DNA of 64,000 nt from Candidatus Babelota bacterium (GCA_965658655.1 CBFHTA010000001.1:264722-328721), one strand, 5' to 3'; positions 1-64,000 are shown, numbered from the stretch's first letter. The notes: generated by a model not told the origin, from the letters alone. Numbers and translations are program-made.

Positions 1-111
1 GTCTTTGGTCATTCTTCTGATGCCACCAAAACGAGATGTTTTTGCTTCCATTGATCCTAATGAAAGTAGTAGTAAGGCGGAAAGTGCAATAGTTCCTTTA
101 GTACGCTTCAT
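1..111 (-). CDS. 5' end of a secreted hypothetical protein (runs off the window)
   Basis: Manual translation MKRTKGTIALSALLLLSLGSMEAKTSRFGG...; AAGGAG Shine-Dalgarno upstream of ATG at 111; signal-peptide-like N-terminus. Confidence 0.75.
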   Translation of the reverse strand, partial: MKRTKGTIALSALLLLSLGSMEAKTSRFGGIRRMTKD

Positions 112-252
112 ACGTATCTCCTTTAAATAGATTACAAGTTTCCTTTAAGAAAACGGTATCATACTTGTTTATGTCTGTAAAATACAAGAAAAAATACAAA
201 CATAACTAAAGACGATAACATAAAAAGAGCACTTTATGGCAAGGATATGTAA

Positions 253-981
253 ATGATTATCTATGAAAATCTTTCTTTTACTCTTTACTTTGGCGATCAG
301 GCACAGCAGATTGAACCGAGTAAATGTAAATCTTTAACAAGCAGTTCTTTATTTTCTCAAGATCCCTTTGGACTATTAGAAAAAAGGTTGAATGTCTCTG
401 TACTTACTTTTTTGCATCAGGTACATAAGGCAGATGGCAAAATTGTTAAAAGTAAAAAATCTATAGAAGATGTCCCGTTATTTTTTGAAGAAGGGGATTA
501 TCTTGCAACTAATCAATCTACTGTAGGGTTAGGTATTGTAACAGCAGACTGCTTACCCATTGTGTTTTTTGATAGGTTGCATAAGGTAGTAGCTATTGCT
601 CACGCAGGTTGGAGAGGTTCGATTGCAGGCATTGCTATAAAAGTAATGAAAGATCTAGAAACGTATTTTTTTACTCAAAAAAAAGATGTAACAGTTTTTT
701 TTGGCCCAGCAGCAAAAAATTGTTGTTATCAGGTTGATGAACCATTTTTAGAAAAAATAGGATCAGGTTATTCTGTTGAGAAAGCGCTTTCTCAAAAAAA
801 TAATCACTATTATTTTGATTCAGCTTTATACAATGCACAAGAACTCATTTCGTTTGGATTTTCAGAGCAGCAACTTGTATTTGATTATAATGTATGTACC
901 ATATGCAACGATAATTTTTGTTCGTATCGTCGTCAGGGAGGCTTAAGCACACGGCAGATTACGGTGGTTTCATTGAAATAG
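253..981 (+). CDS. pgeF: PgeF/YfiH family purine nucleoside phosphorylase (peptidoglycan editing factor)
   Basis: QVH, TADCLPI, HAGWRG, GP..CCYQV and CTIC...SYRR motifs. Confidence 0.93.
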   Translation: MIIYENLSFTLYFGDQAQQIEPSKCKSLTSSSLFSQDPFGLLEKRLNVSVLTFLHQVHKADGKIVKSKKSIEDVPLFFEEGDYLATNQSTVGLGIVTADCLPIVFFDRLHKVVAIAHAGWRGSIAGIAIKVMKDLETYFFTQKKDVTVFFGPAAKNCCYQVDEPFLEKIGSGYSVEKALSQKNNHYYFDSALYNAQELISFGFSEQQLVFDYNVCTICNDNFCSYRRQGGLSTRQITVVSLK

Positions 982-1041
982 TAGTCATCGTAGTCTACAC
1001 TGTCAGGATACATTCGAATGAGAAATAAAGGATAAAAATAG

Positions 1042-3582
1042 ATGATTACCAATATTATTGCCAAAGTCATGGGTACTCAAAATGATAGGGAGCTGAAAAA
1101 GCTACAGCCCCTGGTTGATCAGATTAATAATTTTGAGCCTACAATAAGCGCATTACGCGATGAAGATCTTGCCCATAAAACAAATGAATTTAGAGAGCGT
1201 TTAAGTAAAGATGAAACGCTTGACGATATTCTGCCAGAAGCATTTGCTGTTGTTCGTGAAGCAGCAAAAAGAAAACTTGGCCAGCGTCATTTTGATGTTC
1301 AGTTAATGGGTGGCATAGTATTGCATCAGGGTAAAATCGCAGAAATGAAAACCGGTGAAGGTAAAACATTAACTGCAACATTGCCTCTCTATTTAAATGG
1401 TTTGACTGGAAAAGGAGCTTTCCTTATTACGGTTAATGATTATCTTGCTCGTCGTGATGCTGATTGGATGCGTCCTATTCTAGAGTTTCTAGGATTAACT
1501 GTTGATATTGTTCAACACGATATGAGTGATGAGGATCGTAAAAAAGCTTACGAGGCAGATGTTATTTACGGAACTAATAATGAATTAGGTTTTGATTATC
1601 TTCGAGATAATATGAAGTTTCGCTTAGAAGACTATGTGCAGAATACTTTACCGTTTGCCATTGTTGATGAAGTTGATTCTATTTTGATTGATGAAGCCCG
1701 TACTCCTTTAATTATTTCTGGTTCTTCTGAGCAAGGGGCAAAGCTGTATGAAGCTGCTAATAATGCAGTTAAAAATTTACAGAAAGAAGTTGATTATGAG
1801 GTAGATGAAAAACAAAAAAGTGTATTGTTGACCGAAGCAGGGACCGACAAAGTTGAGGCCTCTTTTGGTGTAGACAACATGTATGCTATTGAAAATTTAA
1901 ATATTCTTCATCATGTTAACCAAGCTTTGCGTGCACATACTTTATTCCGTAAAGATGTTGAGTATATGGTACGAGACAATCAGGTCTTGATTGTTGATGA
2001 ATTTACTGGCCGTGTATTGAGTGGCCGTCGATATAGTGATGGGCTGCATCAAGCGCTAGAAATGAAAGAAGGCGTTGCGGTTGAAAAAGAAAGCCAAACA
2101 CTTGCATCTATTACACTTCAGAATTTTTTCAGATTATTTGGAAAACTTTCAGGTATGACTGGTACGGCAATGACCGAGTCGGAAGAATTTCATAACATTT
2201 ATAAATTAGATGTTGTAGCGATTCCAACTAATAGAACTTTGTTAAGAAAAGATAAGCAAGATCTTATCTTCTTAACAGAAGCAGGAAAGTTTAAGGCAAT
2301 TGTTGAAGACATTCGAGAACGTCATAAAAAAGGTCAGCCAGTTTTAATTGGTACTATTGCGGTTGAAACTTCAGAGCGCTTGAGCCAGGTTTTGCGAGCA
2401 GAAGGGATTCCTCATGAAGTTTTAAATGCAAAACAGCATGAGCGAGAAGCAGAAATTGTTGCACATGCTGGTGAGCCGGGACACATTACGATTGCAACCA
2501 ATATGGCTGGTCGTGGTACTGATATTAAATTGTCACCACAATCTTTAGAGGCTGGCGGATTGTATATTTTAGGAACCGAGCGTCATGAATCTCGTCGAAT
2601 TGATAATCAATTGCGTGGTCGTTCTGGTCGTCAGGGAGATCCTGGAGAATCTCGTTTTTATATTTCATTAGAAGACGAGTTAATACGTGTCTTTGGTGGT
2701 GGAAACTTCGACCTGCGTGACCGAATGAGGTATGCAGGGATGACTGATGATGAGGCAATTGAATCATCTTGGGTATCTGGAAGTATTGAGAGTTCACAAG
2801 AAAAAGTTGAGAAGCATAACTTTGACATTCGTAAACATTTGCTTGAGTACGATGATGTTATGAACCAACATAGAAAAGTTATTTACACATATCGTCGCGA
2901 TATACTTGAGGGTGCAGAACAAATACATGAGCTTGTGCGTGATATGATTATTACGGGTGTTCAAGATGCATTTGCATATATGGTTCCAGACCGTTCTCTT
3001 AATCAAAAGCAAATAGATGAATTATATGAGTTCTTATCTAGAATGACTCATTTAGAAAAATCACTTTTTGAGAAACAACAGTTTAATCTTTCAAATAGTG
3101 ACATTTTGAAAAAAGATATTATTAACTTCTTGCTTGCACAATATGCTTTGTACCGTCAAGGGCAAGAAGAAGAGAAAATTAGTGAAGCAGAGAAATGGGT
3201 TATGCTTGAGACTGTAGATCATGCTTGGAAGCAACATATGTTAAACCTTGATCATTTAAAAGAAGGTATTAATTTACGTAGTTGGGGGCAAAAAAATCCA
3301 TTGATCGAGTATAAACGAGAAGCCTTTCAAATGTTCGAGGAAATGATGGGGCAAATTCGTTGGGAAATTGTTCACAGAATTTTTCATTTAAATACCGCAC
3401 GCTTTAATACGGAAGAAATTGAACGTAAACGCCAAGAAGAGCTTGATGCTCTTCAGATGACTGGTGGCCAGGAGAATAGCTCTGGAGAGCGCGAACCAGT
3501 TCTTCGTGATGAGCCTCGTATTGGGCGGAATGATCCCTGTCCATGTGGGTCGGGTAAAAAACATAAAAAGTGCTGCGGCTAA
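1042..3582 (+). CDS. secA: Preprotein translocase subunit SecA
   Basis: MKTGEGKT, DEVDSILIDEARTPLIIS, ATNMAGRGTDI, C-terminal SEC-C motif GRNDPCPCGSGKKHKKCC. Confidence 0.99.
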   Translation: MITNIIAKVMGTQNDRELKKLQPLVDQINNFEPTISALRDEDLAHKTNEFRERLSKDETLDDILPEAFAVVREAAKRKLGQRHFDVQLMGGIVLHQGKIAEMKTGEGKTLTATLPLYLNGLTGKGAFLITVNDYLARRDADWMRPILEFLGLTVDIVQHDMSDEDRKKAYEADVIYGTNNELGFDYLRDNMKFRLEDYVQNTLPFAIVDEVDSILIDEARTPLIISGSSEQGAKLYEAANNAVKNLQKEVDYEVDEKQKSVLLTEAGTDKVEASFGVDNMYAIENLNILHHVNQALRAHTLFRKDVEYMVRDNQVLIVDEFTGRVLSGRRYSDGLHQALEMKEGVAVEKESQTLASITLQNFFRLFGKLSGMTGTAMTESEEFHNIYKLDVVAIPTNRTLLRKDKQDLIFLTEAGKFKAIVEDIRERHKKGQPVLIGTIAVETSERLSQVLRAEGIPHEVLNAKQHEREAEIVAHAGEPGHITIATNMAGRGTDIKLSPQSLEAGGLYILGTERHESRRIDNQLRGRSGRQGDPGESRFYISLEDELIRVFGGGNFDLRDRMRYAGMTDDEAIESSWVSGSIESSQEKVEKHNFDIRKHLLEYDDVMNQHRKVIYTYRRDILEGAEQIHELVRDMIITGVQDAFAYMVPDRSLNQKQIDELYEFLSRMTHLEKSLFEKQQFNLSNSDILKKDIINFLLAQYALYRQGQEEEKISEAEKWVMLETVDHAWKQHMLNLDHLKEGINLRSWGQKNPLIEYKREAFQMFEEMMGQIRWEIVHRIFHLNTARFNTEEIERKRQEELDALQMTGGQENSSGEREPVLRDEPRIGRNDPCPCGSGKKHKKCCG

Positions 3583-3594
3583 CACTGGATTGTA

Positions 3595-4596
3595 ATGAAG
3601 CAAAAAACAATTTTAGTAACCGGCGGAGCGGGCTACATTGGTTCGCATACCGCTTGGTTGTTATCCCAAAAAAAATATCAAATAATTATTCTTGATACGC
3701 TTTATCAAAATCAACCGTTCAACCATTCCTGGGCAACCCTCATTAAAGGTGATTTTGGAGATAAAGCATTGCTCGAAAAGATTTTCACCGAGTATAGCAT
3801 TAGTGCCGTAATGCATTTTGGAGCTTATCTCGCTGTAGGCGAGTCGGTAAAGCATCCTCTTGAGTATTATCAAAATAATGTGGTTAAAACGCGTACATTG
3901 CTCGACACTATGATTAAACACAACATATTAAAGTTTGTTTTTTCTTCTAGTTGCGCAGTGTATGGATACCCACAAACGTTACCGTTAACAGAAGAACATT
4001 CACGCAATCCTATTAATCCTTATGGTAAAACAAAGTATGTAGTTGAGCTCATGCTCGAAGACTGTGCTCAAGCGTATGGGTTAAATTATGTAAGTTTACG
4101 ATACTTTAATGCAGCTGGTGTTATTCCATATGAGAATTTATATGAATGGCATATTCCAGAAACGCATTTAATTCCACTTGTTTTACGTGCAGCACTAACG
4201 AATAAACCGATCTCTATTTTTGGAACAGACTATAACACACCAGATGGCACTTGTGTGCGTGATTATATTCATGTACAAGATCTAAGCACTGCTCATTATA
4301 AAGCGTTGCAACATGTTGAGTATAACCGTCCTTCCGATGTTTTTAATTTGGGAACCGGGACCGGATACTCAGTACAAGAAATTATTACGGCTGCGCAAGA
4401 GGTAACAGAACAAGAGATTAAAATTACTTATGCCGATCGGCGAGCGGGAGATCCCCCAGTGCTAGTGGCCAATGCTACAAAAGCAGCAAATATTTTACAA
4501 TGGAAACCGCAGTCTTCTGACATGCATACTATTTTAAAAACTGCATGGATAGCGGAGCGCTTTTGTTTTGAGCAAGAAAAAAGGCCTCAACTTTGA
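3595..4596 (+). CDS. galE: UDP-glucose 4-epimerase
   Basis: TGGAGYIGSH, FSSSCAVYG, YGKTK, LRYFNAAG, DGTCVRDYIHV. Confidence 0.96.
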   Translation: MKQKTILVTGGAGYIGSHTAWLLSQKKYQIIILDTLYQNQPFNHSWATLIKGDFGDKALLEKIFTEYSISAVMHFGAYLAVGESVKHPLEYYQNNVVKTRTLLDTMIKHNILKFVFSSSCAVYGYPQTLPLTEEHSRNPINPYGKTKYVVELMLEDCAQAYGLNYVSLRYFNAAGVIPYENLYEWHIPETHLIPLVLRAALTNKPISIFGTDYNTPDGTCVRDYIHVQDLSTAHYKALQHVEYNRPSDVFNLGTGTGYSVQEIITAAQEVTEQEIKITYADRRAGDPPVLVANATKAANILQWKPQSSDMHTILKTAWIAERFCFEQEKRPQL

Positions 4597-4606
4597 GGCC
4601 TTTTTT
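4577..4606. terminator. Bidirectional intrinsic terminator
   Basis: AAAAAAGGCCTCA-actt-TGAGGCCTTTTTT between convergent galE and the Pro-rich gene. Confidence 0.85.
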
Positions 4607-4631
4607 AATTTAAAGCGATAGTGGTTTATGA

Positions 4632-5897
4632 TCAGTTTTCGTCGTCACCATCAAATCTGCTTTTTAAAATCGCTCTTTCTTCTGCTGATAGGCGACCTCT
4701 AATTCCAGCATCTTGTAAAGCGATACCTAAGCAACTGTTAAAAGTTGTAGCGATACCGTCTGCAAATGTTTCATTCATTATCTGTGTAACGCGTGCTCTT
4801 TGATGACCGGTTAGTGTTATGCCGTCTGAAGAACTTGTGTTTCCTCTATTGCCTGCAGGTGGTTCCGGAGGGAGACCGCCTGGGAAAGCATCTGGTGCCG
4901 GAGGAACATTATCATAGTTTGGTGCCGGAGGGAGATCACCTGGTGTACCAGCGCTGTCATCTTCCCAAGGCTCTTCTTGACTATCGTCGCTATTAGAATC
5001 ATATATTATGTCCATTAATCTTTCTTTTTCTTGGTACGCATAATTTCTAAGAACTTCAAGGTCTGCTGGGTTTAGGCCATAACTATCTAAATTAAGATAA
5101 GCACCTGGATTGTCCTGAAGTTCTTCTCTAATCCATTGTTCCCATCTTTGCATTCCAGTTGAATCTAATCGGTCAATAGGTTCAACTGATTCTGCGCCAG
5201 GAGCTTCTCTAACAATTGCAGCTGCTTTGTATGTGTCATGACATGCTTTTAAGTCTCTGCGTGCAAGTTTTGAAACATCATGTCCTGAGTTTCTCAAAAT
5301 TGTTGCAACATCCTCATGCGAGCCTGCCTCAACGCGTTGTCTTATTGTTCTTAGTAGAGCTTCTAGTTTTGTTTTTGAAAGAGGTTTGTTTGATATTGCA
5401 GGTTTACGTGAAGCAGATCCGTCGTGTCCACTAGCCCCAGATGGATGAAGTAGGCGAGCAGGTGGAGGAGGTAGGGTTCCAGTACCAGAGTCACCTTCAG
5501 GTGATGTTGATCTTGCAGGTGTACGTGAAGCAGATCCGTCGTGTCCACTAGCCCCAGATGGATGAAGTAGGTGAGCAGGTGGAGGAGGTAGGGTTCCAGT
5601 ACCAGCGTCACCTGCAGATGATGCTGATCCTGTGGAGGAAGAAGACAATCTTTCGCATGCCTCACTTACACTTTCTCCATATACTTCCTTAAAGCCGCCC
5701 CCTACTCCAGAGTTATCGAGAGTATTGATTGGTTTTTTATATTTTTTAAGGTTCGTACACAGGCTTCTCAGGTTTCTTTCATTTCTTCCTCCTTGATATG
5801 AGGATTTAATTAATTTTTTTGCTTGACTAGATGTTAATCCATACATCGAGAAAGTTGTAGCTGAGAAAGCAAGTAGTATTAAAATTTTATATTTCAT
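4632..5897 (-). CDS. Secreted proline-rich protein, candidate WAVE/WASP-like effector
   Basis: Signal peptide MKYKILILLAFSATTFS, AGGAG RBS, two LPPPP repeats, LLRTIRQRVE / DVATILR / EEPWEDD motifs. Confidence 0.8.
   Translation of the reverse strand: MKYKILILLAFSATTFSMYGLTSSQAKKLIKSSYQGGRNERNLRSLCTNLKKYKKPINTLDNSGVGGGFKEVYGESVSEACERLSSSSTGSASSAGDAGTGTLPPPPAHLLHPSGASGHDGSASRTPARSTSPEGDSGTGTLPPPPARLLHPSGASGHDGSASRKPAISNKPLSKTKLEALLRTIRQRVEAGSHEDVATILRNSGHDVSKLARRDLKACHDTYKAAAIVREAPGAESVEPIDRLDSTGMQRWEQWIREELQDNPGAYLNLDSYGLNPADLEVLRNYAYQEKERLMDIIYDSNSDDSQEEPWEDDSAGTPGDLPPAPNYDNVPPAPDAFPGGLPPEPPAGNRGNTSSSDGITLTGHQRARVTQIMNETFADGIATTFNSCLGIALQDAGIRGRLSAEERAILKSRFDGDDEN
5397..5613. repeat. Intragenic tandem duplication, 117-bp (39-aa) period, two near-identical copies
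   Basis: ...tacgtgaagcagatccgtcgtgtccactagccccagatggatgaagtagg... occurs twice 117 bp apart; encodes GTGTLPPPPAxLLHPSGASGHDGSASR. Confidence 0.95.
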
Positions 5898-5924
5898 AAA
5901 CAATACTCCTGTTTATTTATATTT

Positions 5925-7445
5925 TCAAAAATTGATGAGCAATTTACCGTATACATTCCAACGAGAAATTCCTGCGTTTTGTCTCGAGGTATCAACAGAA
6001 CCACCAACTTCGTAATTTTGAGAAAATTCACCTTCGTTGAAGTAAGCAGCTGAAGCATGGAGTGTACTTAGAATAACGCTTGGATGCGCAGCAGAAACTA
6101 GATTTATGTCACTTTCTTTAATAAAGATATTAGCGTTTGCACCTAGATTTGCTAAATCAAGATTGCGCCCCATTTTACGGTTTGGCATAACTTCTCCAGG
6201 GTTTCCTGCCGGTTCAGACAAGTCTGCAATCATTGGGCCTTCTTTCCATGCGTTAACAAGTTTAACATCTTCTGCTTGGCGGAAGCGATTCATAATCCCT
6301 GCATTAATATTCCAGTTTTTCCCTACTAATGAAACTTGCGTTGCCATTCCCAAAGCAAAACCTGGATTCACCTTAACGTCTTGAGTCATAATGTTAATCC
6401 CGAAGGTTCTTCTGTATGGCACGTCAGCAGTTCCTGCAGCATTACGAGCGGTAGCATTTTCAAACATTGCCAAGTAGCGAGTCCATTGACCGTTGTATAA
6501 ATCAAGGGAGCGTTTTTGTGTGTTTTCAAAAAGATAGTGGCCAGTGAGCGAATTGGTTATCCACCAATTACATGCTTTTGCTTCATGCATGCAGTATTGA
6601 AGCGTATTACCCCAGTCAATACCTGCGTGGTGTCCGTTACCAACCATAGCTTCCCACATATATTCTGCAGTTCTGCGATTACCGGTAGGAATAATAACAC
6701 CTACATATTGGCTTACAAAAAGATCATCTTTGTCAATGGCATTGCGACCAATTCTTATTTTGAGATCAGCCATTCCATCTTTTTTTTGAGTTCCGTCGAT
6801 ACGGCCATATTTTAAACCGGGTTGTCTGAAAGCCTCAAACATATTGGTTTGTGCAAGTAACCTTCTACTTGTGCCTGTTTCGTAAAATGGATTGGCAGTA
6901 GAAGCTCTTTGGTCATCAGCATTTTGTTCAATGATTACTGTTTCTGATAGCCCGACTGATTGCTTAACGTGCACAAAAGGAGCATCAAAGTTTACCCAAT
7001 ATTTTTTGCTGAGTGGGTGGCGATAAGAGATCATAAATCCAAGGGTACTTTGTTTTGGGTCCACTGTAAGCTTAGAGTGGTGAGTGTCTCCTCTTGTTCT
7101 TACATTAAAATCCCTAGCAAGAAGATCTTGGCTTAGGTCTTCTGTGTAACTATCAGGAATATCTTCTTTTACAACAAGCTCTTTTTTGTTGTTGAACAAA
7201 AGGTATTCGCGTAGGTCTTCTCGCCCACTTTGAGTTGTTTTCCCTCCAAAGATAGAGAGAGCGAGTTCGGGCTTTTCTGCCATATGTCCTTTTTCATGCT
7301 CCTGGTTAGTAATAAGTGTATATCCTGTGGTGCTGTAGAGTTCGTAGGTGGGGAAATCAACGAATACACTTTTTCCAGAGATATTTTGTGCATGAGCACA
7401 GGAGTGGAGCAGAATAAGGGCTAAAGCATAAATGCGGTACTTCAT
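5925..7445 (-). CDS. Putative outer-membrane beta-barrel protein
   Basis: Signal peptide ending AHA, amphipathic beta-strand segments, C-terminal WNVYGKLLINF (terminal Phe). Confidence 0.7.
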   Translation of the reverse strand: MKYRIYALALILLHSCAHAQNISGKSVFVDFPTYELYSTTGYTLITNQEHEKGHMAEKPELALSIFGGKTTQSGREDLREYLLFNNKKELVVKEDIPDSYTEDLSQDLLARDFNVRTRGDTHHSKLTVDPKQSTLGFMISYRHPLSKKYWVNFDAPFVHVKQSVGLSETVIIEQNADDQRASTANPFYETGTSRRLLAQTNMFEAFRQPGLKYGRIDGTQKKDGMADLKIRIGRNAIDKDDLFVSQYVGVIIPTGNRRTAEYMWEAMVGNGHHAGIDWGNTLQYCMHEAKACNWWITNSLTGHYLFENTQKRSLDLYNGQWTRYLAMFENATARNAAGTADVPYRRTFGINIMTQDVKVNPGFALGMATQVSLVGKNWNINAGIMNRFRQAEDVKLVNAWKEGPMIADLSEPAGNPGEVMPNRKMGRNLDLANLGANANIFIKESDINLVSAAHPSVILSTLHASAAYFNEGEFSQNYEVGGSVDTSRQNAGISRWNVYGKLLINF

Positions 7446-7668
7446 AGGGGGTTCTCCTTTTTTATGTCCCTATTTATTATTTTGACTATATCTATTATTC
7501 CTACCATGATTTTTTATAAAAATGCAATATTTAATTCTATAGTTTATTAAAGGTATAAGGAGTGTTTAGTGACTCATGTTTCTTTGAGGTTGTTTGGTCC
7601 TCTGAGCAATCCATGGTAGACTTTTGAGATAAAAAGACCGGAAAATTTTCTTACTAGGGTGTGTTATT

Positions 7669-8925
7669 ATGATTTCACGAGTGCGCGGAACGCGGGATAT
7701 TTTTAAAGCTCAAGAGTTTTTAGAAATTTTTAGAATCATCAAAAAACATCTTCATCAGTATCGTTTTCAACAAGTTATATTGCCTTCTATAGAGTCGGTT
7801 GATTTATTTAAACGTGCTTTAGGGCAAGAAACCGATGTGGTTTCTAAGGAAATGTTTGTAGTTTCTTCTTCTTCTGCCGATAAAAAAAAAGAACAGATCT
7901 GCTTGCGTCCTGAGGCAACCGCCCAAATGGTTCGAGCCTTTATTGAGAACGGTGTTCAAGATCTGCCTTGGAAAGTATTTTGTAATGGTTCTATGTTCCG
8001 GTATGAGCGTCCACAAAAAGGTCGGTTTCGTGAGTTTTATCAATGTAGCATGGAGATTATAGGTTCGGCTTCTGTTTCTGAAGACGTGCATTTAATTGCA
8101 ATGCTGGATGCACTTTTTGCACAAAAATTTAATTTTAGTGAGTATGCTTTGCATATTAATTTTCTAGGGTCTCCAGAAGATAGAAAAAACTTTAAAACAA
8201 AATTATACGATTTTCTAAGTGAACATGATTCTGGTATTTGTGCTACTTGCAAAAGACGTAAAGAAGCTAATATTTTACGTGTCTTTGATTGTAAAAATGA
8301 TGATTGTCAAAATGTTTACAACAACGCTCCCATGTTAACAGATCATCTTTCTGAAGAATCTGCTAAAGAGTGGCAGCACGTGCAAGATAGGCTAGAAGAG
8401 CTTTCCGTTTCTTTTGTGCATAATACTAAGTTGGTTCGTGGACTGGATTATTATAATAAGACAATTTTTGAATTTGTAAGTCCACTACTTGGTGCACAAA
8501 GTGCTTTTTGTGGTGGTGGTCGTTACGACTCTCTAGTTTCATTGCTTGGCGGCAAGCAAGACCAACCTGCGATTGGTGCAGCTATTGGAGTAGACCGGTT
8601 ACAATTATTGTTAGAAGCAACGGAATCTGCGTTGCTTGAGCAACAACTTACACCCCTTTATGTTGTAGTACCGCTAGAAAAAGAACAGCATCCAGTTGCA
8701 TTAAAACTTGCTCAATCTCTTTTGAATCAAGATTTTTGTGTAGATGTATTGTTTGAGGGGAAAGTAAAAAGCATGATGCGCAAGGCAAACAAAATGGGTG
8801 CCGAGGCAGTGTTGCTTGTTGGTGGTGATGAACAAAGTAATGGCACTGTTACCTTTAAAGATATGCAGTCTGGCGAATCTCAAACAGTTAAGCAGATTGA
8901 CGTTGCAGGATTGTTAAAGAGGTAG
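7669..8925 (+). CDS. hisS: Histidine--tRNA ligase
   Basis: RGTRD, LRPEATA, FRYERPQKGRFREFYQ, LVRGLDYY, GGGRYD. Confidence 0.98.
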   Translation: MISRVRGTRDIFKAQEFLEIFRIIKKHLHQYRFQQVILPSIESVDLFKRALGQETDVVSKEMFVVSSSSADKKKEQICLRPEATAQMVRAFIENGVQDLPWKVFCNGSMFRYERPQKGRFREFYQCSMEIIGSASVSEDVHLIAMLDALFAQKFNFSEYALHINFLGSPEDRKNFKTKLYDFLSEHDSGICATCKRRKEANILRVFDCKNDDCQNVYNNAPMLTDHLSEESAKEWQHVQDRLEELSVSFVHNTKLVRGLDYYNKTIFEFVSPLLGAQSAFCGGGRYDSLVSLLGGKQDQPAIGAAIGVDRLQLLLEATESALLEQQLTPLYVVVPLEKEQHPVALKLAQSLLNQDFCVDVLFEGKVKSMMRKANKMGAEAVLLVGGDEQSNGTVTFKDMQSGESQTVKQIDVAGLLKR

Positions 8926-8931
8926 GTTTTT

Positions 8932-9705
8932 TTATACCTGTGAACTTTTTTCTATTATTGTTCCATCTGGAGTGGTTGGAAGTACTTTGTCTTTATAAGA
9001 ATAGTATGGCATACCATTGTGTTCGGACCTTTCATATTCTTCTTTAGTATAAGGTTTTAAAAAGCCTTTTGGTATTCGGAATTCTTGTTCGCGGGCGTTA
9101 GGATGTTCTCTTGTTGTTTTAAGTTCTTTTTTTTCTCTTTGGAAGTGTTCAACATATAAGCATTTTTTTGGTATTGCTCCAGCACTAAGCAGATGTGTAA
9201 CTACTTCATCATTGTTTTGTTTATCGAAAACCATACCGAGTGGGGTGAGTATTACACCATCCTTATTTATGCTTCCGTGGTTAAGCTCAGCATTGGCTGC
9301 AATCATGACTTTAACGGTTGATGCCATTAGATTCTGACTTGCTAGTCCAAGTGGAGTGGTTTTATTTTCGTAGGTTTCTCCAGTAAAATACTGACTTTTT
9401 CTTTTTGGTCCTGTTATTCCTTTATTAGGGTCAGCATTGGCTACAATAAGCTGGTTAGCATTTTTGGGATAGTTTTCTAAGCACATTTTCCCAAGTGCGG
9501 TTATGGTTGAATCTTTCTTATACACTGCACACGCGTTAGGATTAGCATTGTTACGCAGAAGTAATTCAATGTAATGAGGATTATCACATGTTATCCCTAG
9601 TAAAGGGTTGATTTCTTCAGAGTGAACTTTTTTAACGCTATTTCCCGTAACAATTGAGTTTATAGAAAGTGATAATGCTAAGAGTAGTGTTAATTTTTGA
9701 TGCAT
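8932..9705 (-). CDS. Secreted ankyrin-repeat protein
   Basis: Signal peptide; TALG/TPLG..A...LL..NA.PN repeats. Confidence 0.8.
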   Translation of the reverse strand: MHQKLTLLLALSLSINSIVTGNSVKKVHSEEINPLLGITCDNPHYIELLLRNNANPNACAVYKKDSTITALGKMCLENYPKNANQLIVANADPNKGITGPKRKSQYFTGETYENKTTPLGLASQNLMASTVKVMIAANAELNHGSINKDGVILTPLGMVFDKQNNDEVVTHLLSAGAIPKKCLYVEHFQREKKELKTTREHPNAREQEFRIPKGFLKPYTKEEYERSEHNGMPYYSYKDKVLPTTPDGTIIEKSSQV

Positions 9706-9713
9706 ATAAATCC

Positions 9714-10070
9714 TTATTCGTAAAATGCGTTGGGAATATAGGTAATATTCGCTGATTGCTTTTCTACAAGTGCAACATCAAAGCGGTATACTTTGGCTAT
9801 AAAGTTATGTTGTGTTAAGAAAGTTTTTGCTGCTAGAATAATTTTTTTTTGTTTTGACCGTGTAATAACTTCTGAAGTGTTAAAATAAACATGCGAACGA
9901 GTTTTGACTTCTACAAAGACAACGAGCTCATTTTTGCAGGCAATAATATCTACTTCGCCACTGCGTACGGTAAAATTACGTTTAAGAATTGAGAATCCAT
10001 TTTCTTCTAGATGGTGTGCAATGCGTGTTTCTCCGGCAGCTCCAATTGCAGCTTTAGAAGAGTGAGACAT
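9714..10070 (-). CDS. yraN: YraN family (UPF0102) protein
   Basis: G..GE..A...L...GF.IL.RN....GEVDII, FVEVKTR, RFDV; start MSHSS at 10070. Confidence 0.93.
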   Translation of the reverse strand: MSHSSKAAIGAAGETRIAHHLEENGFSILKRNFTVRSGEVDIIACKNELVVFVEVKTRSHVYFNTSEVITRSKQKKIILAAKTFLTQHNFIAKVYRFDVALVEKQSANITYIPNAFYE

Positions 10071-10986
10071 AGTCAAATGCTTTTTTAATAGGAGACTTGT
10101 GAGCAAGTTTTTGTGTGTAATTTGGGTAAAGACTAGCAAGTTTTTTATGTACCTTTTCGGCGTTCACAGTATCATTTTTTGCTAATGCTACACGGTATTC
10201 CATATGAAGATTTTTTGGTTGTGTATCTGGTAAAAGAGTTTGGTAAGAGGTCTTTAAGTTGGCCAATCGAGTTTCAGCGGCTTTAGGGCTACCCTTTTTC
10301 ATGTAGTATTCAAAAACAGTAACTTCGTGATCGTACAATGCATAATAACAACGCTCTTTAATTGCCTTTACATCATTATTGAATTGTTTGTATGTATCAC
10401 TTTTTTCTAAGAATGCATCTGCTAATTTAATGGTGTTGAGTGTTGGGGTTTGGTCTCTATCGGCAGAAAGCATAGTATAAAAATGGCTTAAGAGGCCTTT
10501 GTATTGAGCATACTCAGCTTTCTTGTCTCCAGGATATAATTTCAAAAACTCTTCATATTCGCGTGCTGCAAGTTTTAATGCATTACGATCAAAGTTAATA
10601 TCGGCAATTTCAAGTTTAATATTTTTAATAGCAACAGTGCTTTTGAGTAAAGACATTAAGCGAGTTAAAAATTTAACAGCTTCATCTTGCCATCCCAACT
10701 TAAGGGCTAAATTGGCAATGGTTCTCAGTTCTTTTTCGTTCATTAACTTAAGAGGTTTTTTGTCTATGGCTCTATATTTTTTAAGGACAATCTTTTTTTC
10801 AGGTCCCTTAAGGTGCTGGTTTTTGATAGAGAATACCAAAGGGCTTCGTTCTTTTTCTGGGGCTTTAACTTGATAATACCTGACAGGAGCCTTTTTGGGC
10901 TTCATATATTTCATAGGGTTAGCAATAAGTTGGTGCGAACCACATAAAAGCACAAGCCATAAGAGATTTTTTTTAGAAGTAGACAT
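10054..10986 (-). CDS. bamD: Outer membrane protein assembly factor BamD-like (TPR)
   Basis: F.KLYPG...AEYAQY, DRDQTPT, HE..V..YY.K.G...AA..R pattern; likely start MSTSKK. Confidence 0.8.
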   Translation of the reverse strand: MSTSKKNLLWLVLLCGSHQLIANPMKYMKPKKAPVRYYQVKAPEKERSPLVFSIKNQHLKGPEKKIVLKKYRAIDKKPLKLMNEKELRTIANLALKLGWQDEAVKFLTRLMSLLKSTVAIKNIKLEIADINFDRNALKLAAREYEEFLKLYPGDKKAEYAQYKGLLSHFYTMLSADRDQTPTLNTIKLADAFLEKSDTYKQFNNDVKAIKERCYYALYDHEVTVFEYYMKKGSPKAAETRLANLKTSYQTLLPDTQPKNLHMEYRVALAKNDTVNAEKVHKKLASLYPNYTQKLAHKSPIKKAFDYVSLF

Positions 10987-11420
10987 TCCTGTCCTCAAAA
11001 GCGTTACGGTATAATATTGTACAAAACCAGTATGCGGGTAAGAATACCACATCATTTTTGAGCTCGCAACTTGGCAAAGATTTATTAAAATACTATTTTC
11101 TGTCTTTAAAGGTCCTGGCTAGAGCTTAATCATCATTGATTTGAGCAGCTGGTTTAGGTGATTGTTTTGATTCAACAGGAAGAATCTCTCCAATATAGAG
11201 TTATCTTTATTTCTAAATTACCTTTTTTTGAAGTTTCTAGCATTTTAAAAATTATCTTGAAAGTGGTCAATAAAACTGTACAGAGCGTACCACGTCATTC
11301 AATAGCTTGTAATAAGAGTAAGAGCTATCAAAATTAGCTTGAGTCTGGTATTTTCGATAAAGAAGTGACACATTCATCGGTAAGCATAAGCTTATGGTAT
11401 TGGGTAAGACGGAGAAAAGT

Positions 11421-13130
11421 ATGGTAAATAAAACATTAGGTCAGCTGTTAGTTGAGAGCGGAGCAATTACGGAGGAACAAGCAAGAAAGTTCCAAGAAGA
11501 GGCTCAAAAAGCACACATTCCTTTTGCGCGTTATCTGTATGACAAACACTTGGTAGCAGAAGAATCTATTGCTCAAGCCTATGCAACTATGACTGGTCTT
11601 ACCTTTCTTAACGATATAACAGACGAAATGGCAGATCCGCTTTTATTAGCAAAGGTACCTCTTAAGTTTTTGCGCGAGAACAGAGTGATTCCTATTAAAG
11701 ATAAAGGCACTTCTCTAGTTACCGCTAACCCTACAGACTTTTCTCCTGTTGATGAACTTCAATTACTTTTTGGTAATGATGTAAAGATTGTAATCTCTAC
11801 TCCCAAATCTATTCTTGATGCCCTTAATCATTATTATCCGCTTGAGGGTACCGACGAAATGATGGAAGATCTGGAGAAAGACGGTGATGCAGCAGATCTC
11901 TCTTTTGCAGACATTGACGAGAAAGACATTTTAAGTAGTGCCAACGATGCGCCTATTATTAAATTAGTTAACTATATTCTTTTTCAAGCAGATAAAATGA
12001 ATGCATCTGATGTGCACGTTGAACCTGGAGAGAAAGAAATTAGAATACGTTTTAGAGTTGACGGCCGCATGCACCAATTCATGACAGTTCCTAAAAGAAT
12101 GGAGGGCGCTGTTGCTTCTCGTATTAAAATTATGTCGAATTTAAACATTGCAGAAAAACGTAAACCTCAAGATGGGCGTATTGAAATTCGTATTGGTGAC
12201 AAACGTATTGATCTTCGTGTTTCTTTTTTACCAGCGGTATATGGAGAAAGCGTTGTTATGCGTCTACTTGATAAAGACAAAGGGTTTTCTGAGTTAGACA
12301 ATCTTGGTTTAAGTAAGCGAGACTACGAAGTAGTTACCCAAAGCATTGCTCGACCTAACGGAATATTCTTGGTGTCTGGGCCAACCGGTTCTGGTAAAAC
12401 TACCACGCTGTATTCTATCTTGAGTCGCATTAATGTTCCTACGGTTAATGTTATTACGGTAGAAAACCCGGTTGAGTATCAGTTGCCTGGTATTACACAA
12501 GTACAAGTAGACCCTAAAGTAGACTTAACCTTTGCCAGCGCGCTTCGTGCAATTTTACGTCAAGATCCAGACATTGTAATGATTGGTGAAACACGAGACC
12601 AAGAGACAGCACAGATTGCTATTCAAGCAGCATTAACTGGTCATTTAGTGTTAACAACCATTCATACTAACGATGCTCCTTCTATTATCACTCGTTTAAT
12701 AGACATGGGCATTGAACCGTTTTTAATTGCCTCTTCTATTGTTGCTGGTATGGCGCAACGTTTGGTTCGTAAACTCGACCCTGCATGTAAAGAAGCATAC
12801 AAACCATCAGAAGAAGTACTTAAAAGTTTAGGCATGGATCCGGCAAAGAACAAAAACGTTACCTTCTACCGACCAAAAGGGTGCAAGGAATGTAATATGA
12901 TGGGGTATAAAGGTCGGCTTCCAATCTTTGAAGTTATGGACCTGACAGACTCTATCGCAGATCTTACTATGGCCCGAGCAGCTACACTTAAAATTAGGCA
13001 GCAGGCACAAAGAGATGGTATGACCACATTGCTTGATGATGGTATTAAGAAAATAAAAGAAGGCTTGACGAGTGTAGAAGAGGTTGTTTCTGTAGCAACT
13101 GTTTTTGATAATCCCGCAGATTCTGAATAA
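11421..13130 (+). CDS. Type II secretion / type IV pilus assembly ATPase (GspE/PilB family)
   Basis: ASDVHVEP, R.PQDGRI, Walker A GPTGSGKTTT, LRQDPDIVMIGETRD, TGHLVLTTIHTND; likely start MVNK after GGAGA. Confidence 0.95.
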   Translation: MVNKTLGQLLVESGAITEEQARKFQEEAQKAHIPFARYLYDKHLVAEESIAQAYATMTGLTFLNDITDEMADPLLLAKVPLKFLRENRVIPIKDKGTSLVTANPTDFSPVDELQLLFGNDVKIVISTPKSILDALNHYYPLEGTDEMMEDLEKDGDAADLSFADIDEKDILSSANDAPIIKLVNYILFQADKMNASDVHVEPGEKEIRIRFRVDGRMHQFMTVPKRMEGAVASRIKIMSNLNIAEKRKPQDGRIEIRIGDKRIDLRVSFLPAVYGESVVMRLLDKDKGFSELDNLGLSKRDYEVVTQSIARPNGIFLVSGPTGSGKTTTLYSILSRINVPTVNVITVENPVEYQLPGITQVQVDPKVDLTFASALRAILRQDPDIVMIGETRDQETAQIAIQAALTGHLVLTTIHTNDAPSIITRLIDMGIEPFLIASSIVAGMAQRLVRKLDPACKEAYKPSEEVLKSLGMDPAKNKNVTFYRPKGCKECNMMGYKGRLPIFEVMDLTDSIADLTMARAATLKIRQQAQRDGMTTLLDDGIKKIKEGLTSVEEVVSVATVFDNPADSE

Positions 13131-13223
13131 ATTTATTGGTTAAAGATTAATAATCTATTACGAAAAAAGTTTGAATGATATAGTTCTATTTTTTGCTTAG
13201 GTATTTTTTATTATTCTATGTAT

Positions 13224-13262
13224 TTAAAGCCCCATGAAAGATCGTAATTCATGGGGCTTTAA
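13224..13262. terminator. Intrinsic terminator hairpin between convergent genes
   Basis: TTAAAGCCCCATGAA-N9-TTCATGGGGCTTTAA. Confidence 0.8.
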
Positions 13263-13267
13263 TGGTA

Positions 13268-14416
13268 TTAATTAGATTGATCGATATGGCGTGATTCTTC
13301 AGCAGCTGCAGCAGCAGGACCGGTTGAAGATTCCTCTTCATCTTTACTTTCATAGGGATAAATGAATGTATCGAGTTTTTGATTTATGTTCTCTGTACCG
13401 CATGAAGGGCATCTTAGAGGGCCTCGGTTGTTACTTTTCCATGTTGTAAATGCATCTTCTCCTACAAAGTTAAGGCAACAGCTTAGATAGTGTAAAGATT
13501 GGTCTTTTTTAAAAGACTCTAACATAATAGGACACGTGGATTGTTCTTTAATAGTATGTTGTTTGAGGATTGTTTTGATCTGATCGTTCCTTGTAAGTTG
13601 GTATGCATTTCTTCTTTTAAGATCAACTCTTTTATAGGGTGCTCCATTTTCTAGCAAAAATTTTACAATGGTATGCTTTCCGGCATAGCAGGTTAATCCA
13701 AGAGGTGTTGTTTTTGTTCCATCAGGAGATGTTGCACCATCTTTGATATCGGCTCCGTTTTCTAGTAAAAATTTTGCAACAGTATGGTTGCCATTATAGC
13801 AGGCTAATCCAAAAGGTGTTATTTTTGTTCCATTAGCATATGTTGTACCATCTTTGATATCGGCTCCGTTTTCTAGTAAGAATTTTGCAATATCATACTT
13901 ACCTTGAGAAGAGGCTAATCCAAAAGGTGTTGTTTTTGTTTTATCAGGAGATGTTTCACCGTTTGTGATATCTGCACTATGTGTTAATAATAAACCTACA
14001 ATTTCTAGTTTGTTGTTTCGTATTGCTATGCTAAGAGGGCTTGTTATCATTCCATTCTTATAAATAGAACCTGTTTCTAGATTAACTCTGTTTTTTAATA
14101 GAATGCTTACTATCTTAGAATGACCATAACGGCATGCTTCAGCAAGAGGCGTTGTTTGTTCATCTTCACTAATAAAAGTTGGTTCATTAATTGGTGTTTT
14201 CTCTTTTATTAATTTTTCTACAGTATCTATATTTCCTGATTGACAAGCTGTTACCAGTGATTTTAAGGCAAAATCTTTATCAATTTTTATTGATGCAGCT
14301 TCTTGATTACTGTTCTCTCTAGAAAGTTCACTTTTTTTATCATCAGGATTTCCTGTAAAAATAGACCCTGCATGTAAAAGAGCAAAAGAAAGGAATAGTA
14401 GTTTTTTGGTTTTCAT
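13268..14416 (-). CDS. Secreted ankyrin-repeat protein with C-terminal U-box/RING-like domain (paralog 1)
   Basis: Signal peptide; five ~37-aa ANK repeats; CPIMLESF..LSCC.NF..W..CPSC. Confidence 0.85.
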   Translation of the reverse strand: MKTKKLLFLSFALLHAGSIFTGNPDDKKSELSRENSNQEAASIKIDKDFALKSLVTACQSGNIDTVEKLIKEKTPINEPTFISEDEQTTPLAEACRYGHSKIVSILLKNRVNLETGSIYKNGMITSPLSIAIRNNKLEIVGLLLTHSADITNGETSPDKTKTTPFGLASSQGKYDIAKFLLENGADIKDGTTYANGTKITPFGLACYNGNHTVAKFLLENGADIKDGATSPDGTKTTPLGLTCYAGKHTIVKFLLENGAPYKRVDLKRRNAYQLTRNDQIKTILKQHTIKEQSTCPIMLESFKKDQSLHYLSCCLNFVGEDAFTTWKSNNRGPLRCPSCGTENINQKLDTFIYPYESKDEEESSTGPAAAAAEESRHIDQSN

Positions 14417-14460
14417 CTTGTATCTCCATTTTAATACTATATCATAAATTTATAATTCTA

Positions 14461-14488
14461 ATTGTAATATATTTAGCATATTTGTCAA
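14461..14488 (-). promoter_or_regulatory. Sigma70-like promoter of paralog 1
   Basis: TTGACA-N16-TACAAT on the minus strand. Confidence 0.6.
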
Positions 14489-14578
14489 TCGGCTATTTAA
14501 GCTTAAATAATACGTTTAGGGAAGTTTTGGTTGCAGAGTAAAGAATTGGCTTTGAGCTTAAGTGAGCTTGTTTAGCTA

Positions 14579-15862
14579 TCAGTGCTCTTTGAGATCTGAG
14601 GATTCTTCTTCATCTTTACTTTCATAGGGATAAATGAATGTATCGAGTTCTTGATTTATGTTTTCTGTACCGCATGAAGGGCAGCTTAGAGGGCCTTGGT
14701 TGTTACTTTTCCATGTTGTAAATGTATCTTCTCCTACCCAGTCAGAGAATTCTTCAGCGCCTGTAAAGTTAGAACAGCAATTTAGAAAGTGTAATTCTTC
14801 GTCTTTTTCAAAAGAAGATAAACGAATAGGGCATGTGGATTGTTCTTGAATAGCACGTTTTTTAATGAGTTCTCTAATTTGGTTCTTATTAATTTTTTGA
14901 TCTTCACTATCTAGTTGATATGAATGAGCTACTTGATATGCATTACGGTCTTTAGATGTAACTCTCTTAAAAGAAACTCTTGGGTCATCAAGTAATGTTT
15001 TTACAGTATCAACATAACCCTCTTCAGAGGCAAGACTAAGCGCGGTCACTTGTTTTCCGTTAGGATAAGCATAAGCAAAAGCATTAGGTTCAATTCTTTG
15101 ATTAGTAAGTAATGCTTGTACCGTAGCGGTACGGCCGTTATAAGAGGCAAGGCCAAGTGCGGTTATTCCTACTCCAGAAGTATTGATAAACTGATAAGCT
15201 GTGGCGTTAATTCTTTTGTCACCAAGGAGTGCTTTTGTAGCATCAGTATGGCCGTTTTGACAAGCAAATCCAAGAGCCGTCGCTTGTGCTCCATTAGGAT
15301 TCATATGCTGATACATTGTGGGGTCAACTCTTTTGTCACCAAGGAGTGCTTTTGCAATATCAGTATGGCCTTTTTCACAAGCTAAACTAAGTGCGGTCAG
15401 TTTTTTTCCTTTAGGATGAGCATAAGCAAAAGCATTAGGTTCAATTCTTTTGTCATCAAGGAGTGCTTTTGCAATATTAGTATGGCCTTTTTTGGTAGCA
15501 AGGCCAAGTGCGGTCATTTGTACCCCACTAGGATAAGTAAACTGAAAAGCATTAGGTTCAATTCTTTTATCAGCAAGTAGTGTTTTTACAGTGCTCATAT
15601 AGCCTTCTTGAGTAGCAATGCCAAGCGCAGATATGTGTATTCCATCAGGTTCCGTTATTAATATATTGGGATCAAAGTCAAAAGACCCATTAAGTAGGCT
15701 TTGTATAGCTTTTATATCCTGGTTTTTACAGGCTTCAATAAACTTTATTTGATTGTGCATAGTTGATTTATCTGCACTTCCTGCATAAGAGTTATTGTCA
15801 CTTGTAAAAATACAACCTGTGTACACCAAAGATAATCCAAAAAGAAGTAAGTTTTTATTCAT
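14579..15862 (-). CDS. Secreted ankyrin-repeat protein with C-terminal U-box/RING-like domain (paralog 2, mosaic)
   Basis: Signal peptide; six 39-aa ANK repeats; CPIRLSSF..LNCCSNF..W..W..CPSC. Confidence 0.85.
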   Translation of the reverse strand: MNKNLLLFGLSLVYTGCIFTSDNNSYAGSADKSTMHNQIKFIEACKNQDIKAIQSLLNGSFDFDPNILITEPDGIHISALGIATQEGYMSTVKTLLADKRIEPNAFQFTYPSGVQMTALGLATKKGHTNIAKALLDDKRIEPNAFAYAHPKGKKLTALSLACEKGHTDIAKALLGDKRVDPTMYQHMNPNGAQATALGFACQNGHTDATKALLGDKRINATAYQFINTSGVGITALGLASYNGRTATVQALLTNQRIEPNAFAYAYPNGKQVTALSLASEEGYVDTVKTLLDDPRVSFKRVTSKDRNAYQVAHSYQLDSEDQKINKNQIRELIKKRAIQEQSTCPIRLSSFEKDEELHFLNCCSNFTGAEEFSDWVGEDTFTTWKSNNQGPLSCPSCGTENINQELDTFIYPYESKDEEESSDLKEH

Positions 15863-15868
15863 TATAAC

Positions 15869-15946
15869 CTTTATTAATATGATATTATTTTGTGTGATAA
15901 CATTTTTAATTTAGTTATCACACAAAATAATATCATATTAATAAAG
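15869..15946. repeat. Perfect 33-bp inverted repeat with 12-nt spacer
   Basis: ctttattaatatgatattattttgtgtgataac (15869-15901) is the exact reverse complement of 15914-15946. Confidence 0.97.
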
Positions 15947-15962
15947 ATAAAAAAGTTTCAGA

Positions 15963-18071
15963 TTAATCAATATCCATAACTGGCTCATCATCCATAACTG
16001 GCTCACCTGAGGATTCTTCTTCATCTTTACTTTCATAAGGATAAATGAATGTATCGAGTTCTGTTGGTATGTTTGGTTTTTGGCATGCAGGGCAAATGAC
16101 AGTACCATGATATCGCATTCTTTGTCCTACCCAGTCAGAGAATCCTGCAGTGCCTGTAAAGTTAGAACAGCAATTTAGAAAGTGTAATTCTTCGTCTTTT
16201 TCAAAAGGCGCTAAAGTAATAGGATCTTCGGATTGTTCTTGAATAGCACGTTTTTTAATAAGTTCTTTGATTTGATTTTTATTAACTTTTTGATCTTCAC
16301 TAGTTGCTGGATATGCATTAGCTATTTTGTATGCATTATGTCCTGCAGATGTAACTCTCTTAAAAGAAACTCTTGGGTCATCAAGTAATGCTTTTATAGT
16401 ATTAATATGACCATTTATAGAGGCAATACCAAGTGCAGAAAACTGCCTTCCGTCATCGCCCTTCATCGCAACAGCATTAGGTTCAACTCTTGGGTCAGCA
16501 AGTAACGCTTGTGCCAGAGCAGCACGATCATAACGAGCAGCAAGGCCAAGTGCAGTGGTTTGTGATCCATTAGGAAAAGTAGCCTGAAAACCATTAGGTT
16601 CAACTCTTGGGTCAGCAAGTAACGATTTTATAGTATTAATATTACCATTTATAGAGGCAAGACCAAGTGCAGAAAAATCCCTTCCTTTATCGTCCTTAAT
16701 CGCACAAGCATTAGGCTCAACTTTTGGGTCAGCAAGTAACGCTTGTGCCAGAGCAGCACGGTCATAACGAGCAGCAAGGCCAAGTGCAGTGATTTGTGAT
16801 CCATCAGGAAAAGTAGCCTGAAAACCATTAGGTTCAACTCTTTCATCAGCAAGTAATGCTTGTGCCGAAGCGGTCTGGTTTGCGATAGAAGCAGCTCCAA
16901 GTGGGGTGACTTCTGCTTTATATTTTGTCTGCGCAACAGCATTAGGTTTAATTCTTTCATCAGCAAGTAATGCTTTTACCGTATTAATATGACCATTTTG
17001 AGAGGCAATAGAAAGTGCTGTATGCCTTGTTCCTTGAGGATCAATAATTAAAGAATTGGGGTTAGTTCTTTCATCAGCAAGGAGTGCTTTTACCGTATTA
17101 ATATGACCATTTTGAGAGGCAAGGCCAAGTGCCGTATGCCTTCTTCCTTGAGGATCAATAAAGGACAAAGAATTGGGGTTAGTTCTTTCATCAGCAAGGA
17201 GTGCTTTTACAGTAGCAACATGACCTTTTTTAACAGCAAGGCCAAGTGCCGTATGCCTTTTTCCTTGAGGATCAATAAAGGAAAAAACATTGGGGTTAGT
17301 TCTTTCATCAGCAAGGAGTGCTGTTACAGTATCTGTATCACCTTTTATAGAGGCAATGCCAAGTGCCGCCTGTTTTCTTCCATTAGAAGCAATTCCGGAA
17401 ACAGCATTAGGGTCAATTCTTGGGTGAGCAAGGAGTGCTGTTACAGTATCTGTATCACCTTCTATAGAGGCAATGCTAAGTGCTGCATGTTTTGTTCCGT
17501 TAGGATCAATAAAGGAAAAGGCGTTAGGGTCAATTCTTCGGTCAGCAAGGAGTGCTTGTACAGTAGCAGTACGCCGATTTTGACAGGCAATACCGAGTGC
17601 ATTACATTGTGATTGGTTTTTATCAAGATATTGATAAGCGTTAGGGTCAATTCTTCGGTCAGCAAGGAGTGCTTGTACAGTAGCAGTATGGCCATTTTGA
17701 GAGGCAACACCGAGTGCGGTAAGCTGTGTTCCATTAGGATGAATAGATTGATAAACTGTAGGGTCAATTCTTGGGTGCTTAAGGAGTGCTTGTACAGTCG
17801 CAGTATGGCCGTGACGAGAGGCCACACCAAGCCCAGACACTTGTATTCCATCAGGTTCCATTATTAACATATTGGGATCAAAGTCAAAAGACCCATTGAG
17901 TAAGCTTTGTAGAGCTTTTATATCCTGGTTTTTACAGGCTTCAATAAACTTTATTTGATTGTGCATAGTTGATTCATCTGCACTTCCTGCATAAGGGTTA
18001 TTGTCACTTGTAAAAATACAACCTGTATACACCAAAGATAACCCAAGAAAAAGTAGGCTTTTAACTTTCAT
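15963..18071 (-). CDS. Secreted ankyrin-repeat protein with C-terminal U-box/RING-like domain (paralog 3)
   Basis: Signal peptide; about 13 ANK repeats of 39 aa (117-bp DNA period); DPITLAPF..LNCCSNF..W..CPAC; likely start MKVK after GGAGA. Confidence 0.85.
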   Translation of the reverse strand: MKVKSLLFLGLSLVYTGCIFTSDNNPYAGSADESTMHNQIKFIEACKNQDIKALQSLLNGSFDFDPNMLIMEPDGIQVSGLGVASRHGHTATVQALLKHPRIDPTVYQSIHPNGTQLTALGVASQNGHTATVQALLADRRIDPNAYQYLDKNQSQCNALGIACQNRRTATVQALLADRRIDPNAFSFIDPNGTKHAALSIASIEGDTDTVTALLAHPRIDPNAVSGIASNGRKQAALGIASIKGDTDTVTALLADERTNPNVFSFIDPQGKRHTALGLAVKKGHVATVKALLADERTNPNSLSFIDPQGRRHTALGLASQNGHINTVKALLADERTNPNSLIIDPQGTRHTALSIASQNGHINTVKALLADERIKPNAVAQTKYKAEVTPLGAASIANQTASAQALLADERVEPNGFQATFPDGSQITALGLAARYDRAALAQALLADPKVEPNACAIKDDKGRDFSALGLASINGNINTIKSLLADPRVEPNGFQATFPNGSQTTALGLAARYDRAALAQALLADPRVEPNAVAMKGDDGRQFSALGIASINGHINTIKALLDDPRVSFKRVTSAGHNAYKIANAYPATSEDQKVNKNQIKELIKKRAIQEQSEDPITLAPFEKDEELHFLNCCSNFTGTAGFSDWVGQRMRYHGTVICPACQKPNIPTELDTFIYPYESKDEEESSGEPVMDDEPVMDID

Positions 18072-18108
18072 TTTGATCTCCATTTTAAATATTTTTATTA
18101 TAATTCTA

Positions 18109-18138
18109 ATTGTAAATAAGCGATATGGTCGTTGTCAA
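18109..18138 (-). promoter_or_regulatory. Sigma70-like promoter of paralog 3
   Basis: TTGACA-N18-TACAAT; downstream leader TTACAATTAGAATTATA shared with paralog 1. Confidence 0.6.
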
Positions 18139-18172
18139 CAGTATATGTACATTAAGCATTGTGCAAAGGTGC

Positions 18173-18225
18173 TTTTATAAAGAGATAAGCTTAAAAAATT
18201 ATTTTTAGTTTATCTCTTTATAAAA
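18173..18225. repeat. 16-bp perfect inverted repeat in divergent intergenic region
   Basis: ttttataaagagataa ... ttatctctttataaaa. Confidence 0.85.
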
Positions 18226-18335
18226 TTTATAATTGTAGCCTTTAAGGCTCAGGCCTTTTTTATCTATTTTTATCTTTTTCTCTGGCCGAGAGAATGTTTT
18301 TTCGATAAGCTCTAGGCATCATAAAGGGTCCCTTC

Positions 18336-21056
18336 ATGCGTAATTTTCGTTTACTGTCAAAAATAGTTTTATCTCTTTTTCTAGGTCTTTTCTTGGCTTT
18401 GGCATGGTTTCAATTTGATGAACGATTTATTGCGCTCGCAAATAGTGGTATGGAAAAAGTTTTTGAAAAACAGTTGAATTGTCAATTTAAAGGAAAGGTG
18501 GTTCGAGTAAATCCGTTTTTATTAACCATTCATTTTGAAGATGTACAAGTAGAACCTTTTGATATGAGTAATAACTGGTCTTGGAGTGTTGCTCAAATGA
18601 CCATGAAGCTTTCATTTCTTGAGTATCTTTACTACGGTGCTTTTGGGCTACACGTAAATCTTACAACATTGCATTCCTTCTCTGGGCTCAAAAAAAATGG
18701 TGTTCCTATGGTAAGCGATCATTTGCTAGATCTTTTTGCAGGAGCTAACTTTAGTGTGCCCATTTCATTTCAAACAGTTGCAATTGTTGATGGTTCGTTA
18801 CTTGTTGACGATGTTGATAGAAAAGTTTCATTCATATGTCATTGGAATAGTAATGCAGGGAAAGCGGGCAGAGATTTTAAGTCTAAGTTTTATCTTTCAG
18901 ATACCTCTTTAACGTTAGATAATAAAAAAATATTTGAGCAATTTAGTGGACAAATAACATTTGATGCTTTGCATGGCAATGCGTTTATTAGGATGGCAAC
19001 CGATGCTATGTTTATGTTGCCGCAGTTACCAGAAGATCAACGAGATTGTTACGTTCTTGGTTCTTGGGATAAGAATGCAGGAAGCTTTGTGGTTTACAAT
19101 CAAGATAGAACATTGTCCTTTGTTCCTATTGAATTGGTGATGGGTAAAAAGGGTCTGTTGGTGAATGCTGAAGGGGTGATTTTATTAGAATATTTAAAGC
19201 GATTTTTTTATCCGCATATATCACAAACACTTAAGGGCATGGGTTACTTAAAAGTTTCTGGAGATCTTAACGGATCGTTGCAGACAAAAGTGCGTATGCA
19301 AGATGTGGGTTATGGTAGTTATTTGTTAGATGAATTGTATGGTGATGTAATGCATGTTTCTTCTGAATGGCGTGGCTCAATTGGTGCCACTAAAAATAAT
19401 GCTGCAGTAACTGGTACATGGTGGTGGTCTGATAGTGTTAAACAGGGAGTAGTACAATTGGTTAATAGAAATACCTTACCTTTTTTAACAAGTACTTATT
19501 GGCAGACTTTGCCAGGAAGAACTGCGCTGCAGATTGTATTTAAAAACGATGGTAATGGTAAATTAGAGTATGTTACACAGCTTGCGCATAAAAAAACTGA
19601 GCATACTGTAAACAGTTCAGGTACGGTGACACATACGAATACCACCATTAAATGTAGCGGATCAGTGGGAGACAACACTTATACAGCAACGGTAAATACC
19701 AAGCCGATGTGGCTAAAGTCATTTATATATGCCAATGGTGCCAAGAAGAAATTGATCACTTTAACTACTAATAAACAAAATAAATTTTCTTTGTCTTTTG
19801 ATTATGATGCTGCCCAAATGTTTGCGCTTGATTGGTTAGATCTTGATCTATATGGGCAAGGAGTTTTTGATGTTTCAGGTTGTATGGAATTTCCTAAATT
19901 TGTGGGAACACTTTCCTTTAAGAATGGAACTATTCGTCCAGCAGGGATGTATAATTTTATCTCAGATATTACAGCTCGATTTATTGGTGATGTTAATAAA
20001 AAAGAATGTAGTATAAAAGATACACTTATTACACTTCATCAAGGGAAAATAGTAAGTGACAAAATTTCCTGCTTCTTTAACGATGATGGTTCAGTTTATG
20101 GATTGCATAGTCCATTTAGGTTTGAAAGTTGTTTTTTAAATTGGAGTAAATACTTATACGCTATTTGTACCGGGAGCTTTGTGCTTCAAGTTGGATCGGG
20201 GGTAGAGAATGCTCTTGATGGATTCCTTGTGTTTGAACGTTCACAATTTAAAGAAAATATCTTTGCTCTTCAGACACAAAAAAGTGCAATTAACGCTTTA
20301 CCAAGACAACATGCTTTAAGTTCTTTATCTTTAAACCTTGGAGTATCTACGCAGGCTCCTTTACTTGTGTCTACACCTCATTTACAAACACAGGCAATTT
20401 TAGATTGGTTTTTAACTGGAAAATTAGGTGCTCCAGAGTTGCAAGGATCATTGCAATTAAAAGGTGGAAAACTGGTATTTCCTGGACAAACATTGGCTAT
20501 TTCTCAAGGTAAGCTTACGTTTGCTCCTACGCATTCTGAAGATCCTCTTCTTGATTTAACAGCACAAGCGCGTATTAAAAAATATTTGGTAACCATGAAT
20601 ATTGGTGGAACCATTAAAGAACCGGAAGTTCTTTTACAAGCAACACCAGGGCTTTCTGAAGAGCAAATTATTATGTTACTACTGACGGGAAGTGAGCAAG
20701 AATCTTTTAATATTATGGTTCCATCGCTGGTTATGCGTAACCTAGAAACTATTCTTTTTGGTCCATCAAAAGCGTTGGGCCATGCTTCGAACACGCTTTC
20801 CTCTTGGTTAAAGCCTTTAGAAAAAGTAACGTTTGTACCTCGATTTAATGATCAAACAGGAACGGGAGGCTTTAAGGGAGTGCTTGAGGTAGAAGTAAGT
20901 AAGCGATTGCGCGCAGTTCTGGAGAAAGACTTTAGTTTGGCAGAAGATACTGCGGCAGAAATAGAGTATCTTGCTTCCGATGATGTAAGTTTTAAAGTTA
21001 ATAGAGATGAGCGTGGCGATATTGGCGCTGAGGTAGAGATGCGATTTAAATTTTAA
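18336..21056 (+). CDS. tamB: Translocation/assembly module TamB-like protein
   Basis: N-terminal membrane anchor, long beta-rich body, C-terminal DP.LD..A....Y.V...I.GT...P...L...P.LSEEQI..LL.TG and GAEVEMRFKF. Confidence 0.8.
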   Translation: MRNFRLLSKIVLSLFLGLFLALAWFQFDERFIALANSGMEKVFEKQLNCQFKGKVVRVNPFLLTIHFEDVQVEPFDMSNNWSWSVAQMTMKLSFLEYLYYGAFGLHVNLTTLHSFSGLKKNGVPMVSDHLLDLFAGANFSVPISFQTVAIVDGSLLVDDVDRKVSFICHWNSNAGKAGRDFKSKFYLSDTSLTLDNKKIFEQFSGQITFDALHGNAFIRMATDAMFMLPQLPEDQRDCYVLGSWDKNAGSFVVYNQDRTLSFVPIELVMGKKGLLVNAEGVILLEYLKRFFYPHISQTLKGMGYLKVSGDLNGSLQTKVRMQDVGYGSYLLDELYGDVMHVSSEWRGSIGATKNNAAVTGTWWWSDSVKQGVVQLVNRNTLPFLTSTYWQTLPGRTALQIVFKNDGNGKLEYVTQLAHKKTEHTVNSSGTVTHTNTTIKCSGSVGDNTYTATVNTKPMWLKSFIYANGAKKKLITLTTNKQNKFSLSFDYDAAQMFALDWLDLDLYGQGVFDVSGCMEFPKFVGTLSFKNGTIRPAGMYNFISDITARFIGDVNKKECSIKDTLITLHQGKIVSDKISCFFNDDGSVYGLHSPFRFESCFLNWSKYLYAICTGSFVLQVGSGVENALDGFLVFERSQFKENIFALQTQKSAINALPRQHALSSLSLNLGVSTQAPLLVSTPHLQTQAILDWFLTGKLGAPELQGSLQLKGGKLVFPGQTLAISQGKLTFAPTHSEDPLLDLTAQARIKKYLVTMNIGGTIKEPEVLLQATPGLSEEQIIMLLLTGSEQESFNIMVPSLVMRNLETILFGPSKALGHASNTLSSWLKPLEKVTFVPRFNDQTGTGGFKGVLEVEVSKRLRAVLEKDFSLAEDTAAEIEYLASDDVSFKVNRDERGDIGAEVEMRFKF

Positions 21057-21103
21057 AAAATTATTGCCTTTCTTATTTCTAGTTATGTACAGTTTTCAAG
21101 ACT

Positions 21104-21877
21104 TTGATTAAACCGAGGGGAAGGGGGAACGCGATGAGAATAGGGATGTGTGGTGTGAGCAAGAAAAAAATGCTCGCACCATTTCTATTTATAACGATTC
21201 TCTTCGCTAAGCAAGATGTTTTTGACCCTCAAGATTGTGTGCAATTTACCAAACGAACGCTAAAAAACAATGGTACTATCGACCGTGTGTTTTTCCCTTT
21301 AGACGATGCGTATATTGTTCAAAAATTACTCATTGGTCTTATAGAAATGGAACAAAATAAGATCTGCGCACTTATGTTTCGGCTCACTAATCAACCCATT
21401 ACCGAGGCTTTAATTCGTGCAAAAAAACGTGGGGTAGAAATAAAACTTGTGGTAGATTCAGGAGCTTTGGCGCTTGCGCATTATAGTCGTGTACACATGT
21501 TAACCATGGTTAACGTTCCTCTTAATGTGTATCAACCAATGTCAGTTAGTGGTACAGGGCGTGGGTACCAATCGTTGATGCACCAAAAAACACTGATTTT
21601 TTCTAATACGTTTGGTCGTCAAGTTGTAGCAACTGGGTCTTTGAATTATACCTATGCAGCATTTAACGGTAATGAAGAGATGGTTTCTATTAGGAACGAT
21701 AGTCAGATTTTCAATGCTCACAGTAAAAACTTTTCTCGAGTGTTTGAGCGCTCTCATTGTTATGAAACTCAGCAGCATCGACTACCATCTACGTCTGTTC
21801 GCCCTTACGCAAAACTTCCATATGACCTTCGCGTTTCTTTAAAATTAAATAGATTATTGCGGGGAATAAAAAAATAG
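21104..21877 (+). CDS. Phospholipase D superfamily protein (single HKD, Nuc/Zucchini-like), likely exported
   Basis: I.EAL..A..RGV.I..V.D, MHQKTLIFS, TGSLNYT, NEE; true start probably near 21153-21170. Confidence 0.85.
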   Translation: MIKPRGRGNAMRIGMCGVSKKKMLAPFLFITILFAKQDVFDPQDCVQFTKRTLKNNGTIDRVFFPLDDAYIVQKLLIGLIEMEQNKICALMFRLTNQPITEALIRAKKRGVEIKLVVDSGALALAHYSRVHMLTMVNVPLNVYQPMSVSGTGRGYQSLMHQKTLIFSNTFGRQVVATGSLNYTYAAFNGNEEMVSIRNDSQIFNAHSKNFSRVFERSHCYETQQHRLPSTSVRPYAKLPYDLRVSLKLNRLLRGIKK

Positions 21878-21960
21878 GCTAAGAGATCAATCGCTTCATT
21901 ACCACGACTCTTTCTTAGCCGACGTTGAATCTATTTCATTTCTTAAAAAATTGCAACTCT

Positions 21961-22911
21961 TTAAATTTGAGAAGTCTTTTTTAAATGTGAAAGAAGGTTT
22001 TTAAAATCGCCTGGTAATGGTGCTGTAAAGTGATACGCTTTGTTTTTAAAATTAAAAGAAATTTCTGAAGCATGGAGTGCGTGTCGCTTAATAACATGGA
22101 AATTTTTCCCATACATTTTATCACTTACTAATGGATGTCCGAGCGTTGTAAAGTGTACCCTAATTTGGTGTGTTCTTCCGGTTTCTGGGTATGCTTCAAC
22201 TACAGTGTGGTCATCAAAATAAGTTTGCACTTTATAACGTGTACGAGACACTCTGCCGTCTAATCGATGTGTCATCTTATTGCGAATGGTGTTGTGTCTG
22301 CCAATTGGAAAATCTATAGTACCTTCTTTTTCGGGATGGCCACAAACTACAGCAAGGTAGGTTTTTTGAATTGTTTTATCTTTGAACATAGCAGAAAATT
22401 GTTCGTGAGCTTCCTTGGTGAGAGGAACAATCATAAGACCCGAAGTTTCTTTGTCGAGTCGATGTACAATGCCAGGTCGATCTTTATAACCAACTTCTTT
22501 AATGTCTTTAAAGTGAGAAACAATCCAATCAATAATAGATACTTCATTGCTGTCTGCATGTGGTGGATGTGTAATGAGCCCAGCCGGTTTGTTGATGATA
22601 GCAAAATCTTTGTTTTGATGAATGAGTCCTACTCCAAGTTCATCTACTTCCTCTTTGCTTAATATATTTTTGGGTTTAGGGAGCGGTACACAAATGATTA
22701 CCGTGTCGCTTTCTTTAATAATAGCGCCAGCTTTGGTAGCGACCTTATCATTGATGGTTACGGCGTTTTCATCGATAAGTTTTTTAAACAGACTTCTGGA
22801 ATACCCAGGGAACTGTTCAGCCAGAAACAGATCAAGTCGGGTTTCGTGATGGTCTGTAGAGATCGTGAAATTATAAGATTCTCCGGGGCAAAGAAGTTGC
22901 CGTTCCTCCAT
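21961..22911 (-). CDS. rluD: RluA/RluD family pseudouridine synthase with S4 domain
   Basis: RLD.FL...SRS S4 domain, NKPAGL, HRLDKETSG, TGRTHQIRVH; start MEERQ at 22911. Confidence 0.9.
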   Translation of the reverse strand: MEERQLLCPGESYNFTISTDHHETRLDLFLAEQFPGYSRSLFKKLIDENAVTINDKVATKAGAIIKESDTVIICVPLPKPKNILSKEEVDELGVGLIHQNKDFAIINKPAGLITHPPHADSNEVSIIDWIVSHFKDIKEVGYKDRPGIVHRLDKETSGLMIVPLTKEAHEQFSAMFKDKTIQKTYLAVVCGHPEKEGTIDFPIGRHNTIRNKMTHRLDGRVSRTRYKVQTYFDDHTVVEAYPETGRTHQIRVHFTTLGHPLVSDKMYGKNFHVIKRHALHASEISFNFKNKAYHFTAPLPGDFKNLLSHLKKTSQI

Positions 22912-23095
22912 TGAATATCCTTTATAGCTGGATTGATTGATTTGTGTCTTACATGGATGATGATAGAAAAGCTTGTAGGCAAAGTCAAATAGACAATGGA
23001 GGGGGTTTCCTATAAAATCTAAGAAAAAGGAGCTCCTGAACATACTCTTGATTTTGCTGACAGGAGGTTAACTCTCTAACATATAGGGTAGGCTC

Positions 23096-24469
23096 ATGGT
23101 CCCAGAAAAACTATTTGCTGAAATAAGAAAAAATATAAAAGTGGTTATAAGTAAACGATCCGCTTTAGGTAAATCGCTTTGGCAAGAACTACTTAAGGCC
23201 CATCCAGCTGATATTGCTGCTTTCTTGGCGACTTTAAGCGTTGAGGACTTTAAGAAACTTTATGTAAATTTGCCCAATGATATTGGATGTGCAGTTTTCC
23301 GGGAATTTTCTGAACCACTTCAGGCTTTGTCTTTAGGGTCTCTAAGTGATGGAATGCGGATTGACGCTCTTGGTTGTTTGACCACCGATGAGCTTACAGA
23401 CTTGTTCGAAAATCTTTCTGACGCAGACTTGAAGCATTATTTAAACCTGTTGCATAAAAAGGATCGAGAAAAGGTTTTGGATCTTTTAAAATTTAATCCT
23501 GAATCTGCTGGCGGGGTGATGGACACAGATGCTCTTGCCTTAAACGATGATTTAACCGTTCACAAAAGTATTCAACTGTTGCAGCGGTTAGAAGTTGATC
23601 AAGAAATTCATCGGCAGATTTTTGTAATTAATCCAGAAAAGCGTTTAGTAGGACATATTTTTTTAGAAGATTTGGTTATTCAAAAGCCTCAAAAATTACT
23701 GAGCTCAATCTTAAGAAACAATATTTATATAGCTCAAGCTGATGACGATCAAGAGACTGTAGCCAACAAGATGGTTCACTACAATTTGTCTATTGTTCCG
23801 GTTGTGGGCAAAGATAATTTCTTTTTGGGAGTTATTACAAGTCAGACATTAGTAGATATTATTGGAGAAGAATCAGCAGAAAATGTGTATCGCATGTCTG
23901 CCATGACTCCGGTGAAGGGCACTTACTTTGACGTCTCGTTCTTTAGATTACTCTATGAGCGTAGCTATATTTTGATTATTTTGCTGCTCGCCCAATCGGT
24001 TTCTAGCTTTATTATTGATAGCTATGAAGTATTGTTGACTGGTCTCTTAATGCAATTTTTGACCATGTTGACTAGTACTGGGGGTAATGCAAGTAGCCAG
24101 ACCTCAGCTATTATTATTCAGGGTATGGCCTCTGGAGAGATTAATAAGAATAATTTAAGGCGCTTTTTTAAGCGAGAAATTGTTATTGCTAGCGCCATAG
24201 CCTTAATTTTGGGCGGAACTGCTTTTACTCGAGTTTATATTACCAGTGCAAATTTGGTGGCAAGTGTGGCAGTTGGTTTGTCTATTTTTGTAATTGTTAT
24301 GGTTTCTATTGTGATGGGAAGTGTGATCCCAGTTTTCTTGAGAAGATTGCGCATTGACCCCGCCTACTCGGCCGGTCCGGTGCTTGCAACCCTCATGGAT
24401 ATTGTGGGATTAATGATCTATTGTTCAATTAGTCAGGCTATTTTCACATATTTTAAGAACTTTTCTTGA
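23096..24469 (+). CDS. mgtE: Magnesium transporter MgtE
   Basis: HPADIA, SAGGVM, CBS pair, GGNASSQ, IDPA..AGP..AT..DI.G. Confidence 0.95.
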   Translation: MVPEKLFAEIRKNIKVVISKRSALGKSLWQELLKAHPADIAAFLATLSVEDFKKLYVNLPNDIGCAVFREFSEPLQALSLGSLSDGMRIDALGCLTTDELTDLFENLSDADLKHYLNLLHKKDREKVLDLLKFNPESAGGVMDTDALALNDDLTVHKSIQLLQRLEVDQEIHRQIFVINPEKRLVGHIFLEDLVIQKPQKLLSSILRNNIYIAQADDDQETVANKMVHYNLSIVPVVGKDNFFLGVITSQTLVDIIGEESAENVYRMSAMTPVKGTYFDVSFFRLLYERSYILIILLLAQSVSSFIIDSYEVLLTGLLMQFLTMLTSTGGNASSQTSAIIIQGMASGEINKNNLRRFFKREIVIASAIALILGGTAFTRVYITSANLVASVAVGLSIFVIVMVSIVMGSVIPVFLRRLRIDPAYSAGPVLATLMDIVGLMIYCSISQAIFTYFKNFS

Positions 24470-24494
24470 CAAAAAGGGCAGTCATTTATACCTT
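24466..24494 (+). promoter_or_regulatory. Probable promoter of the tRNA pair
   Basis: TTGACA-N17-TACCTT about 35 bp upstream of tRNA-Lys. Confidence 0.5.
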
Positions 24495-24529
24495 ATAGAT
24501 AACCTTTCAGTAGGTTTTGAAATTTTAGT

Positions 24530-24605
24530 GGGCCGCTAGCTCAGTTGGTAGAGCAACAGCCTTTTAAGCTGTGGGTCGCTGGTTCGAGCCCAGCGCGGCT
24601 CACCA
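24530..24605 (+). tRNA. tRNA-Lys(TTT)
   Basis: GGGCCGC acceptor, TAGCTCAGTTGGTAGAGC D-arm, ACAGC-CTTTTAA-GCTGT anticodon arm, GTTCGAG, encoded CCA. Confidence 0.97.
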
Positions 24606-24735
24606 ATCTCTCTCAAATGGGAGATTGTGTGAACCATCTTTTCTTTCTTCAAAGATGGTATTTTCATGGTTCCGAGTCATTCTGAATAATTTTTTTAAAG
24701 ATTATATATAAGAATTGATCAAGGAAATTTTATAG

Positions 24736-24811
24736 GTCCCCATCGTCTAGAGGCCTAGGACACCGCCCTTTCACGGCGGGAACAGGAGTTCGAATCTCCT
24801 TGGGGACGCCA
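24736..24811 (+). tRNA. tRNA-Glu(TTC)
   Basis: GTCCCCA/TGGGGAC acceptor, CCGCC-CTTTCAC-GGCGG anticodon arm, GTTCGAAT, encoded CCA. Confidence 0.97.
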
Positions 24812-25049
24812 ACTTATTCCTGGCTGATTACCTTCTAAAGACTTTCTTCTTGTTTTTATCAATTTCTTTATTTCATGCTGTTATTACTTTTATGACTTTC
24901 AGTATTATGATGATAAAACAAATGATTTAACATGGTTTGAATGTAGACCCTGTGTGTCTCTGTCCTATTATCTTCGGCTTAAGAATAATGCTTAACAAAT
25001 AAAGATTTTAGCTATTTTTAGCGAGTAAAAAATGCGTTTAACCTTGGAT

Positions 25050-25556
25050 TTAAATTTTTCGTGAATCGTAAGCCCAGTGTAGAATGGCCTGTCGCTGGCG
25101 AGGGCGGCATTCAAGGCATTTGGGTGGACAATTTTTTTTGACGGCACCAATGTGACGAGCAATTGCCTTCCAGCGTTTAATTTGCTTTTTATCTTCTTCT
25201 TCTATTCTTCTTCCCATCCAGTAGCGGCAATACCATTGGAACCAACCACGTGGGTCTTCTTTAAAAATCCATCCTTTACGTTTCCATTCTTTGAGTGATT
25301 GTGAGGCTTTTACTTTAAAGTAGTTAAGGTTTTTATCTGCGGTATCTTCTGCAAATTTTGCGTGAGTGAACCAATCTTTAGGGAATTCTTTTGTACAATC
25401 GCGCATGTAGACACCACCAAAAACTCCGAGTTTAAGCATTTGTTTAGGAGTAAGTTCTGGTTTAAATTCTGGGTCAAAATTTTTTCCTGGTAATTCGGTT
25501 CGATAGTAAACATAATTTTTTTGCATTTTATCGTTTACTGTTACTTTCTTCTTCAC
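25050..25556 (-). CDS. Conserved hypothetical protein (LTP..ML.LGVFGG.Y / DPRGWFQWYCRY..GRR family)
   Basis: Recognisable conserved motifs including RQ.ILHWAYD; function unknown. Confidence 0.85.
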   Translation of the reverse strand: MKKKVTVNDKMQKNYVYYRTELPGKNFDPEFKPELTPKQMLKLGVFGGVYMRDCTKEFPKDWFTHAKFAEDTADKNLNYFKVKASQSLKEWKRKGWIFKEDPRGWFQWYCRYWMGRRIEEEDKKQIKRWKAIARHIGAVKKNCPPKCLECRPRQRQAILHWAYDSRKI

Positions 25557-25563
25557 TTTTTTC

Positions 25564-26034
25564 CTAATTTAATTGGTACAATCTAAAATTTAAAAAGAGT
25601 GCAAAACAGGACCATGTAAAATAAGGTATCATTAAATAAAAACTTATCATCTGGTTAAGGTAATATTCTTTCATTAAAAGGCTTATTGCTACAATCATCG
25701 CAGGAATAATCAAAAGTCCTCCTAAAATGCTATGCATACCAAAAAAGACTGGTGTCCAAGCTGCATTAAGAAGTAATTGTATAAAGTAGAGTTTGAGAAT
25801 GTTTTTTTTGTTCTTTGGCTTGTTGGTATATGCCATCCATACTGCCACTGCCATTAAAACATAAAGAACCGGCCAGACAGTGCCGAAAATCCAACCAGGA
25901 GGCGTCAAGTCTGATTTGTGGAGTGTTGAGTACCAAGGCTCTTTACTTGCTTGTGTTACAAGTCTCCCAATAAAAGAGGCAGACAATGTGATGGTTAGGA
26001 AAAAGAACAAGGATTGAGCCTTCTTTATAAACAT
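25564..26034 (-). CDS. tspO: TspO/MBR tryptophan-rich sensory protein
   Basis: WY..L.K...TPPGWIFG.VW..LY, QL.LN..WTPVFFG, L.IPY..W..FA..LN. Confidence 0.95.
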   Translation of the reverse strand: MFIKKAQSLFFFLTITLSASFIGRLVTQASKEPWYSTLHKSDLTPPGWIFGTVWPVLYVLMAVAVWMAYTNKPKNKKNILKLYFIQLLLNAAWTPVFFGMHSILGGLLIIPAMIVAISLLMKEYYLNQMISFYLMIPYFTWSCFALFLNFRLYQLN

Positions 26035-26292
26035 AAAGTCCTCTTTTTATTTTTATAACAGAAAATTAGAGTCTATAGAGTTAAGAATAGAATAAAAAAG
26101 TTATGAATATCGATAGTTTTTGTAATCAAGATTGTAGTCTACAGTTGGTTTAGCGTATTTGGCAGGTTTTAAAAGACCGGTAGGAGTATTAATAGGAGTT
26201 CTTTCTTTTGTATGTCTCTTGTTAATCTTGTATCTCCTTCTTCTGATATGTTAATATTTTTTATTTAGATTGTTTTTATAAAGGAGTAGGTT

Positions 26293-27354
26293 TTGAAGAA
26301 AAAATTAATTTCGTTTTTAGTGTTCGGTGCCTTTCTTTCTCTTAAGGCGGAATTTGTTGCATTTAAAAAATTTATAAATACAGAAACTGGTAAAACTGTT
26401 TATATGTTATATGACATTCACGTTTCTTTAGAAGTGAGTCCTATCTCTCGTGAGGTGTTTATGAGCCATAAGGGTCAGATTCAAGAACAGATGAGAGTAT
26501 TATCTTTGCAGATAATAAAAAATTACCGAAATAAAAAACTTACGGAATCTCAAAAAGAAGAATTAAATGAACCACTGGAGCAAGAAAAACAAATGCTGGC
26601 TAAGAAATATGCCGAACTTTTTAGAAGAAAACATCTTCCCAGTTTATATAAGCAACAAAGGGAATTACTTGCGTTAGTTAAGCGGTGTGGTTTGTCTTTA
26701 GTAAATGAAGATTGGAGAGATCAAACATTAGATGTAGATTATGATGCAAATGCAGGAAAAGATCTGCAATTTTTACTTGGAAACAAGATTTATCGAGAGT
26801 CTATGAGGTCTTCTGTAACTCCTATGCAAGGAATAGGTGAAAAATTAGTTGGTAACTACACAGAGAACAAGCTCGTGTTAGTTCCAGGGTCAGAAGACGC
26901 TTATTACTATAATGTAGAGACGCGATTAGGAAGTAGTGTAGATCCTTCAGATGGAGCAGGAGCAGTTGATAAGCAGATTATGAAAGGCGTTAAAAAAATA
27001 CTTGAAGATAAGGATAAAAAAGCAGTTATTGTTTCTGTAGGGGCTTCTCATGGGGGACGTATTTCAGAAATATTAACTAAAGAAAAAGGGTATATAGGTC
27101 ATGATTTGAAAATTAACTCAGGGTTAATTGGTTGGTTTTCTCCAGCGAAACTAAAGGGTATTGTTAAATCTTTAAAAGAGAATAAAGAGCCAGATCTAAC
27201 AAACATAGAAACTTCTATTCAACGCAGATTCGCTTCTTATCCTATTGACTTGTTTCGCATCTTTTCAGAAGAACTACCTACATGTAAGTTGTCTACCGAC
27301 TCTCTTGGAACATTTGAGCATGAAATAAGTAGTTTTATAAAAAGTTTTTTTTAA
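26293..27354 (+). CDS. Secreted hypothetical protein, possibly TraB/GumN/EreA-like fold
   Basis: AAGGAG RBS with TTG start, signal peptide, VYMLYDIH ... VSVGASH motifs. Confidence 0.7.
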   Translation: MKKKLISFLVFGAFLSLKAEFVAFKKFINTETGKTVYMLYDIHVSLEVSPISREVFMSHKGQIQEQMRVLSLQIIKNYRNKKLTESQKEELNEPLEQEKQMLAKKYAELFRRKHLPSLYKQQRELLALVKRCGLSLVNEDWRDQTLDVDYDANAGKDLQFLLGNKIYRESMRSSVTPMQGIGEKLVGNYTENKLVLVPGSEDAYYYNVETRLGSSVDPSDGAGAVDKQIMKGVKKILEDKDKKAVIVSVGASHGGRISEILTKEKGYIGHDLKINSGLIGWFSPAKLKGIVKSLKENKEPDLTNIETSIQRRFASYPIDLFRIFSEELPTCKLSTDSLGTFEHEISSFIKSFF

Positions 27355-27439
27355 AGTGTGCTAAGGGAAAGAAATAAGCCCACCTATAATGCCAATAATA
27401 GATTTTTTATAGATGCATTCCTCTCCCTATCCTTAGGGA

Positions 27440-27754
27440 TTAACCTTCGAGTACTGGTGTTAAAGGGAAGCTCTGTGGAATCAAAATATCACGAATAATA
27501 GTGGCTTGTTGTTGTGTAACATGTGTTATATCCGTTTTAGTTGCTATATAGAAACCGTTTGGTTGTTGATGAGCATTTGTATATAAGGTGGCAAGTGTTT
27601 TTTGGTCTAATTTTCTAAGAACATTTACTATCTCTTTAAATTTTTGTCTTTGTTCTGGGATACGTCTTTCTTGTATTCTTATGCGTTGCACTCGAAGAGC
27701 TTGAAGGGAGGGGGTTACGCTGCTTGCCAGCAAAACAAATATCAATTTTTTCAT
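27440..27754 (-). CDS. Small secreted hypothetical protein
   Basis: MKKLIFVLLASSVTPSLQA signal peptide. Confidence 0.65.
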   Translation of the reverse strand: MKKLIFVLLASSVTPSLQALRVQRIRIQERRIPEQRQKFKEIVNVLRKLDQKTLATLYTNAHQQPNGFYIATKTDITHVTQQQATIIRDILIPQSFPLTPVLEG

Positions 27755-27989
27755 AACTTTTACTTTCATTGCATTATTATTAAAGAGTGAAATGAGCTTT
27801 TTTAAAATATAAAATTGGTGCGAAACGATACTATGCCAAATAGAGTACCAGGTTATTCTTTTTTTTAAAGATGATAACTTAGGGAAAGTAAGCATAGACA
27901 GTAGAATTTAAGCCTGGGTGTTTCAAAAGGGTCTCAGGGTCTTGATTGTGTGTTTGTCTCTTTGCTATTATTTCCTATAGGAGGTTGTT

Positions 27990-28823
27990 ATGAAAAAGAC
28001 GTGTTTTTTGATTTTGGGTTCTTTGCTTTGTTTCCAGCAAAATTTTTCTCGGTCTATGGATTATAAAAATTTGTTTGCCGATCTTAAAAAATATAAAAAA
28101 ACTCGCGGTGGTGCTCATGCGGGACATTTATATGAACATATGGTGTGGGTTAGTAAAGCTATGGATAAGCTTTTTGAGAAGAAGTCTCAATGGGTGGATG
28201 ATTTTGATAATCAAGATCGTAGATTAATGGTTATTGCCGCTTTCATGCACGATATTGGCAAAGCAGGAGATCTTAAATATGAGTATTTCTTAAAACCTTC
28301 TCATCCACGCGATGGCTTTGAATATTTTATAGGTAAAAAACCTTATCTTCTTAATGGTGAGGGAGACACGTATAATTTTGATGCTTGGTGCAAGCATATG
28401 AATTTGCATAGTCAAGATAAAGCAACAGTTGCTGTATTAATTGCTATGCATCAAGAGTTTGGAAAAATACTTTCTCAAATTAAAAAGAATCCAACGCAAA
28501 CGGTTGCGTGTTTTGATGAATTTATAAAGTTGCTTGAAGGTTATTCCTATGAAGCAAATTATAACGGTGGATTTCCTGATCAACGCATTATACGTATGAG
28601 TATGGCTATGACACGCGCTGATCTTGAGGGTATGTTCCCGGTAGATCATCCCATTAAGCAAGCGCCAGAGCTAAAAGATTATCCACAAACATTAAAGGCC
28701 GTTCGTCTTGCATCGGTACAGTTGCTTGATACTGTTGGCTATGCAGCAGCACAGCTTTTATTACAACGATTTAAACATAGAATGTACGCTTATGTTGATA
28801 GTAATAGTTCTAGAAAAGCGTAA
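27990..28823 (+). CDS. HD-domain phosphohydrolase with signal peptide
   Basis: LYEH, AAFMHDIGK, HP..G, AMH, AD..G; AGGAGG RBS. Confidence 0.85.
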   Translation: MKKTCFLILGSLLCFQQNFSRSMDYKNLFADLKKYKKTRGGAHAGHLYEHMVWVSKAMDKLFEKKSQWVDDFDNQDRRLMVIAAFMHDIGKAGDLKYEYFLKPSHPRDGFEYFIGKKPYLLNGEGDTYNFDAWCKHMNLHSQDKATVAVLIAMHQEFGKILSQIKKNPTQTVACFDEFIKLLEGYSYEANYNGGFPDQRIIRMSMAMTRADLEGMFPVDHPIKQAPELKDYPQTLKAVRLASVQLLDTVGYAAAQLLLQRFKHRMYAYVDSNSSRKA

Positions 28824-28827
28824 CTTG

Positions 28828-29109
28828 TTATTTAACTAATGAAAATCTTGGAGCTCCATTCACTAACGATATAAAGTTATCGTAATCCCGAGCCCATTCA
28901 TGTGTTCCATCAGTGTATTGAACAATAGGGCGCTGAGTAAGTACGTTCGTACTTATGCTGTTAATTGTGTAATGAATTTCGGGTTTTTTGTGGTGAGCAA
29001 ATTTCGCTCCAATGGGAACGCGTTGCTTAGCTTCCTTTAGTTCTTGTTGAAGTTGTACAGGATCCTTTTTAGGTGCACGTGTAGCACTGCTTCTATCTTT
29101 TTGAACCAT
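28828..29109 (-). CDS. DUF1653-like small protein
   Basis: F.H.K....Y.I......T....V.Y......WAR....F...V.G..RF pattern. Confidence 0.7.
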   Translation of the reverse strand: MVQKDRSSATRAPKKDPVQLQQELKEAKQRVPIGAKFAHHKKPEIHYTINSISTNVLTQRPIVQYTDGTHEWARDYDNFISLVNGAPRFSLVK

Positions 29110-29140
29110 TTTTTCCTTCCTCTGTAAATAACTGGTGGTT

Positions 29141-29455
29141 CTATTGTATTTCTTTCACTGAAGATTGTTCTTCGTGGTATCGAGCAAGAAGTGGTATTAC
29201 TTTAGAGAGTACAGTGGGTATACTATCTGATTTTTCAAGACCTCCATAATTTTCGGGGAAGCGGTCTTGGCAATCATTTTCTATAAGTAACCAGTTGCTT
29301 AGCGCATTTACATTTATGGGGTATTTTGTTTTAAGTAAATCGGTTACTTCTTTTTCAGTAATTCCATGAGGAGAAACGAATGCTACAATTTGTGCTTTTG
29401 TGTCTGCTGTGTGAATAGAGCAGCTTACAACAAGAAGAGTAATGAGTAATTTCAT
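29141..29455 (-). CDS. Small secreted hypothetical protein
   Basis: MKLLITLLVVSCSIHT signal-like start. Confidence 0.6.
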   Translation of the reverse strand: MKLLITLLVVSCSIHTADTKAQIVAFVSPHGITEKEVTDLLKTKYPINVNALSNWLLIENDCQDRFPENYGGLEKSDSIPTVLSKVIPLLARYHEEQSSVKEIQ

Positions 29456-29579
29456 GTGAAGTTCTCTATTCTTAAAAGGGTTGTTTTGCTCTGATTTTTT
29501 CAATTGTTAGATTGCTTCTTTACTTTAGTGTATGTTACACCTGCTTATGAACGTTTATTCTAACAAAAGGAGTTGTAGT

Positions 29580-30407
29580 GTGAAGAAAATATTATTGTTT
29601 TCACTTTTGTTCTCTAGTTTTATTTCTTCTTCAGGTAAAAAAATTGTGGTTATTGGAGGTGCTTCTGATATTGGTCAAGCATTGGTCAAGAATCTTTTAA
29701 AGAAAGATCATACTGTAGTTGCTGTAGATAACGATCAAGCAATGTTGGCTCACATGCAAAAGCATCATGGAAATAGTTTAATTATCCAACATATCTCTAT
29801 TACTAAAGTGGAAGAAGCACGTGCATCTTTTAAAGATCTTATAGAGAAAATAGGAGGTCTTGATATTTGTATTCTTGCTTGTGCAGTAGCTCCAGAAATC
29901 AGACAATACGGATTGTTGCATGATGGCGATATTCCGTGGAGCGCTTCAAAAGAAACCATAGAGGTAAATGTGCTAGGAACAACGGCATTTGCCAATGTAG
30001 CTTTAAACCATTTTATTGACCAACAGAAAGGTTACTTGGTTGGGATTTCTTCTCTCGATTCGTTAGTTGGTCATCCAGGTTGTCCATGTTATACAGCATC
30101 AAAAGCATTTATGTCTAACTATCTTGGAGCCATGCGCAAAAAATGCTCTCGTCTTAAATTGCATAATATTACACTATGCGATATTCGATGGAGTTTTGTT
30201 CAACAGGTAGAAGACGAGTTGGCTATTGGATGGACAAACGATCCAGACAAAGCGGCTATTGAAATGCTCAAGGCTATCGAACAAAAAAAACAAGTTGCTT
30301 ATATTATGGATCGATGGAGTCTTGCACTCTGGAGTTTGATGGCAATACCGTCTCTTGTTCAAAATGCCCTTAGTGGATTGAGTGTTATTAAAATGTCTTA
30401 TAAATAG
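29580..30407 (+). CDS. SDR family oxidoreductase with N-terminal signal-like segment
   Basis: GGASDIG, VNVLG, ISS, YTASK; GTG start after AGGAG. Confidence 0.88.
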   Translation: MKKILLFSLLFSSFISSSGKKIVVIGGASDIGQALVKNLLKKDHTVVAVDNDQAMLAHMQKHHGNSLIIQHISITKVEEARASFKDLIEKIGGLDICILACAVAPEIRQYGLLHDGDIPWSASKETIEVNVLGTTAFANVALNHFIDQQKGYLVGISSLDSLVGHPGCPCYTASKAFMSNYLGAMRKKCSRLKLHNITLCDIRWSFVQQVEDELAIGWTNDPDKAAIEMLKAIEQKKQVAYIMDRWSLALWSLMAIPSLVQNALSGLSVIKMSYK

Positions 30408-30488
30408 AGTCTTGAGTAGAAATCTTGATTAGAAGGGGCAAACATGCTAAAACCAAAAGATATATCCATAACTTAGTAAGGAGTAACT

Positions 30489-30689
30489 ATGGGAACTTTG
30501 TACCATAACAAAAATATCGGAGCAGCCTTTGTTCTTATGGGCTCTATTTTGCTCATCATGCTTGCAGGTGAATGGGTTATTAAATTGCTTTTTATTTTTC
30601 TGTCACTCATGTGTATTGATTATGGATTACGCTTGATGGGTAATGGATCATTAATGCAAATGGTAAGGCGTTGGTTAAACAGTTTGTGA
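30489..30689 (+). CDS. Small two-TM membrane protein
   Basis: AAGGAG RBS, two hydrophobic segments. Confidence 0.7.
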   Translation: MGTLYHNKNIGAAFVLMGSILLIMLAGEWVIKLLFIFLSLMCIDYGLRLMGNGSLMQMVRRWLNSL

Positions 30690-30712
30690 ACTAAACAAAG
30701 AAAGGAGAGTTC

Positions 30713-31708
30713 ATGGCTAAGTTTTCTATAAAAAATGCGTTGGTGTATGGCTTTAGTGCCTATGCAAAGCATTTTATGCTTCTCGTAGCGATTGGATTAA
30801 CATTTGGAGCGGTCCAATGGGGATTAACTGGAGTTCCGAATCTTGTTAAGGAACAACTAGGAATAAAATCTCATGTAGCATCTGTAAATCTAGGTAAAAA
30901 AATGGGCCCTAAGGCTGCAATGGCTCATGGCGCAATGCGTAAATCACCAGTTCAAATGGGTGCTGCGGGTTCTAAAACAGCACAGATTCACCATCATCTT
31001 TTAGAAACAGGTCGCATAATACATCATACACTTGCACACAAAGCATATGGGTACATGGATAATGATCCAGGCCAATTATTTGTATTATTCTTGGTTTGGT
31101 TGGCAATATTTTGTCTGTGGGTATTTTTGTCTATGGGGCTTATTCGAGTATCGCTTGATATTGTAGATAAAGACACGAGTTCTTACGAGCGACTCTTCTC
31201 TCAAAGAGCACAATTTTTCCCATTCTTAGGAGTGTGGGTTGTATTTGCTCTTTTATGGTTTGTTATATTCTTAGGCTCTATTTTAGCGGGTGTTGTTATT
31301 GGTGGGTTGCTTGCAATTCCATTGGTTTACATCTTCTCAGATGCAGGAGCAATGATTAGTGGTCTTGTTGGATTTGTTGCGGGTATGGTAGTGTACATTA
31401 AGTTTATCATGCGTTACTTCTTCTCTACTTTCTGTTTAATAGACAAAAAGCAAGGTATCCACAAAGCATTTAGCTGTACCTATGAGATAACCAAAGGTTC
31501 AGTGCTTCGTTTATTAGTTCTTGGAATCATATTGAGTATTCCATTTATCTTTACAAGTGGCAGTGTTCATTTGCATGCACGTTTAGGAAACATGGTTGCT
31601 AATGACAGTTATCATGCAGGTATAATTGCAAAACTTATACTTGGTGTCTTTGTGGTATGGTATTCATTGTGTATTTCATATGTGTACAGAAAGTTGAGCA
31701 AGAAATAA
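30713..31708 (+). CDS. Multi-pass membrane protein (DUF975/YciC-like)
   Basis: Several TM helices, RY.F..F.LID...GI..AF..TY.ITKG pattern. Confidence 0.7.
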   Translation: MAKFSIKNALVYGFSAYAKHFMLLVAIGLTFGAVQWGLTGVPNLVKEQLGIKSHVASVNLGKKMGPKAAMAHGAMRKSPVQMGAAGSKTAQIHHHLLETGRIIHHTLAHKAYGYMDNDPGQLFVLFLVWLAIFCLWVFLSMGLIRVSLDIVDKDTSSYERLFSQRAQFFPFLGVWVVFALLWFVIFLGSILAGVVIGGLLAIPLVYIFSDAGAMISGLVGFVAGMVVYIKFIMRYFFSTFCLIDKKQGIHKAFSCTYEITKGSVLRLLVLGIILSIPFIFTSGSVHLHARLGNMVANDSYHAGIIAKLILGVFVVWYSLCISYVYRKLSKK

Positions 31709-33472
31709 TTAAAGCTTACGCTTAAATTTCTTTTCGACACTTAAAGTATCTAACAACCAACTGGTTGGGCGGCCGTGAGGGCACGAAAATCGGTTGGTTG
31801 TTTTATTTAGATCACGTAATAGTTGTTCTATTTTTTCTGTTGATAGTACATCACCTGCTTTAACAGCAGATTTACATGCCATTTGAGCACGTAGTCGTTC
31901 GGTAATTGTTTTAAAGAAAGCGTCTTTATCTGTTTCATCTGTATCTCTAATGGTACTCAATACTTCTTGAATGAGTTCATGCATATCAATATGTTTGGCG
32001 TACACAGGGGTAGACTTAACCGTTATTTGATGTTCTCCAAAAGTTTCGATCTCAATGCCATGATCAACAAAAACGTTTAAGTGTGGCATTAATGTTTCAA
32101 AATCTTGAGCTGTTAAAGTGACGACTTGTGGAAATAAGAGTGCAATTGTTTCTTGATTGTTAAATCGTTTAATAAATTGTTCGTATAAAACGCGTTCATG
32201 CGCAGCATGCTGATCGATAATAAATAATCCATCAGGATGTTCTAATAATAAGTAGGTATTTTTAAATTGACCAATAAGTCGGTAGGGATACGATTCAACT
32301 TCTTGTTGAGTTACACTTTCTATTGGCGTTTGAGTTGGTTGTGCTACTTCAGGTTCACTGGTTGGAAACGGTAGGGTAGAAAGGTCGGGGAACACGGAAC
32401 GTGATGGTGGTTCGTATGTGGAGGTAAAGATGGGTGTTGCTGGTTGTTCTGCTAATGTGACGGTCTTTTTTAATTGGCTAGATAGGTGTTGTTCTAGTGT
32501 TGTCTTAACCGATTGAGTGAGGGCCATTTCTACAATGCGTGGATTTAAAAAGAGCACTTCTTCTTTTTTAGGATGAATATTAATATCAACTGTTTTTGGG
32601 TCTATGGTGATGTTTACAACTGCAATAGGAAATTTACCTGGTTGCAGTACATTTAAATATCCTTTGGTAATTGCAGTACTAAGTTTATAGTTTTTAACCC
32701 ATCGTCCGTTTACAAAAAAGAACAGGCCGCCTCGGTCGTACCGCGCATAATGTGGCCCTGTCATAGCACCAGAAATAGTTATGTTCTTTTTAGCGCTTGG
32801 AGATAAAGCCAGAGTATGGTTACTCACTTGTGTATCAAATAGTTGTGCAATACGCTCTTCAACAGTTTTTACGGGAGGACAATTATAAATAATTGAACCT
32901 TCATGAGAGAGCGTGAAATGTACGTTTAGGTTACTAAAACAGAACGCTTTAAAAAGTGCAGAATTATGGTTCCATTCAGTGGTTGTTGTTTTTAAAAACT
33001 TCTTGCGAGCCGGTACGTTGTAAAATAGGTTCTCAATAGTAACGGTTGTTCCACGCTGCAAAGCAATAACTTGTTCTTGTTTGATCATGCCTTGGTCGAG
33101 TGTTAACTGTAGACCTTCGCTGGAACTTTTATGTTTTGTTTTGAGTGTTACTTGTGCAATTGAGCAAATGCTTGCTAGTGCTTCTCCGCGAAATCCAAAA
33201 GTTTTAATAGACTCAAGGTCATCGAAAGATGCTAACTTGCTTGTGGTATGGCGTTGAAAACAAATTCGTGCATCTTGCGTAAGCATACCGTTACCATTAT
33301 CGGAAATACTAATAAATTTTTTCCCGCCTTCTTCTAATGCAACTGTAATTCGTGTGGCATCTGCATCAAGACTGTTTTCTATGAGTTCTTTAACGATATT
33401 TGCAGGGCGTTCTACTACTTCACCCGCGGCAATTTTTTGAGCTTCATGAGCAGGAAGTTTTTGAATAATCAT
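31709..33472 (-). CDS. mutL: DNA mismatch repair endonuclease MutL
   Basis: IAAGEVVERPA, GFRGEAL, DQHAAHER, ACK, CPHGRP. Confidence 0.98.
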   Translation of the reverse strand: MIIQKLPAHEAQKIAAGEVVERPANIVKELIENSLDADATRITVALEEGGKKFISISDNGNGMLTQDARICFQRHTTSKLASFDDLESIKTFGFRGEALASICSIAQVTLKTKHKSSSEGLQLTLDQGMIKQEQVIALQRGTTVTIENLFYNVPARKKFLKTTTTEWNHNSALFKAFCFSNLNVHFTLSHEGSIIYNCPPVKTVEERIAQLFDTQVSNHTLALSPSAKKNITISGAMTGPHYARYDRGGLFFFVNGRWVKNYKLSTAITKGYLNVLQPGKFPIAVVNITIDPKTVDINIHPKKEEVLFLNPRIVEMALTQSVKTTLEQHLSSQLKKTVTLAEQPATPIFTSTYEPPSRSVFPDLSTLPFPTSEPEVAQPTQTPIESVTQQEVESYPYRLIGQFKNTYLLLEHPDGLFIIDQHAAHERVLYEQFIKRFNNQETIALLFPQVVTLTAQDFETLMPHLNVFVDHGIEIETFGEHQITVKSTPVYAKHIDMHELIQEVLSTIRDTDETDKDAFFKTITERLRAQMACKSAVKAGDVLSTEKIEQLLRDLNKTTNRFSCPHGRPTSWLLDTLSVEKKFKRKL

Positions 33473-33573
33473 AGTCTATTGTTCTAGTTTGTTTTATTTA
33501 GCAGAGCAGTATTTATTTTTACGAGTAAAGGAATCTGTGATGCTTTTAAAATATCTTCACTAGGATACTTCTT

Positions 33574-34401
33574 TCAGAAGGTGATGGCAAATCCAAAGCG
33601 GACTATATGGCCATGCAATCGAATCTTTGGTTCAACTGGTAAATAAATACTATCTACATCTTCGAGTAAGAGTTGATCATGAAAGATTTGGCTTGCGTTT
33701 GGGTCAGGTGTAGTAATGATAACGCGTTTTTTTAATGCGATATTTCCCATAAAGAAAGAATACCCAAAGGAAAAAATTCGGTTTCCTTTGCCACCGAAAA
33801 GAAGGGTGGTTCCAAATTCCCCAGCTGCATGCTTTTTGTGTGGCTCTAAGTCTTGTCCTGTATAGCTTGCTGTATCTTTTTCCCACCACCTGAATCGTTC
33901 AACTCCTCTGATGCCAATAGTAGGGGCAATCCATACAGATAATGAGAATCGTGTTTGTTGTACTAACCATTCTGCAAAAGGTGCAATGCGAATACTTTTT
34001 ATATCTTGATGTACTTCTAAGCTTGCTTGTGTTTCATCATGGTCAAAATAGTCTGTTTTTATTGCATTGTTACGTTTTGCAAAATTAAATTTTGCTCCAA
34101 TATAAAGAGCAGTTGGTCGTTCAGATTGCCAAAATTTTCGCTTAAGAGAAAAAGAAAATCCTGGTACGGTAGCACTTTGATTATTTTTTATAAAATCTTT
34201 ATTGCTACTAACATCAAGAATGGTGCGATCTGGACAGTGCCACCAACTTAAAGTTGGCCCAGCATTAATAACAATGTTAGGAGAGACTGCGGTTTCCATT
34301 GTTGGTTGATTGTGTTCCGGTAGACGATAGGGGCCTAGAAAAGCTAAGGTACTATAAAGAGACAAAGGGATAGTACATAAAAGTAATAATTTTTTTTTCA
34401 T
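33574..34401 (-). CDS. Putative outer-membrane beta-barrel protein
   Basis: Signal peptide, alternating beta-strand pattern, C-terminal HIVRFGFAITF; starts 2 bp after the LRR gene stop. Confidence 0.7.
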   Translation of the reverse strand: MKKKLLLLCTIPLSLYSTLAFLGPYRLPEHNQPTMETAVSPNIVINAGPTLSWWHCPDRTILDVSSNKDFIKNNQSATVPGFSFSLKRKFWQSERPTALYIGAKFNFAKRNNAIKTDYFDHDETQASLEVHQDIKSIRIAPFAEWLVQQTRFSLSVWIAPTIGIRGVERFRWWEKDTASYTGQDLEPHKKHAAGEFGTTLLFGGKGNRIFSFGYSFFMGNIALKKRVIITTPDPNASQIFHDQLLLEDVDSIYLPVEPKIRLHGHIVRFGFAITF

Positions 34402-34403
34402 TT

Positions 34404-36179
34404 TTATTCTCCTGGAGGGCTTAGAATTCCTAAGCTTTTATTTTGTATTTTTACTATTTCTGCGTATGTTTTCATTTTTACCGGAGTAGTGAGCGATAAA
34501 TTTTTTCTTAGAATTCTCTTTAGCTGCTCTTTGGTTGCACCATTAATTAAAGTAGTTTTGTCAGCTCCTGAAGGCATTGCATTAACTAAACCTGAATTAG
34601 CAAGCTTAATAAGACCATTTACTGTAATAGCATCGAAAGCACACCAAGGAATACTGGTTAATGCAGTGCTGTTTTCAAGGTAAATATCACCAGTAATTTG
34701 CATATTGTAAAAGGCAAGAGGTTCGATTTCAGTAAGGGCAGTATTATTGTCTATGCGTAAATCATTTCCTACAGTAGCTCCTTTAAAGAGTTTATTTGTG
34801 ACCTTTGTAATGTTTGTGTTGTCTATTCTTAAATCGTTACTTACGGTAGCAGACTTAAAAGCTTCTTGTTTGAGAGAAGTAATAGCGGTGTTGTCTAGTC
34901 GAATATCTCCAGTTGTGGACTGTTCAGAGAAAAAATCAGTAATAATAGCATCATCCACCGAAGTTAGACTTGTATTTCCAGTTAAGCTTATTGTTCCACC
35001 AATAGTTCCTCCGCTAAATGCTGTAGCGCTAAGGCTTGTAAGATTTGTATTGCTTTGCATTTGTAGATCACCTGTTACTGTAATCCTATTAAAAGCACTT
35101 GCGGCAATAGTCGTAAGGTTGCTGTTGTTATTAAGTTGTAAATTTCCAGAGACAGTTAATCCACTAAAGGCATTTGCCCCAATAGTTGTGATTCCAAGAT
35201 TATTTAATAAAAGATTCCCTCCTACAGTTAATCCATTAAGAGCATCAGTAGGAATACTCGTAAGAGAAGTATTGCCATCTAGTCGTAAATTGCCTGTAAG
35301 CGAAAGTCCACTAAATGCATCAGTCGAAATAGTAGTAATACCAGTATTATCTTGAAGTTCGAGATTTTCTAGGTTTGGAAATGTTGCAAAAATATCTGCA
35401 GGTATACTCGTTAAGTCGGTATTGCCACCGAGTTTAAGCGTGGTTATTGCAGATTTGTCTATTCCGTCAAGTGATCCATCGAGTCCTGTAAGTTCTTCAA
35501 GGACGCTTTGACCAGCAGCAATGAGTGTAGACCCTGATAAATCGAGTGTTGTGCCACTATCTTGCAAGTAAGTAGCGCTGCTTAAATCTACAGCTGCAGC
35601 AAGTGTAGTAACAGTTTGGGTGCCAGATGTAGAATCAAAAAGAGCTATTCTCGGATAGTCTCGTGCTGTAGCATCATAATACGATGTCCAATTGTCATCA
35701 CTTCCTCCATAAGCTTCTAGAGTTTTTTTAATGTTCCAACTTCCAGAAGCAGTTACCTCTGTTGAGCTGGTTCTTGTATAGTAATGATTTGCTATATTAA
35801 TCGTGGGTCTTATCTCAATCCAATAAGTTCCAGTAGATGGAATTGTTATTGATCCTGTATAGGTTGCGAGCCCTCCATCTCTAGAGTCATAAGCTAAAAC
35901 ACTTCCTAGGTCTGTTCCTACCGTGCCTGCAGAATCTGTGTGTATTCGTATTTCCGTATATTGAATATAGGTAGTTGAAGAAGCGGAGTGTTGGACCTGG
36001 GCACTTGTTATTGTAGTTGCTGATCCTGCTGTAAACTGGTGGGCGTAACGAACATTTCCTCTGATTAGCAAAGTAGAGTTTTGAGCTTCATCAATATTAC
36101 TTAAAAGTGTTATACCTAAAAGGTTTATTGGTAGAATAAATAAAAATGTTAGTAACCTTATATAATGGTTAATTTTCAT
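34404..36179 (-). CDS. Secreted BspA-like leucine-rich-repeat protein with N-terminal beta domain (LRR-1)
   Basis: Signal peptide MKINHYIRLLTFLFILPINLLG; ~25-aa repeats LRLDGNTSLTSIP..AF.GLTV.G. Confidence 0.88.
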   Translation of the reverse strand: MKINHYIRLLTFLFILPINLLGITLLSNIDEAQNSTLLIRGNVRYAHQFTAGSATTITSAQVQHSASSTTYIQYTEIRIHTDSAGTVGTDLGSVLAYDSRDGGLATYTGSITIPSTGTYWIEIRPTINIANHYYTRTSSTEVTASGSWNIKKTLEAYGGSDDNWTSYYDATARDYPRIALFDSTSGTQTVTTLAAAVDLSSATYLQDSGTTLDLSGSTLIAAGQSVLEELTGLDGSLDGIDKSAITTLKLGGNTDLTSIPADIFATFPNLENLELQDNTGITTISTDAFSGLSLTGNLRLDGNTSLTSIPTDALNGLTVGGNLLLNNLGITTIGANAFSGLTVSGNLQLNNNSNLTTIAASAFNRITVTGDLQMQSNTNLTSLSATAFSGGTIGGTISLTGNTSLTSVDDAIITDFFSEQSTTGDIRLDNTAITSLKQEAFKSATVSNDLRIDNTNITKVTNKLFKGATVGNDLRIDNNTALTEIEPLAFYNMQITGDIYLENSTALTSIPWCAFDAITVNGLIKLANSGLVNAMPSGADKTTLINGATKEQLKRILRKNLSLTTPVKMKTYAEIVKIQNKSLGILSPPGE

Positions 36180-36280
36180 ATGTTTTCCTTTTTCTATAAA
36201 GAAAAATGTCAATTTAAAAAAGAAGTATTTAACGGTTTGCTTTCTTAGTAGATATTTTGGTGCAGTTGTTTTTGCATTTT

Positions 36281-38497
36281 TTATCCTGCAGCTCCTAAAC
36301 TTTTATTCTGTAATTTTAAAATTTCAGCATACTCTTTCAGCTTTACTGGAGCTGCAAGTGAAGGATTTTTCCTTAAAATTGCTTTGATTTGTTCTTTGGT
36401 TGCGCCATTGGTTAAGGTTGTTTTATCTGCTCCTGCAGTCATTGCATTTACAAGACCAGAGTTAGCAAGTTTGATAATGCCGTTTACCGCTACAGCATCA
36501 AAAGCACACCAAGGGATTCGGGTTAAGGCAGTGGTGTTTTCTAAGTCAATGTCTCCTGTAACTTGCATATTATAAAAGGCTTTCGGTTCTATTTCTGTCA
36601 ATGCTGCGTTAGAAGCTAAAGATAACTCATTGCCTACAATAGTGTCCTTGAATGTTTCGTTAGAAAGTTTTGTGATACCCGTACTATCCATTCTTAAATT
36701 GTTAGTTATGTTAGCTTTTTGAAAAGCAGTAATAGGAACCGTAGTGAGTGCAGCATTATTGTCTACTCTTAAGTCATTGCTTACTAGTGTCTCTTTGAAT
36801 GCACTTTCTTCTAGATTTGTTAATCCTGTGCTATCTAAGCGGATATCTCCTGTGATAGATATTCCCTTAAAGAAAGTATTTAAAATAGTACTGGGTATTG
36901 TCTCTAAAGAGCTGTTTCCTGTTAAACTTAAACTACCCGTAAGGTTTACTCCTTCAAATGCATTTTCGTTAAGGGTGGTTAACGCGGTGTTTCCTGTTAC
37001 TTCTAAATCTCCAGTGACGGTAAGACCGTTAAACGCATTTTCGCCAATGCTCGTTAAAGAGGCATTATTATTTATTTTTACATTTCCAGAGACCGTTGCT
37101 CCATTGAAAGCATTTTCAGATAATGAGGTAAGCCCTGTATTTTGTACTTCTAAGTCAGTATTAATGGTGGTAGTTTCAAAACCGTTGGTTGGTAGCGTGG
37201 CTAATGCAGAGTTATCGTCTAGACATAATGTTCCAAAAGTTGCGCCATTAAAAGCATTTGTAGCGATAGTTTCTAAAGCAGTGTTCCCATCAAGGCGTGT
37301 GGTGCCTGTGACTTCAATTCCATTAAAAGCATTTTCTGGAAGTGTTGTGAGGCCAGTATTACCATTAAGTTGTAAGTTTCCGCCTACTGTTAGTCCATTA
37401 AAGGTGTTTGCAGGAATTGTTGTAAGAGCAGTGTTGCCATCAATGCGTAAATTTCCTGTTATTGTTAATCCCGTAAAGGCTCCAGAAGCAATTGTTGTAA
37501 GAGAAGTATTGCTATCAATGCGTAATGTTCCCGAAACAGTAAGTCCATTCAAGCCGTTTTCTGGGAGTGTTGTTAAACTTGTATTCGCATCTAAACGTAA
37601 ATCGGTAACCGTTAAATTATTAAATGCATCTGCTGTAATAGTTGTTAATCCAGTATTTCCATGGAGCTCTAATGTTTCTAAATGAGTAAAAGTGGCAAAT
37701 ATGTCTGCAGGAATGGTCGTTAAACTTGTATTTCCGCCAAGTTTAAGAGTGGTAACTGCTGTTTTATCAATGCCATCAAGAGATCCATCTAATCCTGTTA
37801 ACTCTTCAAGAGCATTTTGACCTTGATCGCTTATTGTAGAACCAGAAAGATCAAGCGTGGTTCCATTGTCAGTAAGCCACGGAGAAGCACTTAAATCGAC
37901 AGCTGCAGCTAGAGTGGTTATGGTTTGGGTGTCTGGAACAACATTACTTGTACCTTGTAATGAAAATTTTGGATATTGGTAAGGGGTTCCTGTAAAATAG
38001 TTCCAAGTGCTTGAGTCACTTCCACTTGCTATTTTATCTTTTTTAACTGTCCATCCTTCGGCGCTCCCTGTGGCAGAAGTAGAAGCTGTTGTTGTGTAGT
38101 AATGATTTGCAATTGCTGCTGTTGGATAAATTTCGAACCAGTAGGTTCCTGCAGCTGGTATTTCTACTTCACCGCTGTATGTTATGACATTGCTTCCATC
38201 AATTGACACATAAGAAAGTGTCCCTAAGAGCGATCCGACTGTGTCGTCTGAGTCGCTATGAATTCTAATGGCTGTTGAGGAAGGGTATTTTTGTGCCCCA
38301 GAAACTTGGCTCTGTGCGGTTGTGATAGTTGCAGCGCTTCCTGCTGTAAATTGATGAGCGTAACGAACATTGCTTCGTACTATCCAAGAGGTGGTTTGTC
38401 CTGTTGTTTCATTCATGTTGGTAAAAAGTGTTTCACACTAAAGTTGTTGAAACACAAAGAGCATGCTTAAAGATAGTAAACTTTTCCAGGGCTTCAT
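36281..38497 (-). pseudogene. Paralogous LRR protein (LRR-2) with in-frame TAG inside its signal peptide
   Basis: AAGGAG RBS and ATG at 38497 give MKPWKSLLSLSMLFVFQQL*CETLFTNMNETT, in frame with the intact 711-aa ORF 36281..38416. Confidence 0.75.
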
Positions 38498-38557
38498 AGA
38501 TTCTCCTTTTTTATAAAGAAAAAATTAGCAGCTCATAGAAAGAGATTCAAGATTTGA

Positions 38558-39448
38558 TTATCCGATCACAACGCGATTGTGGCCTGAGAAATCATTAAGA
38601 ATGCGTGTTCTTGTAAACCCTGCTGTTGTAAAGAGTTGTTTCACGTCTTCTCCTTGATTGTATCCAATTTCTACAATTAAAGATGCCAGGTTGTGCTTAC
38701 GTAAAATACTTTGCTGATTAATGTAATATGGGGCATGCGCAACTAATTGTGTAAGAATTTCTAACCCTTTGTTTCCTGCAATTAACGCTCCTCTATCTTC
38801 CCATTTTCTAATAGTAGGAGAAAGTTCATTCCAGTCTTCTGGAGCAATATAAGGAGGATTAGAGAAGATGCAATCAAACTTTATATCTTGTGGCAAGAGT
38901 GTAAAAAGATCAGATTTTATAAATATAATGTTAGAGATGTTATTTTGTTCAGCATTTTTTTTAGCAAGTGCCAATGCAGAATCTGAAACATCTACAGCAT
39001 AAATGGTTGCGTTTGGAAGTTCACGCGCAAGCCAGAGTGCTATGCATCCAGATCCGGTTCCTATATCTAGAATTTTTAATGGTTCATTTTTTATAGGGGC
39101 AAAACCGGGAAGCAGTGAAGCCATCCATTCTTCTGTTTCTGGTCTAGGAATAAGTGTTGGTGGCTCAACAGAAATAGTTAACGGACCAAAAGGAACAGAA
39201 CCAAGAACGTAATGTAATGGGTAGTCTTCATCTAAATGTTGTGAGATCCATTGATTGAGTTGAGCAATGTCTTGCTTTGACATCTCAAATACAGTTTGGG
39301 TCATTAAATCTAATTTACTTTGATTTGTTAACCGCTCGAGTAGCCACCAGGCAGCAGTATGTGCATGCATAGTACTTTCATAACGCGGCTCTAAGCTTTT
39401 TGTTACCTCTTTGATAACTACATATACATTGTAAGAATCTTTTTCCAT
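38558..39448 (-). CDS. prmC: Release factor glutamine methyltransferase
   Basis: LIPRPETE, LDIGTGSGCIA, SNPPY, EIGYNQG. Confidence 0.95.
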   Translation of the reverse strand: MEKDSYNVYVVIKEVTKSLEPRYESTMHAHTAAWWLLERLTNQSKLDLMTQTVFEMSKQDIAQLNQWISQHLDEDYPLHYVLGSVPFGPLTISVEPPTLIPRPETEEWMASLLPGFAPIKNEPLKILDIGTGSGCIALWLARELPNATIYAVDVSDSALALAKKNAEQNNISNIIFIKSDLFTLLPQDIKFDCIFSNPPYIAPEDWNELSPTIRKWEDRGALIAGNKGLEILTQLVAHAPYYINQQSILRKHNLASLIVEIGYNQGEDVKQLFTTAGFTRTRILNDFSGHNRVVIG

Positions 39449-39628
39449 AGGCCTTCCTAGCTTGTCTATAAAATTATATTATCAACTTTACTTTGAGAAT
39501 AAAATACAATCAAGGGTATAAAAGTAATCTGGCTTAAACTTTAAAAATCGACATTATACGTCTTTTTCGCATATTACAAAAGATAGTTTCTGTATTCCTA
39601 AGAAATTAGTTTCACTGCAATGGTTTAG

Positions 39629-40219
39629 TTAAGAAATGCGCTCTGTAAGGATTTTGAGTTTGCGGTAATCGTTGCCAGTCAAAAGAGAGACCATTTCTAT
39701 AATGCTATAGAGTTTATTTTCGCTTAAAAGATTTAACTTTTTTTGCTCTCTAAGAAGAGCAAGCAATAGTTCGTCTTTGTTTTGAATTTGTTCGCTAGCG
39801 AATAGAACAGGTAGATACTTGGAACAACTAAAAAATTGTTTATTTAACTGTAAAGAACTTTTTTGGATAAACGCGTGAATCTTGGGAGGCTCAGGTGGGA
39901 CTTGGTAATGTATACGCTCTTGCTCAATAAACCCTAAAGCTAAACATTCAAATGTAGTACGTAAAAATTCAAAAATTTGTGGTTGTTCAGCTAAAAGTTC
40001 TTCTTCTGTTTTTTTATAAGCAAATGGGGTACGCCCTGGGTCTGCTGAACCAGTGGTTACTTGATAGACTAAGCCAAACCAGGTTCTTTGGGGGGTAGTA
40101 ATGGTTACTAATGAACCAAATGTAGGGAAAAGGTCCCATTTCCAGCTTTGGCCGGTCCAGTTTTGCAAAGAACTTTGTATTACCTCAGAAAAGGCTTGCT
40201 TGTCTTGCTTTATCACCAT
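39629..40219 (-). CDS. HAS-barrel-like protein
   Basis: EVI.SS...P.FGSLV..G.V....T.S.DP.R...EQPQI..L...PP.PP.IH pattern. Confidence 0.6.
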   Translation of the reverse strand: MVIKQDKQAFSEVIQSSLQNWTGQSWKWDLFPTFGSLVTITTPQRTWFGLVYQVTTGSADPGRTPFAYKKTEEELLAEQPQIFEFLRTTFECLALGFIEQERIHYQVPPEPPKIHAFIQKSSLQLNKQFFSCSKYLPVLFASEQIQNKDELLLALLREQKKLNLLSENKLYSIIEMVSLLTGNDYRKLKILTERIS

Positions 40220-40886
40220 CTTTTTCTCCCTTTTTTAGTTTTGTAAGAAAAGTGGTTCTATGGATAACGGATGGCTGATGAGTGTGGATTCCTGTTTGAT
40301 GAGCCTTTGATCCATATCCTTTATTTGAGCTTAAATCGTATCCAGGAAAAAAGCTATCCATGCGTTTCATGAGTTCATCTCGCTTAACTTTAGCTAGAAT
40401 AGAGGCTGCGGCTATAGAGATAGACTTACTTTCTCCCTTAGTAAAAGAGGCTATTCTTATTGAGCTTAAATCTCCAGCTAAGCTTAACGGCATAGCATCG
40501 ATTAAAATGAGCTCCGGCCTTGGGGCCGAATTATGAGAGAAGAGCCCATAGAGGGCCTTTTTCATCGCTAGTTGAGTGGCTTTATAGATATTAAGCTTAT
40601 CTACTAAATGGGCATCTACAATGCCAAAACTATGCCAAGAATTGTCGTAAATCCACGCTGCGGCTTCATTCCGCTTATTTTCAGTCAGAATTTTTGAGTC
40701 TTTGAGTAAAGGGTGGGTCTTAAAGGGTTTTAAGATCACCGCCGATGTTACAACTGGTCCAGCTAGACATCCTCGGCCAACTTCATCAATTCCGCACAAA
40801 TAAGCCTGTAAAGACCAGATTTTCTTCTCAAATTGAGAGGGGTTTAATGAAGATGAGCTTAACATTTTTTCTTTTCCATTTGACAA
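40185..40886 (-). CDS. rnhB: Ribonuclease HII
   Basis: GIDEVGRGCLAGPV, DSK, IDA, SIAAASILAKV.RD, NKGYG. Confidence 0.97.
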   Translation of the reverse strand: MSNGKEKMLSSSSLNPSQFEKKIWSLQAYLCGIDEVGRGCLAGPVVTSAVILKPFKTHPLLKDSKILTENKRNEAAAWIYDNSWHSFGIVDAHLVDKLNIYKATQLAMKKALYGLFSHNSAPRPELILIDAMPLSLAGDLSSIRIASFTKGESKSISIAAASILAKVKRDELMKRMDSFFPGYDLSSNKGYGSKAHQTGIHTHQPSVIHRTTFLTKLKKGEKDGDKARQASLF

Positions 40887-40968
40887 GCCTGCACAATCCT
40901 GTATTCTATTAGAAAATACGCAGTGTTAATAAAACAGTAACCAAAGCTAACAAATTAAGGAGTTGAGC

Positions 40969-41640
40969 ATGTCATCAACAGCCCTTAGAGTCAAGGAGCT
41001 TCTGAGAGAAAAAGGATGGACAACCAAGATCTTAGCCGAGAAAACTGGTATGTCTGAAAGTTACTTGACGCATATAAAAAATGGAACAAGACGTTGGAAT
41101 GAAGATTCTCTTAAGAAATTGGCCAACGCATTTGAGATTAGCCCAATAGATCTTTTTGCCGAACGCAGAAAGAGAACAGATAATATAGACAGCAATGTGA
41201 GCATGCCAGAGAAATCTGATATTGACCTTAAAGTACAGGTAGTACCGGTTGTGGGAGAAATTCCTTCAAATCCATCTCCTTATAATAATCAGCTTATGCA
41301 GACTACTACAGGTTATAAAGATATTTTTGTCCCTACCCTTAATACAACCGATGCATCTATGTTTGCTTTGGGAGTAGATAATAATCTCTTAGCGCCAGCT
41401 TTTGTAAAGGGTGATTTACTTATTATCTCTCCAGAAGTATGGACTCGGTCAGGTGATGTTGCAGCTGTAGAATATGGTAATGATACGCCAATTAAGGCTA
41501 TTATGCAGGTCACCTTCAGTGAAGATTTTATTGTTCTTGAGTCTCCAAATAGAAAGCAAGCTCCAGCTGCTTTAGTGAGAGGTAAAGATCATTTCAGAAT
41601 TATTGGAAGAGTGGTTCAGCGAATTCAGAAATTTGCTTAA
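40969..41640 (+). CDS. XRE-family HTH regulator with degenerate S24/LexA-like C-terminal domain
   Basis: LAEKTGMSESYLTHIKNG HTH; VPVVGEI, P.F..GD..II, RIIGRVV; AAGGAG RBS. Confidence 0.85.
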   Translation: MSSTALRVKELLREKGWTTKILAEKTGMSESYLTHIKNGTRRWNEDSLKKLANAFEISPIDLFAERRKRTDNIDSNVSMPEKSDIDLKVQVVPVVGEIPSNPSPYNNQLMQTTTGYKDIFVPTLNTTDASMFALGVDNNLLAPAFVKGDLLIISPEVWTRSGDVAAVEYGNDTPIKAIMQVTFSEDFIVLESPNRKQAPAALVRGKDHFRIIGRVVQRIQKFA

Positions 41641-41808
41641 AAACCTCTTCTAAGCTTACTTTTGATACCAGGAAGACTATCTTTTTATAGTGTTTCTGGT
41701 ATTCTTATTAGCTTAAATCTATTTACTAAATAGAATAACTGGTTATTTGTTATTTTATAGTGCCCAGCGGAGGGCATTTCCAGTTAGTAACTATAAGGGA
41801 ATCGTACA

Positions 41809-42390
41809 ATGACTAAGTACGAATATTTGATGCTTGCAAATCCCGGAATTACCGGAGATGAGACAAGTGGTCTTGAACAAAACTTTGAAAAGCTCGTTAA
41901 GCAGTTCAAAGGTAATCTCGTTTCTTTCGATCGTTGGGGAAAGTGTCGTTTAGCATATCCTGTAAAACATCAGGATTACGGTGTTTATTACATGGTTCGT
42001 TTTGAAATGGACGCTCCTCAAGAGTTCTTAAAAGAAATTAAGCTATTGCTTGATGTTAAATACAATGATCTTATTATGCGTACAGCAACTGTTAAGATTG
42101 AAGAAAATGAATCTTACAGTGATTATCGCCCTGAGTCCGTAGAGGATCTTCCAACACGTAATGTTGATCAATTCTTACGTGAAAACAAAATGGAAGGCTT
42201 AATTGGTAAAGCCGAAAAAGAAGAGAAGAAGGCAGAAGTAGAAGCTGCTGATAAAGCGGCAGTAACTGAAGCGGTTAAAGAAGCTTCAGCTGCATCAACC
42301 GCAACACCAGAAGCTGCAAAAACTTCAGAGATGAATGCAACAGAAGGCAAATCTGAAGATAACTCTAACGATGAAGGGGCATCTGCATGA
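41809..42390 (+). CDS. rpsF: 30S ribosomal protein bS6 with long acidic/Ala-rich tail
   Basis: YE.....P, WG.CRLAYPV....G.Y. Confidence 0.95.
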
Positions 42391-42674
42391 CTAAAAAATT
42401 AAAACTTAAAATCAGTGCCCGCTTGTTAAAGAAAAAAAGCAAACGTTTTTCTTCTTCACAAAAAAAGCATTGCCGATTTTCTGGAGATCCAGAACAAGCA
42501 AAAGCACTTGATTATAAAAATACCAAGTTATTACGTAATTTTTTGACAGAGCGTGGTAAGATTCTACCTTCACGTATCTCAGGAACCTCTGCGTATTATC
42601 AGCGTAAGTTGAGTAAGGCAATTAAACTTGCTCGTACTATGGCGCTTTTGCCTTACGGATCAACTCGCTACTAA
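42387..42674 (+). CDS. rpsR: 30S ribosomal protein bS18
   Basis: [21 protein letters not shown]...YQR.L..AIK.AR..ALLPY. Confidence 0.98.
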
Positions 42675-42696
42675 TTAATAACAAGTATTAAAAATT

Positions 42697-42728
42697 AAAG
42701 AGGTTGCTTTTTGAGCGACCTCTTTTTT
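42697..42728 (+). terminator. Intrinsic terminator after rpsR
   Basis: AAAGAGGTTGCT-N5-AGCGACCTCTTTTTT. Confidence 0.8.
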
Positions 42729-42740
42729 ATGAAGGTGGTT

Positions 42741-43097
42741 ATGAAATCTCATTTATTCTTATCTTTATGTATTTATTCTTTTTCTTATGGATCTGCACCT
42801 TTTCTTTCTTCAAATCAATTAAGAGTTTTGCCTGATCGATCAAAAATAGTCGTTTCTTATCTGTTTAAGCATGCTGAAGAAGGTCTTGTGCATCTAGAAG
42901 CAACAAATTTTCCTGGTAATAAAAAAAATGATTCATTTTATGCAGATCTAGAAAGTAAGATACGTAAAGTGAATCCCAATGCTGAATGTTTAGACTTGAT
43001 CAGCGGGTATATTAAGGGAACCGTTCGTATGCAGATAAACAATGGATCGAACGCGGCAGTTTCTAGACAAGATTATATGCTAACTTTTAAAGAGTAG
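42741..43097 (+). CDS. Small secreted hypothetical protein
   Basis: MKSHLFLSLCIYSFSYG signal peptide after AAGGTGG. Confidence 0.6.
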   Translation: MKSHLFLSLCIYSFSYGSAPFLSSNQLRVLPDRSKIVVSYLFKHAEEGLVHLEATNFPGNKKNDSFYADLESKIRKVNPNAECLDLISGYIKGTVRMQINNGSNAAVSRQDYMLTFKE

Positions 43098-43105
43098 AAT
43101 TAAGG

Positions 43106-43867
43106 GTGGTTATGAATTCGTATAAACTTATTGTTGCGTATGATGGGACCAGCTATCATGGTTGGCAGTGGCAAGACAATGCTATTTCTATTGATAATGT
43201 TTTAAGAGAAACATTCTTAAAGACATTTAAACAAACAGAAATGCATATTGTAGGTGCCTCTCGTACTGATGCTGGTGTTCATGCGCAAGGGCAAGTTGTA
43301 CGGCTCGGAACTCTTCTTTCCATTGATCCTCAAAAACTTATGTATGTTTTTAACAATGCCTTGCCAGGTGAGATTGTTATTACAGAGTGTACACGTGTTG
43401 ACCCGGGCAGCAGGTTTCATCCGCAGCATGATATTGGAATCAAAACGTATACGTATCGTTTCTTTTTAAAGCGTCCTGAGCCAATGGTGCAACGTTACGG
43501 TCATTTTGTGGAATACCCTATTGATACACAAAAATTGGTCCAGGCGTTGACTGTCTTTGTAGGAACGCATGACTTTCGAGCTTTTTCTAAGGAACTCAAA
43601 GAAAAAGATACACAGCGAACGGTAGAAAGCGTTACGGTTACTCCATGTAGAAAATTTGGTGGTTATACTATTACGTTTACGGGGAAGTCTTTTTTGCGGC
43701 ATATGATTCGAAGAATGGTAGGAGCGGCTTTTGAGGTTGCACGACGCCCGAATCGTTCATGCCAGGAGCTTAAGCAGTTACTTTTTGTGCCGCGTACTAC
43801 AGAAAATCTTCCCACAGCACCTGCAAAAGGGTTATGCTTAGAGTCTATTACATACAAACAGTTATAA
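43106..43867 (+). CDS. truA: tRNA pseudouridine(38-40) synthase
   Basis: YDGT.Y.GWQ, SRTDAGVHA.GQ, GTHDF.AF, FL..MIR..VG, TAP..GL.L. Confidence 0.96.
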   Translation: MVMNSYKLIVAYDGTSYHGWQWQDNAISIDNVLRETFLKTFKQTEMHIVGASRTDAGVHAQGQVVRLGTLLSIDPQKLMYVFNNALPGEIVITECTRVDPGSRFHPQHDIGIKTYTYRFFLKRPEPMVQRYGHFVEYPIDTQKLVQALTVFVGTHDFRAFSKELKEKDTQRTVESVTVTPCRKFGGYTITFTGKSFLRHMIRRMVGAAFEVARRPNRSCQELKQLLFVPRTTENLPTAPAKGLCLESITYKQL

Positions 43868-43874
43868 GGGGATT

Positions 43875-44441
43875 TTGATGAGAATAAAAGTACTGGGGGC
43901 CATCTTACTGGCAGGCGCTATGTTGATGTCTGGGATTACATTTAATGCATACCGTTCTTCTAACTTGGATGCTATTGGGTATGGACCAATTCGTTTATAT
44001 AAAAAAGAAAGAGATCGTTCTTCTGTAGAGCAGCTGTTTAAAGATAATTTCTATGCATTGACCGCAAATCCTGATCATGATTTTGACACTATGCTCGAAA
44101 AAAAATCTCCTAATAGATTCCAATCTAAATATTTTGGTAAAATGGACACTGCGGTTCTTTACGATGGAGATAAGCTTGCAGGATTTGTTTCGTATTACAT
44201 GCAAAATTCTTTTGTAGGTAAAATATTATATTTGAGTGTAAATAAAGATTTTCGTCGAAAAGGGTATGCAGTAAAGCTCATGAATATGACTATTGATCGT
44301 TTAAAAAAGCAAGGTGCTAAAGTTATAAAAGTATGTACTCGTACTGATAATGCTCCAGCACAAAATTTATACGCTAATAAATTTAAGTTTGTAAAAGAGC
44401 ATACTTTAGATGGTTTTGTTTTTTATCGTAAAGATGTTTGA
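43875..44441 (+). CDS. GNAT acetyltransferase with N-terminal signal/anchor
   Basis: V...FRRKGYA..LM motif A, N..A..LY...F. Confidence 0.88.
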   Translation: MMRIKVLGAILLAGAMLMSGITFNAYRSSNLDAIGYGPIRLYKKERDRSSVEQLFKDNFYALTANPDHDFDTMLEKKSPNRFQSKYFGKMDTAVLYDGDKLAGFVSYYMQNSFVGKILYLSVNKDFRRKGYAVKLMNMTIDRLKKQGAKVIKVCTRTDNAPAQNLYANKFKFVKEHTLDGFVFYRKDV

Positions 44442-45940
44442 AGGCCATCGATCATAACTTGAGCAATAAAAGGTGCTACATCACTCAATTGATTCAGTGG
44501 CAGGTGTAGTTCGATATCTTTGAGCTCTTGAGTTACCATAATAAAGAATACCGGGTTTTGGGTGTGCGAGGTTAAGGGTTGTTTGGTTTTAGGATCAATC
44601 ATTTCTTCTGCATTGCCATGATCGCCGGTGATATACAAGATTCCTTTTTGTTTGATAACAATTTCTTCAACCAGTTTCTTTAATTGTTTATCTAAACATT
44701 CAACTGCTTTGATTGTTGCATGTAAGTCTCCCGTGTGTCCAACCATGTCGGCATTAGGGTAATTAATAACATAAAAATCATGCGGGTTAGTTCTTGCTGT
44801 TTCGAGTACAGCTTCTGTGATAGTTGGAGCGCTCATTTCTGGGAATTGATCATATTGTTTACGTGTGGTTGAAGGAACCAGTATTCGTGTTTCATTGTCT
44901 AGTTTCTTTTCTCTGCCCCCGTTGAAGAAATAAGTTACGTGAGCATATTTTTCTGTTCCTGCGATAGAGGCAATAGAATAATCTTTGTCGTGTAAAAATT
45001 GTGTGAGGGTCTGTGGGATTTGTGGTCGATCGAAGAGTCTGGTTGTAGGATAATCTGCACCATAAGAAACAGGAGTAATAAAAAATGCAATTTGAGGAGC
45101 AGGAGCATCTTGAATTCTGTTTCCATTAAGAAAGAAAGAGGTTAGTTGTCGTGCTCGATCTGCGCGAAAATTGAAAAAAATTATACCATCATTGGGTTGA
45201 ATGCAGGCTTTAGTGTCAAATTGCACGGGATCGAAAAACTCTTCTGATGGATGGAGTTTTTGCTGTTCTTTTAGATATGTTCCCCATGAATTTACAGTTG
45301 TTGGTTGTGGTTCGGTTAAGACAAGAAAGCTTTTTTCTGTTTGTTGCCAATTTCTGTTTCTATCCATTGCATAGAATCGACCATGAAGGGAACCTATTTT
45401 TCCTACACCAAGCTTTTTGCATTCTTGCTCTATTTGTTCTAAATAATTCTCTGCACTATCGAGAGGGACATCTCTTCCATCTAAAAAACCATGGATAATT
45501 ACATCTTCAATCTCTTGTTCTGCTGCAGCCTTGAGTAATGCAAAAAGATGCTGAAGAGAGCTATGGACACCACCGTCAGAGAGTAGTCCCATCAGATGGA
45601 GTACTTTTTTTGAGGTCTTTAATTCTTGGAGTGCTTTCTTAAGTTTTTTGTTTTTATAAAAAGAACCGTTGTGAATAGCCTCTTCTATGAGAGTGAGAGA
45701 TTGTGGGACAATAGTTCCACAGCCAAGAGTAAGGTGACCAACTTCTGAGTTGCCGTTGTAACCATCAGGTAATCCGACTGCTGCTCCAGCGGATTTAAGT
45801 GTAGTAGCAGGATAGGTTTCAAGTAGTTTGTTGAACGTGGGCATTGAAGCTTGAGCAATTGCATTGCCCTCTTCGACTTCGCGATAGCCAAATCCATCAA
45901 GTATCACAAGTGCGGTCGGGAAACGGTTTTTCATGGTCAT
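44423..45940 (-). CDS. gpmI: 2,3-bisphosphoglycerate-independent phosphoglycerate mutase
   Basis: ILDGFG, GNSEVGH, DGRD, NFRADR, DMVGHTG, DHGNAE. Confidence 0.97.
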   Translation of the reverse strand: MTMKNRFPTALVILDGFGYREVEEGNAIAQASMPTFNKLLETYPATTLKSAGAAVGLPDGYNGNSEVGHLTLGCGTIVPQSLTLIEEAIHNGSFYKNKKLKKALQELKTSKKVLHLMGLLSDGGVHSSLQHLFALLKAAAEQEIEDVIIHGFLDGRDVPLDSAENYLEQIEQECKKLGVGKIGSLHGRFYAMDRNRNWQQTEKSFLVLTEPQPTTVNSWGTYLKEQQKLHPSEEFFDPVQFDTKACIQPNDGIIFFNFRADRARQLTSFFLNGNRIQDAPAPQIAFFITPVSYGADYPTTRLFDRPQIPQTLTQFLHDKDYSIASIAGTEKYAHVTYFFNGGREKKLDNETRILVPSTTRKQYDQFPEMSAPTITEAVLETARTNPHDFYVINYPNADMVGHTGDLHATIKAVECLDKQLKKLVEEIVIKQKGILYITGDHGNAEEMIDPKTKQPLTSHTQNPVFFIMVTQELKDIELHLPLNQLSDVAPFIAQVMIDGLQTSLR

Positions 45941-46004
45941 TCCTTTTTTCTAGAAGCATATGATATACTATATAGGAAAATTGGGATAAAAAATAAGGAA
46001 AAAT

Positions 46005-46280
46005 ATGAAGAAAAAAATAATGATCATTCTCTTAAGTATAAGTCTGTTTCAATCACTCCAAGCTGAGAGTTTTGATGAGCAACTTTTCTTTGAAGGAAGT
46101 CATCCCGCGTTAAATGATATTACAGTAGTAAGAGAGCCAGAGAAAAAAAATATTTCTGTATGGGCTGCACTTAGACTTGCCCCGCGTTATATTTATGAAA
46201 CGCATGTAAAAACATTTAGACCAAAATTCTATGCATTTATTGCAGCGATCGTTAAATCTAAAAAAAGAAATAAATGGTAA
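46005..46280 (+). CDS. Small secreted hypothetical protein
   Basis: MKKKIMIILLSISLFQSLQA signal peptide. Confidence 0.65.
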   Translation: MKKKIMIILLSISLFQSLQAESFDEQLFFEGSHPALNDITVVREPEKKNISVWAALRLAPRYIYETHVKTFRPKFYAFIAAIVKSKKRNKW

Positions 46281-47005
46281 AAGATAATAAACACGAATTT
46301 GCACTTTTTTACTCTGATCTTTCATCGCAAAAGTCTGGTGATACCCTTTTGATTAGTAATGTGTCGTTGGTCCAACGAATTACTTCTATATTGCGTTTAA
46401 AGCCTAATGACCGATTGGTTCTCTTTAATCAAGAAATGCATGTACAAGTACAGCTGAAAAATTGTTCAAAAAAAAGCTGTTCTTTTATGGTTGAGTCTGG
46501 GAGTAAAAATAAAATTCTTAAACCAGAGATCACTGTTCTTTTGCCTGTGCTTAAAAGGGATGCTCTTGAATCAGCTCTTTATTCATGCGTTGCATTAGGT
46601 GCTTCTATTGTTCAATTGATAACAACTGAGAAAACGCGCAAATGGCAGGGGGGAAAAGAATTTGAACGTTTACAGCGCATAACTATTTCAGCAGCAGAAC
46701 AATCAAAACATTTTGCATTTCCCACTGTTAAGCCACCTTTATCTTTGGCTAATGCCCTTGAACAGTATAAAGCAACCACACACAAGTTTTTTGCTGACCC
46801 ACAAGGAGTTTCTTGTCTAGAAAAAATGTCTACATTGGATGTGAAAAAGGATTTTCTTTTGATGGTAGGTCCTGAAGGGGATCTTGCAACTGGAGAAAAA
46901 GAACTACTAAAAAAAGATTTTATATTTGTAGCACTTGTTCCAACGGTTTTAAAATCAGAGCAAGCACTAGGACTTTTATTAGGCGTAACTCGAATGGCTA
47001 CATAG
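46274..47005 (+). CDS. rsmE: 16S rRNA m3U1498 methyltransferase
   Basis: LRLK, AAEQS, VGPEG, VLKSE.A SPOUT motifs. Confidence 0.9.
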   Translation: MVKDNKHEFALFYSDLSSQKSGDTLLISNVSLVQRITSILRLKPNDRLVLFNQEMHVQVQLKNCSKKSCSFMVESGSKNKILKPEITVLLPVLKRDALESALYSCVALGASIVQLITTEKTRKWQGGKEFERLQRITISAAEQSKHFAFPTVKPPLSLANALEQYKATTHKFFADPQGVSCLEKMSTLDVKKDFLLMVGPEGDLATGEKELLKKDFIFVALVPTVLKSEQALGLLLGVTRMAT

Positions 47006-47672
47006 CTGTTTTGTATTCTTGTGTTTTCAGATACAAAGGTAGAAGCATATCAGCAACATTTTCTTTTTGTTCCCACTGTTTATACGCTTGAGTAACAACT
47101 GATTCAACTGAACAGTACTCTGGAAGAGGATCGGGGAATTTTGCATAGTCACCAAAGATTGTTTTTATTTCTTTTTCAAAAAGAATGGTGCCGTTACCTA
47201 CAAAGGTAATTGGAGTATTAACATAATCTTTGTCTAATGATTCAAAGAATATTGTGTGGTTTTCCCATCCAGTAGCAATGATTGTGTTTTCTTTTTTGAT
47301 TCCAAAATAAACATCTTTTGCGAATGCATTTAAAAGTACAACTGTAAGAGGTGTATCGTGTTGTTGTTCTTCTAAAAAGGTTTTAATACCGTCTACTCCA
47401 ACAAGTGGAATTTTATGTGCAAAGTTTAAACCATTTGCTGTGGTGATGATTACACGCAATGTGGTAAATGGAGCAGGTCCTTGATTAAGACCTATGAAAG
47501 TAAGATCTTCCCAACTAAGATTCTGGTTATTTAAAAGGGTATTCATTTGTGAAACAAGATTAATACTAGCTTTATGCTTAGTGTCGGTGCTGGTTTCAAG
47601 AATCGAACTGTTTTTGCAAAGAGCGACAGAAACATTATTATAGTCGGATTGAAGAATGAGAGAGTAGGTCAT
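46998..47672 (-). CDS. tsaB: tRNA t6A biosynthesis protein TsaB
   Basis: GPAPFTTLRV...A.GL (GPGSFTGLR variant), PLYL. Confidence 0.9.
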   Translation of the reverse strand: MTYSLILQSDYNNVSVALCKNSSILETSTDTKHKASINLVSQMNTLLNNQNLSWEDLTFIGLNQGPAPFTTLRVIITTANGLNFAHKIPLVGVDGIKTFLEEQQHDTPLTVVLLNAFAKDVYFGIKKENTIIATGWENHTIFFESLDKDYVNTPITFVGNGTILFEKEIKTIFGDYAKFPDPLPEYCSVESVVTQAYKQWEQKENVADMLLPLYLKTQEYKTAM

Positions 47673-47675
47673 AAA

Positions 47676-47855
47676 TTATTTTTTGTTCTTACATTTTTGT
47701 TGTTGATAAAAAATTCCAAATGCATCGGTTTCTAAATTTTTTTCTTTTTTTGGAATAACTTTTCCACAATTCAAGCATTTCCAGCCATCAAAATTTAAAA
47801 AATGGTCAAAAAATGATTGAAGAACCATTAGGCCCGAGCATTTTTTACACTTCAT
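47676..47855 (-). CDS. 59-aa zinc-ribbon protein, absent from the ORF track
   Basis: GAGGAG RBS; MKCKKCSGLMVLQSFFDHFLNFDGWKCLNCGKVIPKKEKNLETDAFGIFYQQQKCKNKK*. Confidence 0.85.
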   Translation of the reverse strand: MKCKKCSGLMVLQSFFDHFLNFDGWKCLNCGKVIPKKEKNLETDAFGIFYQQQKCKNKK

Positions 47856-47918
47856 TAGCGCTCCTCAACATTACATTCACTCAGTTTTTTATAAGTTTAG
47901 CACAAATAGCATAAGATA

Positions 47919-48329
47919 CTAAGAATTATTCATTTCTTCTTTAAAACGCAAGTGTGCTAGATAAGCATCGAGAATAACTGCTGCTGCTTTAGCATGAACG
48001 TGGTGCTTATCTCCTTTTTTTCCTACTGTCTGTGCTTGCTTGCTTGAAAGTCGCTCGTCCCAGAATACCCATTCAACTGAATTGAATTTCTTTTCGAGTG
48101 CTTCTTTTTGAACAACAATTTTTTTTGTTTGTTCGCTTTCTGTCCCTTTGAGTGTTTGTGGGTAGCCAACAACAATTATTGAAATTGGTTCATCTGTAAG
48201 GAGTTTGGTAAGAAATGATTCAAGCTCTGCCAGTGTTACGGTAGTATGTGGACGGGCAAGGATGCGAGACATATCAGTTATGGCAACGCCTACCCATTGG
48301 TCTCCTAAGTCTAAGGCAACTATCTTCAT
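47919..48329 (-). CDS. ruvX: RuvX/YqgF pre-16S rRNA nuclease
   Basis: ALDLG...VGVA.TD, VVGYP, WDERLSS, AAA.IL. Confidence 0.95.
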   Translation of the reverse strand: MKIVALDLGDQWVGVAITDMSRILARPHTTVTLAELESFLTKLLTDEPISIIVVGYPQTLKGTESEQTKKIVVQKEALEKKFNSVEWVFWDERLSSKQAQTVGKKGDKHHVHAKAAAVILDAYLAHLRFKEEMNNS

Positions 48330-48409
48330 AAAGACATCTTTCGATAAATCACGTATACTGAATCACGATAGTATAATCTCACACTTTTTCCTTAAAGGAA
48401 AGGAATTTT

Positions 48410-49750
48410 ATGATACACAATTTCCTGACCATGGTTCGTGATATGGTTTGGTCTCTCCCGTTCTTAAGCTTTATTATAGGGGTGGGTTGTATCGTGACGG
48501 TCGCGTTGAATTTTATTCAGGTGCGTAAATTCTTTACGAGTTGGAGATTAGTACTAGGTGGTCCTGATGAAGATCCAAGTACAGGAGCCGGATCAAAAGG
48601 AGATATGTCTCCTTTTCAAGCTTTCTTAAACGCTTTGAGTGTTAGTGTTGGTAATGGATCATTAGCTGGTATGGGTACTGCGATTTATATGGGTGGCCCA
48701 GGAGCAGTTTTTTGGATGTTCTTAATTGGTCTTTTATTAATGGCTATTAGATTTGCTGAAGTTTTCTTAGGTGTTTCATTTGCACATCTTGGTTTTTCAG
48801 CTGGAGAGAATAAACTTGGTGGACCATTTTCATATATCGATAAATTACCTCTTGGTAGTGCTTTAGCAATGCTTTACGCTGCTTCATGTTGGTTTTATGG
48901 TGTAGTAAGTGGTTGTGCAATGCAATGTAACGCAATTAGTGTTTCAGTTAATAGTGCTCTTGGGGTTTCTACCTATGTTGTAGGAGGAGTGCTTGCAGCA
49001 TTTGTGCTTTATGTAATGTTTGGTGGAGCACAGCGTATTGTTAAGGTTTCTGAGGGATTGGTACCAGTTAAAGTAGGCTTGTTTTTTGTTACTATAATTA
49101 TGGTGCTTGCTTATCACTGGGCAAGTTTTATTCCATCTCTTATATTAATTTTCAAAAGTGCTTTTAATCCAAGTGCCGCATCCGGTGGAATAGCAGGATT
49201 AACTCTTCAACGAATGTTTGCAGTTTCAGCAGCTCGTACTATCAGTTCAACAGAGGCTGGTTTGGGAACAGCAGCAGTCTTTTATGCAAATACTGCAAGC
49301 GACAAGCCAGTTAATGATGGAGCAACGAGTATGTTGAGTACTTTTATTGGAAGTAACATTGTAAACACTATGATTGCTTTAGCCATTGTTATGAGTGGTG
49401 TTTGGGATAAAGGTCATGATGGAGCACAAGCTATCTTTGCCGCTTATACTACAGTTTTTGGAGCAGTAGGCGGATGGCTCGTTTCATTGTTGGCTATTAC
49501 TTTTGGTATGGGTGTATTCGTAGCTTATGGATATGTAACTCGTCAGTGCTGGTTGTATATGACCAATGGTCGATTTGCAGATTTTTTCAGTGTTTTCTTT
49601 GCATCAATAGCTTTTCTTGGTTCGATTGCAAAAATACAATTGGTATGGGCGATGGTAGATCTTTCTGTTGCGTGTTGTTTAATTTTAAATCTTGCAGCCA
49701 TTCTCTACTTAATTCCTTATATGCGAGCACATGTTTTAGGAAATAAATAA
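48410..49750 (+). CDS. Alanine/glycine:cation symporter (AGCS family)
   Basis: SPFQA...L...VG.G.LAG..TAI..GGPGAVFWM, GGP, S.EAGLGTA. Confidence 0.93.
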   Translation: MIHNFLTMVRDMVWSLPFLSFIIGVGCIVTVALNFIQVRKFFTSWRLVLGGPDEDPSTGAGSKGDMSPFQAFLNALSVSVGNGSLAGMGTAIYMGGPGAVFWMFLIGLLLMAIRFAEVFLGVSFAHLGFSAGENKLGGPFSYIDKLPLGSALAMLYAASCWFYGVVSGCAMQCNAISVSVNSALGVSTYVVGGVLAAFVLYVMFGGAQRIVKVSEGLVPVKVGLFFVTIIMVLAYHWASFIPSLILIFKSAFNPSAASGGIAGLTLQRMFAVSAARTISSTEAGLGTAAVFYANTASDKPVNDGATSMLSTFIGSNIVNTMIALAIVMSGVWDKGHDGAQAIFAAYTTVFGAVGGWLVSLLAITFGMGVFVAYGYVTRQCWLYMTNGRFADFFSVFFASIAFLGSIAKIQLVWAMVDLSVACCLILNLAAILYLIPYMRAHVLGNK

Positions 49751-49753
49751 ATT

Positions 49754-51061
49754 ATGAAAATGCCATCCATTTTTCCGGTGGCTTCTCATACTGACAATGT
49801 TGGCCCCGGATCTACGTTTGTAGCTATCAGGGGCCTTAATTTTGATGGTCACAATTACATTGATCTGGCATTAGAAAAAGGTGCCACTAAGATTGTTAAA
49901 GAATGTAAAGAAACCCCAAATACACGCAAAGTGCTTGCTGAGTTAAGTGCGCAAGCTGCTGGGCACCCTGCAAAGAAATTAAAACTTTTAGGTGTTACAG
50001 GCACTAAGGGGAAAACAACCTCTGTCTATCTTATGCATTATTTACTTAAACAGGCTGGTCACAAAATAGCGCTTTTGAGTACCATAAAAAATTGTATTTT
50101 AGATCAAGATATTCCTGCAACCATGACCACCGCTCAACCAGATTATTTACATCAGTTTTTTAAATTGTGTGTGGAGGCTGGCGTTGAGTATGTAATTATG
50201 GAAACAGCTGCTCAGGCAACTACATTTCATCGTTTGGAAACACTGCAGTTTGATGGCCTTATTTTTACGAATCTCGACCGTGAGCATGCAGAATTGTATC
50301 CAACTATGGAAGAATATTTTGAAGCGAAAGCAAAGATATTTGAGTATGCAAAGCCGGGTGGAGTAGTGGTGAGTAATGTTGATGATCTGTATGGCAAAAA
50401 GCTTCTGGAGCGGTTTGCAGCAGGTGTGCCATTGACGGTCAGTGATTGGTATGAAGGTACTGTTTTAGTTGATGGTAAAAAGTATAGGTACTCTAATCTT
50501 GCAGGTGTTTTTAATGCGTATAATCTTGCAGGTGTTTTATTGTTGCTTAAGAATTTGGGTATTACAATAGATCTAAACATTGGTCCATTGCCACCAATAC
50601 CAGGTCGGTTACAAAAAATAGATTTACCTAATGGTGCAATTGCATACATTGATTACGCTCATACGCCAGGATCATTTAAAAGTTTGTTCTCTACTGTACA
50701 AGCATGGACGCAAGATTTAATTGTTATCTTTGGGGCTGGTGGAGGCAAGGATGACCAGAAGAGGCCCTTGATGGGTTCTGTAGCAGAACAATTTGCCGAT
50801 AGGGTTATTTTAACTGACGACAATCCGCGCCATGAAAATCCGAAAAAAATTGTACAAGATATTTGTAAGGGTATTTCAAACTCAGCAAAAGTTCTTGTTG
50901 AGCATGATCGTCAAAAGGCAATTGAGAAGGCCTATGAGATGTCGCAAAAAGGTTCTATTATTTTAATTCTTGGCAAAGGCCCGGATGAACATCAAATAAT
51001 TGGAACAAAAAAAATGCCCTTCAGCGAGAAGGGCATTTTAGACGATTTGAGCTTAAAATAA
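49754..51061 (+). CDS. murE: UDP-MurNAc-tripeptide ligase (meso-DAP type)
   Basis: GVTGTKGKTT, PGRL, DYAHTP, DNPR, GKG. Confidence 0.93.
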   Translation: MKMPSIFPVASHTDNVGPGSTFVAIRGLNFDGHNYIDLALEKGATKIVKECKETPNTRKVLAELSAQAAGHPAKKLKLLGVTGTKGKTTSVYLMHYLLKQAGHKIALLSTIKNCILDQDIPATMTTAQPDYLHQFFKLCVEAGVEYVIMETAAQATTFHRLETLQFDGLIFTNLDREHAELYPTMEEYFEAKAKIFEYAKPGGVVVSNVDDLYGKKLLERFAAGVPLTVSDWYEGTVLVDGKKYRYSNLAGVFNAYNLAGVLLLLKNLGITIDLNIGPLPPIPGRLQKIDLPNGAIAYIDYAHTPGSFKSLFSTVQAWTQDLIVIFGAGGGKDDQKRPLMGSVAEQFADRVILTDDNPRHENPKKIVQDICKGISNSAKVLVEHDRQKAIEKAYEMSQKGSIILILGKGPDEHQIIGTKKMPFSEKGILDDLSLK

Positions 51062-51173
51062 ATTTTTAAATTGTAAGTTTCAGGCAAACTCTTTATGTTT
51101 TTATTCAATTTGTAATATATTTACTATATGTGTTATTTAAAAAAATATTAACAGTAGGTTTGGGTTAAAAATA

Positions 51174-53372
51174 ATGAAAAAAATATTTATTTTTATATTA
51201 ATGTTGAGTTTAGGCACAGTTCAAGGTGCATGGAATAATGTTCGTCATAAACACGGCGAGATGATGAATATGCTACCTGAGAATAAACGTCTTTATGCTC
51301 CTTTAGTGGGAGTTTCTTTACTGGAAGGTTCTTTGGGCAAAAAAATATATAACGAAAAGAGTAAGCGCGGTGAATTTGCTAAAAATGTATTACGATTTTT
51401 GGATGATCGATTTATTAAGCACAGTGTAGAGAGTAATCCATTTACTACTATTGAAGTCAAAGAAATTGGGATGCTTGTTAACGCTATTATAGATAATAAT
51501 CTAGAAGAGTTCATAAATAGCGATGCTGTTATAGAATGGCATAAAAGACATTTTGAAAAGACAAAAAGATTTCATAAGATAGCTAAATTTAAAAATGATT
51601 TAAAAAAGAAACTAGCTCCTCTTGAGGATATGCATTCTCAAGACATTGCATATATTCTTGCTATGCTTTTAGTTGTTGTTAGTAATTCACCTGATGATTA
51701 TAAAGTTTATTTAGATTTGCTACGAAAACATCATGAATTTGATCAGAGTGATGATCTAGGTTCAGAACAAGATTTTTTTGAATCTGCAGTTACAAAAATT
51801 TTAGATAACAAGGTTCATGATTTTAGCAAGCTTGTCCCTTCTGAGCAGATGTACGGTGATTGTAAAGGTAAGAAACTGCCGATATGTGCAGAACAAGCTT
51901 TGTGGGGTTTTGTTAACCTTGTTTTGTATAATAAAGAAAAAAAATATTTAGACTTATCTGTATTATCAAATGACATTCAACCATTACCTGCTTTTAAAGA
52001 ATTTATAGAAAACCATTCTATAATTGAGGGTATTTCCTATTATGAAGACAATAAGCAAGAATGGATAAATCTTGTTTCGGGGGTTCCTGGTATTGATTAC
52101 AGAGATGATGGTTGTGAATTACTAACTAATACAACCAACAGTATCAAAGTGTTGAATTATCTTTTTAATATTAATGCAAAAACTTTAAATGAGTGTGGAG
52201 AGATTCTGTCTTCTACGGATAAAGAGATTATTATTAATAAGTTAGAAGAAGACTATGGAGAATTTATTATAAAAATAGATTATTTTCCTATAAGAATAAT
52301 ATGGAAATTTAGTGAGGGCCATGTGAGCTTTTTTCTACCAAAAGAAAAAAGAACGTTTGATGATGCTTTTGTAAAAAAAATTATTGAGTATGAATCTGAT
52401 AATCCATCAAAGCCATTAGCACATCTTATTGCAGATGAATTATTAATATTACTATTTTCATCAAAAAATGATTTTGATAATATGCAAGTGAAAAATAGAA
52501 AAGAATTTATTGAAAAAATTATTAATTTACCATCTTTTGATATGCATAATCTTAGATATCAAGGAAAATCATTACTTTCATATGCTATTGCTGAAAAAAA
52601 TTATATGGCATTTCTTGCATTAGTACAAAGTGGAGCAGATCTTAATGAAGCGATCGCTAACTTATCACCTTCAGATGATATACCTTTCATTGATTTTCTT
52701 ATTAAGAATGGAGCTGATATTAATAAATTACCAACATCTTTTTATGAAGGATTAAAGTCTAAAAAATCAGCACAATTTTTATTGAAAAATGGTGCTGATG
52801 TAACAACTCATGTGGAAAGTTTAATTAAAGGTAAGAAGATTTTTCAAGCTCGTTTTTTATATAGAAATATGTGGGATGAAAATAAAAAAATTGATGGAAG
52901 ATTTTTAAAAAATACATTGGATTTTTATAACTATATGTATGATGTTAATCCTATTGACTCTGATGATATATTGACGGCATTGTTAATGCAAGAATACGAT
53001 CAATTGAGAGTATTATTTAAAAAAGGAGCAGAATTAAAAAAAATAGAAAAAGAAGAAGACGTTGATTTTATTATTGAGGAATTATTAGAAAAAAACTTTG
53101 ATAGTAACGTCATTTTAGACCAAGTTGTTTGTGAAAAATTTAATTCAAAAAATAATTATACATACTATCTTGATATGCTGATTAAGGCTGGAATTAGCGT
53201 TAATGATATTTTGGATAAAGCAATTGAGAAAAATAATGATATGTCTTCTGATGTTATAAAGTATTGCGTTGAAAAAGGAGCCACTATAGATAAAGAATTG
53301 CGCTCCAAAATAGAAGGTAATAATAGAGAACTCAGGGAAGTTAAAGGTGCGGATGAGGATCAAGTCATTTAG
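51174..53372 (+). CDS. Secreted protein with unknown N-terminal domain and C-terminal ankyrin-like repeats
   Basis: Signal peptide; LV.SGADLN, LIKNGADIN, LLKNGADV repeats; very AT-rich. Confidence 0.8.
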   Translation: MKKIFIFILMLSLGTVQGAWNNVRHKHGEMMNMLPENKRLYAPLVGVSLLEGSLGKKIYNEKSKRGEFAKNVLRFLDDRFIKHSVESNPFTTIEVKEIGMLVNAIIDNNLEEFINSDAVIEWHKRHFEKTKRFHKIAKFKNDLKKKLAPLEDMHSQDIAYILAMLLVVVSNSPDDYKVYLDLLRKHHEFDQSDDLGSEQDFFESAVTKILDNKVHDFSKLVPSEQMYGDCKGKKLPICAEQALWGFVNLVLYNKEKKYLDLSVLSNDIQPLPAFKEFIENHSIIEGISYYEDNKQEWINLVSGVPGIDYRDDGCELLTNTTNSIKVLNYLFNINAKTLNECGEILSSTDKEIIINKLEEDYGEFIIKIDYFPIRIIWKFSEGHVSFFLPKEKRTFDDAFVKKIIEYESDNPSKPLAHLIADELLILLFSSKNDFDNMQVKNRKEFIEKIINLPSFDMHNLRYQGKSLLSYAIAEKNYMAFLALVQSGADLNEAIANLSPSDDIPFIDFLIKNGADINKLPTSFYEGLKSKKSAQFLLKNGADVTTHVESLIKGKKIFQARFLYRNMWDENKKIDGRFLKNTLDFYNYMYDVNPIDSDDILTALLMQEYDQLRVLFKKGAELKKIEKEEDVDFIIEELLEKNFDSNVILDQVVCEKFNSKNNYTYYLDMLIKAGISVNDILDKAIEKNNDMSSDVIKYCVEKGATIDKELRSKIEGNNRELREVKGADEDQVI

Positions 53373-53613
53373 AATGATAAAGGCACCGATATATTTCAAC
53401 TTTTTCAGTTTTATATTGTATTGCGATAAACTTTTCCATCATATAATCTCATAATTTTAGTGTTTCTTGACGAGTTGATTTAAGAACTCTTTTGAGTGAG
53501 GATTCAATGCGATCTAGGAACGTTTCATAATCAGGATCCCATACTGTCTGGCCATCTGCTGATACATTTGTAACTCAAAAACAATTATTATGTTTAGTAA
53601 AAAAAATTACCAT
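53366..53613 (-). pseudogene. Degraded remnant of a small secreted-protein gene
   Basis: AAAGGA RBS and ATG at 53613, then *VTNVSADGQTVWDPDYETFLDRIESSLKRVLKSTRQETLKL*DYMMEKF... with internal TGA stops; hydrophobic FLLNIIIVF lies in an adjacent frame. Confidence 0.4.
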
Positions 53614-53800
53614 AGATCCTTTTGAGAAACTATATATAATAGTTTTAAGCTTGGGTATTTTAAATATTTTTATAATCAAATTTAGCCTGTCTCCAAATTG
53701 CCTCTGTGAGCTTATTTTGGCTTGTTTGCTTTACAAAATAATCTATTTAGGTACCATATTTAAAGCTAGGTTTACCTCTTTATACATACGGAGTTCATAT

Positions 53801-55771
53801 ATGATCGATCTATATCAGTCGTTTTTTGCAGTCTCAGGAATTGGGGCGCTTATTGTCGGTGCATTGTTTAGCAAGATTAATCAGGAGAAAGTAAGTAGTG
53901 CAAAGGCTGAAAAAATAGCCGCTGCAATTTCTGAAGGGGCTATGACCTTTCTACAGGAAGAATATAAAATTATTATGGTTGTAGTTGCTCTTGTTGGCGG
54001 TGCAATTGGTTACTCAGTAGGGTCAATTCCAGCACTATTGTTTGCTGCTGGATCTTTCCTTTCTATGATTACAGGTTTTATTGGTATGCGTGCTGCAACT
54101 TCTGCAAACGTTCGTACCACTATGGCTGCAAAACGTAGCGGTGAACATGCTGCGTTCATGATTTCATTCTTTGGTGGTGGAGTTATGGGATTTGCTGTTG
54201 CAACATTTGGTTTACTTGGAATCACTGTTGTAATGAATCAATATGGTACACATTCAGATATAGCACTTTATCTTACTTGCTTTAGTTTGGGTGCAAGTTT
54301 AGTTGCATTCTTTGCACGTATTGGTGGTGGTATTTTCACTAAATCTGCAGACGTTGGAGCAGATTTGGTTGGTAAAGTAGAGGCAGGAATTCCTGAAGAT
54401 GATCCTCGTAATCCTGCGGTTATTGCAGATAACGTGGGTGATTGTGTTGGTGATACTGCTGGTATGGGTGCTGACATTTATGAATCATACGTTGGTGCAA
54501 TGGTATCTTCTATTATTTTAGCTTTAACATTACATCCAGAAAATCCACTTTACATAACACTTCCAATTGTTCTTGCTGCTATTGGGTTGGCAAGTTCTGC
54601 AGTTGGGTTGTTCTCTAACTTACTTATGAAAGCAAAGCCAGATGCTATGCTTCGTAATGCAACATATGTAGCTATTGTAGCATATTTAGCTGGAGCATAT
54701 TGGTATTTGGGTAAATATAACTTACCAATACATTTATTCTATGCAATGGTAATTGGTTGCGTATCAGGAATGGTTATTGGATTAATTACTGAATATTACA
54801 CAGGTGGTAACCCTGTTAAAAAATTAGCAGAAAGTTGTGAATCTGGAGCAGCAACAAACATTATTTATGGTTTGTCTCTCGGTATGGAATCTGTTGCGTT
54901 TCCAGTAATTCTTCTTGCTTTCTCTGTTCTTGCAGCATTTGTTTACGGTGGTGGTGATCTTTACGGAGTATCACTCGCTGCAGTTTCTATGTTGGCAACT
55001 GTTGGTATTACTATGACAGTTGATGCTTACGGGCCGATTGCAGATAATGCTGGTGGTATTGCAGAAATGGCTGGTTTTGGAAAACCAGTTCGTGATATTA
55101 CAGATAAACTCGATGCGCTTGGAAATACAACAGCAGCAATCGGAAAAGGTTTTGCAATTGGTTCTGCATTGATGACTGCATTAGCAATGTTTGCAGCATA
55201 TGCAAAAGAAGCTAGTATTGAATCATTAAATGTTCTTGATCCATGGGTACTTACAGGACTATTTATCGGTGGTGTAATGCCATTTGTTATTTCTGCATTA
55301 ACTATGCGTTCTGTTGGTAAGGCTGCATGGGAAATGGTACAAGAGGTTCGTCGACAGTTCAAAACAATTAAAGGTTTAATGCAAGGCAAGGCTGAACCAG
55401 ATTACAAGCGTTGTATTGCGATTAGTACTCGTTCTGCATTGCGTGAAATGGTACTTCCTGGTGTTTTAACCGTATGTTTACCTGTTCTTGTTAAATTTAC
55501 ATTGGGAACATTAGCTTTAGGTGGCATGCTTGTTGGTGCTACATTGAGTGGTGTAACACTTGCTCTTATGATGGCAAACGGTGGTGGTGCATGGGATAAC
55601 GCTAAAAAGTACATCGAAGCGGGTGCACTTGGCGGTAAAGGTTCTGATGCACACAAAGCAGCGGTTGTTGGTGACACTGTTGGTGATCCATTTAAAGATA
55701 CTTCTGGTCCCGCACTTAACATTTTGATTAAGTTGATGGCTGTTGTTTCTTTGTTGCTTGTTTCTATGTAA
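53801..55771 (+). CDS. hppA: Membrane pyrophosphatase, K+-dependent, probably Na+-translocating
   Basis: GGGIFTKSADVGADLVGKVE, DNVGD, ADIYESY, GNTTAA, GDTVGDPFKDTSGP; GGAG RBS at 53801 start. Confidence 0.96.
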   Translation: MIDLYQSFFAVSGIGALIVGALFSKINQEKVSSAKAEKIAAAISEGAMTFLQEEYKIIMVVVALVGGAIGYSVGSIPALLFAAGSFLSMITGFIGMRAATSANVRTTMAAKRSGEHAAFMISFFGGGVMGFAVATFGLLGITVVMNQYGTHSDIALYLTCFSLGASLVAFFARIGGGIFTKSADVGADLVGKVEAGIPEDDPRNPAVIADNVGDCVGDTAGMGADIYESYVGAMVSSIILALTLHPENPLYITLPIVLAAIGLASSAVGLFSNLLMKAKPDAMLRNATYVAIVAYLAGAYWYLGKYNLPIHLFYAMVIGCVSGMVIGLITEYYTGGNPVKKLAESCESGAATNIIYGLSLGMESVAFPVILLAFSVLAAFVYGGGDLYGVSLAAVSMLATVGITMTVDAYGPIADNAGGIAEMAGFGKPVRDITDKLDALGNTTAAIGKGFAIGSALMTALAMFAAYAKEASIESLNVLDPWVLTGLFIGGVMPFVISALTMRSVGKAAWEMVQEVRRQFKTIKGLMQGKAEPDYKRCIAISTRSALREMVLPGVLTVCLPVLVKFTLGTLALGGMLVGATLSGVTLALMMANGGGAWDNAKKYIEAGALGGKGSDAHKAAVVGDTVGDPFKDTSGPALNILIKLMAVVSLLLVSM

Positions 55772-55793
55772 GTAAACTTTAGCTAAAAAGATT

Positions 55794-55817
55794 AAGGCTC
55801 CTTAGGGAGCCTTTTTT
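55794..55817 (+). terminator. Intrinsic terminator after hppA
   Basis: AAGGCTCC-ttag-GGAGCCTTTTTT. Confidence 0.88.
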
Positions 55818-55874
55818 ATTGACCAATCTTCTCCCTTCTTTCTAGAATAGAAACTTCAAGATAAAAGGGGATTC

Positions 55875-56201
55875 ATGAATAAGATAACGTTTTTGATAGT
55901 ACTATTTTTGGGGGTAATGCCACACAATGTGCGCAGTGAAAACATGATTCCTGAAAAAAATGTAGACCAGGTTCAAGTAGAAGAAGTACTTAAAATGTTA
56001 GATATTATTCTTAAAGAATTGCCTATTTTTATAGAAAAGTATGAATTGAATTCAAATCTATCGTGGGAAGAATGGAAGAGGAAGTATTGGTTATTGGCAC
56101 CTGCGGGAACAATAATATTGGGAGTTAAGTTTTATTTTGTGTTGGCTAGTGTGTTTAGTTTCGCACCGCGTTCTTCGTCTATTAAAGATAATTGGGGATA
56201 A
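55875..56201 (+). CDS. Small exported/membrane hypothetical protein
   Basis: Signal peptide plus C-terminal hydrophobic segment. Confidence 0.65.
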   Translation: MNKITFLIVLFLGVMPHNVRSENMIPEKNVDQVQVEEVLKMLDIILKELPIFIEKYELNSNLSWEEWKRKYWLLAPAGTIILGVKFYFVLASVFSFAPRSSSIKDNWG

Positions 56202-56222
56202 TTTACCTAGGGAGTAAGGGCT

Positions 56223-57290
56223 ATGAAACGTACTCTTTGCCTTTTTGCTGCATTTTTAATGGTGTCTGCTTATCCTGCCTCTAGTTTATTCAAGAAAGAA
56301 CCTTTACCGCTTCGTGGAGAAAAGATTGTTACTAAAGCCAAGGATCTAACGCGTGTTGCAAAAGAGTCTGCTGATTTCTTGCGTAAGCTTCCTAAAAGTA
56401 AATATGTAAAAGCTGACGCAGGTCTTTTTGAAGAGTTTGGAGTAAACCTAGATGATGTTCGAGAAACATTAGAGTTTATTGCAGAAACTGGGGAGAAACG
56501 ACCTAAGCTTTTAGCGAGTCCGTGGTTTTTGAACCAGCACTTTGAGTTATACCGTTGGTATGGAGATAAAACAAAACAAAAAGAAGTGATTCCTCCAGGG
56601 TGGAAACCTGCTCCCGAACATATTAGAACAACACAATATCGTATTACAGAAATAGGTGGATCTTTTAAAAAAACAAAAAAGTTTTTTTATCCTATTTATG
56701 AAATTCCGCGTGATGAAACTTGCTTAACATTTGAACAAAGGAAGAAAAAGAAAGATGAGCTTATACGATTTAGATATTCTCGCTCTGAGATACTTAGTGG
56801 CGCGTTAGACAAAAATACAAAAACCAAACCATTGGCTTGGCTCACAGAAAAAGGGCGCAAAGAGCTTGCTATGCAGGGGAGTGCACTGATTAACTTTAGT
56901 AAAAATAATAAAAAACTTATACGGGTTGCTGGTAGCAATGGTAGAGAAGATAAGCAAAAATATTGGTATGCGACCGAAGTTGCAAAACGACCAACTAGCT
57001 CTAGCTATCCTGTTAAGGTGAAACCCAGAGCAGGTGTTACTTGTGCAGGAGATGTTAAGCTTCTTGGATTTGGTAAAGTTATAGTACTTGTTGGTCTTAA
57101 CCCAAAAACACAACGAGAAGAGACTCGCTTGCAGGTACTCGTTGACACTGGAGGAGCCTTTAAAGGTAATCTTTCTAAGCTAGATTTATTTACGGGTTAT
57201 TTTAAAGATAATGCTGCGTTTAAAGCCCATGCAGCTTCCTATCCTCATACCGCACGGGCTTATATTTTACTTAAGAAAAAGCGTTCTTAA
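56223..57290 (+). CDS. mltA: MltA-like lytic murein transglycosylase (3D domain)
   Basis: YPIY..P, SR.EI..GAL, L.MQGS, DTGGAFKG...LDLFTG. Confidence 0.8.
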   Translation: MKRTLCLFAAFLMVSAYPASSLFKKEPLPLRGEKIVTKAKDLTRVAKESADFLRKLPKSKYVKADAGLFEEFGVNLDDVRETLEFIAETGEKRPKLLASPWFLNQHFELYRWYGDKTKQKEVIPPGWKPAPEHIRTTQYRITEIGGSFKKTKKFFYPIYEIPRDETCLTFEQRKKKKDELIRFRYSRSEILSGALDKNTKTKPLAWLTEKGRKELAMQGSALINFSKNNKKLIRVAGSNGREDKQKYWYATEVAKRPTSSSYPVKVKPRAGVTCAGDVKLLGFGKVIVLVGLNPKTQREETRLQVLVDTGGAFKGNLSKLDLFTGYFKDNAAFKAHAASYPHTARAYILLKKKRS

Positions 57291-57747
57291 TCTTTTCAGC
57301 TAGCTTTTCTTTGCTCATTCCGCCGACGAACTGCTCATTAACTTTATCACCTTGGCGTAATACAAAAGTTGGGAGTGCTTCTACTCCGTCTTTTGCAACT
57401 TTATGTTCATCTACGTAGGTCATAATGTCTTGATTATCAACGTTAACTTCATAAAAGTGAGCATTTGAAACTTCATTTGAAACTGCAGCGAAAGGTCCTT
57501 TTACATAGTTGCAAGCTCCGCACCAATCGGCATGAAATTTAATAACCACAGGATTGTCGCCTTCAAGCGCTTTTTTAAGTTCGCTTGCATCATTTATTTC
57601 GGTTACTGTTCCTTGTATAGCTTGATCTTTGGCAGCATGATTTTGTTTGAATGCTTTCTGTAGTGGTAAAAATTTGATTGCAGTTATAACAATCAGCGTT
57701 CCTAGTATCCCTAGAAATAAAACTGTAAATAATTTTTTATTTATCAT
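57271..57747 (-). CDS. Membrane-anchored thioredoxin family protein
   Basis: N-terminal TM helix, FHADWCGAC, VEALPTF. Confidence 0.9.
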   Translation of the reverse strand: MINKKLFTVLFLGILGTLIVITAIKFLPLQKAFKQNHAAKDQAIQGTVTEINDASELKKALEGDNPVVIKFHADWCGACNYVKGPFAAVSNEVSNAHFYEVNVDNQDIMTYVDEHKVAKDGVEALPTFVLRQGDKVNEQFVGGMSKEKLAEKIKNAFS

Positions 57748-58190
57748 AATGTTCTCCCCTAATTTTTATATATCTATGCTGTTAAGTATAACAAAATGAC
57801 AAGATTGAATGTCAACAATAACTGAATTTATTTTCTTTTTTACTTAAACTTTAATTTCATAATATTGAAACTTTAATTCTGAAAAAATGCATAAAAAGAG
57901 AGTGATAGGCTTAGTTTAGCTACATTTCTATATGCAATCTTAAGGAAAGAAAAAAAAGTTCAAATTTTAGAATATGGCTTAAAAAAAAAAGATGGAAATT
58001 TATTTGATTCAAAGGGTTAAAATCGGTACAGTTATCTTTCACTGCTACTATGAAATGTTTTCTCTCTGTAACATTATTATTATTTATGGAATTCGGCAGA
58101 AGAACAGAGCGAAAAATCTTTGTAGAGGGTTCTCTCGACGTTTTTAGGGGTAGGGTTATTTGTACCAATGGAATTTAGTATCCGCTTTTA

Positions 58191-60764
58191 ATGAAAGGGG
58201 CACGTATGCACGAGCAAGGAGAGGTTGTACCACAGGTACCACTTCACGCACAGAAAAGTGAGCAGGAAAGAGAAGTAAAGCACTCTTCTATTGATAAGGC
58301 GGCTCTTTTTACCATTAATAAAAAAGATGGTGAAGGCGTTCCTTTCAATCGAGAAAAAGTATATTTGACTCTTAAGCGGGCTTGCAAAGGCTTAGAGGAC
58401 GATGTTGTTGTTGACTTGATAATGCAAGAGGTCACTAAAAATTTATATGATCAAGCATCAACTAAAGAAGTAGAAGACGCCCTTATATTGGCTGCTATTG
58501 CTTTTATTGAAAAGGATCCAGCTTATAGTAAAGTTGGTTCTCGTCTATTGCTCCAAAAGCTTTCTAAGGAAGTTTTTGGAAATTCTATTACGCAAGAGAC
58601 TTATGGACAGCATTATTATCGTTCTTTTATAGAAGGTATTCAATTAGGGGTAGAAAACGATATTTTTGATAAAGGTTTACTTGAGTTTGATCTTGAGTTG
58701 CTTGCTTCAAAGCTTGTTTTAGAGAGAGACGACATAATTGAATATTTGGGTCTATTTAACTTGTATGAACGTTATTTCTCCAAAGTTAAAGGTCGTCGTA
58801 TCGAGCTGCCTCAAATGTTCTGGATGCGTACAGCTATGGGTCTTGCTATGCAAGAAAAAGAAAATCGCAATGAACTGGCCATGGAGTTCTACGACATTAT
58901 GTCGGAACTTTATTATGTTCCATCGACACCCACTTTATTGCATTCTGGTGGTACTCATCCCCAATTGAGTTCTTGCTTTTTAACCACAATTGGCGATGAT
59001 TTGGATCATATTTTTAAATGTTATGGTGATAACGCTCAAATGGCACGTTGGTCTGGTGGTGTTGCTAATGATTGGACTCCGCTGCGTGGTACCGGTGCCT
59101 ATATTAAGAGTATTAAGTCTCCTGGGCAAGGTGTAGTACCATTTTTAAAAGTTGCTAATGATGTGAATGCTGCTATTAACCGTAGTGGTCGTCGTAGAGG
59201 AGCAACAGTTGCTTATCTTGAGACTTGGCATTATGACATTGAAGATTTTTTAGATTTACGTAGAAATACAGGTGATGAACGTCGTCGTACGCATGACATG
59301 AACACTGCAAATTGGATTCCAGATTTGTTCATGAAGCGTGTTATGCAAGATAAGCAGTGGACACTTTTCTCTCCAGACGAAGTACCAGATTTGCATGATT
59401 TGTATGGTCAAGCATTTGAAAAGCGTTATGAAGAGTACGAAATGCTGGCAGATCAAGGAAAAATAGAACTGACTAAAAAAGTAAAAGCAGTTGAGTTATG
59501 GCGTAAAATGCTTACTCGATTGTTTGAAACTGGTCATCCATGGTTAACTTTTAAAGATCCATGTAATGTTCGATCTCCTCAAGATCATGCGGGTGTAGTT
59601 CATAGTTCAAACTTGTGTACAGAAATTACTTTGAATACTTCAGCAGAAGAAACAGCGGTATGTAATTTAGGTTCTGTGAACTTAGGTAAACATGTTATTA
59701 ATGGTGAATTTGATCAGCAACTGCTTGGTAAAACTATTAAAACTGCTATTCGTATGCTCGACAATGTGATTGATATTAATTTCTATCCAACAAAAGAGGG
59801 TAGAACTTCTAATATGCGACATCGTCCTATTGGATTAGGTATGATGGGCTTTCAAGATGCATTGTTTAAAATGAATATTAGTTTTTCATCTCAAGAAGCT
59901 CTTGATTTTGCAGATAAAACAACAGAGATGTTCTCTTACTACGCTATTCTATCTTCTTCTCAATTAGCTAAAGAACGTGGAACTTACAGCTCTTACAAGG
60001 GTTCAAAGTGGGACAGGAATATCTTCCCTGTTGATACTATGGATCTTCTTGAGAAAGAGCGTGGACTTAAAATTGAAGTGTCTCGCACTGAGCACTTAGA
60101 TTGGGCTCCTGTTCGTGAGCATGTTAAGGCGCATGGTATGAGAAACTCAAATACCATGGCAATTGCACCAACCGCGACGATCTCTAACATTTCTGGTTGT
60201 TTCCCATGTATTGAGCCGATTTACAAGAATTTGTATGTAAAGGCAAATATGGGTGGTGAGTTTACTGTTACCAATAAATACTTAGTTCAAGATTTGAAAA
60301 AAGAAAATCTATGGAATCAAGAAATGCTTGATTTAATTAAGTATTATGATGGTTCAGTTGAAAAGATAGATTCAATTCCAGAGTATTTACGTAACAAGTA
60401 TGCAGAGGCATTTGAACTTGATCCACTATGGATGGTTGAGATAGCAGCTGCGCGTGGAAAATGGTTAGATCAAAGTCAATCATACAATGTGTTTGTTCGT
60501 GGTGTATCTGGTAAAATTCTTGACTCTGTGTACAAAAAAGCGTGGGAAAAAGGCTTAAAATGTACCTATTATCTACGTTCACTTGGTGCGAGTCAAATTG
60601 AAAAATCTACACTCGACGCTAAAAAGTTTGGATATACACAAAAGCGTGATTACAAAAAAGTTGAAGAAAGTAACACTTCTTCAGAAGAAGTAAAAACAGT
60701 ACCTGCATCTCAAGTACAAAGCGCTTGTAGTCTTATAGAACCAGATTGTGAAGCATGTCAGTAA
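58191..60764 (+). CDS. nrdA: Ribonucleoside-diphosphate reductase alpha subunit with ATP cone
   Basis: SSCFL, SNLCTEI, AVCNLGS, APTATIS, TYYLRS, C-terminal CEACQ. Confidence 0.97.
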   Translation: MKGARMHEQGEVVPQVPLHAQKSEQEREVKHSSIDKAALFTINKKDGEGVPFNREKVYLTLKRACKGLEDDVVVDLIMQEVTKNLYDQASTKEVEDALILAAIAFIEKDPAYSKVGSRLLLQKLSKEVFGNSITQETYGQHYYRSFIEGIQLGVENDIFDKGLLEFDLELLASKLVLERDDIIEYLGLFNLYERYFSKVKGRRIELPQMFWMRTAMGLAMQEKENRNELAMEFYDIMSELYYVPSTPTLLHSGGTHPQLSSCFLTTIGDDLDHIFKCYGDNAQMARWSGGVANDWTPLRGTGAYIKSIKSPGQGVVPFLKVANDVNAAINRSGRRRGATVAYLETWHYDIEDFLDLRRNTGDERRRTHDMNTANWIPDLFMKRVMQDKQWTLFSPDEVPDLHDLYGQAFEKRYEEYEMLADQGKIELTKKVKAVELWRKMLTRLFETGHPWLTFKDPCNVRSPQDHAGVVHSSNLCTEITLNTSAEETAVCNLGSVNLGKHVINGEFDQQLLGKTIKTAIRMLDNVIDINFYPTKEGRTSNMRHRPIGLGMMGFQDALFKMNISFSSQEALDFADKTTEMFSYYAILSSSQLAKERGTYSSYKGSKWDRNIFPVDTMDLLEKERGLKIEVSRTEHLDWAPVREHVKAHGMRNSNTMAIAPTATISNISGCFPCIEPIYKNLYVKANMGGEFTVTNKYLVQDLKKENLWNQEMLDLIKYYDGSVEKIDSIPEYLRNKYAEAFELDPLWMVEIAAARGKWLDQSQSYNVFVRGVSGKILDSVYKKAWEKGLKCTYYLRSLGASQIEKSTLDAKKFGYTQKRDYKKVEESNTSSEEVKTVPASQVQSACSLIEPDCEACQ

Positions 60765-60787
60765 TTTAAAAAAATAAGAGGTCTACT

Positions 60788-61807
60788 ATGGAAAATAGTA
60801 AAGATATTAATCAATCTGGGATCATTTGTAATACTACAACTGATCCTAATAAAATTCTTCCTATGCGTTATTTATGGGCTCGTCAACATTATCAAGATGG
60901 TGTAGCTAATAACTGGACTCCTGAAGAAGTTTCAATGCAAAAAGATGTTGAGCAATGGAAAGATCCAAAGTGCTTAACAGAAGATGAACGCCGTATGATG
61001 TTATGGAATCTTGGTTTTTTTTCTACAGCAGAATCTTTAACTGCAAATAACTTAGTACTTGCAGTATATAGACATATAACCAATCCAGAATGTCGTCAGT
61101 ATTTGCTACGTCAGGCATATGAAGAAGCGGTTCATACAGATACCTTTATTTATGTGTGTGATTCGTTAGCTCTTGATCCTGATGAAATTTACAACATGTA
61201 TGAGACTATTCCTTCCATTGAAGAAAAAGATAATTTTGTTATTAATTTAACTAAATCTATCTTTGATCCTAACTTTGAAATTACAGATCTCAAGTCTATG
61301 CAAATGTTTGTGCATGACCTTGTGGGGTACTATGTAATTATGGAAGGTATCTTCTTTTATGCAGGGTTTGCCATGATGTTGGCTCTTAAGCGTCAAAATA
61401 AGATGATTGGTATTGGTGAGCAGTTTGAATATATTATGCGAGACGAAAGCATTCATTTAGCATTTGGTTGTGACTTAATCAATACTATTAAAAAAGAAAA
61501 TCCAGCTTTGTGGACCCAAGAATTTCAAGATAATATTGTTGAGTTAATTAAAAAAGCTGTTGAGCTTGAAGCGCAATATGCTATTGATGCTTGTCCGCGT
61601 GGATTACTTGGTATCAGTAATGATCAATTTGTGAATTACGTAAAACATATTGCTGATCGTCGTTTAGAACGTATTGGTTTGCCAAAAGTATATAACGAAG
61701 AAAATCCATTCCCATGGATGTCTCAAGCAACAGATTTAAGCAAAGAGAAAAACTTCTTTGAATCTCGTGTAACAGAATACAGAACAGGCGGTTCATTAGA
61801 GTGGTAA
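60788..61807 (+). CDS. nrdB: Ribonucleoside-diphosphate reductase beta subunit, class Ic (Mn/Fe)
   Basis: FFSTAESL, EEAVHTDTF, MEGIFFYAGF, RDESIH, NFFE.RVTEY. Confidence 0.95.
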   Translation: MENSKDINQSGIICNTTTDPNKILPMRYLWARQHYQDGVANNWTPEEVSMQKDVEQWKDPKCLTEDERRMMLWNLGFFSTAESLTANNLVLAVYRHITNPECRQYLLRQAYEEAVHTDTFIYVCDSLALDPDEIYNMYETIPSIEEKDNFVINLTKSIFDPNFEITDLKSMQMFVHDLVGYYVIMEGIFFYAGFAMMLALKRQNKMIGIGEQFEYIMRDESIHLAFGCDLINTIKKENPALWTQEFQDNIVELIKKAVELEAQYAIDACPRGLLGISNDQFVNYVKHIADRRLERIGLPKVYNEENPFPWMSQATDLSKEKNFFESRVTEYRTGGSLEW

Positions 61808-61915
61808 CATCTTTTGTTTAAGCAACGCTGACGGTTACACTTTTATTATTGAGTTTATCTATAAGAGCAGAAGCATGTAATGTTTCTGCTCTTTATTTTC
61901 TAGCAGAACCGTGTG

Positions 61916-62794
61916 CTACCGGTACCAATTGTTATTTTGTTTATACGGGATTCCCTTGCCTTCTAAGAAATCTGTTCTGTTTTGCTCGCGTACAATTCTA
62001 TCGGTTTCTCTTTTTTTTTCTTCTCTTGCTTTTTTTTCTTTTACTTCTTTTTCTGCTCTTTCTCTTTCTTCTTTATTTCGTCTTTTTTGTGCGTTACTTT
62101 CTCCTTGTTTTCCTAGAGAGGGAAAGTCTTTATTAAATTGAGGATCTACAGTTTTGCTCTTATCATCAAAATATCGCTCCAGTTGAATAGTGCTTTGTTT
62201 AGGATGTGGTAGTGCCGGTTTAGAGGGACGCCCAGAATCACAGGAGAATTGAGACATTGCTAACATAGAAACACTTTCTCCTGAGCATGGAGTATGGTGA
62301 TTTTGACTTTGTCTTTCTTCACGTTTTGTTCTTTGACTATGTTGTTTTTTGTCAAAACATTTTTGTTTACTATTGGGATGGACAAGAGGATGGAATTTCT
62401 TTGTTTTTTGTGCTGCAGGTGGTAGATGTGTTTGAGGTTTTTCTGTTTCTTCGAGAGTATTGCGGCTGCTTATTTCGGGGATATGAGCTTTTTTCTTTTT
62501 TTTTTCTTCTCTCTTTTCTTCAGCTATTTTCGCTGCTAATTTGTGTAATATGATGGGGTCTTCGGCTTCCTCATCACTATCATCTAAAATTAAAGCTCCA
62601 AATGGATTGTTACTGAAACGATCTTCGTTTGTGAGAAGGGGTGTTTTTGGAAAAAATTTTTTTTCTAATGTTGCTTTATCTGAGGGTGTCATATAAGTTT
62701 GCCCATTGATTCTGTTACCACCACGACCTTTTCTATGTCTTCCACATTCAAGAGAAAAGGGCAGTAATAAAATAAAAAGAAAATATTTATTCAT
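61916..62794 (-). CDS. Secreted low-complexity Lys/Glu/Arg-rich protein
   Basis: MNKYFLFILLLPFSLEC signal; charged coiled-coil segments. Confidence 0.75.
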   Translation of the reverse strand: MNKYFLFILLLPFSLECGRHRKGRGGNRINGQTYMTPSDKATLEKKFFPKTPLLTNEDRFSNNPFGALILDDSDEEAEDPIILHKLAAKIAEEKREEKKKKKAHIPEISSRNTLEETEKPQTHLPPAAQKTKKFHPLVHPNSKQKCFDKKQHSQRTKREERQSQNHHTPCSGESVSMLAMSQFSCDSGRPSKPALPHPKQSTIQLERYFDDKSKTVDPQFNKDFPSLGKQGESNAQKRRNKEERERAEKEVKEKKAREEKKRETDRIVREQNRTDFLEGKGIPYKQNNNWYR

Positions 62795-62900
62795 AGATTA
62801 AATTCCATTGTAAAAAAAGCGCATATATTTTAATTCATTACGAGTCATTGTAGGATACATGCGTTTTTCTGTAAAATTGTATTGGTGTTTTATGCGATTT

Positions 62901-63215
62901 TTAGATTTTTTCTTTTGAAAGTGCCTCAATAGAGCTTTGTGTTTGTTTATTAAACGGCCTTTTGAGTGTTATAGAAAAACGTGTCAAATGGGGTCTTTCG
63001 TTCTTAGAGGTACATTCTCTTGCCCTACCAGTATCTGTTTTTTGTTGTTCAAGTAACACTTTAAGATGAGAAGATACTTCTGATGATAGAGGAAAAAATA
63101 CATTAAAAAGAAATGATTCAAGTTTCTCTCTGTTTAATTCTGTTGATGGCTCTACACTATATATTGTCACAGAGTAGCTCAGTGTAAGCAGTATAATCCA
63201 TATGATTTTTTTCAT
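62901..63215 (-). CDS. Small secreted hypothetical protein
   Basis: MKKIIWIILLTLSYSVTIYS signal peptide. Confidence 0.7.
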   Translation of the reverse strand: MKKIIWIILLTLSYSVTIYSVEPSTELNREKLESFLFNVFFPLSSEVSSHLKVLLEQQKTDTGRARECTSKNERPHLTRFSITLKRPFNKQTQSSIEALSKEKI

Positions 63216-63297
63216 ACCTATTTCCTATAATAATTAAATTAATATTTTTAAGTTAGAATAATAGAGTATTATGGATTTGTTTTAAACAATATGTTTT

Positions 63298-64000
63298 TTA
63301 TTCGCTAACAGATAGTACAGAGAAGCGATTAGTAGACGATCTTTTTTCTTTCAGCTTAGTAAGTTCTTTAAGAGCAAGAACACCAAGGTTGCTGCTATTA
63401 TCTTCTTTTTTCTTTGGCATAGCTCTTTTTTGAGAAAATACAAGATTCTGCTTTGACTTACGTTTTAAAGCTATAATAACTGCATTTGAAGTTGTGTGGT
63501 GTTTTTCTACTACCCATGCAATACAGACAGGGCTTGAAGAATGAGCGATAGCATCTAAATCTTTATCAAACGAAGTTTTAGATTCAATAAAACGTTTTTT
63601 ATGTTCATTTTCTATAGGTCCATATTTTTCTACAAGAAGACTAGCTACTTTTTTTGGACCGATTCCATATTTTTTTTGTACTTGATTAATCGTGATTTCT
63701 TTAGCATTAATAGCAGCTAAATCTTTGTCTAGTTCTATATAAGAATCGACTTTTTTTTTTCTTTTTTTTTCTTTTTCTATGTTTAAGTGCTTTTTTTAAT
63801 GAACTTTTTGTAGAACCTGATTCTTGAAATGGTTCTAATGAGGTTAATTCTTTTTTTAATATAGAGTCTTTTACCACAGTTAATGGGGGAGAAGTGACTT
63901 CACAGCCACTATCATTGTTGATTGACGCAGCGCGATTAGGTGAAGCTTCTAATGATGATTCACTTCCAATATTGCATTCGACAAGATTAGATTGTGATGG
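63298..64000 (-). pseudogene. 3' part of a hypothetical gene split by a frameshift in an A10 run
   Basis: Open frame from the window edge to ...KHRKRKKKKKK; a second open frame VDSYIELDKD...LSVSE* continues from 63750 to 63298. Confidence 0.7.

Follow-up and report, generated by a model that had tools for sequence, protein, structure and literature searches.

Three tandem ankyrin genes

The window, the whole stretch of 64,000 nucleotides that was analysed, comes from a genome of the Babeliales (Dependentiae/TM6) comprising 928,713 bases (0.93 Mb) in 4 contigs. It contains three paralogs, which a sequence-only reading of this DNA had described as co-oriented and which are present as three minus-strand ORFs of 382, 427 and 706 aa (Table 1). 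The observation that all three combine ankyrin repeats with a C-terminal module was confirmed. Note that 18071, given earlier as the end of the family, corresponds to the second in-frame Met of paralog 3 (MKVKS...), an alternative start that would give a protein of 702 aa; the ORF itself reaches 18083.

Table 1. Positions of the features at the locus, counted in the window.
Feature	Position	Strand	Content or basis
Flanking GspE/PilB-type secretion ATPase	11394..13130	+	Pfam T2SSE E 8.2e-135
Paralog 1	13268..14416	-	382-aa ORF with signal-like N-terminus, array of 5 ankyrin repeats, RING module without Zn1 and acidic tail
Paralog 1, N-terminal signal-like segment MKTKKLLFLSFALLHAGSIFTG	14351..14416	-	maximal 12-aa hydropathy 1.98
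Paralog 1, ankyrin array	13631..14269	-	Pfam, 111-nt TRF period, motif count
Paralog 1, C-terminal module	13325..13585	-	N-flanking helix, degenerate RING, tail strand; zf-RING_2, AF2, hhalign
Paralog 1, invariant tail LDTFIYPYESKDEEESS	13325..13375	-	alignment; DTFI modelled as beta-strand
Paralog 2	14579..15862	-	427-aa ORF with signal-like N-terminus (including Cys17), array of 6 ankyrin repeats, insertion-bearing RING module and tail
Paralog 2, C-terminal module including tail	14597..14905 (tail 14597-14647)	-	zf-RING_2 11.8 bits
Paralog 3	15963..18083	-	706-aa ORF with signal-like N-terminus (including Cys22), array of 13 ankyrin repeats, RING module and tail
Paralog 3, C-terminal module including tail	16008..16277 (tail 16008-16058)	-	zf-RING_2 14.6 bits
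Divergent intergenic region, paralog 3/TamB-like gene	18084..18335	.	candidate promoter
Flanking TamB-like protein	18336..21056	+	Pfam TamB E 1.1e-23

Pfam Ank_2 matched paralogs 1, 2 and 3 above cut-off and in tandem (E 2.5e-31, 1.5e-28 and 4.4e-59; 108.5, 99.7 and 197.5 bits). A motif search counted 5, 6 and 13 repeats, the same numbers as estimated before; the count for paralog 3 leaves out two off-register regex matches. The repeats are of long period (37, 39 and 39 aa, respectively), in agreement with TRF periods of 111 and 117 nt. Comparison of the three paralogs bears out the view that the ankyrin arrays vary while the C-terminal module is constant.

At the N-terminus of each protein, 2-4 Lys precede a hydrophobic core of 12 residues (mean Kyte-Doolittle 1.87-2.02), and a Kyte-Doolittle scan detected no second hydrophobic 19-mer in any of the three. 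The signal peptides proposed earlier correspond to these basic and hydrophobic N-termini, which are signal-peptide-like by composition and hydropathy. Sec-type export of the three paralogs is suggested by these N-termini. In paralogs 2 and 3 a Cys lies just past the hydrophobic core, one position off the lipobox pattern, and both could be lipoproteins; the segment of paralog 1 contains no Cys and therefore is not a lipobox. Export-related genes in the source genome include those for LspA, Lgt, two secretins and T2SS-F.

In 7 of the 8 genomes from other genera of the family, GspE lies near TamB without ankyrin similarity, and in a same-genus genome an ankyrin gene is divergent from TamB. Synteny thus shows a lineage-specific insertion of the trio between GspE and TamB, best explained as a genus-level tandem expansion inserted between these two conserved genes. 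The interval separating paralog 3 from the TamB-like gene holds a sigma-70-like site (TTGACA-18-TACAAT, minus strand, 18138-18109). This site counts only as a candidate promoter, because the regional count of such sites (20) is not above that in shuffles (18.2).

A C-terminal module with one conserved zinc site

Copies of the module in the source genome number exactly three, all in the trio (3 of 3 scored candidates, E 2e-67 to 7e-37). The same module is found in two metagenomic proteins and in one genome (G007, identical to entry L004) of the same family as the source genome. The three genomic copies together with these additional carriers argue that the module did not arise by chance.

All three paralogs contain the pattern (C/D)PI.L..F..D..LH.L.CC.NF..G...F..W...CP.C, and they share the identical tail described with it in the sequence-only reading, which consists of 17 invariant residues. 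The cysteines of the module in paralog 1 are C295, CC313-314 and C336-x2-C339. Alignment showed ligands 2, 5 and 6 to be missing in all three paralogs, with CC and CxxC kept, as claimed before. In addition, ligand 1 is not conserved, being C, C and D (Asp in paralog 3) in the paralogs and S in both metagenomic relatives. CC and CxxC (Zn2) are thus the only invariant ligand set, the Zn1 ligands (1, 2, 5 and 6) being lost, and the eight Cys/His ligands of the cross-brace, one mark of a RING, are incomplete in all three paralogs. These features suggest a one-zinc module in which the distal site is kept. The proteins of the window have Leu or Ser at the H4 position of the hhalign alignment, so Zn2 would be formed by three canonical ligands and an adjacent Cys, an unusual geometry. 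The G007 homolog, aligned over the whole module (BLASTP E 1e-13, 33% over 116 aa), has eight ligand-capable residues, CxxC...CC....H..C...CxxC.

RING E3 ligases contact the E2 through a loop-1 Ile, a helix Trp and a loop-2 Pro, and use a linchpin Arg/Lys. All three paralogs keep Ile, Trp and Pro at the corresponding aligned positions, consistent with the earlier proposal. Across the family these positions are occupied by Ile/Leu, Trp and Pro/Met, in sequences just 43-45% identical. Immediately behind the last Cys the paralogs have G, G or Q, in contrast to the Arg/Lys linchpin of canonical Babeliales RINGs, and a linchpin Arg/Lys was absent in 6 of 6 family members. Paralog 2, which is of mosaic origin, has 9 inserted residues in its E2-contact helix, a duplication of the F..W helix motif. 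Invariant in five degenerate sequences are P19, L22, F25, K27, L31, H32, L34, C36, C37, F40, F46, W49, C59, C62, Y76, P77, E79 and E83-85 (numbered in the 105-residue module fragment, window 13271-13585; adding 277 gives the residue number in paralog 1).

Relationship to RING, U-box and SP-RING domains

The top non-ankyrin Pfam match of the module is zf-RING_2, yet with scores below cut-off (20.1, 11.8 and 14.6 bits versus 27.3). For paralog 1 the module reached E 8.1e-4 and the full protein 16.8 bits; a genome scan gave 20.6 and 15.1 bits, again below cut-off. Comparison by hhalign of the five degenerate sequences (A7) with 30 Babeliales RING domains picked by Pfam score gave a probability of 89.9% (E 1.7e-6, 55 columns), with C3, Trp and CP.C in register. 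With 18 RINGs chosen by the family's own profile, a biased set, the probability was 96.7% (E 3.7e-10), and with the three canonical RINGs of the source genome alone it was 1.3% (E 0.04). The profile of the five degenerate sequences also failed to retrieve these own-genome RINGs (E 2.1 and 3.5). A PDB profile search was not discriminating, since irrelevant T-cell receptor chains (E 0.0057) scored next to the MEKK1 RING (E 0.0039).

The U-box profile (PF04564) had no match genome-wide at E <= 0.1 and was not listed for the module at E <= 10. Likewise, zf-MIZ (PF02891) had no match genome-wide at E <= 1, and neither zf-MIZ nor zf-Nse (PF11789) was among the Pfam matches of the module at E <= 10. 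We rejected a U-box identity for want of a profile match and because the four site-2 Cys are invariant, whereas U-boxes are without zinc. The CPI motif of the module presumably resembles a U-box motif. An SP-RING identity by sequence was rejected as well, there being no zf-MIZ or zf-Nse match and the likeness being limited to which zinc site survives. Judged by its sequence, the module descends from a conventional RING finger that has degenerated, not from a U-box or SP-RING. Thus, of the earlier description as U-box/SP-RING-like, the relation to RINGs stands, on hhalign and fold matches, but descent from a U-box or SP-RING does not.

An AF2 model of the module obtained with a 25-row alignment had a mean pLDDT of 83.7 and a pTM of 0.64. 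The pLDDT was about 90 over module residues 11-80 and about 89 in the beta-strand formed by DTFI of the tail; with the three paralogs alone as alignment, it was 48. The fold is partly steered by the choice of alignment, because 18 of the 25 rows behind the confident model are canonical RINGs. All 50 matches listed by Foldseek are RING, U-box or SP-RING domains (best E 9.7e-3, probability 0.8-1.0), with no match at E <= 0.001. Searching 48,161 representative chains with VIA-align returned the RINGs of Slx1 (Z 7.1), TRIM69 (7.0) and TRIM25 (6.8) at the top, a Z of ~7 being in the range that the tool calls middling. The 50 matches listed are apparently of RING, U-box, SP-RING or PHD type, judged by titles, although some titles give just the name of a large complex. 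The U-boxes of LubX, CHIP and Ufd2 scored Z 6.1-6.4, within 1 of the RING matches, and the SP-RINGs of Mms21 and NSE2 scored 6.1 and 5.7, compared to the best value of 7.1. The module is predicted to have the RING cross-brace fold, of RING/U-box/SP-RING type. Both the profile comparison and the AlphaFold check named in the sequence-only reading point in this direction, the former by RING homology with hhalign and the latter by a RING-type fold.

RING proteins of the Babeliales

Babeliales commonly encode RING proteins that start with a signal peptide, and some of these also contain ankyrin repeats. We detected zf-RING_2 above cut-off in 61 of 121 Babeliales genomes, compared to 0 of 14 control genomes. 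Among the best 30 Babeliales zf-RING_2 proteins, the N-terminus is hydrophobic in 25, and ankyrin repeats occur in 5. The source genome encodes three canonical zf-RING_2 proteins, each with a signal-like N-terminus, one with LRRs and one with an ankyrin-like stretch (judged by eye). The published account of Babela massiliensis notes a single RING finger protein (PMC4378268).

Canonical signal-peptide RING-H2/HC proteins of this bacterial order, including ankyrin-RING forms (e.g. L103, L019 and L039), share their layout with the trio, a signal-like N-terminus being combined with a repeat domain and a RING. They are linked to the module by profile-profile homology and by the common CPI.L..F and CP.C motifs. 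In contrast to the module, they have eight ligands, reach the Pfam cut-off and have an Arg/Lys behind the last Cys. Zn1 and the linchpin have been lost in the window family, which has acquired the LDTFIYPYE-acidic tail.

Proposed function

We propose, with a probability of roughly 0.55, that the trio are single-chain E3 ubiquitin-ligase effectors that are exported and act in the protist host. Each paralog, consisting of a variable ankyrin array, a short helix and the Zn1-less RING, would be exported by Sec and enter the host cytoplasm, where its ankyrin array would bind a host protein and its RING-like module would dock a host ubiquitin-charged E2 via the Ile of loop 1, the Trp of the helix and the Pro of loop 2. 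The aromatic/acidic tail would pack on the module as an extra strand, and may stabilize the Zn1-less fold or take the place of the lost linchpin Arg. We infer export, ligase activity, E2 binding, host delivery and zinc stoichiometry, and an amoeba as host is a guess from the phylum. To our knowledge, no route from the periplasm to the host cytoplasm has been described in Dependentiae. The trio are probably ubiquitin-ligase effectors, and effectors of this type have been suspected before in other bacteria associated with amoebae.

The module may instead have lost catalysis and serve as a handle for binding, for sequestering E2 or for stabilizing an ankyrin effector. Such a pseudo-ligase or adaptor would fit with the missing linchpin in every family member, with the loss of Zn1, the site that shapes the E2-binding loop, with the insertion in the central helix of paralog 2 and with the sub-cut-off Pfam RING scores. 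It would also fit with a dN/dS for the module of only 0.49-0.79 between paralogs, indicating relaxed constraint; note that the low module dS is a sign of gene conversion in addition to selection. However, the E2-contact positions and the four Zn2 Cys are kept despite the low sequence identity, and the UBR4 hemiRING (PMC10873205) and SP-RINGs are active without a linchpin and with a single zinc. We regard loss of catalysis as unlikely, though less so than the readings that follow.

A bolder version of the ligase reading, which we consider rather improbable, is that the trio represents a distinct type of bacterial E3. In this type, the fold or activity of the Zn1-less RING would rely on the C-terminal strand and acidic tail (EL[DN]..YP[FY]E and a Glu run), which would replace the linchpin and touch donor ubiquitin in the manner of the UBR4 UZI diglycine motif. 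Delivery would be by Sec, unlike that of the known bacterial RING/U-box effectors, which use type III/IV systems. If this version is correct, Dependentiae would export many RING ligases, diversified on ankyrin, LRR, Sel1 and pentapeptide scaffolds, via an undescribed effector route.

Very unlikely, in our view, is that the proteins are not directed at the host but are periplasmic or surface lipoproteins whose Cys-rich module has a structural or redox function in the envelope. A Cys directly follows the hydrophobic core in paralogs 2 and 3 and in two relatives, the P0006 and G007 proteins fit the lipobox pattern as judged by eye, LspA and Lgt are present in the genome, and the trio sits among the envelope genes BamD-like, GspE and TamB. 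Paralog 1, however, is without such a Cys. Moreover, the envelope genes are adjacent without the trio in other genera, indicating that the neighbourhood results from insertion and not from an operon. The combination of ankyrin repeats and RING is eukaryote-directed, and in the cultured Dependentiae Babela and Chromulinavorax most ankyrin proteins are reported to have signal peptides and were interpreted as secreted effectors (PMC4378268, PMC6561590).

Least credible is an E3 for SUMO (or another ubiquitin-like protein) that recruits host Ubc9~SUMO through a module like that of Siz/PIAS or Nse2: although only the distal zinc site is kept, as in SP-RINGs (PMC10873205), the Mms21 and NSE2 fold scores are within about 1 of the best, and Babela encodes Ulp1-like desumoylase homologs (PMC4378268), the zf-MIZ and zf-Nse searches were negative, profile comparison suggests descent from RING-H2/HC fingers, and the Simkania study concluded likewise for a Zn1-less RING found by an SP-RING profile (PMC12591485).

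Comparison with known systems

Zn1-less RINGs have already been noted in Simkania negevensis, a bacterium of a different phylum, where the degenerate RINGs SNE_A19470 and SNE_A08690 occur beside the active bacterial RING E3 SneRING (PMC12591485). The degenerate RING picked up there by an SP-RING profile was judged not to be an SP-RING, and its best structural neighbour was the RING of TRIM69 (6YXE), which ranks second for the window module, too. The Simkania degenerate RINGs are without the conserved aromatic/acidic tail of the window family, and the word 'ankyrin' occurs 0 times in PMC12591485.

The SP-RINGs of Siz/PIAS and Nse2/Mms21 have one zinc, at the distal site only (ligands 3, 4, 7 and 8; PMC10873205), as predicted for the module, and their fold scores are comparable. 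They differ in that the module is without a zf-MIZ or zf-Nse match and appears to derive from conventional RINGs. The U-box effectors LubX and LegU2 of Legionella share with the trio a bacterial RING-type module (LubX U-box 1, Z 6.4), which works inside a eukaryotic host, as proposed for the trio. However, U-boxes are without both zinc sites, whereas the window module keeps CC and CxxC invariant, and LubX is a substrate of type IV secretion (PMC12591485), in contrast to the Sec-type N-termini of the trio.

The UBR4 hemiRING is an active one-zinc E3 that has no functional linchpin and is aided by a non-RING element (PMC10873205). It is opposite to the window family in keeping the proximal zinc (site 1), with the distal one lost or replaced by hydrogen bonds, and unlike the window module it needs a large helical subdomain, the UZI. 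In layout, the trio can be likened to the tandemly duplicated expansions in Parachlamydiaceae of repeats with F-box, BTB or RING/U-box domains (NEX1b; PMC4209131). In both cases, repeat domains are fused to a domain of the ubiquitin system in protist-associated bacteria; NEX1b differs in having an N-terminal RING/U-box with LRRs. The plant XB3 ankyrin-RING ligases (PMC3596331) show the same order of ankyrin repeats followed by RING, the likeness being one of domain order.

Three tandem genes encode ankyrin proteins with a common C-terminal module

The trio of co-oriented paralogous genes described in the sequence-only reading was confirmed by an ORF listing of the minus strand (see table). The end given there, 18071, coincides with the second in-frame Met of paralog 3, but the ORF extends to 18083. 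Pfam returned strong ankyrin matches for paralogs 1, 2 and 3 (Ank_2; E 2.5e-31, 1.5e-28 and 4.4e-59), and a motif count, with two off-register matches dropped, confirmed the repeat numbers of 5, 6 and 13. The repeat periods are unusually long, at 37, 39 and 39 residues compared to the usual 33, with the surplus residues in a segment reading ..P.G...T. DNA periods of 111 and 117 nt (Tandem Repeats Finder) agree with the protein periods.

All three N-termini have a few Lys residues followed by a single 12-residue hydrophobic core, and a hydropathy scan detected no second membrane-like segment in any of the paralogs. By composition, these N-termini are signal-peptide-like. At the C-terminus, the pattern (C/D)PI.L..F..D..LH.L.CC.NF..G...F..W...CP.C was borne out in all three proteins, as was the identical tail directly after it (17 residues; LDTFIYPYESKDEEESS). 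The underlying observation is therefore real. We refer to the C-terminal domain with its flanking helix and tail as the module.

Table. Coordinates of the genes, repeats and related loci discussed in the text
Feature	Location	Strand	Product or remark
Paralog 1 ORF	13268-14416	minus	382 aa
Paralog 2 ORF	14579-15862	minus	427 aa
Paralog 3 ORF	15963-18083	minus	706 aa
Ankyrin arrays	13631-14269; 14963-15733; 16344-17939
Duplication in last part of paralog 3	16368-16856		234 nt (two repeats), 91% identity
LRR protein pair	34404-36212; 36281-38416	minus	602 and 711 aa
ORFs with no Pfam family at E <= 1e-5	5925-7445; 8932-9705; 51174-53372		506, 257 and 732 aa
Secretin-domain proteins, own genome	G000:C1:179820-184721		882 and 917 aa
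T2SS-F, own genome	C1:234773-235747
Homolog in same-family genome G007	L004:1297-2966	minus	424-aa signal + ankyrin ORF and 140-aa module ORF, overlapping at 1692-1719
Zn1-less RING protein in G021, another family of the order	L005:1240-1761		173 aa

The module is related to RING fingers

Sequence evidence for a RING identity was mixed. The best non-ankyrin Pfam match, over the right region, was zf-RING_2, with 20.1, 11.8 and 14.6 bits for paralogs 1, 2 and 3, all below the cut-off of 27.3. The module of G007 scored 20.3 bits and aligned with paralog 1 across its entire length (E 1e-13). We built a profile from the five degenerate sequences (A7; the paralogs and two metagenomic proteins, P0005 and P0006, without G007) and compared it with the 30 best Babeliales RING domains, picked by Pfam score and not by likeness to the query. 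Hhalign matched the two with a probability of 89.9% (E 1.7e-6, 55 columns), and C3, the Trp of the helix and CP.C coincide in the alignment. This bears out the proposed RING relationship of the C-terminal domain. Against 18 RINGs selected by the family profile, and hence a biased set, the values were 96.7% and E 3.7e-10. The own genome's three canonical RINGs were not retrieved by the five-sequence profile (E 2.1 and 3.5), and hhalign against these three only gave 1.3% (E 0.04). The PDB profile search carries no weight, since the MEKK1 RING (E 0.0039) ranks beside T-cell receptor chains (E 0.0057); a PDB single-sequence search returned TRIM RINGs at E 0.16-1.5. The named neighbours in the ESM Atlas were giant-virus RING fingers, at scores of 0.80-0.84, which, being below 0.9, are a lead only.

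Next to these comparisons stands the predicted structure. AlphaFold gave an unusable model (pLDDT 48.2) with an alignment of the three paralogs only, and reached 83.7 (pTM 0.64; about 90 across module residues 11-80) with 25 rows: the six family members, one relative from another family lacking the first zinc site (Zn1), and 18 canonical Babeliales RINGs. Note that these 18 were found by the family profile, so that the alignment steers the model. The model has an N-terminal helix, two short strands, a Trp-bearing central helix and a further strand from DTFI of the tail. Foldseek gave no match at E <= 0.001; all of the 50 matches listed were RING, U-box or SP-RING domains, the best being Pirh2 (E 9.7e-3), in line with the RING-like fold proposed earlier. 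VIA-align, used to re-score the Foldseek list and, independently, to search 48,161 representative chains, gave Z scores of 7.1 for the Slx1 RING (rmsd 2.4-2.5, 73 residues), 7.0 for TRIM69, 6.8-7.0 for TRIM25, 6.4 for LubX U-box 1 and 6.1 for the Mms21 SP-RING, about 7 being middling on its own scale. Going by their titles, the 50 best matches listed apparently belong to the same fold class. RING, U-box and SP-RING are inseparable at the level of this predicted structure. Given Z scores in the middling range and a model steered by its input alignment, we take the RING-type fold to be supported but not proven. The flanking helix and the matches to dimeric TRIM and Ring1b led us to consider a homodimer; prediction with two copies of residues 1-90 scored 0.00, which counts neither for nor against dimerisation.

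The ligands of one zinc site are lost

In the hhalign and MAFFT registers, ligand 1 is C, C and D in paralogs 1-3, S in both P0005 and P0006, and C in G007. Ligand 2 is M, R, T, S and S in the five degenerate sequences and C in G007, ligand 5 is aliphatic or Thr, and ligand 6 is A, E or G. With these four columns replaced, Zn1 is predicted to be gone in five of the six family sequences, and the absence of ligands 2, 5 and 6 from the paralogs, as first read, stands. The first Cys of the pattern is replaced by Asp in paralog 3 and by Ser in P0005 and P0006, and is therefore a non-conserved ligand.

At the second site (Zn2; ligands 3, 4, 7 and 8), C3 and C7-x2-C8 are kept in all six sequences. 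The H4 column holds Cys in P0005 and P0006 (CCC) and Leu or Ser in the window's three proteins, in which candidates for the fourth Zn2 ligand are the Cys next to C3 and other residues such as the invariant His four positions upstream. G007 has eight ligand-capable residues (CxxC...CC....H..C...CxxC), the other family members four or five.

A separate Zn1-less RING (CPITL...CRH...CPIC) is found at L005, in a signal-peptide protein whose Pfam scores of 24.7 bits (zf-RING_2) and 24.3 bits (zf-RING_UBOX) fall slightly short of the cut-offs. It looks independent, and Zn1 may have been lost more than once in Babeliales.

The module is rare, RING fingers in the order are not

A scan of 4865 ORFs detected no module copies in the own genome beyond the three; a match at C3:114824-115009 is an out-of-frame ORF within a larger gene. 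Among 5.8 billion clusters, a word-indexed search recovered the window's own protein alone (18 candidates), and profile A4 at longer lengths recovered only P0006 and the own protein (8000 scored candidates). Of the seven proteins that HMMER returned at E <= 0.001 from 1.84 billion representatives, three are genuine (the own protein, P0005 and P0006); P0007-P0010 are partial profile matches, two of which cover just the acidic tail part. None of 589 pattern matches in metagenome contigs was a relative, and a search of genome contigs yielded one locus, identical to that of G007. Among the 261 genomes searched from the order, no full module lay outside the window's own family, where G007 and the same-genus genome G001 carry it. 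The weak single-sequence matches in related genomes, L006-L011, included no RING-like module in ORFs containing C..C or CP.C (0/6 loci) and were accounted for by an isoleucyl-tRNA synthetase-like ORF and others. L029, L035 and L036 were dropped for internal stop codons, and L032, L034 and L037 were set aside as not RING-like.

P0006 (347 aa) combines a signal-like N-terminus, ankyrin repeats and the module; P0005 has 178 aa. Their module identity to paralog 1 is 43-45%, and both retain P, L, F, K, LH.L, CC, F, F..W and C..C and, as the core of the tail, Y-P-[FY]-E and then Glu-Glu-Glu. The G007 homolog is split in two ORFs. Read jointly, they form one ankyrin repeat with a one-base frameshift in it, which may stem from misassembly or mark a pseudogene. 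Its C-terminus, ...DDEL, we take to resemble an ER-retention signal, possibly by chance.

Canonical RINGs are widespread: of 121 Babeliales genomes sampled, 61 have a zf-RING_2 match exceeding the Pfam cut-off, compared to none of 14 control genomes, and a single genome has as many as 12 matches at E <= 1e-5 (canonical loci L077-L105 and L044-L046). The N-terminus is hydrophobic and signal-like in 25 of the 30 top-scoring proteins; five of the 30 carry ankyrin repeats, and LRR, pentapeptide, Sel1 and beta-propeller repeats occur once each (E <= 1e-8). These counts argue that the layout of signal peptide, repeat domain and RING is common in the order, the trio being a worn-down branch of it. 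Three canonical zf-RING_2 proteins are encoded in the own genome, and all begin with a signal-like N-terminus. The first has LRRs, the second an ankyrin-like stretch (by eye) together with a C-terminal RING, and the third ends in a hydrophobic stretch that, by eye, could span a membrane. For Babela, the accessible part of one report gives one RING finger protein and signal peptides on 79 of 126 ankyrin proteins (PMC4378268). A text search of the Chromulinavorax and TM6 comparative papers returned no mention of RING or U-box, and RINGs are treated in no title or abstract found in the other Dependentiae literature on ubiquitin. The searchable Dependentiae literature thus mentions a single RING protein or none.

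The trio is an insertion shaped in part by gene conversion

The own genome, from a member of the Dependentiae (TM6), has 928,713 bases in 4 contigs, genome sizes across the order being 0.7-1.9 Mb. Pfam identified the genes flanking the trio as encoding a GspE/PilB-type ATPase and a TamB-like protein. We compared the sequence upstream of TamB between eight genomes from other genera of the family. In seven, GspE lies near TamB, with HisRS and BamD beyond (at ~150 nt or less in five and 1.1-1.4 kb in two); the eighth had no match. Ankyrin-protein similarity upstream of TamB was absent from all eight. In G001, the gene divergent from TamB is an ankyrin gene whose module begins but is truncated at the contig edge. 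On this comparison the trio is a genus-level insertion and expansion within a conserved block. The adjacency to the secretion ATPase stems from the insertion and so gives no evidence of a functional tie, such as one to type II secretion.

Amino acid identity between copies is 0.55-0.74 in the module compared to 0.33-0.49 in the ankyrin regions, and dS is 0.24-0.67 compared to 0.43-1.32; module dN/dS is 0.49-0.79. In the tail, the copies hardly differ even in nucleotide sequence. The 5' part of the paralog 2 module is nearer paralog 3 (nucleotide identity 0.87) than paralog 1 (0.71), and the 3' part nearer paralog 1 (0.95) than paralog 3 (0.75). The N-terminus of paralog 2 also resembles paralog 3, and a 27-nt segment at its module junction duplicates the F..W helix motif. 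Paralog 2 thus reads as a recombinant of paralog 3-like and paralog 1-like parts. Together with the low module dS and the near-identical tail, this mosaic indicates that gene conversion accounts for part of the constancy of the module; the distant relatives are better proof of constraint than the paralogs.

A candidate host-directed ubiquitin ligase

We assign a probability of about 0.55 to the reading that these are Sec-exported ankyrin proteins whose RING-derived module acts as a host-directed ubiquitin E3. The N-termini suggest Sec export; within the host, the ankyrin array would pick the target and the module would bring E2~ubiquitin to it. Paralogs 1-3 keep the Ile two residues past ligand 1, the central-helix Trp and the Pro after ligand 7, residues that touch E2 in canonical RINGs. 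P0006 has Leu at the loop Ile position and Met at the Pro position. The residue after ligand 8, the linchpin position in the accessible part of PMC10873205, is Arg/Lys in most canonical Babeliales RINGs compared to G, G, Q, Q, S and N in the family. A RING-derived but non-catalytic handle is an unlikely reading of the module.

The tail is confidently modelled within the domain and conserved in relatives of 43-45% identity, and may be a structural brace for the Zn1-less fold, possibly substituting for the linchpin. A general export or sorting signal of the genome is ruled out, because a tail-inclusive profile found no further significant ORF among 4865.

Export-related genes in the own genome comprise LspA, Lgt, two secretins, lying close together, and T2SS-F. 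For a 0.93 Mb genome, the secretins and T2SS-F amount to a considerable commitment to machinery for outer-membrane export or pili. An envelope lipoprotein role for the trio is quite improbable.

The profile link leads to RING-H2/HC fingers, and we therefore file the module as a probable degenerate conventional RING, SP-RING-like only in which site survives. In the accessible part of PMC10873205, SP-RINGs likewise have the distal site as their sole zinc site, and the UBR4 hemiRING shows the reverse pattern. Pfam detected no zf-MIZ match at E <= 1 and no U-box match at E <= 0.1 in the genome, and neither for the module at E <= 10. A SUMO E3 is the least probable of the roles considered. Simkania SNE_A19470 was likewise judged a degenerate RING, SP-RING-like just by site, also with TRIM69 as best structural neighbour, in the portion of PMC12591485 available. 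Overall, the structural part of the sequence-only reading appears largely right, and ubiquitin ligase function is a candidate.

Repeat-domain fusions to ubiquitin-system domains, tandemly expanded in protist-dwelling bacteria, are a known kind (PMC4209131, as far as accessible), and the Zn1-less state was noticed earlier in Simkania (PMC12591485, likewise). New is this family, in which ankyrin repeats of long period are joined to a RING lacking Zn1 and to a conserved aromatic/acidic tail; it is confined to one small Babeliales clade and two metagenomic proteins, and has a relative of eight ligand-capable residues for comparison. One small clade displays a RING finger midway through zinc-site loss.

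Dependentiae (TM6) are widespread parasites of protists, few of them cultured. To our knowledge, their effectors are known almost solely as ankyrin proteins with signal peptides, and the trio offers a testable biochemical role for three of these. If active, the module would be a bacterial one-zinc E3 joining the eukaryotic SP-RING and hemiRING cases, raising the question of how Sec-exported ligases get to the host cytoplasm. If inactive, it would be a decaying effector domain retained as a handle.

Elsewhere in the window, two adjacent genes encode large proteins with LRR_8 and BspA-type LRR_5 repeats, possibly another tandem pair of host-interaction proteins.
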